DNA of 64,000 bases from Alphaproteobacteria bacterium (GTDB taxonomy: Bacteria; Pseudomonadota; Alphaproteobacteria; SP197). The number at the start of each line of letters is the position of its first letter. Positions within the stretch are counted from its first letter, which is position 1. Where the stretch lies: NCBI GenBank assembly GCA_964291415.2, contig OZ219920.1:128001-192000 (forward strand). Reading direction: 5' to 3'. The position numbers and the translations under genes were made by a program. Under the pieces are notes generated by a model. The model did no database searches and was not told the DNA's origin. It was given only the letters and a program-made list of their open reading frames with translations. Shown piece after piece: positions 1 through 64,000 of this stretch.

Positions 1-409
1 TGATCGTCTGAGAGAGTGGATGGCGGTCGACAGGACCGTCTTCTACGACACCCGGCACATTGCCATCATGCCCATGGGCTTCTGCTATCCCGGCAGGGAC
101 AGGAATGGCGGCGACCGGCCACCGCGCCCGGAGTGCGCCCCCTTGTGGCATGAACGGGTCCTCGCCCACCTGCCGGCGGTTGAACTCACCCTGCTGGTTG
201 GACGCTACGCCCAGGCGCACTACCTGCCGCTGGAAGGGCGAACGTCCATGACCGAAATCGTGGCGTCATGGCGCGACCACCTGCCGTCATGTCTTCCCCT
301 GCCTCATCCTTCGTGGCGCAACACGGCGTGGCTGCGGCGCCATCCCTGGTTTGACAGGGACGTGCTTCCCGAACTCCGCCGGCGCACAGCCGAATTGACG
401 GGACTCTGA
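1..409 (+). CDS. Uracil-DNA glycosylase-like family protein, 5' part outside the window
   Basis: Motifs MGFCYPG, PPRPECAP and LPHPSWRN. The frame is open back to the window edge (DRLREWM...). Confidence 0.85.
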   Translation, partial: DRLREWMAVDRTVFYDTRHIAIMPMGFCYPGRDRNGGDRPPRPECAPLWHERVLAHLPAVELTLLVGRYAQAHYLPLEGRTSMTEIVASWRDHLPSCLPLPHPSWRNTAWLRRHPWFDRDVLPELRRRTAELTGL

Positions 410-652
410 CCCCCTTGCCGCGCCCTCAGGAGCTATGTTCAAGGGAGAAGGGGTGCTGAGCCCCGGTAATGTGTTCTTGTGCAAGAAGCTGTCGATGACG
501 ATGCGGTCCATCACGGTTCGGTCCTGGGAGTCGCTCCTGGGCCGGGTCTGGCATCGGGCCTCCCCCCTGGCGAATCTCGTCCGGAGTTCTTCATCGCAGA
601 GCGCCAAACCGGATTGCACCTCCGGCACCATGATCGATTCCTTGCTGGCCGC

Positions 653-985
653 CTATGCGAGGATTGCGGCGAGGCGGGCGAGCACGTCGTCCATGATCTG
701 CTCCGGAACAGCCTCAAGGCGTTTCCCCTTCCGGGCGGCAAGATCGAGGACTCGCGGCTGGTCGCAGCGGATCACGCCGACCGTTCGGGTGCCCGCCCCA
801 TCGAGCGAAACGGCGAAACCGCGCCGGCGCGCGAAGTTTCCACCGGTCGTGATCGGAAGGACTATCGGTGTCCGGGTCGCCTGGTTGAACGGTGCCGGAG
901 ATACGATGACAACCGGCCGGGTTCCCCGTTGTTCGTGACCGGCCTCAGGATCGAGGCTGACGAGCCAGATTTCGCCCCGCTGCAT
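653..985 (-). CDS. mazF: Type II toxin, PemK/MazF family endoribonuclease
   Basis: MQRGEIWLVSLDP..GHEQRGTRPVVIVS. The ATG at 985 overlaps the antitoxin stop (TAATG). Confidence 0.92.
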   Translation of the reverse strand: MQRGEIWLVSLDPEAGHEQRGTRPVVIVSPAPFNQATRTPIVLPITTGGNFARRRGFAVSLDGAGTRTVGVIRCDQPRVLDLAARKGKRLEAVPEQIMDDVLARLAAILA

Positions 986-1242
986 TACAACAGTTCGCGA
1001 CCCACGGGGGCGGAGTCGAGCCATGCGCGATCTTCGTCGTCGTCCGGGGCGCTGTCGTCGCACTGCGCGAGGAGTTCCTCAAGCGAGTAGCTTGGACGGA
1101 TCCTGGGCGCAACAACAAGGCGGCCATCCTCGACGCCGATATTCACCTTGGCGCCCACTCCGAGGTTCAGGACATCGAGCAGTGCCGGAGGCACGGCGAG
1201 CATGACTGAACCGCCGACCTTTCGCAGGTTTGTGGTGTGCAT
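985..1242 (-). CDS. mazE: AbrB/MazE (PemI-like) antitoxin
   Basis: MHTTNLRKVGGSVMLAVPP...YSLEELLAQCD...W. Directly upstream of the toxin. Confidence 0.92.
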   Translation of the reverse strand: MHTTNLRKVGGSVMLAVPPALLDVLNLGVGAKVNIGVEDGRLVVAPRIRPSYSLEELLAQCDDSAPDDDEDRAWLDSAPVGRELL

Positions 1243-1255
1243 CGATGTTTCCCAA

Positions 1256-1273
1256 GTTATACTTGAGTATAAC
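1256..1273. promoter_or_regulatory. Probable toxin-antitoxin autoregulatory operator (18-bp palindrome)
   Basis: GTTATACT-TG-AGTATAAC, perfect 8-bp arms, 13 bp upstream of the antitoxin ATG and AT-rich against a GC-rich background. Confidence 0.75.
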
Positions 1274-1397
1274 CTCGGTGACGTCACGTCGACAAGCGCC
1301 TTGCCGTCTCCGGTGACGTGAGCATCCGTGCGTCAGGCGGGAGTACCGCGTCCCCGCGGGGCACATAGCTCCATGCAACGCCCCCTTTATCGGGGTC

Positions 1398-2036
1398 TCA
1401 CGTCAGGAGTTTGCCCAGAGCGTAAAGTCCAAAGACAAGGATGATCAGGCCGGACCCGGCATTGAGCCAGGCGAGTCCCTTGCCGGTGAAACTGGACCGC
1501 ATCCGTGCACTGATTGTGGCGAGGGTGAGCCACCAGGCCAAAGCACCGACCAGGATGCCGGAGATCACCACCCAGGAGTCGATGAGGCCGTCGATTGCGT
1601 CCAGCACGTGGATGGCGGCGAACAGGGAGATAAAGGCGATGAAGGTAATCGGGTTGAAGAGAGTGACCGCAAAGGCGGTGGCGAAGGCATGCACCGGCGT
1701 CTCGCCGCCGGTTGCGGGCGCACAGGCGACCGTCGTGTGCGAAAGGAGGGTCCTGGACTTCCACATGGCATGACTGCCCAGAACCACCAGAATGACGCCG
1801 CCGAGGCCCTGGATGACCATGCGGTTCTCGGTGAGGAACGCTTCGACGGCACCGACCGAGAGGACGGCGAGAGCCCCGAACACGGTGTCGGCCAGCGTTG
1901 CTCCCAGTCCGGTGGCGTACCCGGTGGGCCTGCCGTGGAGCAGTGTCCTCTGGATGCACAGGACAGCAACCGGTCCGACGGGAGCGGCGACGAGGAACCC
2001 CACGATCACGCCGGTCGCAAGGAGCTGGATGTCCAT
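1398..2036 (-). CDS. LysE family translocator
   Basis: GFLVAAPVGP and TLFNP motifs; six hydrophobic segments. Confidence 0.88.
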   Translation of the reverse strand: MDIQLLATGVIVGFLVAAPVGPVAVLCIQRTLLHGRPTGYATGLGATLADTVFGALAVLSVGAVEAFLTENRMVIQGLGGVILVVLGSHAMWKSRTLLSHTTVACAPATGGETPVHAFATAFAVTLFNPITFIAFISLFAAIHVLDAIDGLIDSWVVISGILVGALAWWLTLATISARMRSSFTGKGLAWLNAGSGLIILVFGLYALGKLLT

Positions 2037-2042
2037 GATCGG

Positions 2043-3422
2043 TCAGGTAAAGGGCTTGACGTCGCGCAGCGACACGACGCGGAACCGCCAGGCGAGAAGG
2101 AGCGTGGCGAGTGCGATGCCTCCCACAATCCCCCACATGAGTCCCGGAACGCCCCATTCGAGGTGATGGCCGAGGAACCATGCCAGGGGAAGCATGACTC
2201 CCCAGAACGACATCAAGCCGAGCCAGGTGGCGGGCCAGACATCCGCGGCACCTCTGAGTGCCCCGACCAGCACGGCCTGCAGGCCATCAAAGGCGATGAG
2301 AAAGGCGGCCACGAAGAGGCCGGTGAGCATGATCGCGATGATCACGGGGTCTTCCGTGTAGATGGCCGCCAGGGATTCGGGCACGAGGGCGACGATGGCC
2401 GCCAGCGGCAGCATGAGAAGGAAGATCAGGCCGGTTCCCACCCATCCGGCCGTCGCCATGGCCTCCCTGTCACGCCGGCCTACGGCATTGCCGACGCGGA
2501 CCGCGGTGGCCGTCGACATGCCGATGGCCACCATGAAGCAGAAGGCGTTGACGTTCATGGCTGCCTGGAAGGCCGCCACCTGGGGCGCGCCGAGATGGCC
2601 GGCCATCATGGTGACAAACATGAAGGAGGAGGTCTCGAAGGCATAGGAGAGACCCATGGGTGCGCCGAGGCGCAGGAACCGCCGCTCCAGCTGGCCGAAA
2701 CGGCGCAGTGGCCGGAAGAGGCCGTAGGCATGCTTGTCGGTCATCGACAGGATGTAGATGAGAATGCAGCCCAACATCAGCCAGCGTGTGAGGCTCGTGG
2801 CCAGAACCGCACCGGATGCGCCGCCTGTCTCGAAACCGAGGTTGCCGTAGATCAGCACCCAGTTGAGGACGATGTTGGCGAAGTTGGCGATGATCATGAC
2901 GACCATGCCCGGCTTGGTGCGGCCGATTCCCTCGAGAAACATGGAGCACGAGGTGAAGAGGAATACGCCAGGCATGCCCCAGGCGTACATGGCCATGACC
3001 TCCCCGCCGCCCCGCGCCAGGTCCGCCTCCTGACCGAAGAGCCACAGGATGGCCTCCCCGTTGAAGAGGAAGACGGCCCAGATGAGTCCCAGGACTGCCC
3101 CGTTGACCATGGCCGTCCACAGGATGTTGCCGCAATCCTCGCGGCGTCCGGCACCGTCTGCCTGGGCCACCAGAATGACGCACCCGGCCAGCAGGCCGAA
3201 ACCGATCACCATCATGGTGATGTGTGGGGCAAAGCCGATGGCGAGATAGGCCAGTTCGTTGCCGCCGGCGCGTCCCGTCATGATGGTGTCCACCGTCATC
3301 ATGAGCAGCATGCCGCAGCGCATGATGATCACCGGCACCCCGAGTTTCAGGGTGCGGACGACATGGTCGGCGATGCTCTGTGGCGGTGGTCCCAGCGACA
3401 CCCGGGAAGAAGATGATGCCAT
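2043..3422 (-). CDS. MATE family efflux transporter
   Basis: VDTIMTGR, FLEGIGRTKP, VRVGNAVG and GALRGAAD motifs; about 12 TM segments. Start re-picked at MASSS. Confidence 0.9.
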   Translation of the reverse strand: MASSSSRVSLGPPPQSIADHVVRTLKLGVPVIIMRCGMLLMMTVDTIMTGRAGGNELAYLAIGFAPHITMMVIGFGLLAGCVILVAQADGAGRREDCGNILWTAMVNGAVLGLIWAVFLFNGEAILWLFGQEADLARGGGEVMAMYAWGMPGVFLFTSCSMFLEGIGRTKPGMVVMIIANFANIVLNWVLIYGNLGFETGGASGAVLATSLTRWLMLGCILIYILSMTDKHAYGLFRPLRRFGQLERRFLRLGAPMGLSYAFETSSFMFVTMMAGHLGAPQVAAFQAAMNVNAFCFMVAIGMSTATAVRVGNAVGRRDREAMATAGWVGTGLIFLLMLPLAAIVALVPESLAAIYTEDPVIIAIMLTGLFVAAFLIAFDGLQAVLVGALRGAADVWPATWLGLMSFWGVMLPLAWFLGHHLEWGVPGLMWGIVGGIALATLLLAWRFRVVSLRDVKPFT

Positions 3423-3706
3423 GAATGACGTTCCGACGACGATGCCCGACGATGATACGCGGAGCATGCGCCGGCGTGGTGATGAACGGCAGTCCGGCGC
3501 GGCGCCGTCCCCGTCACAAGATGGTGCAGCCGTCTCCGACTGTCAAAGAACCGCCGGTGTCCGCAGGGACAGGGACTGACTGTCCAGCGAGGTCCCTATC
3601 CTCCACGTCCTTTTGGCTGAGCGGAACGGATCACCGGCGACTGTGTGGCACGGGCAGGGCAGGGGCCATAGACTCTCTCCTGCAGCCGACCAACTTCGGA
3701 GATGTC

Positions 3707-4732
3707 ATGTCCGTCTACGCAACCGGTATCACGACCGACGTCGACCTTGCACGTCCCGGCAAGCGGACGGGGCGCCTTCACCTGCCTCACTCTGTCACGC
3801 GATCGGCCTACGGCGTCATTCCGGTTCCCGTTGCCGTGATATCCGGTGGCGAGGGACCCACGGTCCTGATGATGGCCGGCAATCACGGTGACGAGTACGA
3901 AGGACAGATCGCGCTTGGCAACCTGATCCGGACGATGGATGCGGAGGATGTCAGGGGACGCCTCATCGTTCTTCCGTCAGTCAACCTGCCGGCCGCACGC
4001 AGCGGGGTCAGGGTCTCGCCCCTCGATGGCGGCAACCTCAACAGGACCTTTCCGCCCCGGCCCGAATTGGGACCCACCCACGAGATCGCGGCCTATCTCG
4101 AGGATGTCCTGATGCCGATGGCGGACGTGTTCGTGGACCTCCATTCAGGAGGAGCATCGCTTTCGTACCTTCCTTTCGTCGCCACCTCCCTCGGCGGTGA
4201 CGTGGAGAGGGACCGGCGGGCGTTGCGGTTGATGCGCGCCTTCGGTGGGCCCTATGGCCAGATCTGGCATGCCGGGGAGGGATCGCGGACTGCATCGGGC
4301 GCCGCTGTCCGTCACGGGTGCATCGACATCGGCGGCGAGTTCGGAGGATCGGGAGTGGTCGATCCGGATCACCTGCGTCTGGTGGAGTGCGGCATCCGCA
4401 ACCTGCTCGCCGAGATCGGAGTTCTTTCTTCTCACGATGGAGGAACCACGCCTGACATGCGGTTGATGACGAGCGATCCACCGGACCTCTATGCCTTTGC
4501 ACCCGATTACGGCGTGTTCGTTCCCGAGGTGCGGCTGGGGGATGAGGTCGACGCAGGCGCCCCTGTCGGCAGCATCCACAACCTCGAGCATCCGGAACGC
4601 GAACCACAGCAGGTCCGGTTCCGGGCGCCTGGCCTGGTCATCTGCCTGCGGGCCATCGGCCGGGTCGAACCGGGAGACTGCCTTGCCCACCAGGCCATCG
4701 ACATCGAACTGCCGGAATCCCTGGTGAAGTGA
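3707..4732 (+). CDS. Succinylglutamate desuccinylase/aspartoacylase family deacylase (DoeB-like)
   Basis: Zn-binding motifs AGNHGDEYEG, NLNRTFP and DLHSGG. Confidence 0.88.
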   Translation: MSVYATGITTDVDLARPGKRTGRLHLPHSVTRSAYGVIPVPVAVISGGEGPTVLMMAGNHGDEYEGQIALGNLIRTMDAEDVRGRLIVLPSVNLPAARSGVRVSPLDGGNLNRTFPPRPELGPTHEIAAYLEDVLMPMADVFVDLHSGGASLSYLPFVATSLGGDVERDRRALRLMRAFGGPYGQIWHAGEGSRTASGAAVRHGCIDIGGEFGGSGVVDPDHLRLVECGIRNLLAEIGVLSSHDGGTTPDMRLMTSDPPDLYAFAPDYGVFVPEVRLGDEVDAGAPVGSIHNLEHPEREPQQVRFRAPGLVICLRAIGRVEPGDCLAHQAIDIELPESLVK

Positions 4733-4780
4733 ACCGGCTTCGGGTTGACTGTCGTCCCCAGAGTTACCGGAGGAAGGAAC

Positions 4781-5563
4781 GTGCGGGAGAACGCGATCCG
4801 CCGCATGTGGGGTGAAGGACGTACGGTGGTCAACGGCTGGCTGGCGACGCCCTGTGCCGCCGCCGCCGAAGGAATGGCGCACCAGGGCTGGGACAGCATC
4901 ACCCTCGATTTGCAGCACGGACTGATCGACTACCCGTCAGCCGTTCACCAGCTGCGGGCGATTTCCACCACGGCGGTCGTTCCCCTGGCGCGGGTTCCAT
5001 GGAACGAACCCGGCATCATCATGAAACTGCTCGATGCCGGAGCCTACGGCATCATCTGCCCGATGATCGACGATGGCGAGCAGGCGAGCGCCTTCGTCGG
5101 CGCCTGCCGCTATGCCCCGTCAGGCTACCGCAGCGTCGGTCCTCTGCGTGCTGCTCTCTATGGCGGCGCCGACTACGTGCGCCACGCCAACGACACGGTG
5201 CTCGCCATCGCCATGATCGAGACGAGGCGCGCCGTGGCCAACCTTGATGCCATCCTGGCGACTCCCGAACTCGACGGAATCTACGTCGGTCCGTCGGATC
5301 TGTCGGTCAGCATGGGTCACGCCGCGGGTTTCGATCCGGACTCGTCCGACGTCCTGGCGGCCATCGCGCGGATTGCCGAAGCGGCGGACAGGCACGCCGT
5401 TCCGGCCGGAATTCACGTTGGTTCGGTGGCCTATGGTCTCCGGATGATGGAACTGGGCTATCGATTCATCACCATCCTCAGCGAATACCGTCTGATGACC
5501 TGGGCTGCCGGCAACGCCGTCGCAGCCCTCAGGAACGGCCAACCGGACCCTTCAGCACCCTGA
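4781..5563 (+). CDS. HpcH/HpaI aldolase family protein
   Basis: DLQHG, LDAGAYGIICPM, MIET and YVGPSDL motifs. GTG start follows a GGAGG RBS. Confidence 0.9.
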   Translation: MRENAIRRMWGEGRTVVNGWLATPCAAAAEGMAHQGWDSITLDLQHGLIDYPSAVHQLRAISTTAVVPLARVPWNEPGIIMKLLDAGAYGIICPMIDDGEQASAFVGACRYAPSGYRSVGPLRAALYGGADYVRHANDTVLAIAMIETRRAVANLDAILATPELDGIYVGPSDLSVSMGHAAGFDPDSSDVLAAIARIAEAADRHAVPAGIHVGSVAYGLRMMELGYRFITILSEYRLMTWAAGNAVAALRNGQPDPSAP

Positions 5564-5622
5564 GATTCCGACCGGTCGCGATTGCCGAGCAGCCGGTTGA
5601 CCCTGGTCGAGCGGACGGCGGG

Positions 5623-7050
5623 TCAGGCACCGCGAGGCAGGTGCGGGTCATCGGGAAGCGCAGGCGGCGGAAGGGTCTCGTGCAGCAGATCGCCCAGACA
5701 CACCGGTCGTGCAGGCGGCCGGATCCTGGGCCAGTCGAGGTCCGCCGCCTTGATACCCTGGCGCGTCGCCACCAGGTCAGCCAGGGTGGCAAGGCAATAG
5801 CGCCCCTGGCAGCGGCCCATGGAGAGCCGGGTGGTGGACTTTTGCTGAGCCATGCCGGTTGCGCCGTCTGCGGCACTCGTCTCGAACTCGGAAAGGGTCA
5901 CGTTCTCGCAGCGGCAAAGGGGTGTCTCGGGTGTGATCAGCCCCAGGAATGTCTCCGGCGGCGCGAAGATGTCCGCCACGGCGGCGCGAAAACGGTCGAG
6001 GCGACCGAGACGCCGTGCCAGGTCGCGTCGGCGCCGCAGCAAGGACGCCGAGGGGGACCGTTGCAGCAGCGCCGCCGACACTGCCGTGCGGCCCTCCGCG
6101 AGAGCCAGCTCCATCCCGCCGACGGCCGCGCCGTCACCCACGGCGTAGAGACCCGGAACCGTGGTTTCCAGGTCTGCCGAGCGCCGGGGAGTCCATCCAC
6201 CGAGCAGGGGGTCGTGGTGATGGGCGCATCCGGCGAGACGGGTCAGTTCCACCGCTGGCGCAAGGCCGTTCCCCAGCACCAGGCAGTCTGCCTGCAGGGT
6301 CGTCACGGACGTCCGGCTTATGCTGCCGCGGTGATCAATGGAAGCGACCGATACCGCTTCGAGTGCCGATTCCCCGTGGGCCTCGATCACCGCTTGACCG
6401 GTGAGGAACGGGATCCCGGCGGCGGCCAGTCGCAGGCGCCATGAGAGTGCCTGCGCCAGGAGGGACGGGGACCGCGACAGGGACGCGAGACGTAACCAGG
6501 CTCTTCTCTGGAAAGGAGCCGCCTCGACCACGGCGCGAACCGTCGCACCGGCGTCGAGGAGAGTCGTGGCGGCGACCAGCAGCAAGGGCCCGTTGCCCGC
6601 GACCACCACGTGCTCGCCCGGTCTCACCCCCTGTCCCTTGATCATGTTCTGGCTGCCGCCGGCGGTGATGACACCGGGCAGGGTCCATCCCGGGAAGGGC
6701 AGGGGGCGATCGGTGGCGCCGGCTGCGATGATGATGGTGTCGGCCCGGACCCGGCCCGAATCGGCTCCAGCCGCGTAGGCGAGCACACCCGGATCGGGCA
6801 CATTCCAGACCACGCAGTCCGGCAGATAGTGGAGGCGAGGATGATCGATAACCTTGAACAGGCGCTCGGCCAGGCCACTACGGATTCGATGGGCGCGGTG
6901 GAACTGATGCGGGAGCTGGCGAAAGTACTGCCCACCCGGCTGGCTGTTGTCGTCCATCAATGTGACGGAAAGACCATGGTTCACCGCCTCGCTGGCGGCG
7001 GCCAGACCGGCGGGACCCGCGCCGACGATGGCCATGTCGGTGGACGTCAC
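5623..7050 (-). CDS. FAD/NAD(P)-binding oxidoreductase with C-terminal BFD-like Fe-S domain (HcnB/OoxA-like)
   Basis: GAGPAG, FPGWTLPGV, CRCE and MGRCQGRYC motifs. Confidence 0.88.
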   Translation of the reverse strand: MTSTDMAIVGAGPAGLAAASEAVNHGLSVTLMDDNSQPGGQYFRQLPHQFHRAHRIRSGLAERLFKVIDHPRLHYLPDCVVWNVPDPGVLAYAAGADSGRVRADTIIIAAGATDRPLPFPGWTLPGVITAGGSQNMIKGQGVRPGEHVVVAGNGPLLLVAATTLLDAGATVRAVVEAAPFQRRAWLRLASLSRSPSLLAQALSWRLRLAAAGIPFLTGQAVIEAHGESALEAVSVASIDHRGSISRTSVTTLQADCLVLGNGLAPAVELTRLAGCAHHHDPLLGGWTPRRSADLETTVPGLYAVGDGAAVGGMELALAEGRTAVSAALLQRSPSASLLRRRRDLARRLGRLDRFRAAVADIFAPPETFLGLITPETPLCRCENVTLSEFETSAADGATGMAQQKSTTRLSMGRCQGRYCLATLADLVATRQGIKAADLDWPRIRPPARPVCLGDLLHETLPPPALPDDPHLPRGA

Positions 7051-7322
7051 GATTGCGGCCCCCCATCAAGCCGGGTGTCGACGGTCATGCCGGGCGTGGC
7101 GGGAGTCATGCAGGCCCGCACGCCTGCCTTGCCATTGACCACGACGGTGCACTCCCGGCAGACGCCCATTCCGCAGAAGTAGGCGGGCCTCAGGGCCGCT
7201 GCCAGGAGCGCCGCAGCGATGCTCTCCCCGGGCCAGGCCGGTACCGGCACGCCGTCGGCGAGGAAGGTAAACTGCTCTTCCTCGACCCTGCCGGCCGGCA
7301 ACCTTCGCGTACCGGCCGTCAT
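7047..7322 (-). CDS. (2Fe-2S)-binding subunit (HcnA-like)
   Basis: FCGMGVCREC...RAC. Overlaps both neighbours by 4 bp. Confidence 0.85.
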   Translation of the reverse strand: MTAGTRRLPAGRVEEEQFTFLADGVPVPAWPGESIAAALLAAALRPAYFCGMGVCRECTVVVNGKAGVRACMTPATPGMTVDTRLDGGPQS

Positions 7323-8455
7323 GACAGAAGACGGGCTGGATCGAAGGGTTCGACGGGTACGGACGCAGTGCCCTTGGTGACCAGTTCCGCCATCATCGTC
7401 CCCAGCGCCGGGCCCAGAGAGTATCCGCCACGGGCACCGGTCGCGATGAGCGCGTCGCGGTGACCGGGGAGCCTGCCAAACACCGGCAAGGCGTCGGGGG
7501 CGACACTTTCGAACCCCGACCAGCAGCGCTGGATGGCGAGGTTTCGCAATGTCGGCACCACCCGCGCGGCAAACGTGAGGTTGTGCAGAAGTCGCACGTG
7601 ATCGATATCCTTGTCGCCGCTCTCCAGGCTGCCCCGCCCCTGCCAGCCGCCGCCGATCATGCAGGTGCCGTTGGCATACTGCTTGAGCGTCAGGACTCCG
7701 CCCATGTGGGTCACTACGCGGTCAAGGAGGGGTTGGGCGGGTTCGGTGATCGTCAGCATGTTGACGTCGACCATGAGCGGCAACTCGACGCCCAGCATGG
7801 CTGCGATCTGACCCGACCACGCGCCGGCGGCGATCACCAGGATGTCACAGCGGATGGCGCCTGCCGGGGTGGCGAGGCGACAGCCGTCATCGGAGTCGAT
7901 GGCCCTGACTTCGGCATGGCCGACAAGACGCGCTCCGGCGTCCGTTGCCGACTGCATCAGGCGGGGGCCAACGCAGAGTGGTATCGAATAGGCATCCCGG
8001 GGGCAGGCGGATGCCGCGAGCACCTCGCCGCCGAGCCATGGCGCATGGTCGGCCAGCGCACGGCCCTCCAGGAATTCGACATCGAATCCACGACGCCGTT
8101 GCAGCGCGACCGACGTTCGCAACATGTCCACCTCCCGGCTTGAAAGTGCCACGCGCAGTCCACCGGACTGCGTGACCTCCCAGTCGGAGAAGGCGGCCTC
8201 CTGTTGCCACAGGTCCAGCGACATCTCCATGAGTTCCATGACCTTCGGATGCTTGACCTGCAGGGACAGCGTGCCGGCGTTCGCGCCCGAGGCTTCGCCC
8301 CAGACGTCTCCGCGGTCCAGGACGACGACCTCGCGACCCGCGCGGGCGAGGTGGAGTGCGGAGCTGAGACCGGTGATTCCGGCTCCGATGACGACAACGT
8401 CACTACGCGCTGGAAGCTCCGTGGCGGCAGGCATCGGTGATCCCGTTCCGGTCAC
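7319..8455 (-). CDS. FAD-dependent oxidoreductase, DAO family (HcnC/OoxB-like)
   Basis: GAGITG, ASGANAG, AAGAWS and PDALPVFG motifs. Start uncertain (8434 is an alternative). Confidence 0.88.
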   Translation of the reverse strand: MTGTGSPMPAATELPARSDVVVIGAGITGLSSALHLARAGREVVVLDRGDVWGEASGANAGTLSLQVKHPKVMELMEMSLDLWQQEAAFSDWEVTQSGGLRVALSSREVDMLRTSVALQRRRGFDVEFLEGRALADHAPWLGGEVLAASACPRDAYSIPLCVGPRLMQSATDAGARLVGHAEVRAIDSDDGCRLATPAGAIRCDILVIAAGAWSGQIAAMLGVELPLMVDVNMLTITEPAQPLLDRVVTHMGGVLTLKQYANGTCMIGGGWQGRGSLESGDKDIDHVRLLHNLTFAARVVPTLRNLAIQRCWSGFESVAPDALPVFGRLPGHRDALIATGARGGYSLGPALGTMMAELVTKGTASVPVEPFDPARLLS

Positions 8456-8708
8456 TGTGTCCTTGAGGCAGTATACCAGCCGCTCTCCCGGGCGGCGCGT
8501 CGTCTCGCTCTCGCTGTCCTTGCCGAACGGGCGCGGTGCCGGCGCTCCGCGTCCCCCCGGTCCTCGAGACGAGCGTACGCTCCAGGTGGCGCAACCACCG
8601 CATCATGGTAAGCGCCAGGGCGCGAGAGGTTCGATCGGCAAGCCACCGGCGCTGGCAGTCCCCACCGCCAGCCGTCCCGTCCGGGAACGGGCCCCTTTCC
8701 CGTGCCGG

Positions 8709-9494
8709 TCAGTCGCGCTTGAGGGAGAATGCGCCCGCGATGTCGTCGCGCTCGAAGACGCCGCCGGCCTCCTCGTGGTTCGGTCCGTAGAACCGCCCGT
8801 CCAGCCCGTCGTCCGTGAAGCCGCCCGCCTGCATCGCCACGTCCTGCCAGCGGATGTCGCCGGCATCGGCCCCCGACAGCAGTTCGGCGATGTTCGTGAA
8901 CTCGAGATCAAGCGACGCTTCCGCGAAGTCGACGGCCATCGCCGCATCGCCGGCCACCTCCGCGCCCAGGCCCGTACGGCCGACCTTGACGCCTGTCATC
9001 GCGCCGCTCCACGAGGCGCTGCCGGACGTTGGATTGGAAGCACTGCCGTCGCCCAGCGATGTCGGCACGACGAACCGGATGTCGATGCCCTTGACGTTCG
9101 TGGTCCCCGCACCGGTCGTCGCCGCATTGTATTCGCCCCACACGCCGAAAGCGTCGAACCGGGACTCACCGTCGCTGGCTGTCAGCCGGCCCGTCTCCAC
9201 CCCGTTCCGGAGCTGCCGCTCGGTCACGGTCGCGGCGGACCCGGACGGGTCAATGTCGCGCAGGTCCACCGTGACGCTCTCGTTCAGGTACGTCACGGTG
9301 CACACCGAGCCGGAACAGGAGCTCTCCGCTCTGTAGAGCCGCTCCTGTGCGGCAAGAAGCACGTCGCCGATGACGATGGTGTCGAAACTCACCACATCCT
9401 GATCGTCCTGACCGGGCGAGCCGCTGCCTCCGCCTCCTCCGCAGGAGGCAAGGACGAAGGCGGCGGCGAGCATCGCCGGCGTGCGGAGGGTCAT
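8709..9494 (-). CDS. Lipoprotein with transferrin-binding-protein-like (TbpB) C-terminal beta-barrel
   Basis: Lipobox LAS-C followed by GGGGGSGS. C-terminal GSASWSGAM...GRFYGPNHEEAGGVF...GAF pattern. Confidence 0.8.
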   Translation of the reverse strand: MTLRTPAMLAAAFVLASCGGGGGSGSPGQDDQDVVSFDTIVIGDVLLAAQERLYRAESSCSGSVCTVTYLNESVTVDLRDIDPSGSAATVTERQLRNGVETGRLTASDGESRFDAFGVWGEYNAATTGAGTTNVKGIDIRFVVPTSLGDGSASNPTSGSASWSGAMTGVKVGRTGLGAEVAGDAAMAVDFAEASLDLEFTNIAELLSGADAGDIRWQDVAMQAGGFTDDGLDGRFYGPNHEEAGGVFERDDIAGAFSLKRD

Positions 9495-9549
9495 GGCCTG
9501 TACTCCCTTGTTGTCTGCAATCAGGCGCCCGTCCGGCTCACATGCGGCT

Positions 9550-12500
9550 TCAGAACGGCACGGTGAGGCGCACCCCGACGGCGCCCCCGGCATCGCCGGA
9601 GCCCGATCCGTTCATCGAGGTCTCCGCCGCCAGCGAGAGGCCGTCGTGGCGCCAGACGCCCGACAGCGCCAGACGCAGCTCCGTTGCGCGCGCCTGCGAG
9701 ATCAGCCTGGTCCCGGAAACGTCCGTGAAGGTCGCCGAGCCGTCGAGCGCATGAACAAGGTCGACGGAGCCCTCGAGAGACAACCTCCCTGTCTCCGCCC
9801 GGGCCGTCATCCCGACGCCGCCCGTGACCCGCTCCAGGTCGGGAACCGAGACCCGGGATCCCACGGCATCGGCAAAGTCGTCCACAACGAGCGCCGAACG
9901 CTTGACCCACAGGCGCGGCACAACCTCCAGGCCGCCGTCCAGCGCCACCTCGCGGCCGGCCTCGAGGCGCACCAGCGAACCATGTGCCGCGACGCCACCC
10001 ACCAGCGCACCCACGGCCGGATCGTCCGAGCCGGCGGCAATGTCGTAGCGCGTCATCGCCAGGCCCGCCTTGGCGTAGAAGCCGTCCGGGTTCCGCCATG
10101 CGCCATCGACGGCAAGCCCGATCGCCCCGATGCCGATCCTTCCGCCGCCGGTCCCGGCGTTCACGCCGACCGTGCTCCAGGCGCGGTGAAAGGCAAACGA
10201 CGCACCCAGCGTCTCGCCCAGTTCCATGGTCCACCCGGACTGCAGGACGCGATAGCCGAAGCCGTGGCTCTGCCCGACGGTCGAGCCCGCGGGGCTGAAG
10301 GCGCTGCTCGCTTCGTGGGACCGCGCGAAGGAGAAGCTGCCTTGCCGGGCAGGAGCCCCCGTCTCCAGCCCCGCGTCGTTCAGGGCGATGAGGGCGGAAG
10401 GCAGGGCCTCGTAGACGGCGGCGCGCGGGGCGTACTCCTCCACAAAGGGGGAGGCCTGCGCCTGCTGTCCGGCGAATGGCAGGGAGACAATGCTGTCGAA
10501 CGCGATCGCCACCGCGCCTTCCACCACCTCCGTGAGCTTCGCCGCATCAACGGCCGGGGGATCCGGCTCCGGAGGTGGCGGTGGCGCGGTGGCGGTGGCG
10601 GTGGCGCCGGTGGCGGTGGCGGCGACGTCCTGATCCTTCTTTCCGTGAAGTCCACGGCAGAGAAGTCCCGGTCGGCGATGACGCCTTCGGCCGGTTCACT
10701 CGCCGTCCACATCGCAGGGTCCGGGTCGGTGTAGTCCGTTACATTGACTCCTTCCGCTCGCATCCGGACGTTCCAGGCGCCGTTGCGGGCTGTCTCCCCG
10801 GTGACGCCCGTCGCCCCGTCGTGCAGCACGACGCCGTTCATCGCGATGGTGGTTTCGCCGCCGTCGTTGATAATCCAGCCGTCCCCGATCGCCTGCGACA
10901 CGCGCCGGCCGTCCAGGTTCAGCTCCACGTGCAGTTTCGGCGGGACGGCCGGGATGGCCGGGACAACATTGCCGGGTTCGGAACTGTCCTCCGGCACCTC
11001 CGGCACGGTGCCCGTGGCCAGGATCGCGATCCCCGATTCTGAATGAATGCTGCCCCGGGGACCGATCACCACCTTGCCGCCGTTTGCGAGGTAGATGCCT
11101 TCACCCTGACTGGAGATGCTGTCGTTCACCGTCACCGTCTGCTGGCGGTAGCCGTCCGCGTCCAAGGCGGCCATCCGCGCCGGAACTCCACTGCTGACAG
11201 CACCTACGCGTACGCCCTGGGCGCCGGCGCCGTTCACCGTGATCGGGCCGCCGAGAGTGATGGTCATCATCCGCGTCGCAGCAGTCCCCCAGTGATAGGC
11301 GACGACGCCATGAGAGTTCTTCCCTTCCGTCGTGATGGAGGAGCCTTGCTGCATGTCGATGACGATGTTGCCGACCTTCTCGTGATAGGCAGCAATGCCG
11401 TAGGCGTAGGTGCCTGGCAGACTGGGGTGAATCGCCGTGCCGGTCGTCGCGATGTCGAAGTTCCGGGTGGTGATCCGGATATCGCCGGCGCCGACGGCAT
11501 TCTCAAGGGTCGACGCATAACTGTGTCTCGCCCAGATGCCGTGGGCAAGGTAACCTTTCGGCGTGGTGGTGCCGTCCCCATTGTCAAAGACGCTGCCTGT
11601 CGTGACGCTTCCGTTCTTGGCGTCGATGGTGATTCCACCATCACCGCCGTCGCCTTGATGAAGTCCAGCAATGCCGGCTGCGGCATCGCCTTCAGTGGTG
11701 ATCGTGCTGCCGTCAACATCGATCGAGGTCTCGCCTCGCCCGGTTTCCCGTGAAACATGGAGGCCGCGAACACCATCACCCTTTGTCGTGACGACAATCC
11801 CTTCCCCTTGCAAAACAAGGGCGACGTCGTTGGCCACGGCGTCCGTATCAGTGTTTTCGTGTGTCAGGCCGACGCCAGTTGCGTGCGATATGATGGTGAC
11901 GCCCGAATTCAGGGTTGCCGTGAGCGTGCCACTGCTCGTCGCCGAGAGCCGGCCTTCAACTCCACTACCTCGTTCACCGCTCGCGTTGATTTGGACATCT
12001 TCCAGCGTGATGGCAATATCGCCGCCCGTCTTGCCCGTCGCGGGGTCCTGATAGGCAAATACGCCATCGGAGTGCAGGCTGGTCGTCGTGATGGTCGAGA
12101 GCGTTGTCGTCGCCTCTGTTGTTTTGCCTTCGATGGTGATGTCGATGTTGCCGTCACCGACATGCACAACATCCACTCCGTTAGAATCTGAGTTGTCTGA
12201 TCCCGACGTCGATATGCTGACACCCCTTGCATCGATATCCACATCGCCAGTGCCGGTGTGTTCAACATGGATACCTCTCGCCGGTCCTGTCACCCCACCG
12301 GTTGTCGTGATCTCGATGTTCTCCAGATCGATACCCAGATAGCCGGTGCCGCTATGCTCGCCGGCAACGCCATGTCCCAAGGCACCCGTCGTCGATATGG
12401 TTCTCCCTGTCGCGGCTCCCTTGATGGTGATGTCGACGTTGCCGGTGCCGGTATGTACACCAGACACCCCATGTGCTGTGACACCGGCTGTCGTGATTCC

Positions 12501-12888
12501 AACACCCGTGACATCGATATCCACATAGCCGGTGCCGGTGTGCTTGCCGAGGATACCGTCCGCCTGGGAGCCCGTCGTCGATATGGTGTTCTTCGTTGAG
12601 GTGCCGATGACATCGATACCGACTTCCACGGGTGTGGCGGCGGTTCCACCGGCATGTTCTCCCCACACTCCCCGACCATCCCTCGTTGCTGGGGTGTATG
12701 GTGTCGATCACCACGCCATCCAAATCTATTTCGATGTCTACGGTCGACGTGGTATCAGCCGTGATGCATACGACGTTTTGCCCATCGATGGGCGTGTTGC
12801 TGCACACCGGTGCAATAGTCTCTTGTGCATGGGCCACGCGCAGAAGGCCAAGCAAAAGGACAAGACAGAAGACTGTGCCGTGACGCAT
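9550..12888 (-). pseudogene. Autotransporter (signal peptide, beta-helical passenger, Pro linker, beta-barrel ending in Phe), interrupted by two frameshifts
   Basis: Three consecutive ORF pieces (12888 to about 12700, about 12700 to 10587, and 10587 to 9550) join into one protein of about 1110 aa. Indels lie near 12690-12710 and at about 10587. Confidence 0.8.
10574..10624 (-). repeat. (CCACCG)n poly-proline tandem repeat in the autotransporter linker
   Basis: Plus strand reads ggtggcggtggcgcggtggcggtggcggtggcgccggtggcggtggcggcg. Confidence 0.85.
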
Positions 12889-13552
12889 CACCAGTGCGGC
12901 GGCGGTCGCGGGGCGGTCGACGAGGCCGTACAGGAGCGGGAACAAGGAGGAGGCAGGTCCCGCCGAAGGGCGCCACCGCAGGCTCACCGCGTGAGCGAGG
13001 CCTCCAGGTGCGCGGGCATGACGCTCCCGCGGGTGGGTCTCGGCGCGGGCCATGGCGTCAACCGCGCGGGGAGGGCGCGCCTCGGCGCTCATTGTGCCAC
13101 AAGGCCCGCTTTCAAGAACCGGGTTCTCGACAAGAGACAAAACCACCGACCTCTCTCCCTCTCAGACAGCTCGGCCGCACTTCCTGGCCGCAGCACCGGG
13201 GTTCGCCTCGGCGCCACAGCTGCACAACTGCTGCTCGCAGGGCCGAAACCGCCCGCTGCGATAGAGCTATAGGCGAACCCGAGACCCGGAAAAATCCTTC
13301 AAAATTGAAGGTATCGAGAGCCAGAAAGCGAGGCGGAGAGGGCAACCTCAGGAGGGCGCGGGCCCCCGCGGCGTCAGCGCCAGGGCAGGGCTTCCGCGCG
13401 CCGCACCAGGACCAATTGCCCCGACACGCCCAAGTGTTTGCAGATCTGCTGGAACAGCCGTCGCACGTAGTTCTCCCGCAAGTCCGTGGCGGCGGTGACC
13501 TCGCACACCGACGGGCCCTCGCCAGGGTGGGGCTGCCCAGGCATGTCCATCT

Positions 13553-13920
13553 CAGGCGGGCGACTGGGAAGGCTGGCTCGCCTTCTTCCTGCCCGGGGTG
13601 GTCGACGTCGGCAATCAGGCGACAGCGACAGCCCGTCAGGTCCTCAACGTGCGCGAGGCGCACCGCGCCGATGTCACTGCCCGCTTCGGGCGCGCCGCCG
13701 GCAACGGCCACCGCGTGCTGGAGATCCTGTACGAACCGCCTGTCTTAAGGGTTTCCGATGTTCGGGAAATCGCCAATCTCAGCGATCCGGCGGCGAACAA
13801 TCTCGCCGCGCGCCTGGTTTCCGTCGGCATTCCGGAAGAGTTCAGCGGCCGCAGACGCAACCGGGCGTTCCTCCATGGCAACAATGTCCGCGTCTTCGCC
13901 GACGGGCCAGAACCCGCGCC
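13553..13920 (+). pseudogene. C-terminal remnant of a Fic family protein
   Basis: GDWEGWLAFFL...EEFSGRRRNRAF...GPEP parallels the end of the intact Fic at 40458-41615. The catalytic HPF motif is absent. Confidence 0.72.
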
Positions 13921-14009
13921 CGATGGCTCGAAGGACAGGGTGCCCCGGGCGCTCAGGCCATATGAGGCTATGAAGGATTTCGACTTGGAGTGGTTGGTGG
14001 CAGGCCGGG

Positions 14010-14242
14010 CCCATCCGAAGATCGCGCGTGCGGAGCGAACTCCGTGCCTGATGCTGCGTCATCATGACCGCCACGCCCCGCATGGTCGGGCGTAGGTTCA
14101 ACCCGTCGATCCATTCCGCGTCCGCCAGGCCGTTCTTCTGCCTTCTTGACGTCACTTGGACCGGTGGCATGAGTTGCACATCGCGGCCGAACTTCCCGAT
14201 CCCCCGACTCCAACTGTTGGCGGTATTGTGGAAGCGCGTCAT
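14010..14242 (-). mobile_element. Decayed IS110 family transposase fragment
   Basis: ANSWSRGIGKFGRDVQLMPP...RQKNGLADAE...RPTMRGVAV...RTRDL resembles the IS110 pattern AHHWAR..GH.V.LIPP..KRQKND..DAEAI..RP.MRFV. Confidence 0.7.
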
Positions 14243-14503
14243 ATCGGCTTTGGGCGCGCCTACACGAAACCGCCAACATCCCGCTTGAACCGCCTGCGGA
14301 CTCTTGATCTGTGGCGAGTCCGGTCGGCTTTCACTGCTTTGCCGAGAATCGGATTGAGGTTGGCGGCCCGCTTTCGGCGGTTCTGATTGTGTGCCCCGCT
14401 GCTGGTGTGCTTCGTGTCGGTGCTTCGGCGAGGAGTCTGGGCGGCCGGACACAGATTGGCCGAAGAAGCCACAGCGTCTGTCCGTCGCGCGGCAAGGGGT
14501 CGC

Positions 14504-15180
14504 TTACGCTGGAGGCCTGGAGACATCGATGACACGGATCGAAATCTTGAGCCGTTCACGGGCAGTCAGCGTATCGCGCAGCTGAGTCGCGAACTCGGCC
14601 GCGCTTTTGGGCGGCGACCCAAAGCCTGGCGTTGGCCGGCAATGTTCATAGTTCCCGAACCAGAAGACAACATAGATGCCGCGACCGTCAGCACCGGCAT
14701 CCACGGTATAGCGGGCGACCAGCTGCCTCTTCATGGAGTTCCAAAGGTCGCGATGGCAACTTCATCTTGACTTCTACGGGAACAGTGAAGGTATCAAGAC
14801 AAACGTCAATGTCCGCGCGTTGGTCATGGTCGTATCGGACCTCGGCCTTTACGGCAGCACCGAATGGCGCCATGCGACGCAGCGATCATACAGCAGGTCA
14901 TCGCGGCAGGCGTGCTCCGGCTCCGGCTCGAGTGGTCGATTGTGCGCGTCCACATTCCAGTACTTCCGCCAGTCGGGAGAATGACCGTCGCGTACGTCCC
15001 TGGATCTGTCTGACGGCAGTTCGGCTGTCAGCGCTGCGGATCCTCCGAGTTCGCGAGACAGCGGTTTTCGATCACGTCGATCACCTGCCCGATTGGGCAG
15101 TAGCGAAAGTCTGCTTCTCTGTAAGCGATGCCGTCGGGAGGGGCGTCCACTCTACCGCATACGAACCATAGGCTGAAAAC
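14504..15180 (-). pseudogene. Frameshifted C-terminal remnant of a large ATP-binding (STAND/NACHT-type) protein with a PD-(D/E)XK-like tail
   Basis: Pieces across frames: SDWRKYWNVD..RP..PE..CRD.LL, QRADIDV..VPVEVK, QLVARYT.D.GADGRGIYVVFWFG and KISIRVIDV. Confidence 0.6.
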
Positions 15181-15521
15181 CGCTGCCCAGGGAGCCGGAT
15201 TGGTGCATTGGAGGACATGGCCGCATTCGGCACACATTCCACGTCGACGACCGGTGCACGGTTGGCCTGGGCGTGTGCGGCCAGATGGCGCGCTTGCCGG
15301 ATCTGGCGTGCCTTCGTACCGGTCATCGGGACCTTCGGGCAGGCAGCGACCTCCAGGCTCGTTCTCCCGGAACGCGGCGGCAGTTCGCCACCGCCGTCAA
15401 GTCTCTGTGGGTGACACTCTTGCGCATTTGCTCCGGCGCACGAAGCGGGCCTCGTCCGTCGGACGGGACCCATGGCGCCTGAACCGGACCGGGAAAATCT
15501 GCGCCACGCGCGTGGATGCCG

Positions 15522-16310
15522 TCAGGCGGCCTCCGTGTCCACCGCATCGACGATATGGGCGAGGACGTCCTGCTTGGTCGCCGTGCCGCGGTCCAGGGTG
15601 GCGACAGCGCGACCGGAGCGCATCACCATGATCCGGTCGGCAATCCTGAAGACGTGATCGAGATTGTGGCTGATGACAATGAGCGCGATTCCCTGTTGCT
15701 TGAGGTTCTGCATCAGCATGAGGGTGTTGCGCGTCTCTTCGGCGCCCAGCGCCGCTGTCGGCTCGTCCATGACGAGGATCTTGAGATCGGTGGCATAGAT
15801 CGCCCGGGCGATCGCCACTGCCTGACGCTGACCACCGGACAAATGATGGGTGGCGACGTGAATGTCCTCCAGTTCGATGCCCACCTGCTCCTTGAGGACG
15901 CGAGCCGCTTCCGTGGCCATGCGGGTGTTGTCGAGAAAGGTGAGACCGAGAAACCGGCGCTTGAGTTCGTGGCCCAGAAACACGTTGCCCGCGGCATCGA
16001 GGCTGTCGACCAGGCCGAGGTCCTGGTAGACGGCCTCGATTCCAATTTGCCGCGATTGCCTCTTGTTCGTGATCGAAACCGGCCGCCCTTCCATTCGGAT
16101 TTCGCCCTCGTCGAGCTCATGGACTCCGGTCAGGACCTTGATGAGGGTCGACTTCCCGGCGCCATTGTCGCCGACAATTGCGAGCGCCTCGCCTGCATTC
16201 AGATGCAGACTGACGTCGGCAACTGCCATGACACCGCCGAAATGCTTCGAAATCGAGTGCATTTCCAGCAGGGGCGAGTCACTCCGAACGGAAGGAGAAG
16301 GCTGGTTCAT
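15522..16310 (-). CDS. Sugar-type ABC transporter ATP-binding protein (single NBD)
   Basis: Walker A GDNGAGKST, signature LSGGQRQ, Walker B ILVMDEPT. Confidence 0.93.
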   Translation of the reverse strand: MNQPSPSVRSDSPLLEMHSISKHFGGVMAVADVSLHLNAGEALAIVGDNGAGKSTLIKVLTGVHELDEGEIRMEGRPVSITNKRQSRQIGIEAVYQDLGLVDSLDAAGNVFLGHELKRRFLGLTFLDNTRMATEAARVLKEQVGIELEDIHVATHHLSGGQRQAVAIARAIYATDLKILVMDEPTAALGAEETRNTLMLMQNLKQQGIALIVISHNLDHVFRIADRIMVMRSGRAVATLDRGTATKQDVLAHIVDAVDTEAA

Positions 16311-16323
16311 CGATCAGAACGCC

Positions 16324-17466
16324 TCAGCGCTCCAGGGTGCCGATACCCGTGTACCGGAACGCTTCGCGCTCCATCGCGTCCACGACGTCGGCTCCCGTCT
16401 CGCCGCTGACGATGGTGATCCGGCCGAGAATGACCAGCGGGATGTCGTCGGTACGACCTTCCACATGGGCACGCACGACCTCCGCGGTTGCGACGCCCAC
16501 ATCGTCGCTCATCCGCATCGGCGTCGCCCAGAGTTCACCGTGGCGCAGCGCCTCGAGCTCGTCGCCCGTGCCGCCCCACGCCGTCACCTTGACGTCACTG
16601 CCGGCCTCCTGCACCGCGGAGATCGAGCCCATCGCCATGGCGGTGTTGGCATTGTGAATGAGTTCGACTTCCGGATAGGCCTGCAGGATCTGCTGCGTGC
16701 CGGTATAGCCGCGCTCACGCTCGAAATTGCCATAGTGCTCGTAAGCGACTTCCCAGTTGCTCTGGCTGGTGACGCACTCCTTGAACCCGCCCGAACGCTG
16801 ATCGTCGATCGCACCGGGAATGCCGCGCACCAGTGCCATCGTGCCCTCGGTGCCAAGATTCTCGAGGACATAGTCACACATGATCAGGGCGCCGGCGAGA
16901 TGCGAGAAGCTCAGGTATGCCAGCGGCTGCGTGCTGCCCCAGTCCTGCGGCACCACCGTAAAGTTCCAGACGATCACCTCGGTGTCCGGCTTGTCGATGA
17001 GCCGCTTGATGTTGTCCTGCTGGACTCGCAGTTCGGTCGGGCCGAAGACGACGTAATCGAAGTCCTCCTGCTCGACCTGATCCGTGTAGGTCGCCTGGAT
17101 CACGTGATCGCCGACATCCGAGGCATACTGCGTGTCAACGGCGGGAAGGCCGATCTCCTCGAGGCGTTTCATCATCGCCTGATAGTTGCGCAGCCAGAAG
17201 TCCGACACATCCTGGCTCGGATAGATGAAGGCGATCTTGACCGGTTCGGTCGGAGGATTCGCCATCGCCTCGCCGGACTCGCCGACGATGGCCTGGAATG
17301 CTGCCAGATTGTCCGCGTCGGTGACTTCGTAGTACTCCCAGTAACCTTCCTCACCGGAACCCTCGAGATCGGCCAGCGCCGGGATCTCGCGTGCCTCGGT
17401 GGCAACGGTGAAGCCGGCGCATAGAGCCAGCCCCGCAACGCTTGCGAGAAGGGTTTTCGATTGCAT
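16324..17466 (-). CDS. LuxP-like periplasmic binding protein (candidate borated AI-2 receptor) of an ABC importer
   Basis: Signal peptide, then GYWEY, YPSQDVSDFWLRN, WNFT, QPLAY.SF.H..G, DQRS, ANTA, AWGG..EL, MRMSDD.G.A.AE and terminal AFRY. These follow Vibrio LuxP in order (LuxP sequence recalled from memory). Confidence 0.8.
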   Translation of the reverse strand: MQSKTLLASVAGLALCAGFTVATEAREIPALADLEGSGEEGYWEYYEVTDADNLAAFQAIVGESGEAMANPPTEPVKIAFIYPSQDVSDFWLRNYQAMMKRLEEIGLPAVDTQYASDVGDHVIQATYTDQVEQEDFDYVVFGPTELRVQQDNIKRLIDKPDTEVIVWNFTVVPQDWGSTQPLAYLSFSHLAGALIMCDYVLENLGTEGTMALVRGIPGAIDDQRSGGFKECVTSQSNWEVAYEHYGNFERERGYTGTQQILQAYPEVELIHNANTAMAMGSISAVQEAGSDVKVTAWGGTGDELEALRHGELWATPMRMSDDVGVATAEVVRAHVEGRTDDIPLVILGRITIVSGETGADVVDAMEREAFRYTGIGTLER

Positions 17467-17517
17467 GATGTTCCTCTCTTTCAATGCACAGTGTCGTGTT
17501 GGTTGAAAATGCAGCGG

Positions 17518-18558
17518 TCACGAGCGCCCGCCGCGTGCGCGTCTGAACAGTCCTGAAAGGCCTCCCCTGCCCGAATCCTGCAGGGCTGCATAGAAGGCGA
17601 CGGACGATATGATGATCAGGCCCGCCGCAACCTGCTGCCAGAAGAAGTCAAGCCGCAACATCACCAGCGCGTTGACCACCATGGAGAGCAGCAGAACACC
17701 GACCAGCGTGCCCGTCATGGACCCGCGGCCGCCGAACAGCGACGTTCCACCGACGACAACGGCAGCGATCGTGTGAAGGGTCAATCCCATGCCGGCCGTG
17801 GCCTGAATCGCGTTGAGACGGCCTGTGAGCAGGATACCCGCCAGACCGGCAAGACCGCCCAGCAGCATGTACTGGTAGATCTTGTGCCGGTGGACATCGA
17901 TTCCCGTGAGGACCGCGGCTTCGGTGTTGCCGCCGATGGCCACGGCGTAGCGGCCCAGAGGAGTGTACCGGTAGAGAACAAAGCCGACAGCGATCGCGAC
18001 CACCCCGATAACGGCAGCGATCGGTATCATCTCGAAGACGCGTCCCCGTCCGATCCAGGTCAGCGGGTCGGGAAATCTCGACAGCACGACGCCAGCGGCA
18101 AGGACAAGCGCGAACCCGCGGAAGACAAGATCGGTTGACAGCGTCGCAATCAGATCGGGCACCCGCAACTTGGTGACGACGAAGCCGTTCACCAGGCCAC
18201 AGGCGATCCCGACCAGGATGGCCACAGCCATGCCGAGGAAGACGTTGAGTCCGGCGTCCTTGATCAGCATGGCCATGATGACCGCAGAGAGCGCCGCAAT
18301 CGAGCCGACAGACAGATCGATTCCACGGCCGGTGATGACCAGCGTCATGCCCATGGCCAGGACCATGAAGATGGATGCGTCCTGCAGGATGATCATCAGG
18401 TTCTGCAGGCGGAAGAAGCGCGGATCGGCAAAGGCCATGACCAGACAAAGCGCCATGATCATGACCAGTGGGCCAAGTATGTTGACGGAACGCTCTGCCC
18501 ACGGAATCTCGCGTCGCCGAGATCCTGTCGCCGGCGAACTCTCCGGAAGGCTGACCAT
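17518..18558 (-). CDS. Sugar-type ABC transporter permease (RbsC family)
   Basis: GIDLSVGS, IATL, AIGGNTEAA and IAAVVVGGTSLFGGRG motifs. Confidence 0.93.
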   Translation of the reverse strand: MVSLPESSPATGSRRREIPWAERSVNILGPLVMIMALCLVMAFADPRFFRLQNLMIILQDASIFMVLAMGMTLVITGRGIDLSVGSIAALSAVIMAMLIKDAGLNVFLGMAVAILVGIACGLVNGFVVTKLRVPDLIATLSTDLVFRGFALVLAAGVVLSRFPDPLTWIGRGRVFEMIPIAAVIGVVAIAVGFVLYRYTPLGRYAVAIGGNTEAAVLTGIDVHRHKIYQYMLLGGLAGLAGILLTGRLNAIQATAGMGLTLHTIAAVVVGGTSLFGGRGSMTGTLVGVLLLSMVVNALVMLRLDFFWQQVAAGLIIISSVAFYAALQDSGRGGLSGLFRRARGGRS

Positions 18559-18757
18559 TCCGTACCTGTCTTGCCGAGAACAACTGGTCCCTGATGCTTT
18601 CACCGGCATTCCTGCAAGTCAAGGACATGCGACGGTGGGGCAGAAGGGACGCTGCCTGCCGGAGAGAACCCTGCGACGTCTCGGGAGTCCCCGTGTTGAA
18701 ACAAGCGCCCCGGAACGCCATGTTACGGGTGTTTTCAGGACATGAATCTCCCCGACC

Positions 18758-19486
18758 ATGGACAGCAGAGCGCAGGAGGAGGTGCCAGACCCGCAAGGGG
18801 GCGTTGCCGCGCGACTGTTCGGGGTGCTTTCGCAGTTCATCGCATCCGAATTCCTGTCGTTCGGAGGCGGTACGGTCCTGGCTGCCCGGTGGCGCCACCG
18901 TCGTTCTCTGGACGTGGACCTGTTCTGCGAACCGCACGCCTACGACGGCCTGGGGCCGGTTGGCCGGGAGCGCCTGGAGGCCGCGATCAAGACGATACCG
19001 GGTTGCGCGGAGGAACCTACCTGGTGCGATTCCATTGCGACCTATGCCGAGATCGATGGTCTCGAGGCCACCCTGTTGCCCAGGACCACGGTGATCGTGT
19101 CTGCCCGACCGACCAGACTGGCCGGGACCCGACTTGCACTGCAGTCCAGTGCCCAGATCCTGTATGCCAAGATTTCGAGAAGGATGTATGCCGGAGGCGA
19201 GATAGCCGCGCGCGACGCCTACGATCTCGCTTGCGCCAGACGGTTCGATCTTTCGGCGCTTCAGCGTGCCCTGGGCAATGTCGATCCCCGGGAGATCCAT
19301 GTAGTCCGGGAGATTATCCGGACGATTCCAGAGGGACGATTGATCGATGACGGAGTCAAGCCGGTCATTGAGCCGTGTTTTGAGTGGACCGGAGAGGCGT
19401 TGAAGGAAGCCGTGCTCGAGGCGCTCGGTGTTCCGCCTACCCCACGAGACATGCCGCCTCCGGAAGACAAGGGTCCAGGGCCATGA
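18758..19486 (+). CDS. Nucleotidyltransferase, AbiEii/AbiGii toxin-like
   Basis: FGGGTVLAARWRHRRSLDVDLF plus K...RDAYDL. Start uncertain. Confidence 0.75.
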   Translation: MDSRAQEEVPDPQGGVAARLFGVLSQFIASEFLSFGGGTVLAARWRHRRSLDVDLFCEPHAYDGLGPVGRERLEAAIKTIPGCAEEPTWCDSIATYAEIDGLEATLLPRTTVIVSARPTRLAGTRLALQSSAQILYAKISRRMYAGGEIAARDAYDLACARRFDLSALQRALGNVDPREIHVVREIIRTIPEGRLIDDGVKPVIEPCFEWTGEALKEAVLEALGVPPTPRDMPPPEDKGPGP

Positions 19487-19928
19487 GGCGTCGCCACGGA
19501 CATCTCGAGCGCGTGACGCTGCACGCACCCAATGCGTTCACCGAGTACACGCGCCTTTACAGCCATTGCTTCGCTGCGCCCCTGGCCGATGCAGAAGCCA
19601 TCGTCCGTCGGATTGCACGCAAGCACTGTGCCGGCATGGCCGGACCACGTCCGACAGGCGCCGGAATCCTTGCGGCGCTTTCCCGCACCATCCGCCGGAC
19701 GCAGACTGCGAGGACAGCAGGGCGATCTTCGCTCATCGCGGTGAACCCGGGATGCTGTTTCAATCTCGATGCGGATCACGCCGACCTCAATGCAGCGGCG
19801 AACATTCTGGCCTTGGGGACTGGGGCATCTGCGCGGGGACTGCGAACCGCGAAATCGATCGGAAGATGGCAGCGTGACGCTGTCAATCCAAAGGTCCAGG
19901 GCCATGAGGCGTCGCCACGGACATCTCG
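19472..19928 (+). repeat. Perfect 36-bp direct repeat (19472-19507 and 19893-19928)
   Basis: Both copies read ggtccagggccatgaggcgtcgccacggacatctcg. Confidence 0.92.
19640..19877 (+). mobile_element. Decayed IS200/IS605 TnpB 3' remnant
   Basis: IAVNP...HADLNAAANILALGTGASARG and, in another frame, REIDRKMAA*. The zinc-finger segment is largely deleted. Confidence 0.7.
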
Positions 19929-20081
19929 CCATGCGTTCACCACACGCGAATGTGCAGTTCTCGTGACCTGTTGCGGAGTACGCATCGAGGACCTGGCTCA
20001 CCATGTGCGGGTGCGGAGTCAGCAGCGGCCGGCCATCGTGCGATTCCTCAACCAGTTCGCCATCATGCCCGAAACGGAGCC

Positions 20082-20125
20082 ACGCTGATCGGCCATGCTC
20101 GCGTGTCGACACCCGACCGGCAAGG
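20082..20125 (+). pseudogene. N-terminal trace of a serine recombinase (resolvase)
   Basis: (T)LIGHARVSTPD resembles MLIGYARVST.DQ. ATG appears mutated to ACG, with GGAG upstream. Confidence 0.5.
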
Positions 20126-20263
20126 GGCTTCAGAGACCGGACGATACCCATTTCAACTGCCTTGGACCGGATGATCGGGCCCACTGTCCTTTCGGCCGAA
20201 CGAGGACAGGCTCGCACCAGGTGGCGCGGTTGCCGGAACGGTTTGTTTCCCGGGACATACGCC

Positions 20264-21007
20264 ATGCCTGAAGCCGTGATCAGCGACCTTCAACAGCGCC
20301 TTGACGCCGCGGCGGACGTTGCCAGGAAGGAATGGTTCGAGGCCTATCTCAAGCATGTGATCGAGTACCGTGGGGTGCCGATGCCCGAGGTCGTGCGCAC
20401 TGTCTCCCTGTGGCGAAAGGAGTGCGGGCTCGATGGTCTTGCGCGGGCCGATCAACTCGATGTGGCCGTCTCGCTCATCGCCTGCGCCCATGCCGAGGAC
20501 AAGTTCGCCGGGATGGTCTACATGCAGAAGTACCTGGTGCGACACCTGCCGACGGAGCGGATCCTGGAGGCGTCCGAGGACCTGTTCGCGAGGGGCGCAT
20601 TCTGCAACTGGGCGACAAGCGACGGATACAGCATGCGTGTGCTCGGTCCGCTGATCCGTCGCGGCGGGCGTGGAGTGGCCCGACGAATCGCCGGCTGGCG
20701 CACCGCGGCCGATCTCTGGCAGCGCCGAGGTTCCATCGTTCCATTCAGGGCGGTGGTGAGCGACCCGTCGTACCACCCGCTCATCGGGGAGGTCATCGCG
20801 GTGCTGGTGAAGGAACGGGAACGGTTCATCCAGACCGGCATCGGCTGGGTTGTCAGCGACATGGCAAAGGTTCATCCGGACGCTGCGGGGACCCTGGTGG
20901 AGCGGCACCTTGACGAACTCTCGTCCGAGGTCATCCGGCGCCATACACGGCACTTCCCCGATCACGAACGGTTCAGGGACATGAAACGCAGGCAGGAACG
21001 CCCGTAG
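20264..21007 (+). CDS. DNA alkylation repair protein (AlkD-like HEAT-repeat family)
   Basis: YLK..IEYRGVPMP, NWATSD, W.RR and FIQTGIGW motifs. Confidence 0.8.
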   Translation: MPEAVISDLQQRLDAAADVARKEWFEAYLKHVIEYRGVPMPEVVRTVSLWRKECGLDGLARADQLDVAVSLIACAHAEDKFAGMVYMQKYLVRHLPTERILEASEDLFARGAFCNWATSDGYSMRVLGPLIRRGGRGVARRIAGWRTAADLWQRRGSIVPFRAVVSDPSYHPLIGEVIAVLVKERERFIQTGIGWVVSDMAKVHPDAAGTLVERHLDELSSEVIRRHTRHFPDHERFRDMKRRQERP

Positions 21008-21087
21008 CACGGAACCGGAGAAGGAGCGCCGTTGACAGGGAGGCGCATGATGGAGCGTGCAAGGGCGGCAAGAGGAAGGGGTGAGCT

Positions 21088-23133
21088 ATGGTCAATCTCG
21101 TTGCCGAGGCTGAAGGACTTGTCGTTCGCCAGTCGTTCCCGCACCGCATCCGGGTGATTGATCACCAGTGGATCCCGCTCTCCGACGGGGTCAGGCTGGC
21201 TGCCCGGATATGGCTTCCGCAGGATGCCGAGCGCCATCCCGTGCCGGCGATCATCGAGTACATTCCCTACCGTCATCGCGACTTCACGCTGCCGCGCGAC
21301 GAGATGATCCATCCATGGTTCGCAGGCCACGGCTACGCTGCCATCCGCCTCGACATTCGCGGGTCGGGAAACTCCGAAGGGCTGCCCATGGACGAATACG
21401 TGGTCCGCGAACAGGACGACATGCTCGAGGCCCTTGCCTGGATCGCCGCACAGGACTGGTGCACCGGCACCTGCGGCATGATCGGCATCTCCTGGGGCGG
21501 CTTCAGCGCCCTGCAGACGGCCTTCCGGGGGCCACCCGAACTCGGCGCCGTCATCACGCTGTGTTCGACGGACGACCGATTTGCGGACGATGTCCACTAC
21601 ATGTCCGGCTGTCTGCTGCGCAACAACCTCGCCTGGGGCGGCCAGGCGTTCGCCTATGCGGCCCGTCCACCCGACCCCGCCATCGTCGGCGACGCCTGGA
21701 AGGCCATGTGGCGCGAGCGGCTCGACAACCTCCCTTTCCATACCGCCGAGTGGCTGTCGCACCAGCGGCGTGACGCCTACTGGAAACACGGGTCCGTGGC
21801 CGAGGACTTCAGCGCCATCCGCTGTCCGGTCTACGCCGTATCCGGGTGGGCCGACGGCTACACGAACACCGTGCTCAAGATCATGGCCGGGCTCGACGTG
21901 CCCCGCCGCTGCCTCATCGGACCCTGGGCGCACGCCTATCCGAACCTGGGCGTTCCCGGTCCTGCGGTCGGCTTTCTCCAGGACTGCCTGCGCTGGTGGG
22001 ACCGCTGGCTCAAGGGGATCGACAACGGTATCGACCGGGAGCCGGCGGTGCGCCTGTGGCTCCAGGATCCGGCGCCGCCGGCAACGCACATGACCAGGCG
22101 GTCCGGACGCTGGATCGGCATGGCAGACTGGCCGCCGGCGGATGGCGGCGAAGAGACCTGGTGGCTCGATGCCGGGGGGGTTCTGGGAAGCGAGCCCGGC
22201 GACGGTCTGGCGGAGGTGGCGACACCCCTTGTCACCGGCATGATGACGGGGGAGTGGAATCCCCACGGCATCGGCCCTGAGCTTCCCGGGGATCAACGAA
22301 GCGACGATGCCCTTTCCCGGGTGTTCCTGACGCCGGGCGCCGGCGAGGACCTGGCGATCGTCGGACGCCCGCGCCTCAGACTGCGCCTGGCATCCAGCAG
22401 GCCGACAGGCACCGTCGTCGCCCGCCTCGTGGGTGTGGCAGGCAATGGTTCATCGACCCTGATCACGTGGGGGTGTCTCAACCTTGCCCACCGCACCGGC
22501 CACGAGAACCCCGAGCCCATGGAACCCGGTGTCTTCACCGATGTCGTCGTCACCATGAATGCCATCGCCCAGGTCGTGCCCGCGGACTGGCGTCTGCGTC
22601 TGGCTCTCTCCTGCGGCAGCTGGCCTCTGCTGTGGCCGGCGCCCGAGACGAACCGGCTGACGATCGACTGCGGCGCCAGCGCCCTCGTTCTTCCCCTCCG
22701 TTCCGGCAAGGAGGACGACATGGAACTGGCGGACCTTGGGGACGCGGAAATCGCTCCCCAACCCGATCTTGACTGGCTGCGTCCATTCAGCCGGTCACGC
22801 CGGTTCGTCACCGACGTCGAAACCGGCGCGACGACCCTGGTTCTGGAAAAGGACGACGGGGCCTACAGGATCAACAGTCACGGCCTCGTGGTCGAACAGG
22901 CGGGCACGGAACTCCAGTCGATCACCGAGGGTGAACCACTCTCCAGCCGCGGCGAGGTGCGCTGGAAGCTGGGGCTGTCGAGAGATGACTGGCAGACCTC
23001 CGTCGAAGCCGTCACGACACTGGCCTGCGACTCTGCAACCTTCCTCGTCACCGCGGAGATCACAGCCCGGGAGGGCAATGAAACCGTCTTCTCCCGGCGC
23101 CTGGAGAAGACCATACCGCGGGACAACATGTGA
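21088..23133 (+). CDS. CocE/NonD family hydrolase (peptidase S15)
   Basis: IPLSDGVRLAARIW, DIRGSGNSEG, nucleophile GISWGG, and IGPWAH. Confidence 0.92.
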   Translation: MVNLVAEAEGLVVRQSFPHRIRVIDHQWIPLSDGVRLAARIWLPQDAERHPVPAIIEYIPYRHRDFTLPRDEMIHPWFAGHGYAAIRLDIRGSGNSEGLPMDEYVVREQDDMLEALAWIAAQDWCTGTCGMIGISWGGFSALQTAFRGPPELGAVITLCSTDDRFADDVHYMSGCLLRNNLAWGGQAFAYAARPPDPAIVGDAWKAMWRERLDNLPFHTAEWLSHQRRDAYWKHGSVAEDFSAIRCPVYAVSGWADGYTNTVLKIMAGLDVPRRCLIGPWAHAYPNLGVPGPAVGFLQDCLRWWDRWLKGIDNGIDREPAVRLWLQDPAPPATHMTRRSGRWIGMADWPPADGGEETWWLDAGGVLGSEPGDGLAEVATPLVTGMMTGEWNPHGIGPELPGDQRSDDALSRVFLTPGAGEDLAIVGRPRLRLRLASSRPTGTVVARLVGVAGNGSSTLITWGCLNLAHRTGHENPEPMEPGVFTDVVVTMNAIAQVVPADWRLRLALSCGSWPLLWPAPETNRLTIDCGASALVLPLRSGKEDDMELADLGDAEIAPQPDLDWLRPFSRSRRFVTDVETGATTLVLEKDDGAYRINSHGLVVEQAGTELQSITEGEPLSSRGEVRWKLGLSRDDWQTSVEAVTTLACDSATFLVTAEITAREGNETVFSRRLEKTIPRDNM

Positions 23134-23174
23134 CGGTATCGGGGGCCGTCACGGCCGACGGTCCCCCGATACCG
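23134..23174. terminator. Strong hairpin between convergent genes
   Basis: cggtatcggggg...cccccgataccg forms a 12-bp stem with an inner ccgtc/gacgg pair. No U-tract. Confidence 0.6.
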
Positions 23175-23184
23175 CGAAACAGCG

Positions 23185-24795
23185 TCAGGTCGTGGCGTCG
23201 TCGAGCCAGACGTCCTCCCAGTACATCCAGCCGCCGAATCCGTGGGGATGGCCCTTGAGGTCCTTCACCCGCGAGGCATAGGCGTCGAGCCAGTTGGTGA
23301 AGACCGGCGTGATGGTCGCCCCCTCGTCGCGCATGATGATCTGGATTTCGCGATAGAGTTCGCGGCGCAGGGTCTCGTCCACCGTCTTGCGGGCTTCGAG
23401 GACCAGACTGTCGAACCTCTCGTGGGACCAGAAGCTCTCGTTCCACGAACCGCCCGAGATGTAGGCGATGGCGAGCATCAAATCGGCGGTCGGCCGGCCG
23501 TACCAGCTCGAACCGCACCACGGCACCTTCATCCACACGGCGCTCCAGTAACCGTCCGCCGGCACCTTCTTGACCGTCACGTTGGCGCCCGCCTCGTTCA
23601 TCAGCTCGGCCATGACGATGCTGGCGTTGGCGCCGCCGAAATTGTCATCCGAGGCATGGAGTTCGAAGGTGGCATTCTCCATGCCGGCTTCCTTCAGGTA
23701 CCAGGCCACCTTGTCCGGATCCCTCTCCAGGGCCTCGACGTCGGGAGCGAAGAAGGGATCGTGCTGCGGGATCGGATGGTCGCGACCGACCGTCCCGAGT
23801 CCGCCCCATCCGAGCTGCAGCATGCGTTCGCGGTCAATGGCGTGCTTGAGCGCCATGCGCACGTTGTTGTCGGTGTAGGGTGGTGTGTCGGCCCGCATCG
23901 GATAGGTCGGGTGGGCCCCGCCCGGCTGGTTCAGCACCTCGGCGTTGTCGGCCTCGTCGACGGAGGAGATGAGCTGGGGATCCAGCCCGATCATGATGTC
24001 GATCTCGTCCGACAGCAGCGCGTTCACCCGGGCGGAATTGTCCGGAATGCCGAAGCTCTCGATTTCGTCGACATAGGGACGCCCGGTGCGGTGGTAGTTG
24101 GGATGACGCTCGAAGACGGCGACGATCCCCGGGTCGAACTCCTTCACCATCCAGGGGCCGGTGCCGATGGCCTCGCCACGGGCGTAGCTGGCGTCGTCAG
24201 CGCCTTCAGGTTGCGCCGTGAAGTGGTACTCCGTCAGCAGGTACGGAACGTCCGCGTTGGGAGCCTTCATGTTGAAGACGACGTGGCCGGGACCGTCGGC
24301 GGTGATGGACTCGACATCGCCGAGATAGGCATTGGCCGGTGACCCGCCTTCGGGGTCGAGATGCCGGTTGAAGGAATAGGCGACATCAGCGGCGGTGAGC
24401 GTCTTGCCGTTGTGGAACTCGACACCCTCGAGGATCTCCATGGTCCACTGGGTGGCATCGCCGTTCGGTTCCCAGCTGGTTGCGAGGTTGCCGACAAGCC
24501 CCTCTCCGGGGATGTAGTCGATCAGCCGGTTGTAGAGCAGGCCGGAACGACCGATGTCGCTGCTGGCGACAATCTTCGTCGGGTCCAGGGTGTCCCCGGC
24601 GCTGCTGGTGGTGAATCCGGCCCGCAGCCTGCCACCGCTCTTGGGCGTTTCGGCGCGGGCATCGCGGCATGTGCTTGCGACAAGGGCGCCGGCAGCCGTG
24701 GCGGTGAAACCCATCGCAACGAGGCCATTGTGAAAGTCGCGGCGCGAGACCCTGCCTCCAAGGAACTCGCGAATCAGGACATCCTTCTTTTCCAT
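23185..24795 (-). CDS. ABC transporter substrate-binding protein, family 5 (paralog 1), Tat-type leader
   Basis: SRRDF leader, then TLDP, GVEFHNGKTLTAADV, IGTGPW and DNNVRMALKHAIDR. Confidence 0.92.
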   Translation of the reverse strand: MEKKDVLIREFLGGRVSRRDFHNGLVAMGFTATAAGALVASTCRDARAETPKSGGRLRAGFTTSSAGDTLDPTKIVASSDIGRSGLLYNRLIDYIPGEGLVGNLATSWEPNGDATQWTMEILEGVEFHNGKTLTAADVAYSFNRHLDPEGGSPANAYLGDVESITADGPGHVVFNMKAPNADVPYLLTEYHFTAQPEGADDASYARGEAIGTGPWMVKEFDPGIVAVFERHPNYHRTGRPYVDEIESFGIPDNSARVNALLSDEIDIMIGLDPQLISSVDEADNAEVLNQPGGAHPTYPMRADTPPYTDNNVRMALKHAIDRERMLQLGWGGLGTVGRDHPIPQHDPFFAPDVEALERDPDKVAWYLKEAGMENATFELHASDDNFGGANASIVMAELMNEAGANVTVKKVPADGYWSAVWMKVPWCGSSWYGRPTADLMLAIAYISGGSWNESFWSHERFDSLVLEARKTVDETLRRELYREIQIIMRDEGATITPVFTNWLDAYASRVKDLKGHPHGFGGWMYWEDVWLDDATT

Positions 24796-24894
24796 CCCCA
24801 GTCTCCCTGATGGTGCTGTGGCGCGGAACTCCCGCGCCTTGCTTCCCATGGTGGACGTTTGGACGTCGCCGTCAACATTGCCCCGGCATGGAAA

Positions 24895-24919
24895 GGGCGC
24901 ATGAACACGTCATGCGCCC
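24895..24919 (-). terminator. Hairpin between the two binding-protein genes
   Basis: gggcgcatga-acacg-tcatgcgccc, a 10-bp stem with only a short T run on the minus strand. Confidence 0.5.
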
Positions 24920-24963
24920 CTTCAAAGGGAAGCGGGCCGGACTGCGTGCCGGCCCGCTCGCCG

Positions 24964-26574
24964 TCAGGCCGTGGCGTCGTCGAGCCAGACTTCCTCCCAG
25001 TACATCCAGCCGCCGAATCCGTGGGGATGGCCCTTGAGGTTCTTCACCCGTGAGCCGTAGGCATCGAGCCAGTTGGTGAAGACCGGCGTGATGGTCGCCC
25101 CCTCGTCGCGCATGATGATCTGGCATTCGCGGTAGAGTTCGCGGCGCAGGGTCTCGTCCACCGTCTTGCGGGCTTCGAGGACCAGGCTGTCGAACCTCTC
25201 GTGGGACCAGAAGCTCTCGTTCCACGAACCGCCCGAGATGTAGGCGATGGCGAGCATCAAATCGGCGGTCGGCCGGCCGTACCAGCTCGAACCGCACCAC
25301 GGCACCTTCATCCACACGGCACTCCAGTAACCGTCCGCCGGCACCTTCTTGACCGTCACGTTGGCGCCCGCCTCGTTCATCAGTTCGGCCATCACGACAC
25401 TCGCGTTGGCGCCGCCGAAATTCGAGTCCGTGGCATGGAGTTCGAAGGTGGCATTCTCCATGCCGGCTTCCTTCAGGTACCAGGCCACCTTGTCCGGGTC
25501 CCTCTCCAGGGCCTCGACGTCGGGGGCGAAGAAGGGGTCGTGCCGCGGGATCGGATGGTCGCGGCCGACCGTCCCGAGTCCGCCCCATCCGAGCTGCAGC
25601 ATGCGTTCGCGGTCAATGGCGTGCTTGAGCGCCATGCGCACGTTGTTGTCGGTGTAGGGTGGTGTGTCGGCCCGCATCGGATAGGTCGGGTGGGCCCCGC
25701 CCGGCTGGTTCAGCACCTCGGCGTTGTCGGCCTCGTCGACAGTCCCGACCAGTTGCGGATCGAGGCCGATGATGATGTCGGCCTCTCCGGACAGCAGGGC
25801 ATTGACCCGCGCGGAGGTGTCCGGAATGCCGAAGCTCTCGATTTCGTCGATGTAGGGCAGTCCGGTGCGGTGGTAGTTGGGATGGCGCTCGAAGACGGCG
25901 ACGATCCCCGGGTCGAACTCCTTCACCATCCAGGGACCGGTACCGATCGCCTCGCCTTGAACGTAGCTCTCGCTGTCGGCACCTTCCGGTTGCGCCGTGA
26001 AGTGGTACTCCGTCAGCAGGTACGGAACGTCCGCGTTGGGCGCCTTCATGTTGAAGACGACGTGGCCGGGGCCGTCGGCGGTGATGGACTCGACATCGCC
26101 GAGATAGGCATTGGCCGGTGACCCGCCTTCGGGGTCGAGATGCCGGTTGAAGGAATAGGCGACATCGGCGGCGGTGAGCGTCTTGCCGTTGTGGAACTCG
26201 ACACCCTCGAGGATCTCCATGGTCCACTGGGTGGCATCGCCGTTCGGTTCCCAGCTGGTCGCGAGGTTGCCGACGAGCCCCTCGCCGGGGATGTAATCGA
26301 TCAGCCGGTTGTAGAGCAGGCCGGAACGACCGATGTCGGCGCCACCGACGATCAACGTCGGATCGAGGGTGTCCCCGGCGCCGCTTGAGGTGAAGGCCGC
26401 CGTCAGCCTGCCACCGGTCACGGGTTCTTCCGCCTTGGCTTTGCGGACCGTGGAATCGACGAGTGAGGTTGCGGCGGCAGCCGACAGACCAAAGCCCATG
26501 AGGCCGTTCTGGAAGTCGCGCCGCGACACCTTGCCCTTGAGAAACTCCCTGATCAGGACATCCTTTCCTGTCAC
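24964..26574 (-). CDS. ABC transporter substrate-binding protein, family 5 (paralog 2), Tat-type leader
   Basis: Near-identical to 23185-24795 beyond the N-terminus. GTG start follows a GGAGG RBS. Confidence 0.92.
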   Translation of the reverse strand: MTGKDVLIREFLKGKVSRRDFQNGLMGFGLSAAAATSLVDSTVRKAKAEEPVTGGRLTAAFTSSGAGDTLDPTLIVGGADIGRSGLLYNRLIDYIPGEGLVGNLATSWEPNGDATQWTMEILEGVEFHNGKTLTAADVAYSFNRHLDPEGGSPANAYLGDVESITADGPGHVVFNMKAPNADVPYLLTEYHFTAQPEGADSESYVQGEAIGTGPWMVKEFDPGIVAVFERHPNYHRTGLPYIDEIESFGIPDTSARVNALLSGEADIIIGLDPQLVGTVDEADNAEVLNQPGGAHPTYPMRADTPPYTDNNVRMALKHAIDRERMLQLGWGGLGTVGRDHPIPRHDPFFAPDVEALERDPDKVAWYLKEAGMENATFELHATDSNFGGANASVVMAELMNEAGANVTVKKVPADGYWSAVWMKVPWCGSSWYGRPTADLMLAIAYISGGSWNESFWSHERFDSLVLEARKTVDETLRRELYRECQIIMRDEGATITPVFTNWLDAYGSRVKNLKGHPHGFGGWMYWEEVWLDDATA

Positions 26575-26745
26575 TGGACCATCCTCCCTGTTGAGTGGTG
26601 ACAACAGGCCGGAGTCTAGAGGACAGGCAGGTACAATGACAGTACCGCCTTTCGAGGGCGGACGGATCCGGGAGAGGCGTTGCTTGTCCCGCGAGGGGCC
26701 TCGGCCTATTGTCGCCATGGCGCCCCGCTTGATGTTAGGACGCTC

Positions 26746-27810
26746 ATGAAGCTTATCCGCGACTGGTTCCACGAGACGTTTTCGGATCGTCAGGTGCTGA
26801 TTCTGACGGTCATTCTGCTGATCGCGGTGGCGGGAATCGTGTTCATCGCGGACATGCTGGCGCCGTTGATTGCCGCCTTCATCATCGCCTTCATGCTTGA
26901 TGGGCCGGTGCGCTGGCTGATCCGCAGGAACGTCAGCCACATCGTTGCGGTCAACATCGTGTTTGTCGGCTTCTTTTTGGCCGCCCTGCTCTTCCTTCTC
27001 GGACTGCTTCCGGTGCTGTTCCGCCAGATGGGGCAGTTTGTCGCCCGAGTCCCGGAGATGACCCAGGAGCTCCAGAACCACCTCGTGGCGTTGCCGCAGC
27101 GCTACCCGGACATGTTCTCGGAGGACCAGATCAGCGGTTTCATCAGGGAGATCGGCTCCACCATTGTCGCAGCGGTTTCATCCCTGCCGTCGTTCGCAGG
27201 CGCTTCCGTGGTCGGACTGCTGACCGCGATCGTCTACCTCATCCTCGTCCTGGTGCTGGTCTTCTTCATGATCAAGGACAAGCGGGCGATCGTCACGTGG
27301 CTGGTGACATTCCTGCCCCGCGACCGGGAACTGACAAGCACCGTGTGGAGCGAGATCACGGCTCAGGTCTACAACTACATGCGCGGCAAGGTCTGGGAGA
27401 TTCTCATCGTCGGTGTGGTGACCTACGTGGTGTTCGCCTTGCTGGGCGTCGAGTTCTCGATCCTGCTTGCCGTCATCACCGGTCTTTCGGTGCTGATCCC
27501 CTACGTGGGGGCCGCTGCGGTGACGGTCCCCGTCGCCGTCATCGCCTTCCTGCAGTACGGCATGACATGGAACTTCGGTTACGTGGTGATCGCCTACGGA
27601 ATCATCCAGGCTCTCGACGGCAACATCCTTGCGCCGCTGCTGTTCAGCGAGGTCGTGAACCTCCATCCCGTCGCCATCATTGTCGCCATCCTTGTCTTCG
27701 GCGGGTTGTGGGGCCTTTGGGGGGTCTTCTTTGCCATCCCTCTCGCCACGGTCGTGCAGGCGGTGTTGCGCGCCTGGCCGCGCACCACACCCTGGCGGCG
27801 TGTGGACTGA
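26746..27810 (+). CDS. AI-2E family transporter (PerM-like)
   Basis: YMRGKVWEILIV, LIPYVGA, IQALDGNILAPLLFSEVVNLHP and GGLWG motifs. Confidence 0.9.
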   Translation: MKLIRDWFHETFSDRQVLILTVILLIAVAGIVFIADMLAPLIAAFIIAFMLDGPVRWLIRRNVSHIVAVNIVFVGFFLAALLFLLGLLPVLFRQMGQFVARVPEMTQELQNHLVALPQRYPDMFSEDQISGFIREIGSTIVAAVSSLPSFAGASVVGLLTAIVYLILVLVLVFFMIKDKRAIVTWLVTFLPRDRELTSTVWSEITAQVYNYMRGKVWEILIVGVVTYVVFALLGVEFSILLAVITGLSVLIPYVGAAAVTVPVAVIAFLQYGMTWNFGYVVIAYGIIQALDGNILAPLLFSEVVNLHPVAIIVAILVFGGLWGLWGVFFAIPLATVVQAVLRAWPRTTPWRRVD

Positions 27811-27815
27811 GAGGC

Positions 27816-28763
27816 ATGTTCAAGCTGATCGTCAGACGCCTTTTTCTTGGTCTTCTGACCCTTCTGGCCATTACTGTCCTGGTCTTTCTCGGTACGGAAA
27901 TCCTCCCTGGGGATGTCGCCCAGGCAATCCTCGGTCAGGCGGCCACGCCGGAGACCGTGGCCGCCCTGCGCGAAAAGCTCGGCCTCAACGCACCGCCCTG
28001 GGAACGCTACTTCACCTGGCTCGCCAACATCCTTGCCGGTGATCTCGGCAACTCGCTCGCCAACGGCATCCCCGTCGACCGGATCATCGGCCAGAGAATC
28101 GTCAACACGATCAATCTCGCCCTCTATGCCACGGTCATCGCACTGCCGCTGTCACTCCTTCTCGGGCTGCTCTCGGCCGCCTGGCCGGAAGGAACGTTCG
28201 ACCGCACGACGTCGTCGACCACCGTGTTCTTCATCTCGATTCCGGACTTCGTCATCGCCATCGTGCTCATCATCATCTTTGCCCGTGAACTGGGCTGGTT
28301 CCCTTCCGTCGTGCACCGGCCGAGATGGGGCGATGTGCCGGTGGCCCTGGGCCAGACGTTCCTCCCGATGCTGACCCTCGTCCTCACCATCCTTGCCCAC
28401 ATCATCCGCATGACGCGGGCCGCGGTCCTTGACGTCCTCAAGCAGCCCTACATCGAGATGGCCCTGCTCAAGGGGGCCCCCAAGTCGCGCATCATCATCC
28501 GCCACGCCATCCCCAACGCCCTGGGGCCGATCGTCAACGTGGTGGCGCTCAATCTCGCGTACCTGGTGAGTGGCGTGGTGATCGTCGAGGTCATCTTCAC
28601 CTACCCCGGGCTGGGCCGCCTCATGGTGGATTCCGTCATCTTCCGTGACCTGCCGCTCATCCAGGTGGCGGCGCTCGTGTTCTGTGGCTTCTATGTCGCT
28701 CTCAACATCTCGGCCGACGTCACCGCCATCATGGCCAATCCGCGCCTGAGGTTCGCCAAGTGA
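27816..28763 (+). CDS. Peptide-type ABC permease (DppB-like)
   Basis: LPGDVA, GDLGNS and Y..MA.LKG...RHAIPNAL motifs. Confidence 0.92.
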   Translation: MFKLIVRRLFLGLLTLLAITVLVFLGTEILPGDVAQAILGQAATPETVAALREKLGLNAPPWERYFTWLANILAGDLGNSLANGIPVDRIIGQRIVNTINLALYATVIALPLSLLLGLLSAAWPEGTFDRTTSSTTVFFISIPDFVIAIVLIIIFARELGWFPSVVHRPRWGDVPVALGQTFLPMLTLVLTILAHIIRMTRAAVLDVLKQPYIEMALLKGAPKSRIIIRHAIPNALGPIVNVVALNLAYLVSGVVIVEVIFTYPGLGRLMVDSVIFRDLPLIQVAALVFCGFYVALNISADVTAIMANPRLRFAK

Positions 28764-29626
28764 CCCGCCTCGCAGGTCGCACCCGTTCGAAGCGGGCCCG
28801 GCCGCGTCCCGACGGATGGGCCTGGGCAGGTATCGTCATCGTCGCCATCGGCCTCCTTCTCGCGGTCGCCGGACCCTTGCTGGCGCCCCACGAGGTCGGC
28901 GCCATCGTCTCGGATTCCAACTTCGAGGCGCCCGGCATCACCACTGTCCTGGGGACCGATACGCTGGGTCGCGACATCCTGTCGCGCCTCCTCCATGGCG
29001 CCCGCCTGACAGTGGGCGTGGCGCTGGCCGCCACCGTGCTCGGCTTCCTCATCGGCATGGCAGCCGGGTTCTCGGCGGCGGAGATCAAGGGCCGTTACGA
29101 CGACTTCATGCTGTGGCTGGCGGACATGATGCTGTCCTTTCCGCCGCTGTTGCTGGCCCTGATCGTCATCGCCTCGCTCTCGTCGAGCCTGCCGGTTCTC
29201 GTGTGCACGATCGCTGTCCTCCACGCCTCTCGCGTCGCCCGTGTCAGCCGGGCGGTGGCCATGAACGTTGCCGCCCTGGAGTTCGTCGAGGTGGCGCGAG
29301 CGAGGGGAGAGAACCTGGTGTCCATCCTGGTGCGCGAGATCTGGCCATCGACGATCCGTCCCCTGGCCGTCGAGTTCGGACTGCGCCTGACGTATTCGAT
29401 CCTCTTCCTGTCGAGCCTGAGTTTCCTCGGACTCGGCATCCAGCCTCCGGATGCCGACTGGGGCTCCATGGTGAGGGAGAACCTGAACGCGCTGCAGACG
29501 GGTGCCTACATTGCCGTTCTGCTTCCGGCATTCGCCATCGCCATCCTGACGGTCGGCGTCAATCTTATCGTCGACTGGCTTGGAGCGGTGTCGGGGCGGT
29601 CGATTTCCGAAGAGCTCACCGGGTGA
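28760..29626 (+). CDS. Peptide-type ABC permease (DppC-like)
   Basis: LGTDTLGRDILSRL and LSFLGLGIQPP..DWG motifs. Confidence 0.92.
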   Translation: MTRLAGRTRSKRARPRPDGWAWAGIVIVAIGLLLAVAGPLLAPHEVGAIVSDSNFEAPGITTVLGTDTLGRDILSRLLHGARLTVGVALAATVLGFLIGMAAGFSAAEIKGRYDDFMLWLADMMLSFPPLLLALIVIASLSSSLPVLVCTIAVLHASRVARVSRAVAMNVAALEFVEVARARGENLVSILVREIWPSTIRPLAVEFGLRLTYSILFLSSLSFLGLGIQPPDADWGSMVRENLNALQTGAYIAVLLPAFAIAILTVGVNLIVDWLGAVSGRSISEELTG

Positions 29627-31464
29627 CGGCCTTTCTCAGAATCGAGGATCTCGTGGTCGAGGGACGGCCGCCGTCGGGAATCTGGGTGGAGACGGTGCAT
29701 CGCTGCAGCGTCGAGGTGCACCCGGGCGAGGTCGTGGCGCTGATCGGCGAGTCGGGAGCCGGAAAGACAACGGTTGCGCTGGCAGCCCTGGGCTATGCAC
29801 GTCCGGGAACCCGGTTCAGGAACGGCCGCGTCTTCCTCGAGGGGCGCGATGTCCTTGCCATGTCGATCGCCGCGAAGCGCGACCTGCGTGGCCGTGATGT
29901 CGCCTACGTGGCGCAGAGTGCGCAGGCCTCGCTCAACCCCTCCATTCCCGTGGGCGAGCAGATTGCCGAGAGTCTGCACCTTCACCAGGTTGCCGAAGGC
30001 GCCGACGCAACGCGGCGGACGATCGAGCTTCTCGATCTCCTCGACATACCGCATCCCGAGATGATTGCGCGGCGCTATCCGCACCAGACGTCGGGCGGCC
30101 AGCAACAACGCATCATGATGGCCATGGCGCTGGCCTGCCGGCCGCGGCTGCTGGTGCTCGACGAGCCGACGACGGCCCTTGACGTGACGACCCAGATCGA
30201 GGTGCTGAAGGCAATCAAGTCGGTCAACCGCGACCTCGGCACCGCGTCGATCTACGTCAGCCATGATCTTGCCGTCGTCGCCCAGGTGGCCGACAGAATC
30301 CTGGTCATGAACCAGGGACACGTCGTGGAAGAAGGAGAGACCTCCCGCATTCTCGACGATGCGAGGGAGGACTACACGCGAACCCTGCTGGGCGCGGTGA
30401 AACCGCCGCCCTCTCCTGAGAGGACGGCGGTCGACCGCACCCTGACCATCGGCGCCGAGCCGGTGCTCTCCGTCATGCAAACGTCCGCCAGCTATGCCCG
30501 GCAGACCCTGTTTGGCACCATCGAACGCGAGCAGTACGTCCTCCATGACATCGCGCTCGATGTGTGGCCTCGCGAAGTGCTGGCCGTGGTCGGTGAATCG
30601 GGCAGCGGCAAGTCGACCCTCGCCAGGGTCATGGCCGGCCTGCATCCACCCCTTCCCGGTGCGCAGATCATGCTTGACGGCGATCACCTTGCCGGCCGGG
30701 CGCGTCGCAGGACACGCGATCAGCTGCGCCGCATCCAGATCATCTTCCAGAGTCCGGACCAGTCACTCAACCCGGAGCGTCGTGTCGACGACGCCATCGG
30801 CAGGCCTCTCGAGCTCTATTTCGGCATGTCGGGCTCCGAGAAGTACGACCGGATCGCCGATCTCCTCGAGATGGTCGGACTCGATCCCGACTACGCCGGG
30901 CGTTTTCCCGCAGAACTGTCGGGTGGCGAGCGCCAGCGCGTCTCCATCGCCCGGGCCTTCGCCGCCGAACCGGATGTCATCCTGTGTGACGAAGTTCTGT
31001 CCGCCCTCGATACCGTCGTGGCCGCCCGCGTGCTCGAACTGATGAAGGAACTGCGGGAGACCCACCAGGTGGCCTACGTCTTCATCAGCCACGATCTGTC
31101 CACCGTCGCCTCGATCGCCGACCGGGTGGCGGTCATGTATGCCGGCAGGATCGTCGATGCCGGCTACACGAACGACGTGTTCGCGCCACCGCATCATCCC
31201 TACACGCAGCTTCTCATCAATTCCGTGCCGGCGTTGCGTCAGGGATGGCTCGAGGAGGTCATCAACAGCCGCGAGGCGGAAGCGGGCATGCGTTCCAACG
31301 TCATGCTGCACGACCGTCCGTGCCCCTTTCGCATGCGCTGCCCCCTTGTCATTTCCGGAACCTGCGACAGCGAACCGGCACCGGCCAGAGAGATGGGTGA
31401 CGGGCACGTCGTCATGTGCCAGCACGACGAGGCAACCCTCCGCGCGGCGCAGGGTGGAGCCTGA
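29623..31464 (+). CDS. Peptide-type ABC ATP-binding protein, fused DppD/DppF
   Basis: Two Walker A motifs ([16 protein letters not shown]) and a C-terminal CPF..RC...C...C Fe-S motif. Confidence 0.92.
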
Positions 31465-31469
31465 TCCCC

Positions 31470-32903
31470 CTACCCGTCGAGCGGTGGCCTCGTTGCGGTG
31501 CCGCCGTAGAGCGGCATGGCGGATTCGATGGCATGGGCCACCCGAAACACGGTCTCCTCGTCAAAGGGGTTGCCGACGACCTGAATGCCGGTGGGAACCC
31601 CGTTGGCGTCAAACCCCGAGGGAACGGACAGCACCGGCAGGCGGCTGAACGCGTTGAATGCCGGCGTCATGATGACACTGTGGATGTCATGGCCGACACC
31701 GTCGACATTGACGGGCTGTTCCCAGTCTCGCAGGTCTGCCGGAATCTCGGTGGTGCCCACGGTTGGGCAGATGAAGACGTCGTGGCGCGCCAGGTCGGGC
31801 ATGAACGTCAGCCAGGCGTCGCCGATCGCCTTCATGCATTCGTGGAACATGCGGGGCGTATAGAGCTCGTTGTGCCGCGCGAAGATCACCGTGTAGTCGC
31901 AGACGAGGTCGGGGTGGCGCTCCACGGCATCGCTGAATTCATCGGCATAGATCATTCCTCCCCAGGCCGGGAAGGCGTCCAGCAGGTCGCCGGCCCACGG
32001 GGTCGCGATCTCTTCCGCACTGGCGCCGGCAAGGGCCGTTTCGATGATCTGCCGGGTGTTTTGCCTCACGGCCTGCGAGACGGCGTGGCTGCCGAGATCC
32101 TCCGACCAGGCCACCTTCAGTCCCTCGACGCCAGGCGGATGCTCGGGCAGCAACGGGGCACCTGGAACATGCGCCGGGTCCCTTGCCCCATGGGGGCCGT
32201 TGGCGATAGCGTTCTGCACGAGCGCGGCGTCGCCGCTGGTACGGGTCATGGGGCCGATGTGAAAGAAGGGATCCATCGCCACTTCGGGACTTCCGGGGTT
32301 GCGACCGTAGGGCGGCTTGTAGCCGGTGATGCCGCACATCGCGGCCGGCATCCTGATACTCCCGGCGCTGTCGGAACCGGTGGCAAGCGTCGTTGTTCCG
32401 GCCGCGACCGCGGCGGCAGCGCCGCCGGACGAGGCGCCGCACGTGATCGCCGTGTTCCATGGATTGCGCGTGACCCCGTGCAGACGCGACGTGCAGGTCC
32501 AGGGCCAGACGAACTCCGGGCATGTGGTGAGGGCATGGATGATCGCGCCCTCATCGACAAGGCTGGCAACGGTTGGATTGGTGTGATCCGCCAGGTTGTC
32601 GGCGAAGATGAGGGATCCGAAAGTCCGCGGCTTGCCGGCGACAGCCGTATCCTCCTTGACCGCCAGCGTCAGGCCCTCGAGCCGTCCGGGACCGCCGTCC
32701 TTCCCGGCATAGCGCGCTTCCGATCGCCGTGCCGCTTCCAGGGCTTCGTCGAAGAAGGTCGAGGCCAGGGCATTGACCCGGCCCTCGACCGCATCGGCGC
32801 GGGCAATCTGCGCCTCGAGAACGTCCACGGGCGAAAGTTCGCGGGTTCTGAACAGCCGCAACGCCTCCCTGGCGTCAAGAAAGCAGAGATCGGTGTCGTT
32901 CAT
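31470..32903 (-). CDS. Amidase signature family enzyme
   Basis: AVKE, GASSGG and GSDSAGSIRMPA motifs. Confidence 0.93.
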   Translation of the reverse strand: MNDTDLCFLDAREALRLFRTRELSPVDVLEAQIARADAVEGRVNALASTFFDEALEAARRSEARYAGKDGGPGRLEGLTLAVKEDTAVAGKPRTFGSLIFADNLADHTNPTVASLVDEGAIIHALTTCPEFVWPWTCTSRLHGVTRNPWNTAITCGASSGGAAAAVAAGTTTLATGSDSAGSIRMPAAMCGITGYKPPYGRNPGSPEVAMDPFFHIGPMTRTSGDAALVQNAIANGPHGARDPAHVPGAPLLPEHPPGVEGLKVAWSEDLGSHAVSQAVRQNTRQIIETALAGASAEEIATPWAGDLLDAFPAWGGMIYADEFSDAVERHPDLVCDYTVIFARHNELYTPRMFHECMKAIGDAWLTFMPDLARHDVFICPTVGTTEIPADLRDWEQPVNVDGVGHDIHSVIMTPAFNAFSRLPVLSVPSGFDANGVPTGIQVVGNPFDEETVFRVAHAIESAMPLYGGTATRPPLDG

Positions 32904-32965
32904 GGGCGGATGATCCGGAATGGGAGTGTCGCCGCGAATTCACAGGCCGCACACGGGACAGTCCG

Positions 32966-33625
32966 GTGAACGACCCCGGGCGTCGCCTTGCCGCCGAGTT
33001 CATCGGCACGGCCTTCCTGCTGGCGACCGTCATCGGTTCGGGCATCATGGCAGAGACGCTGTCACCGGACAACGTCGGCGTGGCGCTCGCCGGAAACACG
33101 CTGGCCACGGCGGCCATGCTGGTCGTCCTCATCCTGATCTACGGACCCATATCGGGTGGTCACTTCAACCCGGCTGTGACACTGGCCTTCGCCCTCAAGC
33201 GGGACATTCCTGTGGGCGAGGCGGTGGCCTATGTCGCCGTCCAGGTGGCCGGCGCCCTTGCAGGCGCCATGCTCGCCCATGTCATGTTCGACCAGCCGCT
33301 TCTCCTTGCCTCGCAGCAGGCGCGCACGGGTGTAGGCCAGTGGACGGGGGAACTGGTGGCCACGTTCTCCCTGGTGGCCGCCATTCTTGGCTGTCTGAAG
33401 TGGCGTCCGGATGCCGTGCCCTGGGCCGTTGGCCTGGCGATCGCCGGCGGCTACTGGTACACCTCGTCGACCTCCTTCGCCAATCCCGCAGTCACCATTG
33501 CCCGCAGCCTGACGGACACCTTCTCCGGCATCCTTCCGGCCCACGCGCCTGCATTCATCGCCGCGCAGTGTGCCGGCGCCATTGCCGCCGTCCTGCTGTT
33601 AGGCTGGCTCCTGCAGCGCAAGTGA
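32966..33625 (+). CDS. MIP/aquaporin family channel (AqpS-like)
   Basis: Two NPA motifs: ISGGHFNPAVT and TSFANPAVT. Confidence 0.92.
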   Translation: MNDPGRRLAAEFIGTAFLLATVIGSGIMAETLSPDNVGVALAGNTLATAAMLVVLILIYGPISGGHFNPAVTLAFALKRDIPVGEAVAYVAVQVAGALAGAMLAHVMFDQPLLLASQQARTGVGQWTGELVATFSLVAAILGCLKWRPDAVPWAVGLAIAGGYWYTSSTSFANPAVTIARSLTDTFSGILPAHAPAFIAAQCAGAIAAVLLLGWLLQRK

Positions 33626-33632
33626 GCGCAGC

Positions 33633-36038
33633 ATGCAGTTCGCCATAGGCCAGCCCAACCCGAGAACCGAGGATCCTCGCCTTGTGCGGGGCGGCGGACG
33701 CTATGCCGATGACGTCAACCTCGACGGTCAGCTGTGGGGAGCGGTGCTCCGTTCGCCCCATGCCCATGCCGCCATTGCCGGCATCGACTGCAGTGAGGCC
33801 CGTGCCGGGCATGGTGTGCGCCTTGTTCTCACCAACGACGACCTTGAGGCCGAGGGAATTGGCTCACTGCCGTTCACCAGCGCCATTGCCAACCGGGATG
33901 GATCTCCGATCGCAGACATTCCACATCCGGTTCTGGCGACCGGCAGGGTCCGGCATGTTGGCGAACCGGTGGTCTTCGTGGTGGCGGAATCGCGCGAGGC
34001 GGCACGTGATGCATGCGAAGCGGTCCATGTCGACTACCATCCGCTCGATGCCGTGACCGGCACCGCCGGGGCACTTGCAGACGATGCTCCGCAACTGTGG
34101 GAGGAAGCGCCGGGCAACGTGGTGCTTGACTGGGACGTCGGTGACGCCGCGGCGGTCCGCAACGCCTTCGCCGCGGCCGACCGCGTGGTGGAACTCGAGG
34201 TGGTCAACAACCGCGTGGTCGTGGCACCCCTCGAGCCGCGTGCCGCGGTCGGTGACTACGAACCCGGGAGCGGCCGCTTCACCCTCCATGCCTGCTCCCA
34301 GGGCGCCCACAAGCTCGCGGCCCCCCTGGCCAGGGACGTTCTCAAGGTGCCGGGAGACCGTCTTCGCGTGCTGACCGGAGATGTGGGCGGCGCCTTCGGC
34401 ATGAAGAACTTCCTTTTTCACGAGTATGTCCTCGTGCTGGTTGCGGCACGGCGCCTTGAGCGCCCGGTCAAGTGGACGGCGGATCGCAGCGAGAGCTTTG
34501 TCAGCGACCTGCAGGGCCGCGACCGCGTCATGAAGGGGCGAATGGCCTTCGACAGTGCCTGCCGGATCGTCGCCCTCGAGGTCGATGTCATCGCCAATTT
34601 CGGCGCCTACGTTTCGCAGTTCATGCCCTTCGTGGCGACCCTTGCCGCCACCGCCATCCAGTCCATGGCCTACAGGATTCCGGCCATTCACACCCGGGTG
34701 CGCGGGGTGATGACCAACACCGTGCCGATCGATGCCTACCGTGGGGCGGGGCGCCCGGAAACCGGGTTCATGGTCGAGCGTCTGCTCGACCTCGCGGCAC
34801 GCCGGTTCGGACTGTCCGGGAGCGCCATACGCCGCCTCAATCACGTGCGCCAGGAGGACTTTCCCTGGGACACCGGTGTCGGCGTCGTCTACGACTGTGG
34901 CGATTTCGGACGCCATCTTGACCGGGCGCTCGAGCTTGCCGATGTCGCCGGTTTCCCGGCGCGCCGCGAGGAGTCAGGCCGCCGGGGCGTGTTGCGCGGT
35001 CTTGGTGTCACGGGCGTCTTCGACCGTTGCGGCGGCATGGGGCCGGACATGGTGGACCTCGATATCGACAGCGAGGGACATGTCCTGGCCAGGGTCGGGA
35101 CGCAGACGAACGGGCAGGGTCACGAGACGGCCTATACGCAGATCATCGCCGACAGGCTCAAGGTCGACCCCTCGCGCATTCGCATTCTCCAGGGTGACAA
35201 CGAACTGGTGCCCTTCGGTTCGGGCAATGGCGGTTCCAACTTCATCGCCATAGCCGGCAGCGCCTGTCTCATCGCTGTCGGGCACGCCATCGACAAGGGG
35301 CGGCGCATCACGGCGCATCTCCTGGAGACGGCCGCCGACGACATTGTCTTCGAGGACGGCATCTTTCGCATAGACGGCACCGACCGCACGCTGACCTTCG
35401 AGGAGGTGGCGGCGGCGGCCGGTGACCCGGACCGCCTGGCGCAAGGGGAGGAACCGGGCTGGCGGGTGAGCGGAACCTACAAGCCTCCGGACGGGCCGGC
35501 CTTTCCCAACGGCACCCACATCTGCGAACTCGAGGTCGACCCCGAAACCGGGGTGACGGACCTCCAGCGCTACATCGCGGTGGACGATGCCGGAGTCGTC
35601 ATCAATCCCCTTCTGGTTGACGGTCAGGTGCACGGTGGCGTGGTTCAGGGTATTGGCCAGGCCCTGGCCGAGGAGGCACACTATGATCCCGGCTCGGGAC
35701 AGCTGCTCACAGGCTCCTTCCTCGACTACCAGCTTCCCAGGGCAAGCGATCTCGTCATGATCGAGACCGACCGCATCGAGGTGCCGACGGCACGCAATCT
35801 CCTCGGCGTCAAGGGTATCGGCGAAACCGGGGCGATCGGCAGTCCTCCAGCCGTCATCAACGCGCTGGTGGATGCGCTGGCTCCCCTCGGCATCGATCAC
35901 ATCGACATGCCTGCAACACCGCTCAAGGTGTGGAGCGCAATTCAGTCTGCAACGGCATCATCCCACCAGAAACACTCCACCGTTCTCTCTCACTTGCGGC
36001 CCCATCTACACCATGTTGGACGACAACCCGGGCGCTAG
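33633..36038 (+). CDS. Xanthine dehydrogenase family molybdopterin-binding subunit (form II CoxL-like)
   Basis: RSPHAHA, DVGGAFG, AYRGAGR, GQGHET, GQVHGG and KGIGE motifs. Confidence 0.92.
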   Translation: MQFAIGQPNPRTEDPRLVRGGGRYADDVNLDGQLWGAVLRSPHAHAAIAGIDCSEARAGHGVRLVLTNDDLEAEGIGSLPFTSAIANRDGSPIADIPHPVLATGRVRHVGEPVVFVVAESREAARDACEAVHVDYHPLDAVTGTAGALADDAPQLWEEAPGNVVLDWDVGDAAAVRNAFAAADRVVELEVVNNRVVVAPLEPRAAVGDYEPGSGRFTLHACSQGAHKLAAPLARDVLKVPGDRLRVLTGDVGGAFGMKNFLFHEYVLVLVAARRLERPVKWTADRSESFVSDLQGRDRVMKGRMAFDSACRIVALEVDVIANFGAYVSQFMPFVATLAATAIQSMAYRIPAIHTRVRGVMTNTVPIDAYRGAGRPETGFMVERLLDLAARRFGLSGSAIRRLNHVRQEDFPWDTGVGVVYDCGDFGRHLDRALELADVAGFPARREESGRRGVLRGLGVTGVFDRCGGMGPDMVDLDIDSEGHVLARVGTQTNGQGHETAYTQIIADRLKVDPSRIRILQGDNELVPFGSGNGGSNFIAIAGSACLIAVGHAIDKGRRITAHLLETAADDIVFEDGIFRIDGTDRTLTFEEVAAAAGDPDRLAQGEEPGWRVSGTYKPPDGPAFPNGTHICELEVDPETGVTDLQRYIAVDDAGVVINPLLVDGQVHGGVVQGIGQALAEEAHYDPGSGQLLTGSFLDYQLPRASDLVMIETDRIEVPTARNLLGVKGIGETGAIGSPPAVINALVDALAPLGIDHIDMPATPLKVWSAIQSATASSHQKHSTVLSHLRPHLHHVGRQPGR

Positions 36039-36498
36039 GCGCATCGCCACAACATGCCAATGATGGAATCGTGCTCCACGGACATCCCTCTCGTTGCTCG
36101 AAAGCACCCGGAGTACCCTTTTCCTGGCGCTTGTTCGGATGGGTGCGTCCATTGTCGCTACCTTCCTGACCACCTCTCTATCGAGTTCGGCTGCCTTGCG
36201 CCCGTGATTTCGTTCGTTCATGCATCCCGGCCATCCTCAGGTCCGAATGTCCGCAATCGCTGCCTTGAGATCCCGCGTAAACTCCCTGACGAAACGGCAC
36301 TTTGGCAAGATGGTGCTGGTCCCTATCACGATCTCCAAAACGACATTGGGAACAAAGGGCTCCACCACCAGATCGCCTGCCACCTCTCGTTGGAAGACGA
36401 TGGGGAACTGAGCTGTCAAATGTCTCGGCCTGGGGTCTCATCGGCGCGTGCGGATCCCAGCACAATGCCCCCTCATTCCAGTCAGCAAGGAGAAAAAC

Positions 36499-37126
36499 GT
36501 GTCTCAGTTTCGACCGAAGTACAAAACATTCGACTGCTATGGGACCCTTGCAAAATTCCGGATGAGAACCGTTGCACGGGACGGGTACCAATTCAACAAG
36601 GACTTCGGAGTCCATCGATTTGATGTGGTGCCTGGAGACTGGAAACCCTATCAGAACGCAATCAAGAACGCCGTTCGTCGAACCTGCGAAAAATGGGGAA
36701 TGGAATACGTCGATTCCGAGGCTCAGGTTTACTATGACAAGGTGCCTGACCGGGACCTCATCGCGACGTTTCTGATCCGTTTGCTCGAGTGGCCGGGCAT
36801 TGTCCGCTGGTGGTCCCGTCCAAGGCTTCAGACAACCAGATTGAGATAAGCTCGGCGCGCCCTTCCATGCGGCTCGCACGGCCGAACAAGCACGGGCCTA
36901 CAAGCCGCGTTACAGAGCATTCAAATACATGTTCGACCAATTGGGATGCGGGGAGGGGAACGTCTTGCATGTATCGGCAAGCCTTCGATACGATCTTGTC
37001 TCTGCCTACGGTCTCGCTATCAAGAACAAGGTCGATGTCCATCGCGGCTATGAGCCGACGGCACCGGGATGCGAGTATCATGATGTATCCGGCATTGGCG
37101 TCTTGTCGGGAATTCCCGGGCTGTAG
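36499..37126 (+). pseudogene. Haloacid dehalogenase type II, frameshifted and internally deleted
   Basis: FRPKY.TFDCYGTL in one frame; AEQARAYKP...YMFDQLGC...LHVSASLRYDL in another. Confidence 0.8.
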
Positions 37127-37141
37127 TCGAGTGCAGGCTCC

Positions 37142-38419
37142 ATGAAACTCAAGCCCTATTGGTTGGATACGGCCCCGGCGTTCAGGTCCTGCGTTGCTGG
37201 CCCTCCTCCCGAACGGTGTGATGTGGTCGTGATCGGTGGAGGGTTCACTGGCCTGTCGGCAGCCTTGGCGTTGGCAAGGAAGGGCGTCGACATCGTAGTG
37301 CTTGAAGCGAAGGGGGTTGTGTCGGCGGCTTCGGGACGGAATGGCGGACATTGCAACAACGGGCTCATCAAGCCGATTGGCACGATTGCGTCGCAACATG
37401 GAGAGGAAGTCGCCAAGACTCTGTACCGCGCTTTCGATGCTGCTGTTGACACCGTTGAGCGCCTGGTCGATGAGGAGGCAATCGACTGCGACTTTCGACG
37501 CAGTGGCAAGATTCTGTTGGCGGCCAAACCATCCCACTTTGATAGACTTAAGAAAAACTCCGAGCACCTGATGAGAGGTCTCGATACAGATACCGAGCTG
37601 GTGTCGCCCGCAGATCTTGGATTTGAAGTAGTCTCCTCGAAGTTCCATGGCGGTCTTCTGTTCCACCGGAGTGCGAAGTTGCATGTTGGTCGTTTCGGTA
37701 TCGGTCTTGCGGAAGCGGCTGCCGGCCACGGCGCCAGGATTTTCGAGAACACACCCGTTTCAAACATCAAGCGGGTTGGCACAACCAACATTGCGGTTGA
37801 AACGGCTTGCGGGACAATTCAGACCGAGAATGTGTTCGTGGCCACCGGGGCGGATACCGCAGCGCCATTTGACTACTTGCGTCGACGGATCGTGCCGATC
37901 GGGAGCTTTGTCATTGCTACGGAACAACTGTCGAAAGAGCAGCTCGACACGGTCATGCCGACCCGGAGAACGGCCGTTACCTCAAGACACATTGGAAACT
38001 ACTTCCGCGTATCGCCGGACAATCGGCTGATTTTCGGCGGGCGTGCGCAGTTCGCACTTTCAAGCCCAAAAGCCGACGCCGAGAGTGGTCAAATCCTGGC
38101 ACGCGCGATGACGGAGATCTTTCCCCAACTGTCGGACGTCCAGATTGATTACTGTTGGGGGGGATTGCTGGATGTCACGATGGACCGCCTGCCGCGGGCT
38201 GGCAAGAACGGTGGATTGTACTACTCCCTTGGATACAGCGGCCATGGCGTGCAAATGTCCGTGCACATGGGGCGGATCATGGCCGATGTCATGACGGGCG
38301 GCCCTGATACAAACCCATTATCCGACCTGCCGTGGCAAGCGGTGCCTGGCTACTCCGGGATGCCATGGTTCCTTCCGATTGTCGGAATGTACTACAGACT
38401 GCTCGACAGATTCTCGTGA
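37142..38419 (+). CDS. FAD-dependent oxidoreductase (PuuB/OrdL-like)
   Basis: PYWLDTA, GGGFTG, ASGRNGG and GYSGHGV motifs. Confidence 0.9.
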   Translation: MKLKPYWLDTAPAFRSCVAGPPPERCDVVVIGGGFTGLSAALALARKGVDIVVLEAKGVVSAASGRNGGHCNNGLIKPIGTIASQHGEEVAKTLYRAFDAAVDTVERLVDEEAIDCDFRRSGKILLAAKPSHFDRLKKNSEHLMRGLDTDTELVSPADLGFEVVSSKFHGGLLFHRSAKLHVGRFGIGLAEAAAGHGARIFENTPVSNIKRVGTTNIAVETACGTIQTENVFVATGADTAAPFDYLRRRIVPIGSFVIATEQLSKEQLDTVMPTRRTAVTSRHIGNYFRVSPDNRLIFGGRAQFALSSPKADAESGQILARAMTEIFPQLSDVQIDYCWGGLLDVTMDRLPRAGKNGGLYYSLGYSGHGVQMSVHMGRIMADVMTGGPDTNPLSDLPWQAVPGYSGMPWFLPIVGMYYRLLDRFS

Positions 38420-38459
38420 ATCATGACGTAACGATGCTGCAGGAGCGTGACCGGCATTC

Positions 38460-38610
38460 ACAATTGGAGATTGGACCGCTCACGGCGAGGCCACGCAAGC
38501 CGGAGACATTCGGCTTCCTCGATACGACGCACTGCTGCGCCATTACGAAGACGGGCACGTTCCAGGTCGGTCGAAGACCATCCCGGAAACGAGATCGCCG
38601 AATGCTGTGG
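38460..38610 (+). mobile_element. Fragment of a group II intron reverse transcriptase/maturase
   Basis: KPETFGFLDTTHCCAITKTGTFQVGRRPSRKR resembles KPETFDFLGFTH.C..T..G.F.V.R.T.RKR. Confidence 0.65.
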
Positions 38611-38639
38611 CGGGGCGAGGCGGCACTTTGCGGGCGACG

Positions 38640-38790
38640 GTACGACAACCACCACCATGATCGTCTCCTTGTGGACGTCCAGACCGACGTATCTATACTC
38701 CGCCAAGACCTGCCCTCCTCGATGTGGCTCTTGTTCTGCGAGCCATGTCTTCGAGCATGGTTCACGAACCTCGAGGCCAGAGCAGGTCAT
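38640..38790 (-). mobile_element. IS110 remnant: transposase N-terminus plus upstream non-coding end
   Basis: YVGLDVHKETI starts at 38706 with a GAGGAGG RBS. The leader is closed by a gacctgc/gcaggtc inverted repeat. Confidence 0.7.
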
Positions 38791-38819
38791 TCAGGATGAC
38801 CAGGCCGGGAGAAACTTCG

Positions 38820-39983
38820 ATGATCCCTTCATCAGAGTTTGCGGAACGCCGGGACCGTGCCCGGCAGGCAGTCCGGGACGCGGGCCTTGCCGGTCTCCTC
38901 GTCTGTTCGCGTGGCGGCGGTACCACTGACCGCTACGCCGACGTCAAGTACCTCACCAACTTCTATACGCGGTTTCCCTATATTCCGGATGTGCCGGGCG
39001 AGTGGACGGGCAGGGCCCACGCGTTCGTCGTCCTGCCGGCCGACGGCGAGCCGGTGCTGGTGGCCGATGACCGGCCGGAACGCGACTCGGACCTTGCGAT
39101 TGGCGATGTCACGGTCACCGGAGACGTGACGGGGTCGGTGATCGCCGCGATGAAGAAGGCCGGTCTCGCCGGGGGGCGCATTGGCGTCGCTGGGTCCGAT
39201 ACCCTGCCCTGGAGCCTTCACAACGCCCTTGCAGAGGCTCTTCCGGAGGTTGCGTGGGTGCCCGCGGACGGCATTCTGGGCCGCCTGCGCATGGTGAAGT
39301 CTCCAGGGGAAATCGCGATGCTGCGCCGGGCCTCGCACGTCGGCAGCCGAGCCACCGAGGCGATGCTGGAGAGGGCGGTGCCAGGCGCCACCCACGGCGA
39401 GGTGGTGGCCGCCGGCATGGAGGTTCTCGTGACCGCCGGGGGCATTCTCTACAACTCGTTCATGTCATCCGGGAAGGGCGGCAACAACCCCGTCACCGTG
39501 GCGAGCAGTTTCCCGACCTGGGGATCCGACGACGTGCTCGAGGACGGCGACTGGTTTCATGTCGGAATCTCGGGAGCCGTCGACGGCTACTACTTCGATC
39601 ATGCCCGCTCGAAACCGGTCGGCCACGCCACCGCCGAACAGATCCGTGTCTTCGAGGCGCCGCTCCTGGCCGTCCGGGAGGCGATGGCCGTCGTCCGTCC
39701 CGGCGTGACGGCCGCCGACATCGCCCGCGCCGGACGTGAAAAACTCGAGAGTCTGGGTTTCGAGCTGGAGGGCTCCTTCAAGGGATTCGGCCACGGCATC
39801 GGTCTGGGCTGGGATTCGCCATGGCTGGTGGAGAGCGATCACACCCCTATCGAGGAGAACATGGTGCTGTGTGTCGAACGCAGTGTCCGCCACATGGGCT
39901 ATGTCGGCGACTTCGAGGAAACCGTGGTCGTCACGAAGGACGGCTGCGAACTCCTCACCGACGCCCGCGTACGCTGGTGGTAG
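38820..39983 (+). CDS. M24 family (Xaa-Pro peptidase/creatinase-like) hydrolase
   Basis: EF.ERR, LRMVKSPGEI, GYYFD.AR, GHGIGL and FEETVVVT motifs. Confidence 0.88.
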   Translation: MIPSSEFAERRDRARQAVRDAGLAGLLVCSRGGGTTDRYADVKYLTNFYTRFPYIPDVPGEWTGRAHAFVVLPADGEPVLVADDRPERDSDLAIGDVTVTGDVTGSVIAAMKKAGLAGGRIGVAGSDTLPWSLHNALAEALPEVAWVPADGILGRLRMVKSPGEIAMLRRASHVGSRATEAMLERAVPGATHGEVVAAGMEVLVTAGGILYNSFMSSGKGGNNPVTVASSFPTWGSDDVLEDGDWFHVGISGAVDGYYFDHARSKPVGHATAEQIRVFEAPLLAVREAMAVVRPGVTAADIARAGREKLESLGFELEGSFKGFGHGIGLGWDSPWLVESDHTPIEENMVLCVERSVRHMGYVGDFEETVVVTKDGCELLTDARVRWW

Positions 39984-40457
39984 GCGTGCCTCACGACCCG
40001 GGAACCTGGTGCCACTTGCGTACACTCGGAGCCGTGCCGGGCCCTGTCTCAAGCGATGTGAGGTCTGCAGAGCGGCTCCGAACCAGTCTAATTCATATGT
40101 TCCGGTGAACTATTAATAGCCCTGCGCCCTATGAAGATACGCTTAATAGAAGGCTGAGGGGACTCCCCATCGCAGTTGCACGGTGACACACGCGGCCTCG
40201 GGTCGGGTTGTGTCGTGTCATCCCGGAAAACCGGATCCACACGGCGCAGGATGGCCAGGCCGGCCAGTTTGACACGGGCACTGATTCCTCGTAATTCAGA
40301 CATTCGAACGAACTCTTAATTATCTTGCGTGATAGTCAACTGCGCTTGATTGGGGACCGGCTGCGCACGACGCACCAAGGCTCTCATTCAACGAATGGCA
40401 TCACGTTCTGACTTGATCGCGTTGAAACACGTTGCGTTGATCGGGGGGCACTTCCGC

Positions 40458-41615
40458 ATGGACCGGAGCGAGACGGGCCGATACGAATCAGTTGTCGTCG
40501 GTGGCGAGACAGCACGTGCCTTTGTCCCGGCACCCTTGCCGCCGGTGCCCGCCCTGGACCTGACACACCTGCAGTCCCGTCTGGAGCGGGCCTTGCTTGC
40601 CCTCGGGCGCCTGGACAGTCTTTCGACGTTGCTGCCCGACATCGGCCTTTTCCTCTACACATACGTGCGCAAGGAGGCCGTTCTCTCCTCCCGGATTGAA
40701 GGCACTCAGTCCTCGCTGTCCGATCTTCTGTTGTTTGAACTGGATGAAGTGCCGGGTGTTCCCTTCGAAGACGTCGTAGAGGTCTCCAACTATGTGGAGG
40801 CCCTGGAGCATGGATTGCGCCGGCTGCACGATGGCTTTCCGCTGTGCAATCGCCTTATCCGGGAGATTCACGAGGTGCTGCTCAGTCGGGGCCGCGGCCA
40901 GAACAAGACGCCCGGAGAATTCCGCCGCTCACAGAATTGGATCGGCGGACGTCGCCCCGGATTGGCACACTTCGTCCCGCCTCCAGCTGCTTGGGTCGAA
41001 CGCTCTATGTCCGATCTCGAGCGCTTCATTCATGCTGACAGTGACGGACTGCCCCTCGTTCTGCGGGCAGGTCTCGCTCATGCTCAGTTCGAGACCATTC
41101 ACCCGTTTCTCGACGGCAATGGCCGGGTAGGGCGCCTCCTGATCACGCTCATGTTGCATCATGGCGGAGTCCTGCGCCAACCGCTCCTGTATCTCAGTCT
41201 CCATTTCAAGCAGCGCAGGGACAACTACTACGATCTCCTCAATGATGTGCGCCGCCGGGGCGACTGGGAAGCGTGGCTCTCATTCTATCTTGACGGGGTG
41301 GCCGGGACGGCAGAGGGAGCGGTCGAAACGGCGCAGCGGCTTCTGGCACTCGTTGAGGAGGACCAAACGAGAATCCGGCGGATGGGACGGCGGGCGGGAT
41401 CCGCGCTGCGCATTCATCAGGCGCTGGGCGAGCGTCCTATCGGATCAATCAGGACACTTGCCGCAAGAGCAGGGCTGTCCTTTCCCGCGGCATCATCCGG
41501 GGTGAAGGCTCTGGAAGATCTCGCCATTGCCCGGGAGTTGACGGACAAGAAACGAAACCGGCTCTTCGGTTACGACCGTTATCTGGCCATTCTCGGCGAA
41601 GGGACGGAACCGTAG
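40458..41615 (+). CDS. Fic family protein (AMPylase motif, internal inhibitory helix, C-terminal HTH)
   Basis: Catalytic HPFLDGNGRVGR and inhibitory SSRIEG. Confidence 0.93.
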   Translation: MDRSETGRYESVVVGGETARAFVPAPLPPVPALDLTHLQSRLERALLALGRLDSLSTLLPDIGLFLYTYVRKEAVLSSRIEGTQSSLSDLLLFELDEVPGVPFEDVVEVSNYVEALEHGLRRLHDGFPLCNRLIREIHEVLLSRGRGQNKTPGEFRRSQNWIGGRRPGLAHFVPPPAAWVERSMSDLERFIHADSDGLPLVLRAGLAHAQFETIHPFLDGNGRVGRLLITLMLHHGGVLRQPLLYLSLHFKQRRDNYYDLLNDVRRRGDWEAWLSFYLDGVAGTAEGAVETAQRLLALVEEDQTRIRRMGRRAGSALRIHQALGERPIGSIRTLAARAGLSFPAASSGVKALEDLAIARELTDKKRNRLFGYDRYLAILGEGTEP

Positions 41616-41927
41616 TGGCCACCTGACCCTCCTTCTGATCCTGGAACGGCGGCTGGCGACACGGCCTCCCGGCTGAACAGTCTCGGCCGGGCTGCGTCCC
41701 ATGCTGCCTTGCCGTTTGGCTGGCGGCCCGCCTCGCGCGCCGTCGACCCAGCGGATAACTGGTCGTGACAATCCATGCTGCAACTCATTCGCGCCTCTGG
41801 TCTCGATGAACGCCTGATGCCCGGACTTGAGATTGTTCGAGCCTCCTGCAAGATGCTGAGCCACGGCGCTCAAGGGGTGGCCCCTGGAGCGAATGTGCGG
41901 CGGCTGATGGCTGAAGCGGGCAGGTCG

Positions 41928-42770
41928 ATGGCCAAACTGACCACGTCACAGCTTTTCGACACCGGCCGCTATCCTGTAGATCGCCCGGGAAGCAAGGAGT
42001 TTGATGCGCTGGTCACGCAGGCGCGGGCCGGGCTGGCCGGAACGAATTGTGTGCGGCTGGACGCGTTTGTCCGGCCCGACATCCTGGCTCGGATGCAGGA
42101 GGAGGCCGAACGCCTCGCAGCCGGTGCCGTGTTCCACCGGGCCAGCCTCAATCCCTATTTCTCGCAACCGCCGGAAGGGACGCCGGAGGACCATCCCCTG
42201 AACCGATTCTCGCCACGTCGGCACGGCATGATCCGGGCCGACAGGTTCGATCGGGAGGGTGCGATCTGGACGGTCTTCCGGAATGCCGACCTGCGCCATG
42301 TCGTGGCGACCGCACTGGGCTTCGAAACGCTCTACACCTATGACGACCCGTTCGGCTGCGTGAACGTCAATGTGCAGCCCGAAGGCTGCGAGTTCGCCTG
42401 GCATTTCGACAACAACGACTTCACCGTCTCCTTCGGGTTGAAGCAATCCGCGGCGGGCGGAATCTTCGAGTACGTGCCCGACCTGCGCAACGAGGCGGAC
42501 GAGAACTACGAGGGAGTGAAGCGGGTGCTGGACGGCGACCGGTCGTGCGTGCGGTCGCTTGTTCTGGTGCCGGGCGACCTGCAGCTCTTTCGCGGTGGAC
42601 ACACGTTGCATCGAGTCACCTCTCCGGAGGGCGGCGACAGACACAGCCTGCTAGTGAGCTATGCCACCGAGCCCGGCGACATGACGTCGGCTGAGAAGGC
42701 GATCCGCATCTGGGGCGAGGCTCACCCGGACCACCATGCCCACGACGCGCGGCGGACAGGGACGGGGTGA
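41928..42770 (+). CDS. 2OG-Fe(II) oxygenase (BesD/HalD-related fold, HxD hydroxylase type)
   Basis: FAWHFD...GGIFEY.P...PGDLQLFRG..TLHRV. Confidence 0.78.
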   Translation: MAKLTTSQLFDTGRYPVDRPGSKEFDALVTQARAGLAGTNCVRLDAFVRPDILARMQEEAERLAAGAVFHRASLNPYFSQPPEGTPEDHPLNRFSPRRHGMIRADRFDREGAIWTVFRNADLRHVVATALGFETLYTYDDPFGCVNVNVQPEGCEFAWHFDNNDFTVSFGLKQSAAGGIFEYVPDLRNEADENYEGVKRVLDGDRSCVRSLVLVPGDLQLFRGGHTLHRVTSPEGGDRHSLLVSYATEPGDMTSAEKAIRIWGEAHPDHHAHDARRTGTG

Positions 42771-44257
42771 GCCGCCATCACAACATCCTGTGGCTGAACA
42801 CGGATCAGCAGATGGTCGCCAACAGGCCCGCCGCGGCGCGCGAGCTGCCTCTGCAGAAGAGACTGGCTGCGCGGGGCATGAACTTCAGTCGCGCCTATAC
42901 GGCACTCCCCATATGTTCGCCGTCGCGTGCCTCGATGCTGACGGGTCATTACCCGCACAACCATGGCGTGACGGAAAACGACGGGCGTTTCGGAGGACGA
43001 GCCGGTCTGGAACCGTCCGACACCCTTGTGACCGACCCGCTTCGAGAGCGGGGGTATCGCTGTGCCTGGTTCGGCAAGTGGCACCTGCATCGGGAGCTGG
43101 ACGCGCGTGACTTCGGTTTCGAGGGCTATGCGCCGGCAGACTATGCCTACCCCTATGCCAGTCCCGACTATCGCGCCTATCTCGAACGCCACGCGTTGCC
43201 TGACCCGGTCGCGCGGATCGAGTTGCCGGGGGAAAGCGGTACGCCGCCAGGCACAGAGGTCGACTTGACCCGGGCCGAAGACTGGTTCGATTTCGAGGCG
43301 GGCAGCGCGATCCTCGAAGGGCCGGTCGAAATGCATGAAGCCTTCTTTGTCGCCGAACTCGCCGAACGCTGGCTTCGCGATTCGGGAGACGGACCCTTCT
43401 TCATGCGTGTGGATACCTGGGGGCCGCATCCCCCCTATCTGGTCGGCGCACCCTTCGCCAGCATGTTCGCCCATCTGGGGAGCGCGGCCTCGCCCAACCT
43501 CGTCCTGGACCTGAAAGCGCGTCCGGCTCACCACGCGGCCTATCGGGACCACTGGCAGCACATTCTTGGCGACGGAGCGCTTGACTTTGCGCTTCTTTCG
43601 CGGCGCGCCCTGCAATCGGCCGCCCTTTGCGAGACGGCACTGGTGCGGTTGTTGGACGTGCTGGATGAAAGCGGACGGATCGATGACACCCTCATCGTCT
43701 TCACGGCCGATCACGGGGATGCGGTGGCCTCGAACGGCGGCGTGATGAACAAGGGCGGGCTGATGGTGGAAGAGACGTTGCGGATCCCCCTGCTGATCGC
43801 CGGACCGGGCATTCCCCCGGGATCGAACGACAGCCTGGTCTGCAACATCGATCTGGCGCCGACGCTGCTGGATCTGTGCGGAATCACCGCGCATGAGATG
43901 GACGGAACCAGCCTCTGTCCCCTGCTCCGGCGTACCGGATCCCTGCCCCGCAAAGGACTGATGACCGAGCACTACGGTCTGAAGACACCGCTCTGGCAGC
44001 GCGCGTTCCACAAGGGGCGCTGGAAGCTCGTCATGCAGGAGGATGGATTCACCGAGTTGTATGATCTCGCTTGCGACCCTGGCGAGATGAACAATCTGGC
44101 GGCGAGTGCCACCCATGCCGGGACGCTTCGCGCCATGCGAAGCGGCTTGGCGAAGGCACTGGCGAGGCATGGCGACGACTCGGCTTCCGCGATGGCCTTC
44201 CGGGATACGGCACTGTCCGACTCCGCTGCCTTCCCGCCACGTCATCAGGGGGCATGA
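42767..44257 (+). CDS. Sulfatase (formylglycine-dependent)
   Basis: TDQ, CSPSRASMLTG, GKWH and TADHG motifs. Confidence 0.92.
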   Translation: MSRHHNILWLNTDQQMVANRPAAARELPLQKRLAARGMNFSRAYTALPICSPSRASMLTGHYPHNHGVTENDGRFGGRAGLEPSDTLVTDPLRERGYRCAWFGKWHLHRELDARDFGFEGYAPADYAYPYASPDYRAYLERHALPDPVARIELPGESGTPPGTEVDLTRAEDWFDFEAGSAILEGPVEMHEAFFVAELAERWLRDSGDGPFFMRVDTWGPHPPYLVGAPFASMFAHLGSAASPNLVLDLKARPAHHAAYRDHWQHILGDGALDFALLSRRALQSAALCETALVRLLDVLDESGRIDDTLIVFTADHGDAVASNGGVMNKGGLMVEETLRIPLLIAGPGIPPGSNDSLVCNIDLAPTLLDLCGITAHEMDGTSLCPLLRRTGSLPRKGLMTEHYGLKTPLWQRAFHKGRWKLVMQEDGFTELYDLACDPGEMNNLAASATHAGTLRAMRSGLAKALARHGDDSASAMAFRDTALSDSAAFPPRHQGA

Positions 44258-44261
44258 TTCT

Positions 44262-44341
44262 GGAGTAGACGGACAGGAAACGAAACCGGCTCTTCGGCTG
44301 CGACCGCTATCCCGCGAATTCCGGCGACGGGACCGAACCGT
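44262..44341 (+). repeat. Degenerate direct repeat of the Fic 3' end (41534-41613)
   Basis: Ungapped 80-bp alignment with 67/80 identities by hand count. Confidence 0.88.
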
Positions 44342-44437
44342 CATGCGTGGCGGGTGCGCCTGTCGTTTTCGGAACCCAAGGCACGGTCTTCCAGGGCTCA
44401 ACAGCCGTCGTGCGCTGCGCCGCTGGCTAACATTCAT

Positions 44438-46294
44438 TCAGGAACGGGTGGTTGATTCCAGTGTCGTACTCGCTTCGATCCAGCGCGTTTCGGCCTTCTC
44501 GAGCGCTCTTTCTATTTTCCGTCTCCTTGTCATCAACTCGGTCACGGTTGTTCCCTCGTGGGTTGAGGGATCGAACAGAATGCGGTCGATTTCGTCGCGC
44601 GAGCGGGTGAGCTCGTTGACTTCGTTCTCGGCCTTGTCGACCGCCTTTCTCAGCTCCCGTGTGCGTTCCCGTTCGACTGCTGCACGGCGACGGTCATCCT
44701 TTCTCCTGGGACGCGATGCCGTTGATCCGGAGTCGCGACCGAGCACCAGGTTGCGGTAATCGTCGAGATTGCCCGCAAAGTCCGTTGCCTCGCCGTCCGC
44801 AACGAGAACGAGCCGGTCCGCCGTGAGTTCGACGAGGTGCCGGTCGTGGCTGATCATGATCACCGCGCCGCTGTAACCGCTGAGGGCCTGAACCAGGGAT
44901 TCCCGGGCCTCGATGTCGAGATGGTTGGTCGGCTCGTCGAGAATGATGAGGTGCGGGGCATCGCGGGTGATGAGCGCCAGGGCGAGGCGGGCCCGTTCGC
45001 CGCCGGAGAGCTGGCAGACAGGAAGGGCGGCCTTGTCGCCTGAGAAGCCGAAGCGGCCAAGCTGAGCCCGCACGCGGCGCGGCGCTGAATCCGGCATCAG
45101 GCGCGTCAAGTGAACGAGTGGAGTTTCGTCGGGCTCCAGTTCCTCGACCTGGTGCTGGGCGAAGTATCCGACTCGCAGCCGTGAGGCCGCCGTCATCGAG
45201 CCGCTCATGACACCGAGCCTGCCTGAAAGCAGGCGTGCCAGCGTCGTCTTGCCGTTGCCGTTGCGTCCCAGGAAGGCGATGCGTTCGTCGGGGTCGATGC
45301 GGAGCTGCAGGCGGGTGAGCACCGGCTTTCCGGCTGCGTACCCAACAGACGCGTCATCGAGAAGGATCATGGGCGGTCGCAGGGTGTCGGGGCTTGGGAA
45401 GTCGAACTGGAGCGTGCTGTCCTCGATGGCGGCGGCCACCGGCTCCATGCGTTCCAGGGCCTTCAGCCGGCTTTGTGCCTGGCGTGCCGTGTGGGCCTTG
45501 TAGCGCCAGCGGTCCACGTAGGCCATGAGCTTGGCCCTTTGCCTTTCCTGACGGGCGCGCATCGCCTCGATCTGCCCGAGTCTCTCGCTCAGCTGCCTCT
45601 CCCACGAATCGTAGTTGCCCCGGTAGAGCGTCACCGCGCCGCCCTGGAGATGCAGGATGTGGTCGCAGACGCTGTTGAGGAGATCCCGTTCGTGGCTGAT
45701 GACGAGCAACGTTCCCCGGTAGGTCTTCAGAAACGACTCCAGCCACAGGGCCGCTTCGAGATCGAGGTAATTGCTCGGCTCATCGAGCAACAGCACGTCG
45801 GGGCGGGAGAACAGCAGGGCTGCCAGGGCAATGCGCATGCGCCAGCCGCCGGAAAAACTGTCGACAGTCTGTCCCTGGGCAGCCTCGTTGAATCCCAGGC
45901 CGGCAAGAATCCGGGCAGCCCTCGCCGGTGCGCTGTACGCGTCGATCGCCTGCAGCCGTTCGTGGATGTCACCGATGCGCTGGCTCGTTGCGGCGGAGGC
46001 TTCCTCTTCCAGAAGACGCGTGCGCTCTTCATCGGCGGCAAGGACCCTCTCGAGAGGCGAGTCGTTGCCGGCCGGAACATCCTGGGCAAGATATCCGAGA
46101 CTGGCGCCGCGCCGCATGTCGACCGTGCCGGCATCGGACTCGATCTCTCCGGCGATGACCTTCATCAGTGTCGACTTGCCTGCGCCGTTGCGCCCGATCA
46201 GGCCGACCCGGCTTCCCGGGACCAGCGTCGCGGAAGCGCCGTCAAGGATCGTGTGGCCGCCAAGCCTCACGGTAATGCCGGTCAGTGTGAGCAT
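44438..46294 (-). CDS. ABC-F family ATP-binding protein
   Basis: Two NBDs (GRNGAGKST, GRNGNGKTT), FSGGWRMR, no TM segments, C-terminal coiled coil. Confidence 0.93.
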   Translation of the reverse strand: MLTLTGITVRLGGHTILDGASATLVPGSRVGLIGRNGAGKSTLMKVIAGEIESDAGTVDMRRGASLGYLAQDVPAGNDSPLERVLAADEERTRLLEEEASAATSQRIGDIHERLQAIDAYSAPARAARILAGLGFNEAAQGQTVDSFSGGWRMRIALAALLFSRPDVLLLDEPSNYLDLEAALWLESFLKTYRGTLLVISHERDLLNSVCDHILHLQGGAVTLYRGNYDSWERQLSERLGQIEAMRARQERQRAKLMAYVDRWRYKAHTARQAQSRLKALERMEPVAAAIEDSTLQFDFPSPDTLRPPMILLDDASVGYAAGKPVLTRLQLRIDPDERIAFLGRNGNGKTTLARLLSGRLGVMSGSMTAASRLRVGYFAQHQVEELEPDETPLVHLTRLMPDSAPRRVRAQLGRFGFSGDKAALPVCQLSGGERARLALALITRDAPHLIILDEPTNHLDIEARESLVQALSGYSGAVIMISHDRHLVELTADRLVLVADGEATDFAGNLDDYRNLVLGRDSGSTASRPRRKDDRRRAAVERERTRELRKAVDKAENEVNELTRSRDEIDRILFDPSTHEGTTVTELMTRRRKIERALEKAETRWIEASTTLESTTRS

Positions 46295-46412
46295 GGCCGG
46301 CTGATAGCACGCCTGCACCCCGGGCGTCACTCCGGTGCAATGTCACGGAGAATCCGCAACACAGCCTCATGCCCGGGATAAACGAGGGATGGACGGGACC
46401 GGTTCGTCCTGG

Positions 46413-47309
46413 TCAGCGCGCCGGTGGTCTGAGCGGCCGGGGGAGGCCCAGGGGCACGATTCGGTAGAGGAGCCTGCGATCGCGAGGGGTTTCGGGCGCG
46501 TCGATAGGCGTTGCGCAGTGCAGCGTCACGGTGTTGTCCCACATCAGGAGATCGCCTGGCCGGTAGCGGTGTGACCAGGTGAACTGCCCGGAAATGGCGT
46601 GGAGCTTGAGGCGGCGCATGAGCTCGGTCGCGGTGCCGGACTCCATGCCATCGATGGCCACCATTGATCCGGCCGGAGAATAGAGCGCCTTCTCTCCGGT
46701 CAGTGTGTGCGGCCTTGCAACCGGACGGCGGGCCGGTGACGGCAGGAGTCCGGCCGTCTCGTCGGTAACGGGTTGCAGGGGATGCTCGAAGTCCTCGCGT
46801 CCTGCGAGAATGTCTCCAGTACCGGAATACATGTGAAGAGCCGTGAGCGGCTCGATCGCGCGCTGTGTTTCCCGGTCAAGCCCGCGCCAGGCCGCGGCCA
46901 TGTCGGCGATCAGGGTTTCGCCTCCCTCGGCCGGCGCCTCCAGGCACCACAGCATGGTGGTGGCATCCGCATCGGCCTCGGCGGCGCAGTCCGTGTGCCA
47001 GAACGAGGCGCCGTTGCGGTACTCCTCGCGCTCGTTGACGCCGCCGACATTGCCGACCGTCGACATGAAGTCGTAGCCCGGAACGTTCCGTTCCTGGAAC
47101 CCGTCGACACGCGGTGTTCCCCATGACCGGGCAAACCGCGCGAAGTCGTCCGGCGCCAGATCCTGATTGCGGAAGAGCAGGACCTTGTGTTCGACAAAGG
47201 CCCGTGCCACGGCCTTGAGAGTCACGTCATCGAGAGCGCGGGACAGGTCAACTCCGCGAACTTCCGCAGCGAAGGTGGCGCCCAGGCGATGGATGTCGGG
47301 ATCAGACAT
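46413..47309 (-). CDS. TauD/TfdA family dioxygenase
   Basis: WHTD, GGET and WDN..TLH motifs. Confidence 0.92.
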   Translation of the reverse strand: MSDPDIHRLGATFAAEVRGVDLSRALDDVTLKAVARAFVEHKVLLFRNQDLAPDDFARFARSWGTPRVDGFQERNVPGYDFMSTVGNVGGVNEREEYRNGASFWHTDCAAEADADATTMLWCLEAPAEGGETLIADMAAAWRGLDRETQRAIEPLTALHMYSGTGDILAGREDFEHPLQPVTDETAGLLPSPARRPVARPHTLTGEKALYSPAGSMVAIDGMESGTATELMRRLKLHAISGQFTWSHRYRPGDLLMWDNTVTLHCATPIDAPETPRDRRLLYRIVPLGLPRPLRPPAR

Positions 47310-47862
47310 TTCAGTCTGACTTTACTGGCCGGGACCTGATCGGACCACCTGTCGGCATCATGCCGCCCTTGTTCCTTCAATGTCGTGGTTCGCAGGGTGG
47401 GACCACTATCCCGCGCAGAGCCCTTCGCCAGCCCCAGCGTGCACGGCTTGCTGGCGACAACCGGAACACGCAACCCAAGCGAGAACGAGCCGGGTGGTCG
47501 AGTCGTCCTCCCCCCACGATCGATGAAGGCCTCCCGGCAATCCAACAATGGGGACAACTGGTCAACGGATTCCTGATGGGTCGCCTCGGTTGTGAATCGT
47601 CTTCCACGACAGGAATGAGAACACATGCCGGTGTGCAGCTGTCGGGATCCCGCGGTTCAGTTTATGGAGCAGCCAGAGGCTTGATGCCGCGTTCTCGATC
47701 GGCACTCCGTCCTGAGACAGGGTTGACGCCCGGTGGAAGCACGCCACACCCTGCGCCCCGGCGGCCGGCTCGTGCCCGCCTTTCCAGCGGATTGCAGTCT
47801 CTCGGCAATGCAGCCGAGACCGTGTCGGAGTATGTTCCGGATCTGGCAGGGAGAAGCCCGAC

Positions 47863-49074
47863 GTGACCTATGTCAGCCATCTTGAGTGCTCCGCGACCGG
47901 TGAGCGGCACGAGGCCGGTGAGATTCACGGTCTTTCCCGTGCCGGCGCGCCGTTGCTGGTGCGCTACGACCTGGATCGCCTCGCCAACGCGGTCACCCGA
48001 GACTCAATTGCCGCGGCACCCGTCGCCGGATTCTGGCGTTGGGCTCCCTTCCTTCCGGTCGCGCGGGAACAGGACAGGATCTCGCTCGGCGAGGTGACGA
48101 CGCCGCTCGTTCCCCTGGTACGCTCCGCTGGCGAAACACCCAGGCACGTCATGGTGAAGGATGAGGGCCGCTTGCCCACCGGCTCGTTCAAGGCAAGGGG
48201 ACTGGCCCTGGCGGTGTCGATGGCGCGGCAGCTCGGTCTCCGTCACCTTGCCATTCCGACGAACGGCAATGCCGGCGCCGCGCTTGCCGCCTACGCCGGA
48301 CGGGCCGGGATGAAGTCCACGGTTCTTTGTCCGGCGGATACGCCCGACATCAATCTGCGCGAAATCCGGCAGCACGGCGCCGACGTCTGGAAAGTCGACG
48401 GCCTCATCAACGATTGCGGCAGAATTGTCGGGGAGGGGGCACGGACTGCCGGCTGGTTCGATGTTTCCACCCTGAAGGAGCCCTATCGCATCGAGGGCAA
48501 GAAGACGATGGGACTCGAGCTTGCCTGGCAGCTGGCCTGGTCCCTGCCGGATGTCATCTTCTATCCCACCGGAGGCGGCACCGGGCTCATCGGGATGTGG
48601 AAGGCCTTCCAGGAGCTTCGCCAGCTCGGCTGGATCACCGGTGGCATGCCGCGCATGGTGGCAGTCCAGGCCGCAGGGTGTGCTCCCATCGTGCGTGCCT
48701 TCGAGGCCGGAAGCACACACGCCATGCCCTGGCTGGACGCCCACACCGTGGCGGCGGGCATCCGGGTGCCGGTTGCCATCGGCGACTTTCTCATTCTCGA
48801 TGCAATCCGCGCGTCCGGTGGTTTTGCCATGGCGGTCGACGACGACGTGATCCTCCAGGAGCGGGACAGGGTTGCGATGCAGGACGGATTGCTGCTCGCG
48901 CCGGAAGGAGCGGCAACGGTTGCCGCCTGGAGGATGGCTCTGGAGAACGGACTGGTGGGCGATGACGAGCGTGTGGTTCTCTTCAATTGCGCCAGTGGTC
49001 TCAAGTACCCGATGGCGCCGGTGGTTCAGGAACTCGACATCACGCGGGACATCGATTTCACGAGCCTGGCATGA
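47863..49074 (+). CDS. thrC: Threonine synthase-like PLP enzyme
   Basis: PTGSFKARG, GNAG, EGKKTMG and YPTGGGTG motifs. Confidence 0.8.
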   Translation: MTYVSHLECSATGERHEAGEIHGLSRAGAPLLVRYDLDRLANAVTRDSIAAAPVAGFWRWAPFLPVAREQDRISLGEVTTPLVPLVRSAGETPRHVMVKDEGRLPTGSFKARGLALAVSMARQLGLRHLAIPTNGNAGAALAAYAGRAGMKSTVLCPADTPDINLREIRQHGADVWKVDGLINDCGRIVGEGARTAGWFDVSTLKEPYRIEGKKTMGLELAWQLAWSLPDVIFYPTGGGTGLIGMWKAFQELRQLGWITGGMPRMVAVQAAGCAPIVRAFEAGSTHAMPWLDAHTVAAGIRVPVAIGDFLILDAIRASGGFAMAVDDDVILQERDRVAMQDGLLLAPEGAATVAAWRMALENGLVGDDERVVLFNCASGLKYPMAPVVQELDITRDIDFTSLA

Positions 49075-49085
49075 CCGCTGACCCT

Positions 49086-49340
49086 TCAGATGTCCTCGAC
49101 CGGCTCCGTCTCCTCTTCCTCGGGAGATTCTTCGGGTTCCCCGGGAACGCGGCGGATGATGATGTCCCCGTTCTCGAGAACTTCCGGCAGTTCATACTGG
49201 GGAATGGACTCGATGATGCCCTCAAGCAGTATCAGCAGACGCTGCAGCGCCTCTGACGCATCGGGCATCAGGTCATCGTCTGCCGCTACGGGCGTGGCGA
49301 GGCACATGGCCGTCGCGGACGCCGCGAGGATCCGTTTCAT
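49086..49340 (-). CDS. Small exported hypothetical protein
   Basis: Signal peptide, then IPQYELPEVLENGDIIIRR. Confidence 0.65.
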   Translation of the reverse strand: MKRILAASATAMCLATPVAADDDLMPDASEALQRLLILLEGIIESIPQYELPEVLENGDIIIRRVPGEPEESPEEEETEPVEDI

Positions 49341-49352
49341 GCCCTGCATGAC

Positions 49353-49544
49353 TCAGTGTCTGCCGGCACGCCGCGCACGGCGTTCGGCGACGTGGCCGTA
49401 GTAGCGAAGCATGATGAACCAGCTCAGGCCTGCAAGACCGATACCCATGTACTGGGTTGCCTCACTCTCGGACGTGGCCGCGGCCACCAGTCCCAGAAGC
49501 GAGAGCAGACTGAAGATGACGGAGATGGCAATCGTCCAGGACAT
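49353..49544 (-). CDS. Small two-TM membrane protein
   Basis: Two hydrophobic helices; GAGGAG RBS upstream. Confidence 0.55.
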   Translation of the reverse strand: MSWTIAISVIFSLLSLLGLVAAATSESEATQYMGIGLAGLSWFIMLRYYGHVAERRARRAGRH

Positions 49545-49703
49545 GGATCGTGCTCCTCAAGGGGGAGGGGATCATCGCGCCAAGAATATGTATTGCAGTC
49601 GGGCTGTCGAGTGTCTTTCGTTCCGTCGGCTTATGGCGGGTGGAAGGCCGGGAAAGGACGGGATACAAGGTCGACCCTGGGTACAGGATAAAGGAGACGG
49701 GCG

Positions 49704-50573
49704 GTGAAGGTCGCATTTTTGGGTCTGGGAGTGATGGGCTATCCGATGGCCGGGCATCTGGCGGTCCGTGGTCATGATGTGACTGTGTGCAATCGCACGG
49801 CCGCCAAGGCGCAACGCTGGGTTAGCGAGCACGGTGGCAGAAGCGCGCCGAACCCGGCCGAAGCGGCAGCGGGGGCAGAGATCGTCTTTGCCTGCGTTGG
49901 TGACGATGACAGCGTGCGCGACGTGATCTGCGGTGACGATGGCGCTGCGGGCGGCATGGACGAGGGCGCGCTCTTCGTCGATCACACAACCGCTTCGGCG
50001 GATGTCGCAAGGGACATGGCGGCTGCACTCGCAGGACGCGGCCTCGGCTTTGTCGATGCGCCGGTCTCGGGCGGCCAGGCCGGGGCGGAGAACGGCCAGC
50101 TGACAATCATGGCAGGAGGTCATCCGGAGCACTTCGAGCGCGCCCGTCCGGTGATGGAGTGCTACGGCAAGGCGGTGACGTTGATGGGAGATGTCGGCGC
50201 CGGCCAGCTCTGCAAGATGGCCAACCAGATCTGCATCGCCGGTCTGGTCCAGGGCCTTGCCGAGGGCCTCAACTTTGCCCAGCGTGCCGGACTGGACGGC
50301 GAGCAGGTGATCGACGTCATCTCCAAGGGCGCCGCCGGCTCATGGCAGATGGTCAATCGTGGCAGCACCATGTTGCGCGACGAGTACGATTTCGGCTTTG
50401 CCGTCGACTGGATGCGCAAGGACATGCGTATCGCGATGGCCGAAGCATCGCGCAACGGCGCCTCACTGCCGGTGGCGGCTCTCGTCGACCAGTTCTACGC
50501 CGAGGTTCAGCGCCTTGGTGGCAGTCGCTGGGACACGTCGAGCCTGATGCATCGCCTGAAACGCGTGCCGTAG
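49704..50573 (+). CDS. NAD(P)-dependent oxidoreductase, 3-hydroxyisobutyrate dehydrogenase family
   Basis: FLGLGVMGYPMA, DAPVSGG, K.ANQ and KD motifs. Confidence 0.92.
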   Translation: MKVAFLGLGVMGYPMAGHLAVRGHDVTVCNRTAAKAQRWVSEHGGRSAPNPAEAAAGAEIVFACVGDDDSVRDVICGDDGAAGGMDEGALFVDHTTASADVARDMAAALAGRGLGFVDAPVSGGQAGAENGQLTIMAGGHPEHFERARPVMECYGKAVTLMGDVGAGQLCKMANQICIAGLVQGLAEGLNFAQRAGLDGEQVIDVISKGAAGSWQMVNRGSTMLRDEYDFGFAVDWMRKDMRIAMAEASRNGASLPVAALVDQFYAEVQRLGGSRWDTSSLMHRLKRVP

Positions 50574-50629
50574 GGAGAACCTGCCCGGCAGGCGTCCCTT
50601 TCCGGGTTCGGCACAGGACTGTGTGCCGG

Positions 50630-52186
50630 TCAGGTAAAGGAGTCCGGCATGGAGAGCTTCCGGCGGGCAATCCAGTCATCGAGTTCCTCGGCGACTGCGG
50701 GATCCATGGCCGGAGCCTCATAGTCGGCGAGCATGTCCTTCCACAACTGGTTGGCGCGTCTGGCGGCATCGAGCGACCCGTCTGCCTCCCACTGCTCGAA
50801 GCTGTTGTTGTCAGCGATGGTCGAACGGTAGAAGGCGGACTGGAAATTGTTCTGGGTATGATCGCATCCCAGGAAATGACTGCCCGGTCCGACCTCGCGG
50901 ATGGCGTCCATGGCCTGTCCGTTCTCCGAAAGATCGACCCCCCGGCCCAGCACCTGCATCATGCCGATCTGGTCGGCGTCCATGACGAACTTCTCGTAGC
51001 CCGAGGCCAGGCCACCCTCGAGCCAGCCCGCGGCATGCAGCACGAAGTTGACACCCCCCAGAAGTGTGGGAAGGAGGGTTTGCGCGCTTTCGTAGGCAGC
51101 CTGGGCGTCGGGAACCTTGGACCCGCACAGCGAGCCGCCTGACCGGAAGGGGACGCCCAGGCGCCTGGCGAGTTGTGCCGAGGCGAAGAGCACCAGTGCC
51201 GGTTCCGGTGTGCCGAACGTGGGCGCTCCGGATTGCATCGAAATCGAACTGCCGAACGTGCCGAACACGACGGGCGTTCCCTTGCGCACCAGTTGGGTTG
51301 TGGCCATGCCGACGAGGGCCTCTGCCAGGATCTGCGAGACAGTTCCTGCGACGGTCACCGGACTCATCGCGCCCGACAGGATGAAGGGAGACACGACACA
51401 GGCCTGCCCCGCCGCGGCATAGACCTTGAGGGCGCCGAGCATCGTGCCGTCGAAGGTCATAGGCGAGTTGGCATTGATGAGATTGATGATGCAGCAGTGG
51501 TCGTCGACCGTTTCGCCGCCAAGAGCGATTCGCGCCAGTTCAATGGTGTCTGCCGCGCGTTCGGGCGCGGTGACCGACCCCATGAAGGGCTTGTCGGAAT
51601 ACGCGAGGTGGGCATGCACCATGTCGAGGTGGCGCTTGTTGACGGGGATGTCGACCGGCTCGCAGACCGTTCCCCCCGAGTGGTGCATGGCCGGCGTCAT
51701 GTAGGCAAGCTTCACGAAGTTGCGGAAGTCCTCGATGGTCGCGTAGCGGCGTCCGTCGTCGAGATTGTGGATGAAGGGCGGACCATAGACCGGGGCGAAC
51801 ACGGTGGCGCCGTCGCCGATCTTGACGTTGCGTTGCGGGTTGCGTGCGCGCTGGGTGAACGATGAGGGTGCGGTGGCAAGCAGGCTGCGGGCGAGGCCCC
51901 TGGGAAAGTGGAGCGTTTCGCCGTCATCGGCGACATCGGCGCCGGCGTCACGCCACATGGCGATGGTGTCGGGGTCGTCCTTGATGGCGATCCCCACCTC
52001 TTCCATGATGACTTCGGCGTTGTCTTCGATGATCTCCAGGCCCTCTTGCGAGAGCACGTCAAACACCGGGACATTGCGCTGGATGTAGGGGAGCGGTGTT
52101 GTGTCGAAACGCCGGCTGCGCAATGCCCTGCGGGCGCCGCTGCCGCCTCGTTCGCGACGCCCGCCGCGTCGCCGGTTCCCGCTCAT
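50630..52186 (-). CDS. Trimethylamine methyltransferase (MttB) family protein, non-pyrrolysine
   Basis: GAMSPVT.AG, SGAPTFGTPE, SKVPDAQA and HAAGWLEGGL motifs. No in-frame amber codon. Confidence 0.92.
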   Translation of the reverse strand: MSGNRRRGGRRERGGSGARRALRSRRFDTTPLPYIQRNVPVFDVLSQEGLEIIEDNAEVIMEEVGIAIKDDPDTIAMWRDAGADVADDGETLHFPRGLARSLLATAPSSFTQRARNPQRNVKIGDGATVFAPVYGPPFIHNLDDGRRYATIEDFRNFVKLAYMTPAMHHSGGTVCEPVDIPVNKRHLDMVHAHLAYSDKPFMGSVTAPERAADTIELARIALGGETVDDHCCIINLINANSPMTFDGTMLGALKVYAAAGQACVVSPFILSGAMSPVTVAGTVSQILAEALVGMATTQLVRKGTPVVFGTFGSSISMQSGAPTFGTPEPALVLFASAQLARRLGVPFRSGGSLCGSKVPDAQAAYESAQTLLPTLLGGVNFVLHAAGWLEGGLASGYEKFVMDADQIGMMQVLGRGVDLSENGQAMDAIREVGPGSHFLGCDHTQNNFQSAFYRSTIADNNSFEQWEADGSLDAARRANQLWKDMLADYEAPAMDPAVAEELDDWIARRKLSMPDSFT

Positions 52187-52336
52187 GAATGCCTCGCTGG
52201 AGCGTGTGGCTTGCGCCCCGGGAAGGGGCACGCATCTGTCGCACAGGCGCCCGGGCCGATCAAGGGCGGGGAATGTTCTTGCGGCGGCGAGGGCACAGTG
52301 CGTAATAGGGTTGTCACGACCTGGAGTGATCAGACG

Positions 52337-52786
52337 ATGCAGCAGCGTGCCCGTCCAGTCGGCATCAACCACATCGCCCTTGAAGTCGGCGACATCGCCG
52401 AGGCGATGGCCTTCTACCAGGGATTTCTTGACTTCGAGATTGCCAGGCAGTCTTCCGATGCCGCCTTCGTCTACTTTGGCGACCAGTTCATCAATTTCAT
52501 GACGCCCCGCAGCCAGGGCCCCGACGAGGGGAGGCACTTTGGCATCGCGGTCGACGACAAGCAGGCGGCCATCGCCAGGCTCGAGGAGATGGGCGTGGAG
52601 CTGTTGCCGGGCCGGTTCACCGATTTTCTCGACCCCTGGGGCAACCGGGTGGAACTCACCACCTACACGAACATCCAGTACACCAAGGCCGATCACGTGC
52701 TGAAGGGCATGGGTCTCGGCCATCTCGGGAAGACAGAGAGCGCCATTGCCGAACTCGCCGCCAAGGGCATGGCGCCTGAAGGCTGA
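52337..52786 (+). CDS. VOC (glyoxalase-like) family protein
   Basis: GINHIALEV, HFGIAV and DPWGNRVE motifs. Confidence 0.88.
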   Translation: MQQRARPVGINHIALEVGDIAEAMAFYQGFLDFEIARQSSDAAFVYFGDQFINFMTPRSQGPDEGRHFGIAVDDKQAAIARLEEMGVELLPGRFTDFLDPWGNRVELTTYTNIQYTKADHVLKGMGLGHLGKTESAIAELAAKGMAPEG

Positions 52787-52813
52787 CCAGCTGCTTCGAA
52801 GGGAAAGAGGACG

Positions 52814-55249
52814 ATGAAATCCCACGCACGTGTGGTCGTGATCGGCGGCGGTGTCGTCGGCGCCGCCACGCTCTATCACCTCGCAAGGAAAGGCTGGAGC
52901 GACGTCGTGCTCGTCGAGCGCCGAGAGCTGACCTCCGGTTCGACCTGGCATGCAGCGGGCCTGCTGCCGCTCTTCAACATGAGCTACTCGGTGGGCCAGG
53001 TCCACAAGTACTCGGTCCGCTTCTACCAGGAACTCCAGGAAGAGACCGGGATGGATGTCGGTTTTCGCAAGGTCTCCAACATTCGTCTCGCCATGAACCG
53101 GGACCGCATGGACGAGTACCACCAGTACGCCGGTGTCGCAGAGACCATCGGTGTCGAGGTGAAATTCCTGTCGCCTGAGGAGGTCGGGGAGATCTGGCCG
53201 CTGTGCAACACCGAAGGTCTTGTCGGCGCCATCCAGCATCCCGAGGACGGTTACATCCAGCCGGCCGATCTCACTCAGGCGTTCGCGACCGGGGCCCGCA
53301 ACCGTGGCGCCGATATCCATCGCAACTGCACCGTGACGGCCCTTGAACGCAACCGGTCCGGCGAGTGGTGCGTCACCACGGACCACGGGTCCATCACCTG
53401 CGAACACGTGGTCAGTGCCTCTGGAAGTTTCGCCCGCCAGGTCGGCGCCATGGCCGGTCTCGAGGTGCCGGTCATTCCGGTGGAGCACCAGTACATCGTC
53501 ACGGAACCTCATGCGGACCTCCAGCAGCGCCAGGCCGACGGTCTGCCCGAGCTGGGAGTGCTGCGGGAGTCGGATGGTTCCTGGTACATGCGCGAGGAGA
53601 GGGCGGGGTTCATTCTCGGGCCCTACGAGATCGGGGCTCCGGCGTGCTACGTCGATGGTCCGGCCGATGACATGGAGTACGAGCTCTTCCAGGAGGACCT
53701 TGACCGCCTGGCGCCGCACATCGAATCGGCGATCAACCGGGTGCCGGCCTTTGGCGAGGTTGGCGTCAAGCAGGTCTACAACGGGGCCATCTGCTACACG
53801 CCCGACGGCTCACCGATCATCGGACCGGCCTGGGGTGTCGAGAACTTCTGGCTCAACGAGGGTCACAGCTTCGGCATCACGGCCGCCGGCGGAGCAGGCT
53901 GGCAGCTCGCCGAGTGGATCGTCGACGGCGAGCCGACCATCGACATGCTGGGCGTCGACCCGCGCCGCTTTGGCGACTACGCCACACACTCCTACCTGGT
54001 GGCGAAGAACGAGGAAGCCTATGCCAACGTGTTCACCATCCACTATCCGGATGAAGAACGGCCGGCAGCCCGCCCGCTGCGCCAGGCGCCCTCCTATGAC
54101 CGTCTGAAGGAGCTTGGCGCCGTGTTCGGCCAGAAGTTCGGCTGGGAACGGGCCAACTGGTTTGCTCCCTCCGGCATGGCGCAGGAGGACCACTGGTCCT
54201 TCCGTCGCTCGCGCTGGTTCGAACCGGTCGGCAACGAGGTGGAGAACGTCCACAACAATGTAGGCGTCCTCGACATGACGGCCTTCGCCAAGTGCCGGAT
54301 CGCCGGACCGGGTGCGGAAGAATTCCTTGAGGGCATGATTGCCAACCGGTTGCCCCGGAGCATTGGCAGGGTGGGTCTCGTCCACGCGCTCACCGATCGC
54401 GGCGGGGTCCACTCCGAGTTCACGGTGTTTCGGGAGTCACAGGAGAGCTTCTACGTCGTTTCCGCCGGCGCCCTGCAGCGCCTCGATCACGACTGGCTCA
54501 CCAGGCACATGCCGTCCGACGGGTCCGTCACATTCACCAACATCACCAACCAGATGGGGGTTCTGGTGGTTGCCGGCCCGCGTTCGCGGGATCTGCTTTC
54601 GGGCCTGACCCGCGACGATCTCTCGAATGAGCGCTTTCGCTGGCTCTCCGGGCGCTGGATCGATGTCGGCCTGGCGCCGGCACTTGCCCTGCGCATGAAC
54701 TTCGTCGGTGAACTGGGATGGGAACTGCATCACCCGATCGAGTACCAGAACCACATCTTCGATGCCCTCATGACCGCAGGCGCCGATCTTGGACTGAGGC
54801 CTTTCGGTATCCGGGCCATGGAGGCGATGCGGATCGAGAAGTCGTACCGCATGGTGGGTCAGGAGCTCTCCATCGAATATGCGGCCCTGGAGAGCGGCCT
54901 CGATCGCTTTGTGCGTCTCGACAAGAACGACTTCAAGGGACGCGCCGGGCTGGTGGCGTGGCAGGAACGCGGGTTCGCCAACCGTTTCGTCACCATGGTG
55001 GTGCACGATGTCGACGATGCCGATGCCCTTGGCAACAATCCTGTTCGCCGCGACGGCGAACTCGTTGGCCGGGCCACATCGGGTGGCTACGGATTCCGGC
55101 TCGGCCAGTCCCTGGCACTGGCCATGGTGCATCCCGATGCCGGTGAACCGGGAACCGAACTGACCATCGACATCCTCGGCCGCACCTTCCAGGCCACCGT
55201 CTGCGCAGAATCGCCTTTCGATCCGGACAACGAACGGCTCCGGTCCTGA
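52814..55249 (+). CDS. Dimethylglycine/sarcosine dehydrogenase-like (DAO plus GcvT folate-binding domains)
   Basis: TSGSTWHAAG flavinylation motif, TPDG.P, GELGWELH and RIEK. Confidence 0.92.
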   Translation: MKSHARVVVIGGGVVGAATLYHLARKGWSDVVLVERRELTSGSTWHAAGLLPLFNMSYSVGQVHKYSVRFYQELQEETGMDVGFRKVSNIRLAMNRDRMDEYHQYAGVAETIGVEVKFLSPEEVGEIWPLCNTEGLVGAIQHPEDGYIQPADLTQAFATGARNRGADIHRNCTVTALERNRSGEWCVTTDHGSITCEHVVSASGSFARQVGAMAGLEVPVIPVEHQYIVTEPHADLQQRQADGLPELGVLRESDGSWYMREERAGFILGPYEIGAPACYVDGPADDMEYELFQEDLDRLAPHIESAINRVPAFGEVGVKQVYNGAICYTPDGSPIIGPAWGVENFWLNEGHSFGITAAGGAGWQLAEWIVDGEPTIDMLGVDPRRFGDYATHSYLVAKNEEAYANVFTIHYPDEERPAARPLRQAPSYDRLKELGAVFGQKFGWERANWFAPSGMAQEDHWSFRRSRWFEPVGNEVENVHNNVGVLDMTAFAKCRIAGPGAEEFLEGMIANRLPRSIGRVGLVHALTDRGGVHSEFTVFRESQESFYVVSAGALQRLDHDWLTRHMPSDGSVTFTNITNQMGVLVVAGPRSRDLLSGLTRDDLSNERFRWLSGRWIDVGLAPALALRMNFVGELGWELHHPIEYQNHIFDALMTAGADLGLRPFGIRAMEAMRIEKSYRMVGQELSIEYAALESGLDRFVRLDKNDFKGRAGLVAWQERGFANRFVTMVVHDVDDADALGNNPVRRDGELVGRATSGGYGFRLGQSLALAMVHPDAGEPGTELTIDILGRTFQATVCAESPFDPDNERLRS

Positions 55250-55397
55250 CCAAGGGGGCCATGGCGGTGGAATGCTGAAGAGCGGCCGACCAGACGCCGG
55301 CAGCTGATATCGGGGGAGGGATGCCACGAACCTGAACATGTTCGGCAGGCGACCTGGCGGGCCACAACATCCGTGCACATCAATCAGGGAGACAACG

Positions 55398-56234
55398 ATG
55401 GATCGCGACACGACCCCGGAGGCGTCGACACCCTCCTACACCATGGGCTACGGCCCGGAATTCCGGAAGATGCTGGAGCGCAGGAATGCGGCCGTAACCG
55501 CCGCCTATCTGCTGCCTCGACTTCGACACGGCATGCGTCTTCTCGATCTGGGCTGTGGCCCCGGCACAATATCGGTCGGTCTGGCGGAGGCGGTGAACCC
55601 TGGTGAATTGCACGGCATCGACATGGAGGAGAGCCAGATTGACATGGCGCGTGAAGCCGCACGCGCAGGCGGACACGAGAACGCGTTCTTCCAGGCGGGC
55701 GACGCGACCGATCTTCCCTTCGAGGATGCTTCGTTCGACGTCGTTCACTGCCACGCATTGCTCAACCATGCGCCCGGCACCCAGGCAGTGCTGGCCGAGA
55801 TCATGCGGGTGCTGAAGCCCGGAGGCCTGGTTGCCGCGCGCGAGGTGGTTGGCGACTCCTCGTTTGTCGAGCCCGGGCACTATCTCGGCAACGAGGACGG
55901 CGCGTGGGAGACGTTCCTCAAGCTTCTCGCCGCCAACGGCGGCCATCCGCAGATGGGCAAGGAACTGAAGCGCGCGTTCGCCGACGCCGGGTTCGTGGAT
56001 ATCCATGCGACCGCCTCCTTCGAAACCTTCACGTCGGCCGAGGATCTCGCCTTTCTTCGCGACTTGATCATCGGCTGGTTCTTCGCGCCGGAGACGATGG
56101 GAGCCGCCATCAAGTTCGGCCTTGCGACACAGGATGCGTTCGATGGCTGGCGTGACGGGCTCGATCGGTGGATGACGGAGCCAGGCGCATTCGCTGCCTT
56201 TGCCTGGGGCGAGGCGATCGGGCGCAAGCCGTGA
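55398..56234 (+). CDS. Class I SAM-dependent methyltransferase
   Basis: LLDLGCGPG, LPFEDASFD and RVLKPGG motifs. Confidence 0.92.
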   Translation: MDRDTTPEASTPSYTMGYGPEFRKMLERRNAAVTAAYLLPRLRHGMRLLDLGCGPGTISVGLAEAVNPGELHGIDMEESQIDMAREAARAGGHENAFFQAGDATDLPFEDASFDVVHCHALLNHAPGTQAVLAEIMRVLKPGGLVAAREVVGDSSFVEPGHYLGNEDGAWETFLKLLAANGGHPQMGKELKRAFADAGFVDIHATASFETFTSAEDLAFLRDLIIGWFFAPETMGAAIKFGLATQDAFDGWRDGLDRWMTEPGAFAAFAWGEAIGRKP

Positions 56235-56343
56235 CAGCCGTCATGCCTGCCTCAGGGATCTGGCGGCGGAACGGATCGAGGTCCGCATCAAGACAATCGC
56301 GATTCCAGGAGTGAACGGGTTTCACCAGGGATAGGCAATCACG

Positions 56344-56520
56344 GAAACGGTCATCCAGGTGCCAGCCTCGCCAGGACCCTCTTCATGGGGTCAGGATGGA
56401 CCCATGTCGGGACCACACCGTGGCGCGGGCGCCACGAACTCCTCGGGAAACACAGTCTGCCCGACACGGACATCTGGCTGAGTCCCCTTCGCATGGACTG
56501 GAAACGCGTGATCCATCCAT
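56344..56520 (+). pseudogene. C-terminal remnant of a DUF4338 (DruA-like, transposon-associated) protein
   Basis: SGWTHVGTT.WRGR....DIWLSPLR.DWKR resembles GW..VG.T.GRGR...KDIWL.PL...WK. Confidence 0.55.
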
Positions 56521-56608
56521 GCACGTCACGGCGTGTCCGACTGGATAAACCGGCCTCCTTGTCCGGATCCCGTCCTGCCGGCCACCACCAAGGGCGCCGG
56601 CGAGAGCC

Positions 56609-57439
56609 TCACAGGGGGCCCACGACCTCGCTGCGTTGCGCGCCCAGCCCCTCGACTTCCAGGTGCAGGCGGTCGCCTGGCTGCAGGTAGACCGGCGGCC
56701 GGCGTCCCATGCCGACGCCCGCCGGTGTGCCGGTCAACATGACATCGCCGGGCTCGAGGGACATGAAACGGCTCACGAAATGCACCAGGTGGGCCACGGG
56801 AAAGATCATGTCGGCGGTTGTGCCGTCCTGCATGCGCTGACCGTTCACGTCCAGTGTGAGACGCAGATTCTGCGGGTCGGCGATCTCGTCGGCGGTGACA
56901 AGCCAGGGCCCCAGAGGGCACCACGTGTCGCCGGACTTGCCGAGCACCCACTGGCCGCTGCCCTTGGCCTGGAACTTGCGTTCGGAAACATCGTTCGCAA
57001 CGCAGTATCCGGCGACGTGGTCGAGCGCTGCGGCTTCGGAAACTTCGTATGCGCGCCTGCCGATGACGACAGCCAGTTCCACCTCCCAGTCGCAGTGACG
57101 GCTGTCGCGCAGCATGCGGATCGGATCATCCGGACCGTTCAGCGACGTCGTCGGCTTGAAGAAGACAATGGGTTCCACCGGCTTCTCGAGTCCCGCCTCG
57201 GCAGCGTGGTCGGCGTAGTTCAGTCCGATGCAGACAATCTTGCCGGTACCGGAGAGTGGCACTCCGAAGCGCGCCTTGCCGTCCACGAGAGGCAGCGCCT
57301 CGGCGTCGATGTCGCCCAAGCCTGACAGTGCGGCAGCATCGAGATCATCGAGTTCATGACCAAGATCCCTCAATCGTCCTTCGCCGTCGATCAGTCCCGG
57401 CCGTTCGCGGCCCGCTTCACCAAAGCGCACGAGTTTCAT
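56609..57439 (-). CDS. Fumarylacetoacetate hydrolase family protein
   Basis: CIGLNYADH, DWEVEL, NDVSER and TGTPAGVG motifs. Confidence 0.93.
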   Translation of the reverse strand: MKLVRFGEAGRERPGLIDGEGRLRDLGHELDDLDAAALSGLGDIDAEALPLVDGKARFGVPLSGTGKIVCIGLNYADHAAEAGLEKPVEPIVFFKPTTSLNGPDDPIRMLRDSRHCDWEVELAVVIGRRAYEVSEAAALDHVAGYCVANDVSERKFQAKGSGQWVLGKSGDTWCPLGPWLVTADEIADPQNLRLTLDVNGQRMQDGTTADMIFPVAHLVHFVSRFMSLEPGDVMLTGTPAGVGMGRRPPVYLQPGDRLHLEVEGLGAQRSEVVGPL

Positions 57440-57653
57440 CGATCATGTTCCGTTCTGAAGATCCGTGATCAGGATAGGATCGAATGATGCGTCGACCAAC
57501 GTGATTGTTGCCGGTGTCAACACGATTCGATGCCGAGGGAAACCGTCTGGCGGGGGGCCCCGGTCTTCCCACCGGTCACGAATTGCATGACCACGTCCAG
57601 AAGCGCGGCCGGCGATGCGACGGGACCCCTCGGGACAATGGTCCCGTCGACCG

Positions 57654-58970
57654 CTATCTGATGAGACGCCGGATCTCGGCGGAAGCCGGGATCCTGCCCG
57701 TCTTGACGTATCCCTCGTGATTTCGCTCGATTGTCTTGAGGTCGTACAGGTAGTTGACCATCAGTCCGGCAGACTCCGACAGTCCCTTGTGGGACAGGTC
57801 GCCGAGCCAGTTGATCCTCTCGAGACGTGCACCGTTTCGCAGGTGGAAGCGGGCGACCGGATCCAGGGGGCGACCGTCGGACCCGGCCTTCAGGAGATAG
57901 CGAGCGCACAGACGCATCAGCGGCTTGCGTACGCGCTCCGCGACCTCACTGTCTCGGTGCCAGTCCGGCGTCGAGATGTGTGCCAGCGCCTCCGCTTCGT
58001 CGGCGGGGATCGTTGAATCCGCGTCGTGGCCGAGGGTCGCAAGCCAGGAGCGCAGTCGGGGTATGGGCGAGAGTGTGGCGAAGGCCTTGAGGTTCGGCAT
58101 CTCGCGGGCGAGTTCGACCACGACCTGCTTGATGAGGAAGTTTCCGAACGAAATTCCCACGAGTCCGGCCTGGCAGTTGTTGATCGCATAGAAGATCGCG
58201 GTATCCGCCTCTCGCGGGTCGAAGACTTCGCCGCCGTCGGCAAGCAACGGCTGCACGGCGCTTGCCATGCCGCGGGTCAGTGCCACCTCCACGAAGATCA
58301 GCGGCTCATCTGCGAGCGCCGGGTGAAAGAACGCAAAGCACCGCCTGTCGTCGGCGAGTCGGCGTCGGAGCTCGTCCCATCCCGTCATCGCGTGGACGCT
58401 TTCGTAGGCCATGATCTTCTGCAGCAGCGCAGCGGAGCTCTCCCATTGAATCTGCCTGAGATGGAGGAAACCACGGTTGAACCAGGAAGCGAGCAGGTGC
58501 ACGAGATCCGCATCGACAGCCTTGAGCGACGAATCGTCAGGCAACAGCTGAAGAAGGTCCCCGCGCATGGCCACGATGGTCGCCGTGCCCTCGGGAGCCA
58601 TGTTGATGCGGCGGAACAACTCCTGTCTTGGCGACTCGATCGCCGTGGTCAGTTCCATGAGTGTCTCGAAGCCGGGAGCCGCCTTGTAGGCGTCGCCGGC
58701 CGCATGGATCGCATCCGGGGCGGGCCCGTAATGGGCGGCGAGCATTGAGAAGAAGGCGCGTTTCTCCGCACGCGTCATCGCGCGATACGCGTCGGTGACG
58801 TCGCGGGCGAGCGCCGTGCCCGACGCTTCGCCTCGCGTCGACAGCAGTGCTTCGCAGAGCGGGTGCGGCGACTGCCTGTGCGGTCTCGTCGCAGGCGTGC
58901 CGCGCCGCAGCAGTTCGCGGCCTGCATCCGCGACCGAGTGCAGGACCTGATTCAGGCGTGACGTCCCCAT
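57654..58970 (-). CDS. Malonyl-CoA decarboxylase
   Basis: SWFNRGFL, YESVH, EPLIFVEVAL, ATLSPIP and DPVARFHLRNGA motifs. Confidence 0.92.
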   Translation of the reverse strand: MGTSRLNQVLHSVADAGRELLRRGTPATRPHRQSPHPLCEALLSTRGEASGTALARDVTDAYRAMTRAEKRAFFSMLAAHYGPAPDAIHAAGDAYKAAPGFETLMELTTAIESPRQELFRRINMAPEGTATIVAMRGDLLQLLPDDSSLKAVDADLVHLLASWFNRGFLHLRQIQWESSAALLQKIMAYESVHAMTGWDELRRRLADDRRCFAFFHPALADEPLIFVEVALTRGMASAVQPLLADGGEVFDPREADTAIFYAINNCQAGLVGISFGNFLIKQVVVELAREMPNLKAFATLSPIPRLRSWLATLGHDADSTIPADEAEALAHISTPDWHRDSEVAERVRKPLMRLCARYLLKAGSDGRPLDPVARFHLRNGARLERINWLGDLSHKGLSESAGLMVNYLYDLKTIERNHEGYVKTGRIPASAEIRRLIR

Positions 58971-59189
58971 GCCTGCCGAAACTCCCGTAGCGACCCGAAC
59001 GTAGCCGTCCGCCAACAACCGGGCAATCGGCCGCAGCGCCATTCACAGTGTGCAGGAAGCGTGTTCCGGGTGATTCACGAGAATGAGCCGGTATTCGAAG
59101 GCGTGTTGCGCGCGAGCCGCCATTGACTCCGTCACCCTCCCTGAGTGGGCTCATGCAGCGCGTCGGAAGTGTTGCATTTGATCAATGTA

Positions 59190-59207
59190 TGACCTAAATG
59201 TTGGTCA
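59190..59207. promoter_or_regulatory. Possible vapBC operator
   Basis: TGACC-N8-GGTCA inverted repeat 20 bp before the antitoxin ATG. Confidence 0.45.
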
Positions 59208-59227
59208 CTTTAGGCGAGTTTCGTCTC

Positions 59228-59464
59228 ATGCAGATCGCAGTCGCAGAAGCCAAGGCCCACTTCGCCGAGTTGATTCGCCGTGCCGAAGCTGGTGAGGCGA
59301 TTGAACTGACTCGCTACGGGCGGCCCGTGGCGCGAATCGTTGCGGTCGAATGCGCACCCTCGGGACCACTGATCGGCGCGCTGAAGGGGCAATTCACGGT
59401 TCCTGAGGACTTTTTCGAAGGGGATGCCGAAATCGGGGAGATGTTCGGTTCTCGCGAGGTCTGA
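59228..59464 (+). CDS. Phd/YefM family antitoxin
   Basis: EAKAHFAELIRRAEAGE.I.LTRYGRPVARIV. Confidence 0.9.
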   Translation: MQIAVAEAKAHFAELIRRAEAGEAIELTRYGRPVARIVAVECAPSGPLIGALKGQFTVPEDFFEGDAEIGEMFGSREV

Positions 59465-59833
59465 GTGAAGCTCCTTCTCGACACACATGTTCTGCTCTGG
59501 GCTCTGGCCGACGATCAGCGCCTGACGTCCGCGCAGGCCAGCGCAATCGGCCGGGGAAACCTCTACCTTTCGGCGGCCAGCATTTGGGAGGTCGCGATCA
59601 AGCGTAGGCTTGGCAAGCTGGTTGTGCCCGAGAATTTCGCGGATGTCGCTGTCGATGCCGGCTGCCGTCCGCTTCCGATCAGCTGGGCGCATGCCGATGC
59701 GGCTGCGGCGTTGCCAGCGCATCATGCAGATCCGTTCGATCGGATGCTGATTGCCCAGGCACAGATTGAAGGTCTGACGGTCCTGAGTTCGGATTCCCGT
59801 TTCAAGGCCTATGACATCGACTTGATTGATTAG
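59465..59833 (+). CDS. vapC: VapC family PIN-domain toxin
   Basis: LLLDTHVLLW, SIWE and HADPFDRMLIAQA motifs. Confidence 0.92.
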   Translation: MKLLLDTHVLLWALADDQRLTSAQASAIGRGNLYLSAASIWEVAIKRRLGKLVVPENFADVAVDAGCRPLPISWAHADAAAALPAHHADPFDRMLIAQAQIEGLTVLSSDSRFKAYDIDLID

Positions 59834-60115
59834 GGGACTGCGTTCACCGGTTGACAGAATTCAGGCGACGGCCGTAGCGCCGGTACTCCGCAAGGCGCGG
59901 AGAACTCGCTGGGAAATGAGGAACAAGCCACTCCCCACGCGGACGACAACGTCCGCACGCTGTTGGCCAGAGACTTCGGGCAGGTCGATCAGCAGGAACT
60001 CGGGCAGCGTCCGGATATCCCTGTGCCGGTGGCATGCGTTCTTCCGTCATGGCGCCTTCCAATGGCGGAATCCGGTCCGGAAATGACAGGTCCCTTGTGC
60101 CCGGGTCGTTGGCAT

Positions 60116-61102
60116 TCAGGCCCAGTCGCCGGCACCTTCCCGCACCGGGCGCGCTTTCCCGAGCCCGATCACGTGGAAGTCCGCGATCGTCTCGTTGTCC
60201 GGAAGCGGCCCTTTCCCGGTCTCCCCGGATTTCCGGGCCACGCTCTTCAGTCTCTGCAGCGTGTCGCTGCCAGCAACGGCTCGCGCATCCCCGCCGTAGT
60301 AGTCGAACCAGGGCATGCCGGCGGCAGAGTAATCCTGCGCTGTCGGCGGCCTGGTTGGCGGCCGCTCTCCGGTCACCGCCAACCATTGGAGGGAGTTGAG
60401 CAGCGAAACAAAGCAGCGGCTGGTGTGCCGCTGGTCCCAGACATCGAGCCCGTAGGGATCATCGTAGATTTCCTGCTTCATCCGGCCGCCCGGCGCAAGG
60501 CCCATGGGGCTCTCCAAGGCGGCATACATCACATCGCCTTGCTGCAACCTGACCGACTCCGATCGGATCGCCTCATAGCGCTCGGCCTTCATGGGATAGG
60601 CCGCCAATTGAACTCCGCCGTGGACCGCGGCCCCGGTCAGCTGTTCTTCGACAGTCCAGCCTTCGCCGAGCGGCATGGCGACGAACTGGTGGATGACGCC
60701 TTTCTCGATGCAATAGCCGTCGAGCCAGGGTTGTTCGGGCAGCACCGCGTAGTCCTGCGGGTCGCGGTTCAGCCGGGCGACCCAGGAATCGCCCGTGATC
60801 GCGCAGATCTTGCCGGCCGCCACCTTCACGGCGAAGGGATAGTCCGAGTGGAAGTTGAGCCACATCGCCTCGGCCTGGTGCATCGGTGCCATCACGCCGC
60901 CCCGCACGCGCCATGATTCCGGAAGCCGTGCCGCGTAGTCGTCGAGGTGGCGAAGCGGAAAGGCGCCGAAGCCGGGCGGCAGCGGATAGTCGCGGCCGTC
61001 GTCCGGGATGCGCAGGGTGCGCTGGAATTCGATGGCGCAGCGCGCCCTGGCGTGGACCTCCGGAAAGCTGAATTCCAGACGGTTGTCTTCAAGCACGATC
61101 AT
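60116..61102 (-). CDS. Conserved hypothetical protein of unknown function
   Basis: 328-aa ORF with a GGAGG RBS. Motif-like blocks FQRTLRIPDD, QPWLDG, QFVAMPLG and MGLAPGG. Confidence 0.8.
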   Translation of the reverse strand: MIVLEDNRLEFSFPEVHARARCAIEFQRTLRIPDDGRDYPLPPGFGAFPLRHLDDYAARLPESWRVRGGVMAPMHQAEAMWLNFHSDYPFAVKVAAGKICAITGDSWVARLNRDPQDYAVLPEQPWLDGYCIEKGVIHQFVAMPLGEGWTVEEQLTGAAVHGGVQLAAYPMKAERYEAIRSESVRLQQGDVMYAALESPMGLAPGGRMKQEIYDDPYGLDVWDQRHTSRCFVSLLNSLQWLAVTGERPPTRPPTAQDYSAAGMPWFDYYGGDARAVAGSDTLQRLKSVARKSGETGKGPLPDNETIADFHVIGLGKARPVREGAGDWA

Positions 61103-61114
61103 TGGTGTTCCTCC

Positions 61115-61468
61115 TTACCATGTGCCGTCGCGCACCTCGCGCACCACCCGCAGCAACGCCTCGTCGGGCGCTTCCTTGAGCTGACGGATCAGGTCCGCAA
61201 ACAGGCGTGGACGCTTGCGGATGATGGCCTGCAGGTCGCCCGACACCTTGCCCGCCAGCGCCAGCACGACATCCGGATCCTCGCCGAGTTCCTCCGCCAG
61301 CCTGACCGCCGTCGCCTCCGACGGTGGCGCCACTTCGCCGCGCTCGATCTTGCTGAGATACGCCGGTTCGATGCCGACCCGTCCGGCCACCTGGCGCACC
61401 GAGTAGCGCCGGTCGTCCTCTCGCAGGCGTTCGCGAATGTCGCGGATGGTTTGTCCAAAATGCGTCAT
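61115..61468 (-). CDS. XRE family HTH transcriptional regulator
   Basis: FGQTIR..R...SVRQVA.RVGIEPAYLSKIERGE. Confidence 0.9.
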   Translation of the reverse strand: MTHFGQTIRDIRERLREDDRRYSVRQVAGRVGIEPAYLSKIERGEVAPPSEATAVRLAEELGEDPDVVLALAGKVSGDLQAIIRKRPRLFADLIRQLKEAPDEALLRVVREVRDGTW

Positions 61469-61488
61469 GTGTCGTATATAGTACACAT
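61467..61488. promoter_or_regulatory. Imperfect palindrome abutting the XRE start (probable operator)
   Basis: ATGTGT-CG-TATATA-GT-ACACAT. Confidence 0.6.
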
Positions 61489-61729
61489 TCTGTCGATCGT
61501 CAAGATCCCGGACCAGGCGGATCGGAGCCATCCGCCGGCGAGCGCTCCGGGTCGGCGATGACGGATCGCGACCGGGTCTCTGCGACCTCGGTTCCCGTTC
61601 CATGTCGTCGAGGTCGAGCGCGAACTGGCCGTGCTCCGCAAGTACCGAAGACACGTGCGCGACCCCGTACGGCCTTGCCGGCTCGGGGTCTTCGTCACGT
61701 GCCGGCGGTCGATGTGCTACTTTTTTGAT

Positions 61730-62218
61730 ATGGGGACGACAAGACGATACGGTTTTCGACAGGTGGCGATGGCTGATCTCGATCTGTTGCAGGAATGGCG
61801 ACAAAGGCCACATGTTCGCGAGTGGTGGGACTCAGATGAGTCCGGTGATGAAATGGATCTGGCTGATCCTCGCGTTTCGCGGTGGATTGTCTCGATAGAC
61901 GGACACCCCTTTGCGTACATGCAAGACTACACAGTTCATGGCTGGGAAGATCACCATTTCTTCCGACTTCCAAAGGGTTCTCGGGGCATCGACCAGTACA
62001 TCGGTGAGCCGGACATGATCGAGAAAGGGCATGGCTCTGCCTTCATCGCCGAGCGACTGACGTCGCTCTTTGAGGAAGGGGTTCCAGTGGTCGCAACCGA
62101 TCCGCACCCGGACAATGCGCGTGCTATCGCCGCATACACGCGAGCGGGATTCACGCAATTCGGCGCACCCCAGGTGACCCGGTGGGGACCGATACTTCCG
62201 ATGAAGGTCTGTCGGTAG
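61730..62218 (+). CDS. GNAT N-acetyltransferase (AAC(6')-Ib-like fold)
   Basis: PHVREWW, RGIDQYIG, GHGS and TDPHPDNARAI..Y..AGF motifs. Confidence 0.85.
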   Translation: MGTTRRYGFRQVAMADLDLLQEWRQRPHVREWWDSDESGDEMDLADPRVSRWIVSIDGHPFAYMQDYTVHGWEDHHFFRLPKGSRGIDQYIGEPDMIEKGHGSAFIAERLTSLFEEGVPVVATDPHPDNARAIAAYTRAGFTQFGAPQVTRWGPILPMKVCR

Positions 62219-62431
62219 ATCAACCACGCCGCAAATCCGCTCGGTCCCGAAGCCGGGCCCGCCTGACCAGGTTTGCCGCCCTGCGCCGGAACGACGGCAG
62301 CGTCCAGGGCGGGTTGTATCCCGCCATCCGCCAATCACCTTCGTGCGTCAGGCAGCGCGTGCAAAACCAGGCGGCAGGCATTCTCCGTCAGTGATGACAG
62401 ATCACGGCCGGGTGTGTCCGCTCGCGAGTTC

Positions 62432-63262
62432 CTATTCCATGTCCGAGACCAGGAGGTAGCCGCGGTTCTCGACGGTATCGAATGTCCGCATCGCCGCGAT
62501 CAGGTCATCGGAGCTGACCCATACCCAGGGCGCCCGGTTGGGGTTCACATCCATGATCAGGAAGGAATCGCTCGCCTCATCATACGCCCCGAGCGGGGAA
62601 ATGTGACCGCCACCCTCCTGTCCGAGGGTTCGGCGCGCATAGTTGACCAGCACGTAATCGTCTCCGGAGGCGAGGTTCGCGGCGATCTCGCGCCTGATCG
62701 CGTCAGCGTCCGCGTCGTCGTCCACGACCCGTGTTTCAACCTTGAGACCGTGGCTGCGCAGGACCTGCGCCAACTGGCTGAGCTGCAGGCCGAAATCGCT
62801 CATCGCTTCGCCCTTGATGAGGATGGGCTTGCCCAGCACTTCGAGCCGCGTTTTCGTCTCCTCGTTGAGGACGTTGTTCGGAGTGTACTTTCCGTAGAAC
62901 GGGTCCGCCCCCTCCCAGAGCCAGGCCATCTCGTCTTCCGCGATGGATTGGCGATCCTTCGGCAATCCCTCCTTCCTGCCCAGCCGCAGCGCGTTCAGCA
63001 CGATGGCCGAGGAGACCGGACCGCAGAAAATGCTGTTGTCCTGGCTGATGAAGTGATTGCTGAGGGGGAAGAAGTCCGTCTTGTGGGACGAGCTGGAAAG
63101 ACGCTCGATGCTCTCCCTGGACTCCCATTCGACGAGGACTGCAGGCAGCGACTGCGTGCTGCCCGTGGCATGACCTTCCGTAGGGGAGACCACGAGGGCG
63201 CACAGCAGAGCCACGAGCGGAGCAAGCGCGGTGAACCCTGCTTCGCGCCTCCTCTTCTCCAC
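62432..63262 (-). CDS. Phytochelatin synthase-like (papain fold) exported protein
   Basis: Q....FCGPVS..IVLNAL and GHISPLGAYD...FLIMDV give the Cys-His-Asp triad. Signal-like N-terminus; start uncertain. Confidence 0.85.
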   Translation of the reverse strand: MEKRRREAGFTALAPLVALLCALVVSPTEGHATGSTQSLPAVLVEWESRESIERLSSSSHKTDFFPLSNHFISQDNSIFCGPVSSAIVLNALRLGRKEGLPKDRQSIAEDEMAWLWEGADPFYGKYTPNNVLNEETKTRLEVLGKPILIKGEAMSDFGLQLSQLAQVLRSHGLKVETRVVDDDADADAIRREIAANLASGDDYVLVNYARRTLGQEGGGHISPLGAYDEASDSFLIMDVNPNRAPWVWVSSDDLIAAMRTFDTVENRGYLLVSDME

Positions 63263-63614
63263 GCCGGCATTGCACGTCGCGCCAACGGTCCGGGAACGCC
63301 TGTTCCTCGTTGTCCCTGCCGGATGAACCGGCTCCAGTCGCACCATGGCGAAATCTCCTTCAACGACTGTCCACGGCCCCGGCGGAATCAACTTTCCTCC
63401 GGTGGAGCTTCCCCGGGGATGTCGACGTCGGCAAGCGCCTCGCAAGCCGCTCGATTGCCCGCATTGGCGGGCACATGCGGTATCGCACATGACAATGCGA
63501 TTCAACATCGCCTGCGCATGACGATCACCTTGGCCGGACAGGTCGCTTTCAGGCTTCAGGCGCTGCACCGGCCGGGACACCGCATGTGCGGCGTCAGGCC
63601 ATCATGCTGGCCAA

Positions 63615-63639
63615 TGGGCGGACCATGAAGGTCCGCCCA
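63615..63639. terminator. Hairpin downstream of katG
   Basis: tgggcggacc-atgaa-ggtccgccca, a 10-bp stem with no U-tract. Confidence 0.4.
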
Positions 63640-63697
63640 GCCAACCACGAGGAACCGGCTTCCCGTGCCTATCTCGTCGTGGGCTCCTTTCCTTCGC

Positions 63698-64000
<303 letters not shown>

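What the first reader, a model, noticed from the sequence alone, without database searches (positions are those of the whole stretch)
15522..18558. LuxP-type receptor wired to an ABC importer instead of LuxQ: candidate uptake system for borated AI-2
Seen: a permease - binding protein - ATPase operon, with no sensor kinase and no lsrK/lsrR in the window. The binding protein has GYW.Y, YP.Q.VSD.W.RN, N.T, QP..Y..F.H..G, D.R, WGG...EL, MRM.DD.G.A.AE and a terminal AFRY. Known (recalled, aligned by eye): this is the motif order of Vibrio harveyi LuxP, which binds S-THMF-borate through Gln77, Ser79, Trp82, Asn159, Arg215, Thr266, Trp289 and Arg310 and signals via LuxQ. The characterised AI-2 importer LsrACDB binds the boron-free form and has two permeases and a double-NBD ATPase. 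Here Ser, Trp, Asn, both Arg, Thr and Trp appear conserved, and Gln77 aligns to Asp. Inference: a non-Lsr importer for borated AI-2 or another sugar/polyol-borate ester. It could serve signal scavenging, quenching or boron uptake, and may represent the transport ancestor of LuxP.
Basis: partly seen in the sequence, partly recalled or inferred. Interest (0 to 1): 0.88.

Follow-up and report, generated by a model that had tools for sequence, protein, structure and literature searches.

The report
LuxP-like binding protein feeding an ABC importer
A close cousin of the Vibrio quorum-sensing receptor LuxP is here the capture subunit of a small sugar-type ABC uptake pump, one of several such pump families whose relatives sit beside autoinducer-2 breakdown genes, so it may be a marine route for taking up that bacterial signal or a related sugar.

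Summary
On the minus strand lie a permease (17518-18609), a periplasmic binding protein (16324-17484) and a single-domain ATPase (15522-16310). The binding protein's best solved relatives are V. harveyi LuxP (E 6e-43, full length); ribose-binding protein follows at 5e-16. Seven of LuxP's eight AI-2 contact residues are kept and Gln77 is Asp. No luxQ, luxS, lsrK or lsrF was found in the genome.

The trio is a conserved unit: all 80 related genome loci have the permease and 79 the ATPase. It forms one of three ABC-linked clades that, together with the LuxQ-linked LuxP clade, make a well-supported "LuxP superclade".

One sister ABC clade lies in operons with genuine lsrK, lsrF, an lsrG-like gene and an lsrR-like gene (a metagenome contig; Roseicitreum antarcticum plasmid pRA01). 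That supports AI-2 import by LuxP-type pumps.

The window's own clade instead associates with mtnK/mtnA (30 of 38 genomes versus 21 of 401 background) and a Dak kinase. A Trueperaceae contig also carries lsrF. The window's genome has only mtnK and mtnA.

The ligand is therefore unresolved. My odds are AI-2 about 0.4, 5-deoxy- or methylthio-ribose about 0.3. Borate binding is untested. This is a new variant of a known kind.

The parts
17518..18609 (-). ABC permease (single gene, presumably a homodimer). The start codon is uncertain; the longest ORF is 363 aa.
   Evidence: PF02653 BPD_transp_2 at 129 bits. Best NCBIfam hit is the ribose permease RbsC at 206 bits, below its cut-off of 398; LsrC scores 173, below 388. 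A homologue lies next to the SBP in 80 of 80 related loci.
16324..17484 (-). Periplasmic solute-binding protein of the LuxP superclade, signature D-SWNRTWR. The likely true start is Met7 at 17466, giving 380 aa.
   Evidence: PF13407. LuxP is the best solved relative at E 6e-43. The AF2 model has pLDDT 86.5, and its top 8 Foldseek PDB hits are all LuxP, with TM 0.88 to apo 1ZHH. The database copy P0001 is 380 aa and 100% identical.
17392..17466 (-). Predicted Sec signal peptide of the binding protein (MQSKTLLASVAGLALCAGFTVATEA).
   Evidence: Read by eye from the translation; no signal-peptide program was run. The AF2 model has pLDDT below 50 for residues 1-29.
15522..16310 (-). ABC ATPase with a single nucleotide-binding domain (262 aa). 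Walker A GDNGAGKST, signature LSGGQ and Walker B ILVMDE are visible.
   Evidence: One PF00005 domain. It matches only the N-terminal half of the double-domain XylG, YtfR and RbsA models, for example 13-254 vs 4-240 of 513. A homologue of the same size lies beside the SBP in 79 of 80 loci.

Best explanation
What is shown. The three genes encode a binding-protein-dependent ABC importer of the ribose (CUT2) type in a minimal form: one permease gene, one single-domain ATPase gene and one secreted binding protein.

How it works (established mechanism of the class). The binding protein captures its ligand in the periplasm, closes around it and docks on the permease dimer. ATP hydrolysis by the ATPase dimer then moves the ligand into the cell.

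Placement (shown). The binding protein is not a ribose binder. It belongs to the LuxP superclade and keeps LuxP's Ser79, Trp82, Asn159, Arg215, Thr266, Trp289 and Arg310. Asp replaces Gln77, the residue that holds the sugar's C4 hydroxyl.

Ligand (inferred). The ligand is a small methyl-bearing pentofuranose of the kind made from S-adenosylmethionine by-products. My single best guess is autoinducer-2 (the DPD-derived tetrahydroxy-methyl-tetrahydrofuran), taken up for scavenging or signal removal. A sister clade with an almost identical pocket sits in lsrK/lsrF/lsrG-like operons.

Open points. It is not decided whether the borate adduct or the boron-free form is bound. What the window's organism does with the imported molecule is unknown, because it lacks LsrK, LsrF and Dak.
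For: - Transporter nature.
- Conserved trio: permease beside the SBP in 80 of 80 loci and ATPase in 79 of 80, in two gene orders. The taxa are Geminicoccaceae, Paracoccaceae, Stappiaceae, Devosiaceae, Phyllobacteriaceae, Granulosicoccus and Trueperaceae.
- LuxP relationship by sequence and by fold.
- Pocket conservation within the clade: Asp92, Ser94, Trp97, Arg230, Thr281, Trp303 and Arg324 in 36 of 36 aligned members, Asn174 in 27 of 36.
- Gln77 and Trp82 hydrogen-bond the C4-OH of S-THMF-borate (passage read, bioRxiv 10.64898/2026.01.16.699917). Asp can play the same acceptor role.
- Sister ABC-linked clade (34-37% identical, signature E-SWNRTWR). Contig L133 reads lsrR-like, lsrF (512.8 bits, cut-off 297) | permease, SBP, ATPase, RbsD-like, unknown, lsrK (879.9 bits, cut-off 528).
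- Roseicitreum antarcticum plasmid pRA01 reads lsrK | sugar-binding regulator, permease, SBP, ATPase, RbsD/FucU, ABM monooxygenase (LsrG-like), class II aldolase.
- At 17 compared positions the window protein and the L133 protein agree at 14. The window protein and Vibrio LuxP agree at 9.
- Within the window's own subclade, Trueperaceae contig G808:C258 carries lsrF (377.8 bits, cut-off 297). It also has a regulator 48% identical to the R. antarcticum one, next to the permease-SBP-ATPase-Dak cluster.
Against: - The window's genome has no LsrK over cut-off.
- It also has no LsrF, Dak1/2, LsrG-like ABM protein, class II aldolase or RbsD-like gene by tblastn. No known route for imported AI-2 exists there.
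- LsrK over cut-off was found in 0 of 70 genomes carrying this clade. LsrF was found in only 3 of 39, all Trueperaceae.
- The clade's own neighbourhoods and co-occurrence favour mtnK/mtnA.
- Two members of the lsr-linked sister clade (L124, L127; 75-77% identical to the L133 SBP) are instead followed by an aldo-keto-reductase-like gene and an amidohydrolase-like gene, without lsrK on the stretch seen.
- The pocket comparison is from alignments only. I had no model coordinates and could not superpose on 1JX6.
- A generic SBP representative (P0207, DSWNRSWR) has nearly the same signature, so the signature alone is not proof.
Confidence: 0.4

Rival explanations
1. The pump imports 5-methylthio-D-ribose and/or 5-deoxy-D-ribose. 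These are furanose by-products of S-adenosylmethionine use that many bacteria excrete. They would feed MtnK and MtnA, for methionine salvage or a DHAP-type shunt. On this view the LuxP-like pocket recognises a 5-substituted ribofuranose, and the resemblance to the AI-2 site reflects the similar shape of the ligands.
For: - mtnK (455 bits, cut-off 275) and mtnA (418 bits, cut-off 279) lie within 7 kb of the transporter in 5 loci. These are L022 Chelativorans, L025/L030/L034 Paracoccaceae and L040 Trueperaceae. They are on the same strand and contiguous in 4 of the 5.
- MtnK over cut-off occurs in 30 of 38 genomes with the window's subclade. It occurs in 7 of 32 genomes with the Asn159->Ala subclade, and in 21 of 401 sampled genomes of the class, the window's included.
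- The window's own genome has mtnK and mtnA. It has none of the other context enzymes.
- In other Alphaproteobacteria mtnK sits beside other ribose-type ABC genes in 5 of 14 loci, with a distant PF13407 SBP in 5 of 14.
- An uncharacterised 'MTR transporter mtrACB, similar to other sugar transporters' was predicted before (passages read, PMC3228920).
- The Trueperaceae cluster (MtnK, MtnA, aldolase/SDR, RuBisCO-like protein, LsrF) could in principle take 5-deoxyribose via 1-deoxyxylulose-5-P to the LsrF substrate. This is my inference.
Against: - In the window's genome mtnK is about on another contig, next to a different (CUT1) ABC system. mtnA is about 560 kb from the operon.
- The genomes compared are related to each other, so the 30 of 38 overstates independence.
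- The pocket positions that set this clade apart from LuxP are polar (Asp, Gln, Glu, His, His, Asn, Asn). I see no hydrophobic adaptation for a methylthio group, though this is a sequence-only argument.
- The near-identical pocket of the sister clade sits with lsrK and without mtnK in the two loci where enough flank is seen.
- No SAM riboswitch lies upstream in the window or in 9 related loci.
Confidence: 0.28
2. The pump imports some other small neutral or acidic sugar. Candidates are a tetrose or tetrulose such as erythrulose, another deoxy-pentulose such as 1-deoxyxylulose or L-xylosone, or a pentonate. On this view the LuxP-like signature is inherited pocket architecture and says little about the ligand.
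For: - A two-subunit Dak-type kinase (Dak1 388 bits, Dak2 134 bits) directly follows the SBP gene in 7 loci. Such kinases act on dihydroxyacetone, glyceraldehyde and erythrulose (recalled).
- Xylose-isomerase-like TIM-barrel, beta-hydroxyacid-dehydrogenase, SorC-regulator and FGGY-kinase genes recur nearby.
- The Asn159->Ala subclade sits among LacI regulators, other sugar ABC systems, a lactonase, PdxA-like, enolase-superfamily dehydratase, DHDPS-like and aldehyde dehydrogenase genes.
- Asp plus both Arg is the common pattern of this branch of PF13407: 22 of 40 representatives outside the LuxP core have it.
- LuxP itself accepts other borated furanoses (PDB titles 4YR7 and 4YP9; the L-xylosone passage).
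Against: - The neighbourhoods are heterogeneous and none is present in the window.
- The SWNRTWR core is kept unchanged across clades that are only 27-37% identical. This argues for one conserved ligand type rather than drift.
Confidence: 0.2
3. The binding protein mainly acts as a sensor, like LuxP. It would report to a membrane partner encoded elsewhere, and the adjacent ABC genes would be secondary.
For: - LuxP is a pure sensor partner.
- Vibrio-like genomes hold a second paralogue of this very clade type (DSWARTWR, 42-44% identical) with no ABC genes nearby. In G103 it lies beside a HAMP-GGDEF-EAL protein.
Against: - Permease and ATPase co-occur with the SBP in 79 of 80 loci, and in 10 of 11 more distant loci at least one of them lies beside the SBP.
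- No LuxQ-type sensor domain lies in any of the 80 loci or in the window.
- PF09308 was not found in the genome.
Confidence: 0.04

Closest known systems
LuxP of Vibrio harveyi (AI-2 receptor of the LuxPQ sensor; PDB 1JX6, 1ZHH, 2HJ9, 4YP9)
   Same: - Full-length homology (E 6e-43) that includes the N-terminal extension lacking in ribose-binding protein.
- Same fold: the top 8 Foldseek hits are LuxP, with TM 0.88 to the apo form.
- Seven of eight AI-2 contact residues are identical.
- Both belong to one well-supported superclade (SH-aLRT 100).
   Different: - Asp replaces Gln77.
- About 30% identity only.
- It lies outside the LuxQ-linked clade, which sits on a long stem.
- No luxQ is present; it is encoded between an ABC permease and an ATPase.
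- Seven further positions are polar here and invariant in all 36 aligned clade members: Asp227, Gln229, Glu249, His250, His277, Asn278 and Asn280. In LuxP they are Ser, Ala/Met, Ser, Phe/Tyr, Tyr, Ala and Ala/Ser.
Lsr system of enteric bacteria (LsrACDB importer with LsrK, LsrR, LsrF, LsrG)
   Same: - It is an ABC importer of the same CUT2 family.
- Relatives of the window's transporter occupy the place of LsrACDB in operons with lsrK, lsrF, an LsrG-like ABM protein and an LsrR-like regulator.
   Different: - The binding protein is LuxP-like, not LsrB-like.
- There is one permease gene instead of LsrC plus LsrD, and a single-domain ATPase instead of the double-domain LsrA.
- The window and its genome have no lsrK, lsrF or lsrG-like gene.
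Ribose-type (CUT2) sugar ABC importers with a single-domain ATPase, such as the fructose system FrcABC of Sinorhizobium (recalled, not checked here)
   Same: It has the same three-gene architecture and the same Pfam families (PF13407, PF02653, PF00005).
   Different: The binding protein belongs to the LuxP superclade. RbsB aligns only over the C-terminal half, at E 5e-16.
Predicted methylthioribose transporter MtrACB (comparative-genomics prediction, uncharacterised; PMC3228920, passages read)
   Same: It is a ribose-like ABC trio found beside mtnK/mtnA. The window's subclade takes that position in 5 loci.
   Different: The binding proteins next to mtnK in other Alphaproteobacteria are only distantly related PF13407 proteins, at about 26% identity over partial matches. 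I had no MtrB reference sequence to compare.

Membership tests
LuxP (AI-2-borate receptor of LuxPQ) | Full-length LuxP fold, including the N-terminal extension | tested here: met
   phmmer aligns query 47-379 to LuxP chain residues 4-340 at E 6e-43. Foldseek's top 8 hits are all LuxP, at E about 1e-29.
LuxP (AI-2-borate receptor of LuxPQ) | Ligand contacts Ser79, Trp82, Asn159, Arg215, Thr266, Arg310 (hydrogen bonds in 1JX6; PMC9687752, passage read) and Trp289 (recalled) | tested here: met
   All seven are identical in the alignment. Six are invariant in 36 of 36 clade members and Asn159 is kept in 27 of 36.
LuxP (AI-2-borate receptor of LuxPQ) | Gln77 | tested here: not met
   Asp92 in 36 of 36 clade members. 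All 8 full-length LuxP genes found next to luxQ that were placed in the tree have Gln. One further luxQ neighbour, L097, is divergent.
LuxP (AI-2-borate receptor of LuxPQ) | Works with LuxQ (adjacent luxQ with the PF09308 sensor domain) | tested here: not met
   PF09308 is absent from the genome, while the model rings in 10 of 401 genomes of the phylum. No LuxQ sensor domain lies in the window or in the 80 loci.
LuxP (AI-2-borate receptor of LuxPQ) | Placement inside the LuxQ-linked clade | tested here: not met
   It forms a separate clade (SH-aLRT 99-100) within the superclade. These are quick ML trees without bootstrap.
LuxP (AI-2-borate receptor of LuxPQ) | Binds S-THMF-borate | not testable with these tools
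   This needs protein and ligand.
CUT2 (ribose-type) binding-protein-dependent ABC importers | PF13407 binding protein, PF02653 permease and ABC ATPase encoded together | tested here: met
   The trio is conserved in 79 of 80 loci.
CUT2 (ribose-type) binding-protein-dependent ABC importers | ATPase with two fused nucleotide-binding domains (typical of RbsA, XylG, LsrA) | tested here: not met
   The ATPase is 262 aa with one PF00005 domain. It matches only positions about 1-240 of the 490-513-position models.
Lsr AI-2 importer | LsrB-type binding protein, LsrC plus LsrD permeases, LsrA | tested here: not met
   No LsrB model hit. There is one permease: LsrC scores 173 bits (cut-off 388) and LsrD 92 (cut-off 500). 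LsrA scores 143.5 (cut-off 586).
Lsr AI-2 importer | Genomic link to lsrK, lsrR, lsrF and lsrG | tested here: not met
   Not in the window or its genome. The link is met in the relatives L133 and R. antarcticum pRA01, and partly (lsrF, lsrR-like) on G808:C258.
Predicted MTR transporter (MtrACB) | Adjacent to mtnK/mtnA | tested here: inconclusive
   Not adjacent in the window. Adjacent in 5 loci of the subclade. Co-occurrence is 30 of 38 versus 21 of 401.
Predicted MTR transporter (MtrACB) | Orthology to MtrB | not tested
   No reference MtrB sequence was available from a tool.

The most novel reading that the evidence does not exclude
The binding protein captures the borate diester S-THMF-borate, or another furanosyl borate, intact. 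It would use the same Ser/Asn/Thr/Arg/Arg clamp as LuxP, and the pump would carry it in. That would make this the first dedicated importer of an organoborate. It would be a marine and soda-lake counterpart of Lsr that removes the AI-2 signal and brings in boron. It would also be the kind of transporter from which the LuxP sensor arose by losing its pump and gaining LuxQ.
Probability: 0.15. Interest if true: 0.9.

Novelty: new variant of a known kind. Interest (0 to 1): 0.66.

Why it matters
LuxP has been treated as a Vibrio-type sensor only. AI-2 uptake has been tied to LsrB-type systems (passages read in PMC524169, PMC2561040 and PMC3386761).

Here LuxP-like proteins turn out to be the capture subunits of at least three families of ABC pumps. 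One of those families replaces LsrACDB in lsr-like operons, including in a cultured strain (Roseicitreum antarcticum ZS2-28), which can be tested directly.

If confirmed, three things follow:
- It gives a second, marine route of AI-2 internalisation.
- It gives a concrete picture of how a transport protein became a quorum-sensing receptor.
- It warns that proteins auto-named "LuxP" in ocean metagenomes are pump subunits rather than LuxPQ sensors. Ten of the 120 listed homologues carry that name.

This bears on censuses such as PMC12268683, whose supplementary lists I could not see. The borate question, if answered yes, would add the first organoborate importer.

Tried and rejected
- Plain ribose importer: rejected. 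RbsB aligns only to the C-terminal half at E 5e-16, against 6e-43 for LuxP.
- Canonical Lsr system: rejected.
- LuxPQ-type sensing: rejected.
- "The two Arg prove borate": rejected. Of 40 representatives lacking the LuxP core, 29 keep both Arg.
- Riboswitch or other known RNA upstream: none at gathering score in the window or in 9 related loci.
- Promoter and terminator scan of 14800-19300: no promoter-like site, and one terminator-like site on the wrong strand inside the SBP gene. Uninformative.
- Neighbours in the window: an AbiEii-like fragment, a DNA-alkylation-repair protein, an S15-type hydrolase, a family-5 SBP and an autotransporter give no clue to the substrate.
- Own-genome mtnK neighbourhood: a CUT1 ABC system, a hydrolase and a GMC oxidoreductase, with no link to the operon.
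- Sampling 400 further genomes of the class for the binding protein gave only 2 hits. A co-occurrence test on that sample was therefore impossible.
- The first metagenome scan, with one protein, found nothing. The second, with an alignment, found 11 loci.
- The listing of cluster members gave few names.
Both trees reported are quick searches with SH-aLRT only, so the order of the four clades is unresolved.
- My gene calls in related loci come from a crude GC3-based ORF picker and missed or merged some genes. Presence and absence statements rest on tblastn.
- The Asn159 column in the E-clade depends on a two-residue gap placement. It reads Asn in the alignments, and Val (inspected).
- I could not superpose the model on 1JX6 or dock ligands, because no coordinates are given out.
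- Literature: searches (LuxP with ABC transporter, homologue, lsrK or taxa terms; 5-deoxyribose or methylthioribose with ABC transporter) listed no paper describing a LuxP-type ABC importer. Subscription papers and supplements were not searchable.

Full report
1. What is in the window

On the minus strand three ORFs follow one another with gaps of about 34-51 and 13 nt. They are 17518-18609 (363 aa), 16324-17484 (386 aa) and 15522-16310 (262 aa).

Pfam assigns them as follows:
- a BPD_transp_2 permease (129 bits);
- a Peripla_BP_4 binding protein (86 bits);
- an ATPase with one ABC_tran domain (106 bits).

NCBIfam places the permease nearest the ribose permease (206 bits, cut-off 398). It places the ATPase on the N-terminal half only of the double-domain xylose, galactofuranose and ribose ATPases. 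No curated cut-off is reached. The database copy of the binding protein starts at Met7 and is 380 aa long. The first 25 residues after Met7 look like a Sec signal peptide by eye.

The flanks carry no regulator, kinase or catabolic gene. They hold an AbiEii-like fragment, a DNA-alkylation-repair protein, an S15-type hydrolase and a family-5 SBP on one side. An autotransporter lies on the other.

2. The LuxP resemblance is real

Against all PDB sequences the four best hits are V. harveyi LuxP entries, at E 5.8e-43 to 1.2e-42 over residues 47-379. The next hit is ribose-binding protein at 5.4e-16, over the C-terminal half only.

An AlphaFold2 model built on 36 homologues has mean pLDDT 86.5. Its eight best Foldseek matches in the PDB are all LuxP chains. 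The best is apo 1ZHH, at TM 0.88 normalised to the target and E 2e-29. Ribose-binding proteins follow at about 1e-20.

The residues map as follows: Gln77->Asp92, Ser79=Ser94, Trp82=Trp97, Asn159=Asn174, Arg215=Arg230, Thr266=Thr281, Trp289=Trp303 and Arg310=Arg324. The +23 numbering offset is recalled, but all eight letters fit.

Seven of these residues are listed as the hydrogen-bond partners of AI-2 in 1JX6 (PMC9687752, passage read). Trp289 is recalled. Gln77, together with Trp82, holds the C4 hydroxyl of the furanose (bioRxiv 10.64898/2026.01.16.699917, passage read). The one substitution therefore sits on the sugar side, not the borate side, and Asp can accept the same hydrogen bond.

3. 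It is a family, and the pump belongs to it

- The word-indexed search found 809 homologues among 8000 scored candidates. Ten of the 120 listed bear the JGI name "autoinducer 2-binding protein LuxP".
- The exhaustive search over 50%-identity representatives gave 1653 hits at E<=1e-3 and 56 at <=1e-30.
- In one-genome-per-species contigs 310 stretches encode a relative, and the best 80 were kept. By their record titles they come from Geminicoccaceae, Paracoccaceae/Roseobacteraceae (Ruegeria, Tateyamaria), Roseibium/Labrenzia, Devosia, Chelativorans, Granulosicoccus, Immundisolibacterales and Trueperaceae.
- tblastn with the window's three proteins finds the permease beside the binding-protein gene in 80 of 80 loci. 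It finds the single-domain ATPase in 79 of 80. The exception is a 2.1-kb contig.
- The gene order is permease-SBP-ATPase in 20 loci and ATPase-permease-SBP in 60.
- Within 36 aligned members Asp92, Ser94, Trp97, Arg230, Thr281, Trp303 and Arg324 are invariant. Asn174 is kept in 27, is Ala in 8 (the Roseibium/Ruegeria subclade) and Thr in 1.
- The family is rare. It was found in 2 of 400 other sampled genomes of the class, and not in two same-genus genomes.

4. Place among LuxP relatives

I compared 82 full-length representatives at the eight positions:
- 34 carry the exact LuxP signature QSWNRTWR;
- 7 carry D/E-SWNRTWR;
- 40 lack the core.

Of those 40, 29 keep both Arg and 22 have Asp plus both Arg. 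The Arg pair and the Asp are thus background for this branch of PF13407. What LuxP and the window's clade share specifically is the Ser-Trp...Asn...Thr-Trp core.

The LuxQ sensor-domain model rings over its cut-off in 10 of 401 genomes of the phylum. A LuxP-like gene lies beside it in 10 of the 12 loci fetched. All 8 canonical full-length ones in the tree are QSWNRTWR.

A second scan, of metagenome contigs with more distant members, gave 11 loci (34-41% identical to the window protein; signatures D/E/N-SWNRTWR). In 10 of them a homologous permease and/or single-domain ATPase is adjacent. The eleventh is a 1.75-kb contig.

In a quick ML tree of 60 sequences a "LuxP superclade" of 48 rows is separated from 12 ordinary sugar binders (SH-aLRT 100). 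It splits into four lineages whose order is unresolved:
- an E-type ABC clade (support 99);
- a P0124/P0125 ABC group (support 84);
- the window's D-type ABC clade (support 99);
- the LuxQ-linked clade (support 100) on a long stem of 1.02.

With three of four lineages and the outgroup being transport proteins, a transporter origin of LuxP is the economical reading. It is not proven, because the tree has no bootstrap and is rooted at the midpoint.

5. Evidence that LuxP-type pumps import AI-2

On metagenome contig L133 the E-type trio lies in a divergon. The order is SDR, lsrF (NF006081, 512.8 bits, cut-off 297) and an LsrR-like regulator (239.8 bits, below 486) on one strand. On the other strand are permease, SBP, ATPase, an RbsD-like protein, an unknown 255-aa protein, lsrK (NF008187, 879.9 bits, cut-off 528) and a cupin.

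On plasmid pRA01 of the cultured Roseicitreum antarcticum ZS2-28 the RefSeq annotation reads as follows. First come lsrK and a hypothetical protein on one strand. Then come a sugar-binding transcriptional regulator, permease, binding protein (64-67% identical to that of L133), ATPase, RbsD/FucU and an antibiotic-biosynthesis-monooxygenase protein of 106 aa. A class II aldolase closes the row. LsrG belongs to the monooxygenase fold family (recalled).

An ABM homologue (53%) also precedes the permease in L127.

Two further E-type loci, L124 and L127, continue with an aldo-keto-reductase-like gene and an amidohydrolase-like gene. Their scores (76-77 and 134-162 bits) are far below the cut-offs, and no lsrK lies on the stretch seen.

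I compared 17 positions: the eight contacts plus nine that distinguish the clades. The window protein reads DSWNRTWR+DRDQEHHNN. The L133 protein reads ESWNRTWR+DRDQEYHAN. Vibrio LuxP reads QSWNRTWR+DRSASFYAA. The ABC-linked proteins thus resemble each other (14 of 17) more than either resembles LuxP.

6. Evidence pointing elsewhere for the window's own clade

In the Asn159-bearing subclade that contains the window:
- A two-subunit Dak-type kinase directly follows the SBP gene in 7 loci.
- mtnK and mtnA lie within 7 kb in 5 loci from three distant lineages, and both score over their equivalog cut-offs.
- Xylose-isomerase-like, beta-hydroxyacid dehydrogenase, SorC-regulator, FGGY-kinase, E1 alpha/beta, bifunctional aldolase/SDR and RuBisCO-like genes recur.

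MtnK over its cut-off occurs in 30 of 38 genomes with this subclade. It occurs in 7 of 32 with the Asn159->Ala subclade, and in 21 of 401 genomes sampled from the class. Many of these genomes are kin, so the contrast is overstated.

In other Alphaproteobacteria mtnK often sits beside other ribose-type ABC genes with distant binding proteins. This matches an older, untested prediction of an MTR transporter (PMC3228920).

LsrK over its cut-off is found in 0 of 70 genomes with the D-type clade. LsrF is found in 3 of 39, all Trueperaceae.

On Trueperaceae contig G808:C258 the whole set lies together. The order is SorC, MtnK, MtnA, aldolase/SDR, ATPase, permease, SBP, Dak1, Dak2, dehydrogenase, E1 beta and RuBisCO-like. 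After these come an LsrR-like regulator (48% identical to the R. antarcticum one) and lsrF (377.8 bits). This contig can be read either way:
- as AI-2 processing with Dak in place of LsrK;
- as 5-deoxyribose catabolism ending at LsrF.

The window's genome itself has mtnK (beside a CUT1 ABC system) and mtnA. It has no Dak, LsrK, LsrF, LsrG-like, class II aldolase, RbsD-like or RuBisCO-like gene.

The Asn159->Ala subclade, which includes the Ruegeria pomeroyi DSS-3 megaplasmid, sits among LacI regulators, other sugar ABC systems and acid-sugar enzymes. It may bind something else.

7. Reading

Shown:
- It is a minimal CUT2 ABC importer whose capture subunit is a LuxP-superclade protein.
- It has no link to LuxQ.
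- The trio is conserved as a unit.
- Sister pumps are embedded in lsr-type operons.

Inferred:
- The ligand is a small methyl-bearing pentofuranose.
- My odds for the window's protein are AI-2 0.40, methylthio- or 5-deoxy-ribose 0.28, another small sugar 0.20 and mainly sensing 0.04.
- Borate: the residues that clamp the borate in LuxP are all kept, and the carriers named in record titles are marine or soda-lake organisms. On the other hand, the ABC-linked clades add conserved acidic residues (Asp/Glu77, Asp227, Glu249), and the Arg pair is not diagnostic. I put a borated ligand at about 0.15-0.2.

8. Known or new

Papers read in passages state that LuxP is confined to Vibrionales, with a few Oceanospirillales homologues beside PAS regulators (PMC524169, PMC2561040, PMC3386761). 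They also state that AI-2 import is by Lsr.

A 2025 survey counts 267 "LuxP" proteins in RefSeq, of which 3 were tested for AI-2 binding, and speaks loosely of transport (PMC12268683; section 8 and passages read, supplements not seen).

My searches listed no description of a LuxP-type ABC importer or of an lsr operon built on one.

I class it as a new variant of a known kind. Interest is 0.66. The family-level result is surprising and directly testable in cultured strains, but the function of the window's own copy remains open.

Noticed in passing
L133 (metagenome contig), 1430-11265; L160 = NZ_CP061502.1 162966-172862: These are hybrid lsr-like operons. A LuxP-like binding protein with one permease and one single-domain ATPase takes the place of LsrACDB, beside lsrK, lsrF or a class II aldolase, an LsrG-like ABM protein, an RbsD/FucU protein and an LsrR-like regulator. 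One example is in the cultured Roseicitreum antarcticum ZS2-28.
   Followed up: partly
L159 = G808:C258 2200-18800: A Trueperaceae contig joins mtnK, mtnA, an aldolase/SDR fusion, the LuxP-like ABC trio, Dak1/Dak2, a dehydrogenase, an E1-beta-like protein, a RuBisCO-like protein, an LsrR-like regulator and lsrF in one cluster. It may encode an undescribed route for AI-2 or for 5-deoxyribose that ends at LsrF.
   Followed up: partly
L148 = G103:C2 1279256-1284024 (also G355, G155): Genomes that also hold luxPQ carry a second LuxP-superclade paralogue (signature DSWARTWR, 42-44% identical to the window protein) with no ABC genes nearby. In G103 it lies divergently beside another PF13407 protein and a HAMP-GGDEF-EAL membrane protein, which suggests a c-di-GMP sensing pair.
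   Followed up: partly
L017 7001-9389; L029 7001-9377: Two Geminicoccaceae loci carry two tandem copies of the LuxP-like binding-protein gene (67/63% and 80/62% identical to the window protein) between the permease and the ATPase.
   Followed up: no
window 18758-19486 (+): The ORF directly upstream of the operon matches only the first quarter or so of the AbiEii nucleotidyltransferase toxin profile (residues 20-80 vs profile 3-59 of 238, 32.6 bits). It may be a remnant of a toxin-antitoxin module. Together with the patchy distribution of the operon, this hints at acquisition by transfer.
   Followed up: no
window 9550-12668 (-): This is a large repetitive Gly/Thr-rich protein (762-aa ORF) with a proline run. 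It overlaps, in another frame, an ORF with an autotransporter beta-domain (PF03797, 47 bits). The frames and the junction were not resolved.
   Followed up: no
window 36001-38000: G+C drops to 0.564, against 0.62-0.69 elsewhere in the window.
   Followed up: no
G000 versus G432, G593: The window's assembly is 4.44 Mb with 8.99% contamination. The two same-genus genomes are 2.8 Mb and lack both the binding protein and mtnK. MAGs with 94-98% identical copies and the same flanking genes are 3.9-4.8 Mb. The genus label of the assembly may not fit this contig.
   Followed up: no
L161 = NC_006569.1 267120-288112: The Ruegeria pomeroyi DSS-3 megaplasmid carries the Asn159->Ala form of the system. It lies between a second ribose-type ABC system, two LacI regulators, a TRAP system and a PdxA-like / rhamnonate-dehydratase-like / DHDPS-like / aldehyde dehydrogenase set. 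This is a tractable model for that subclade.
   Followed up: no
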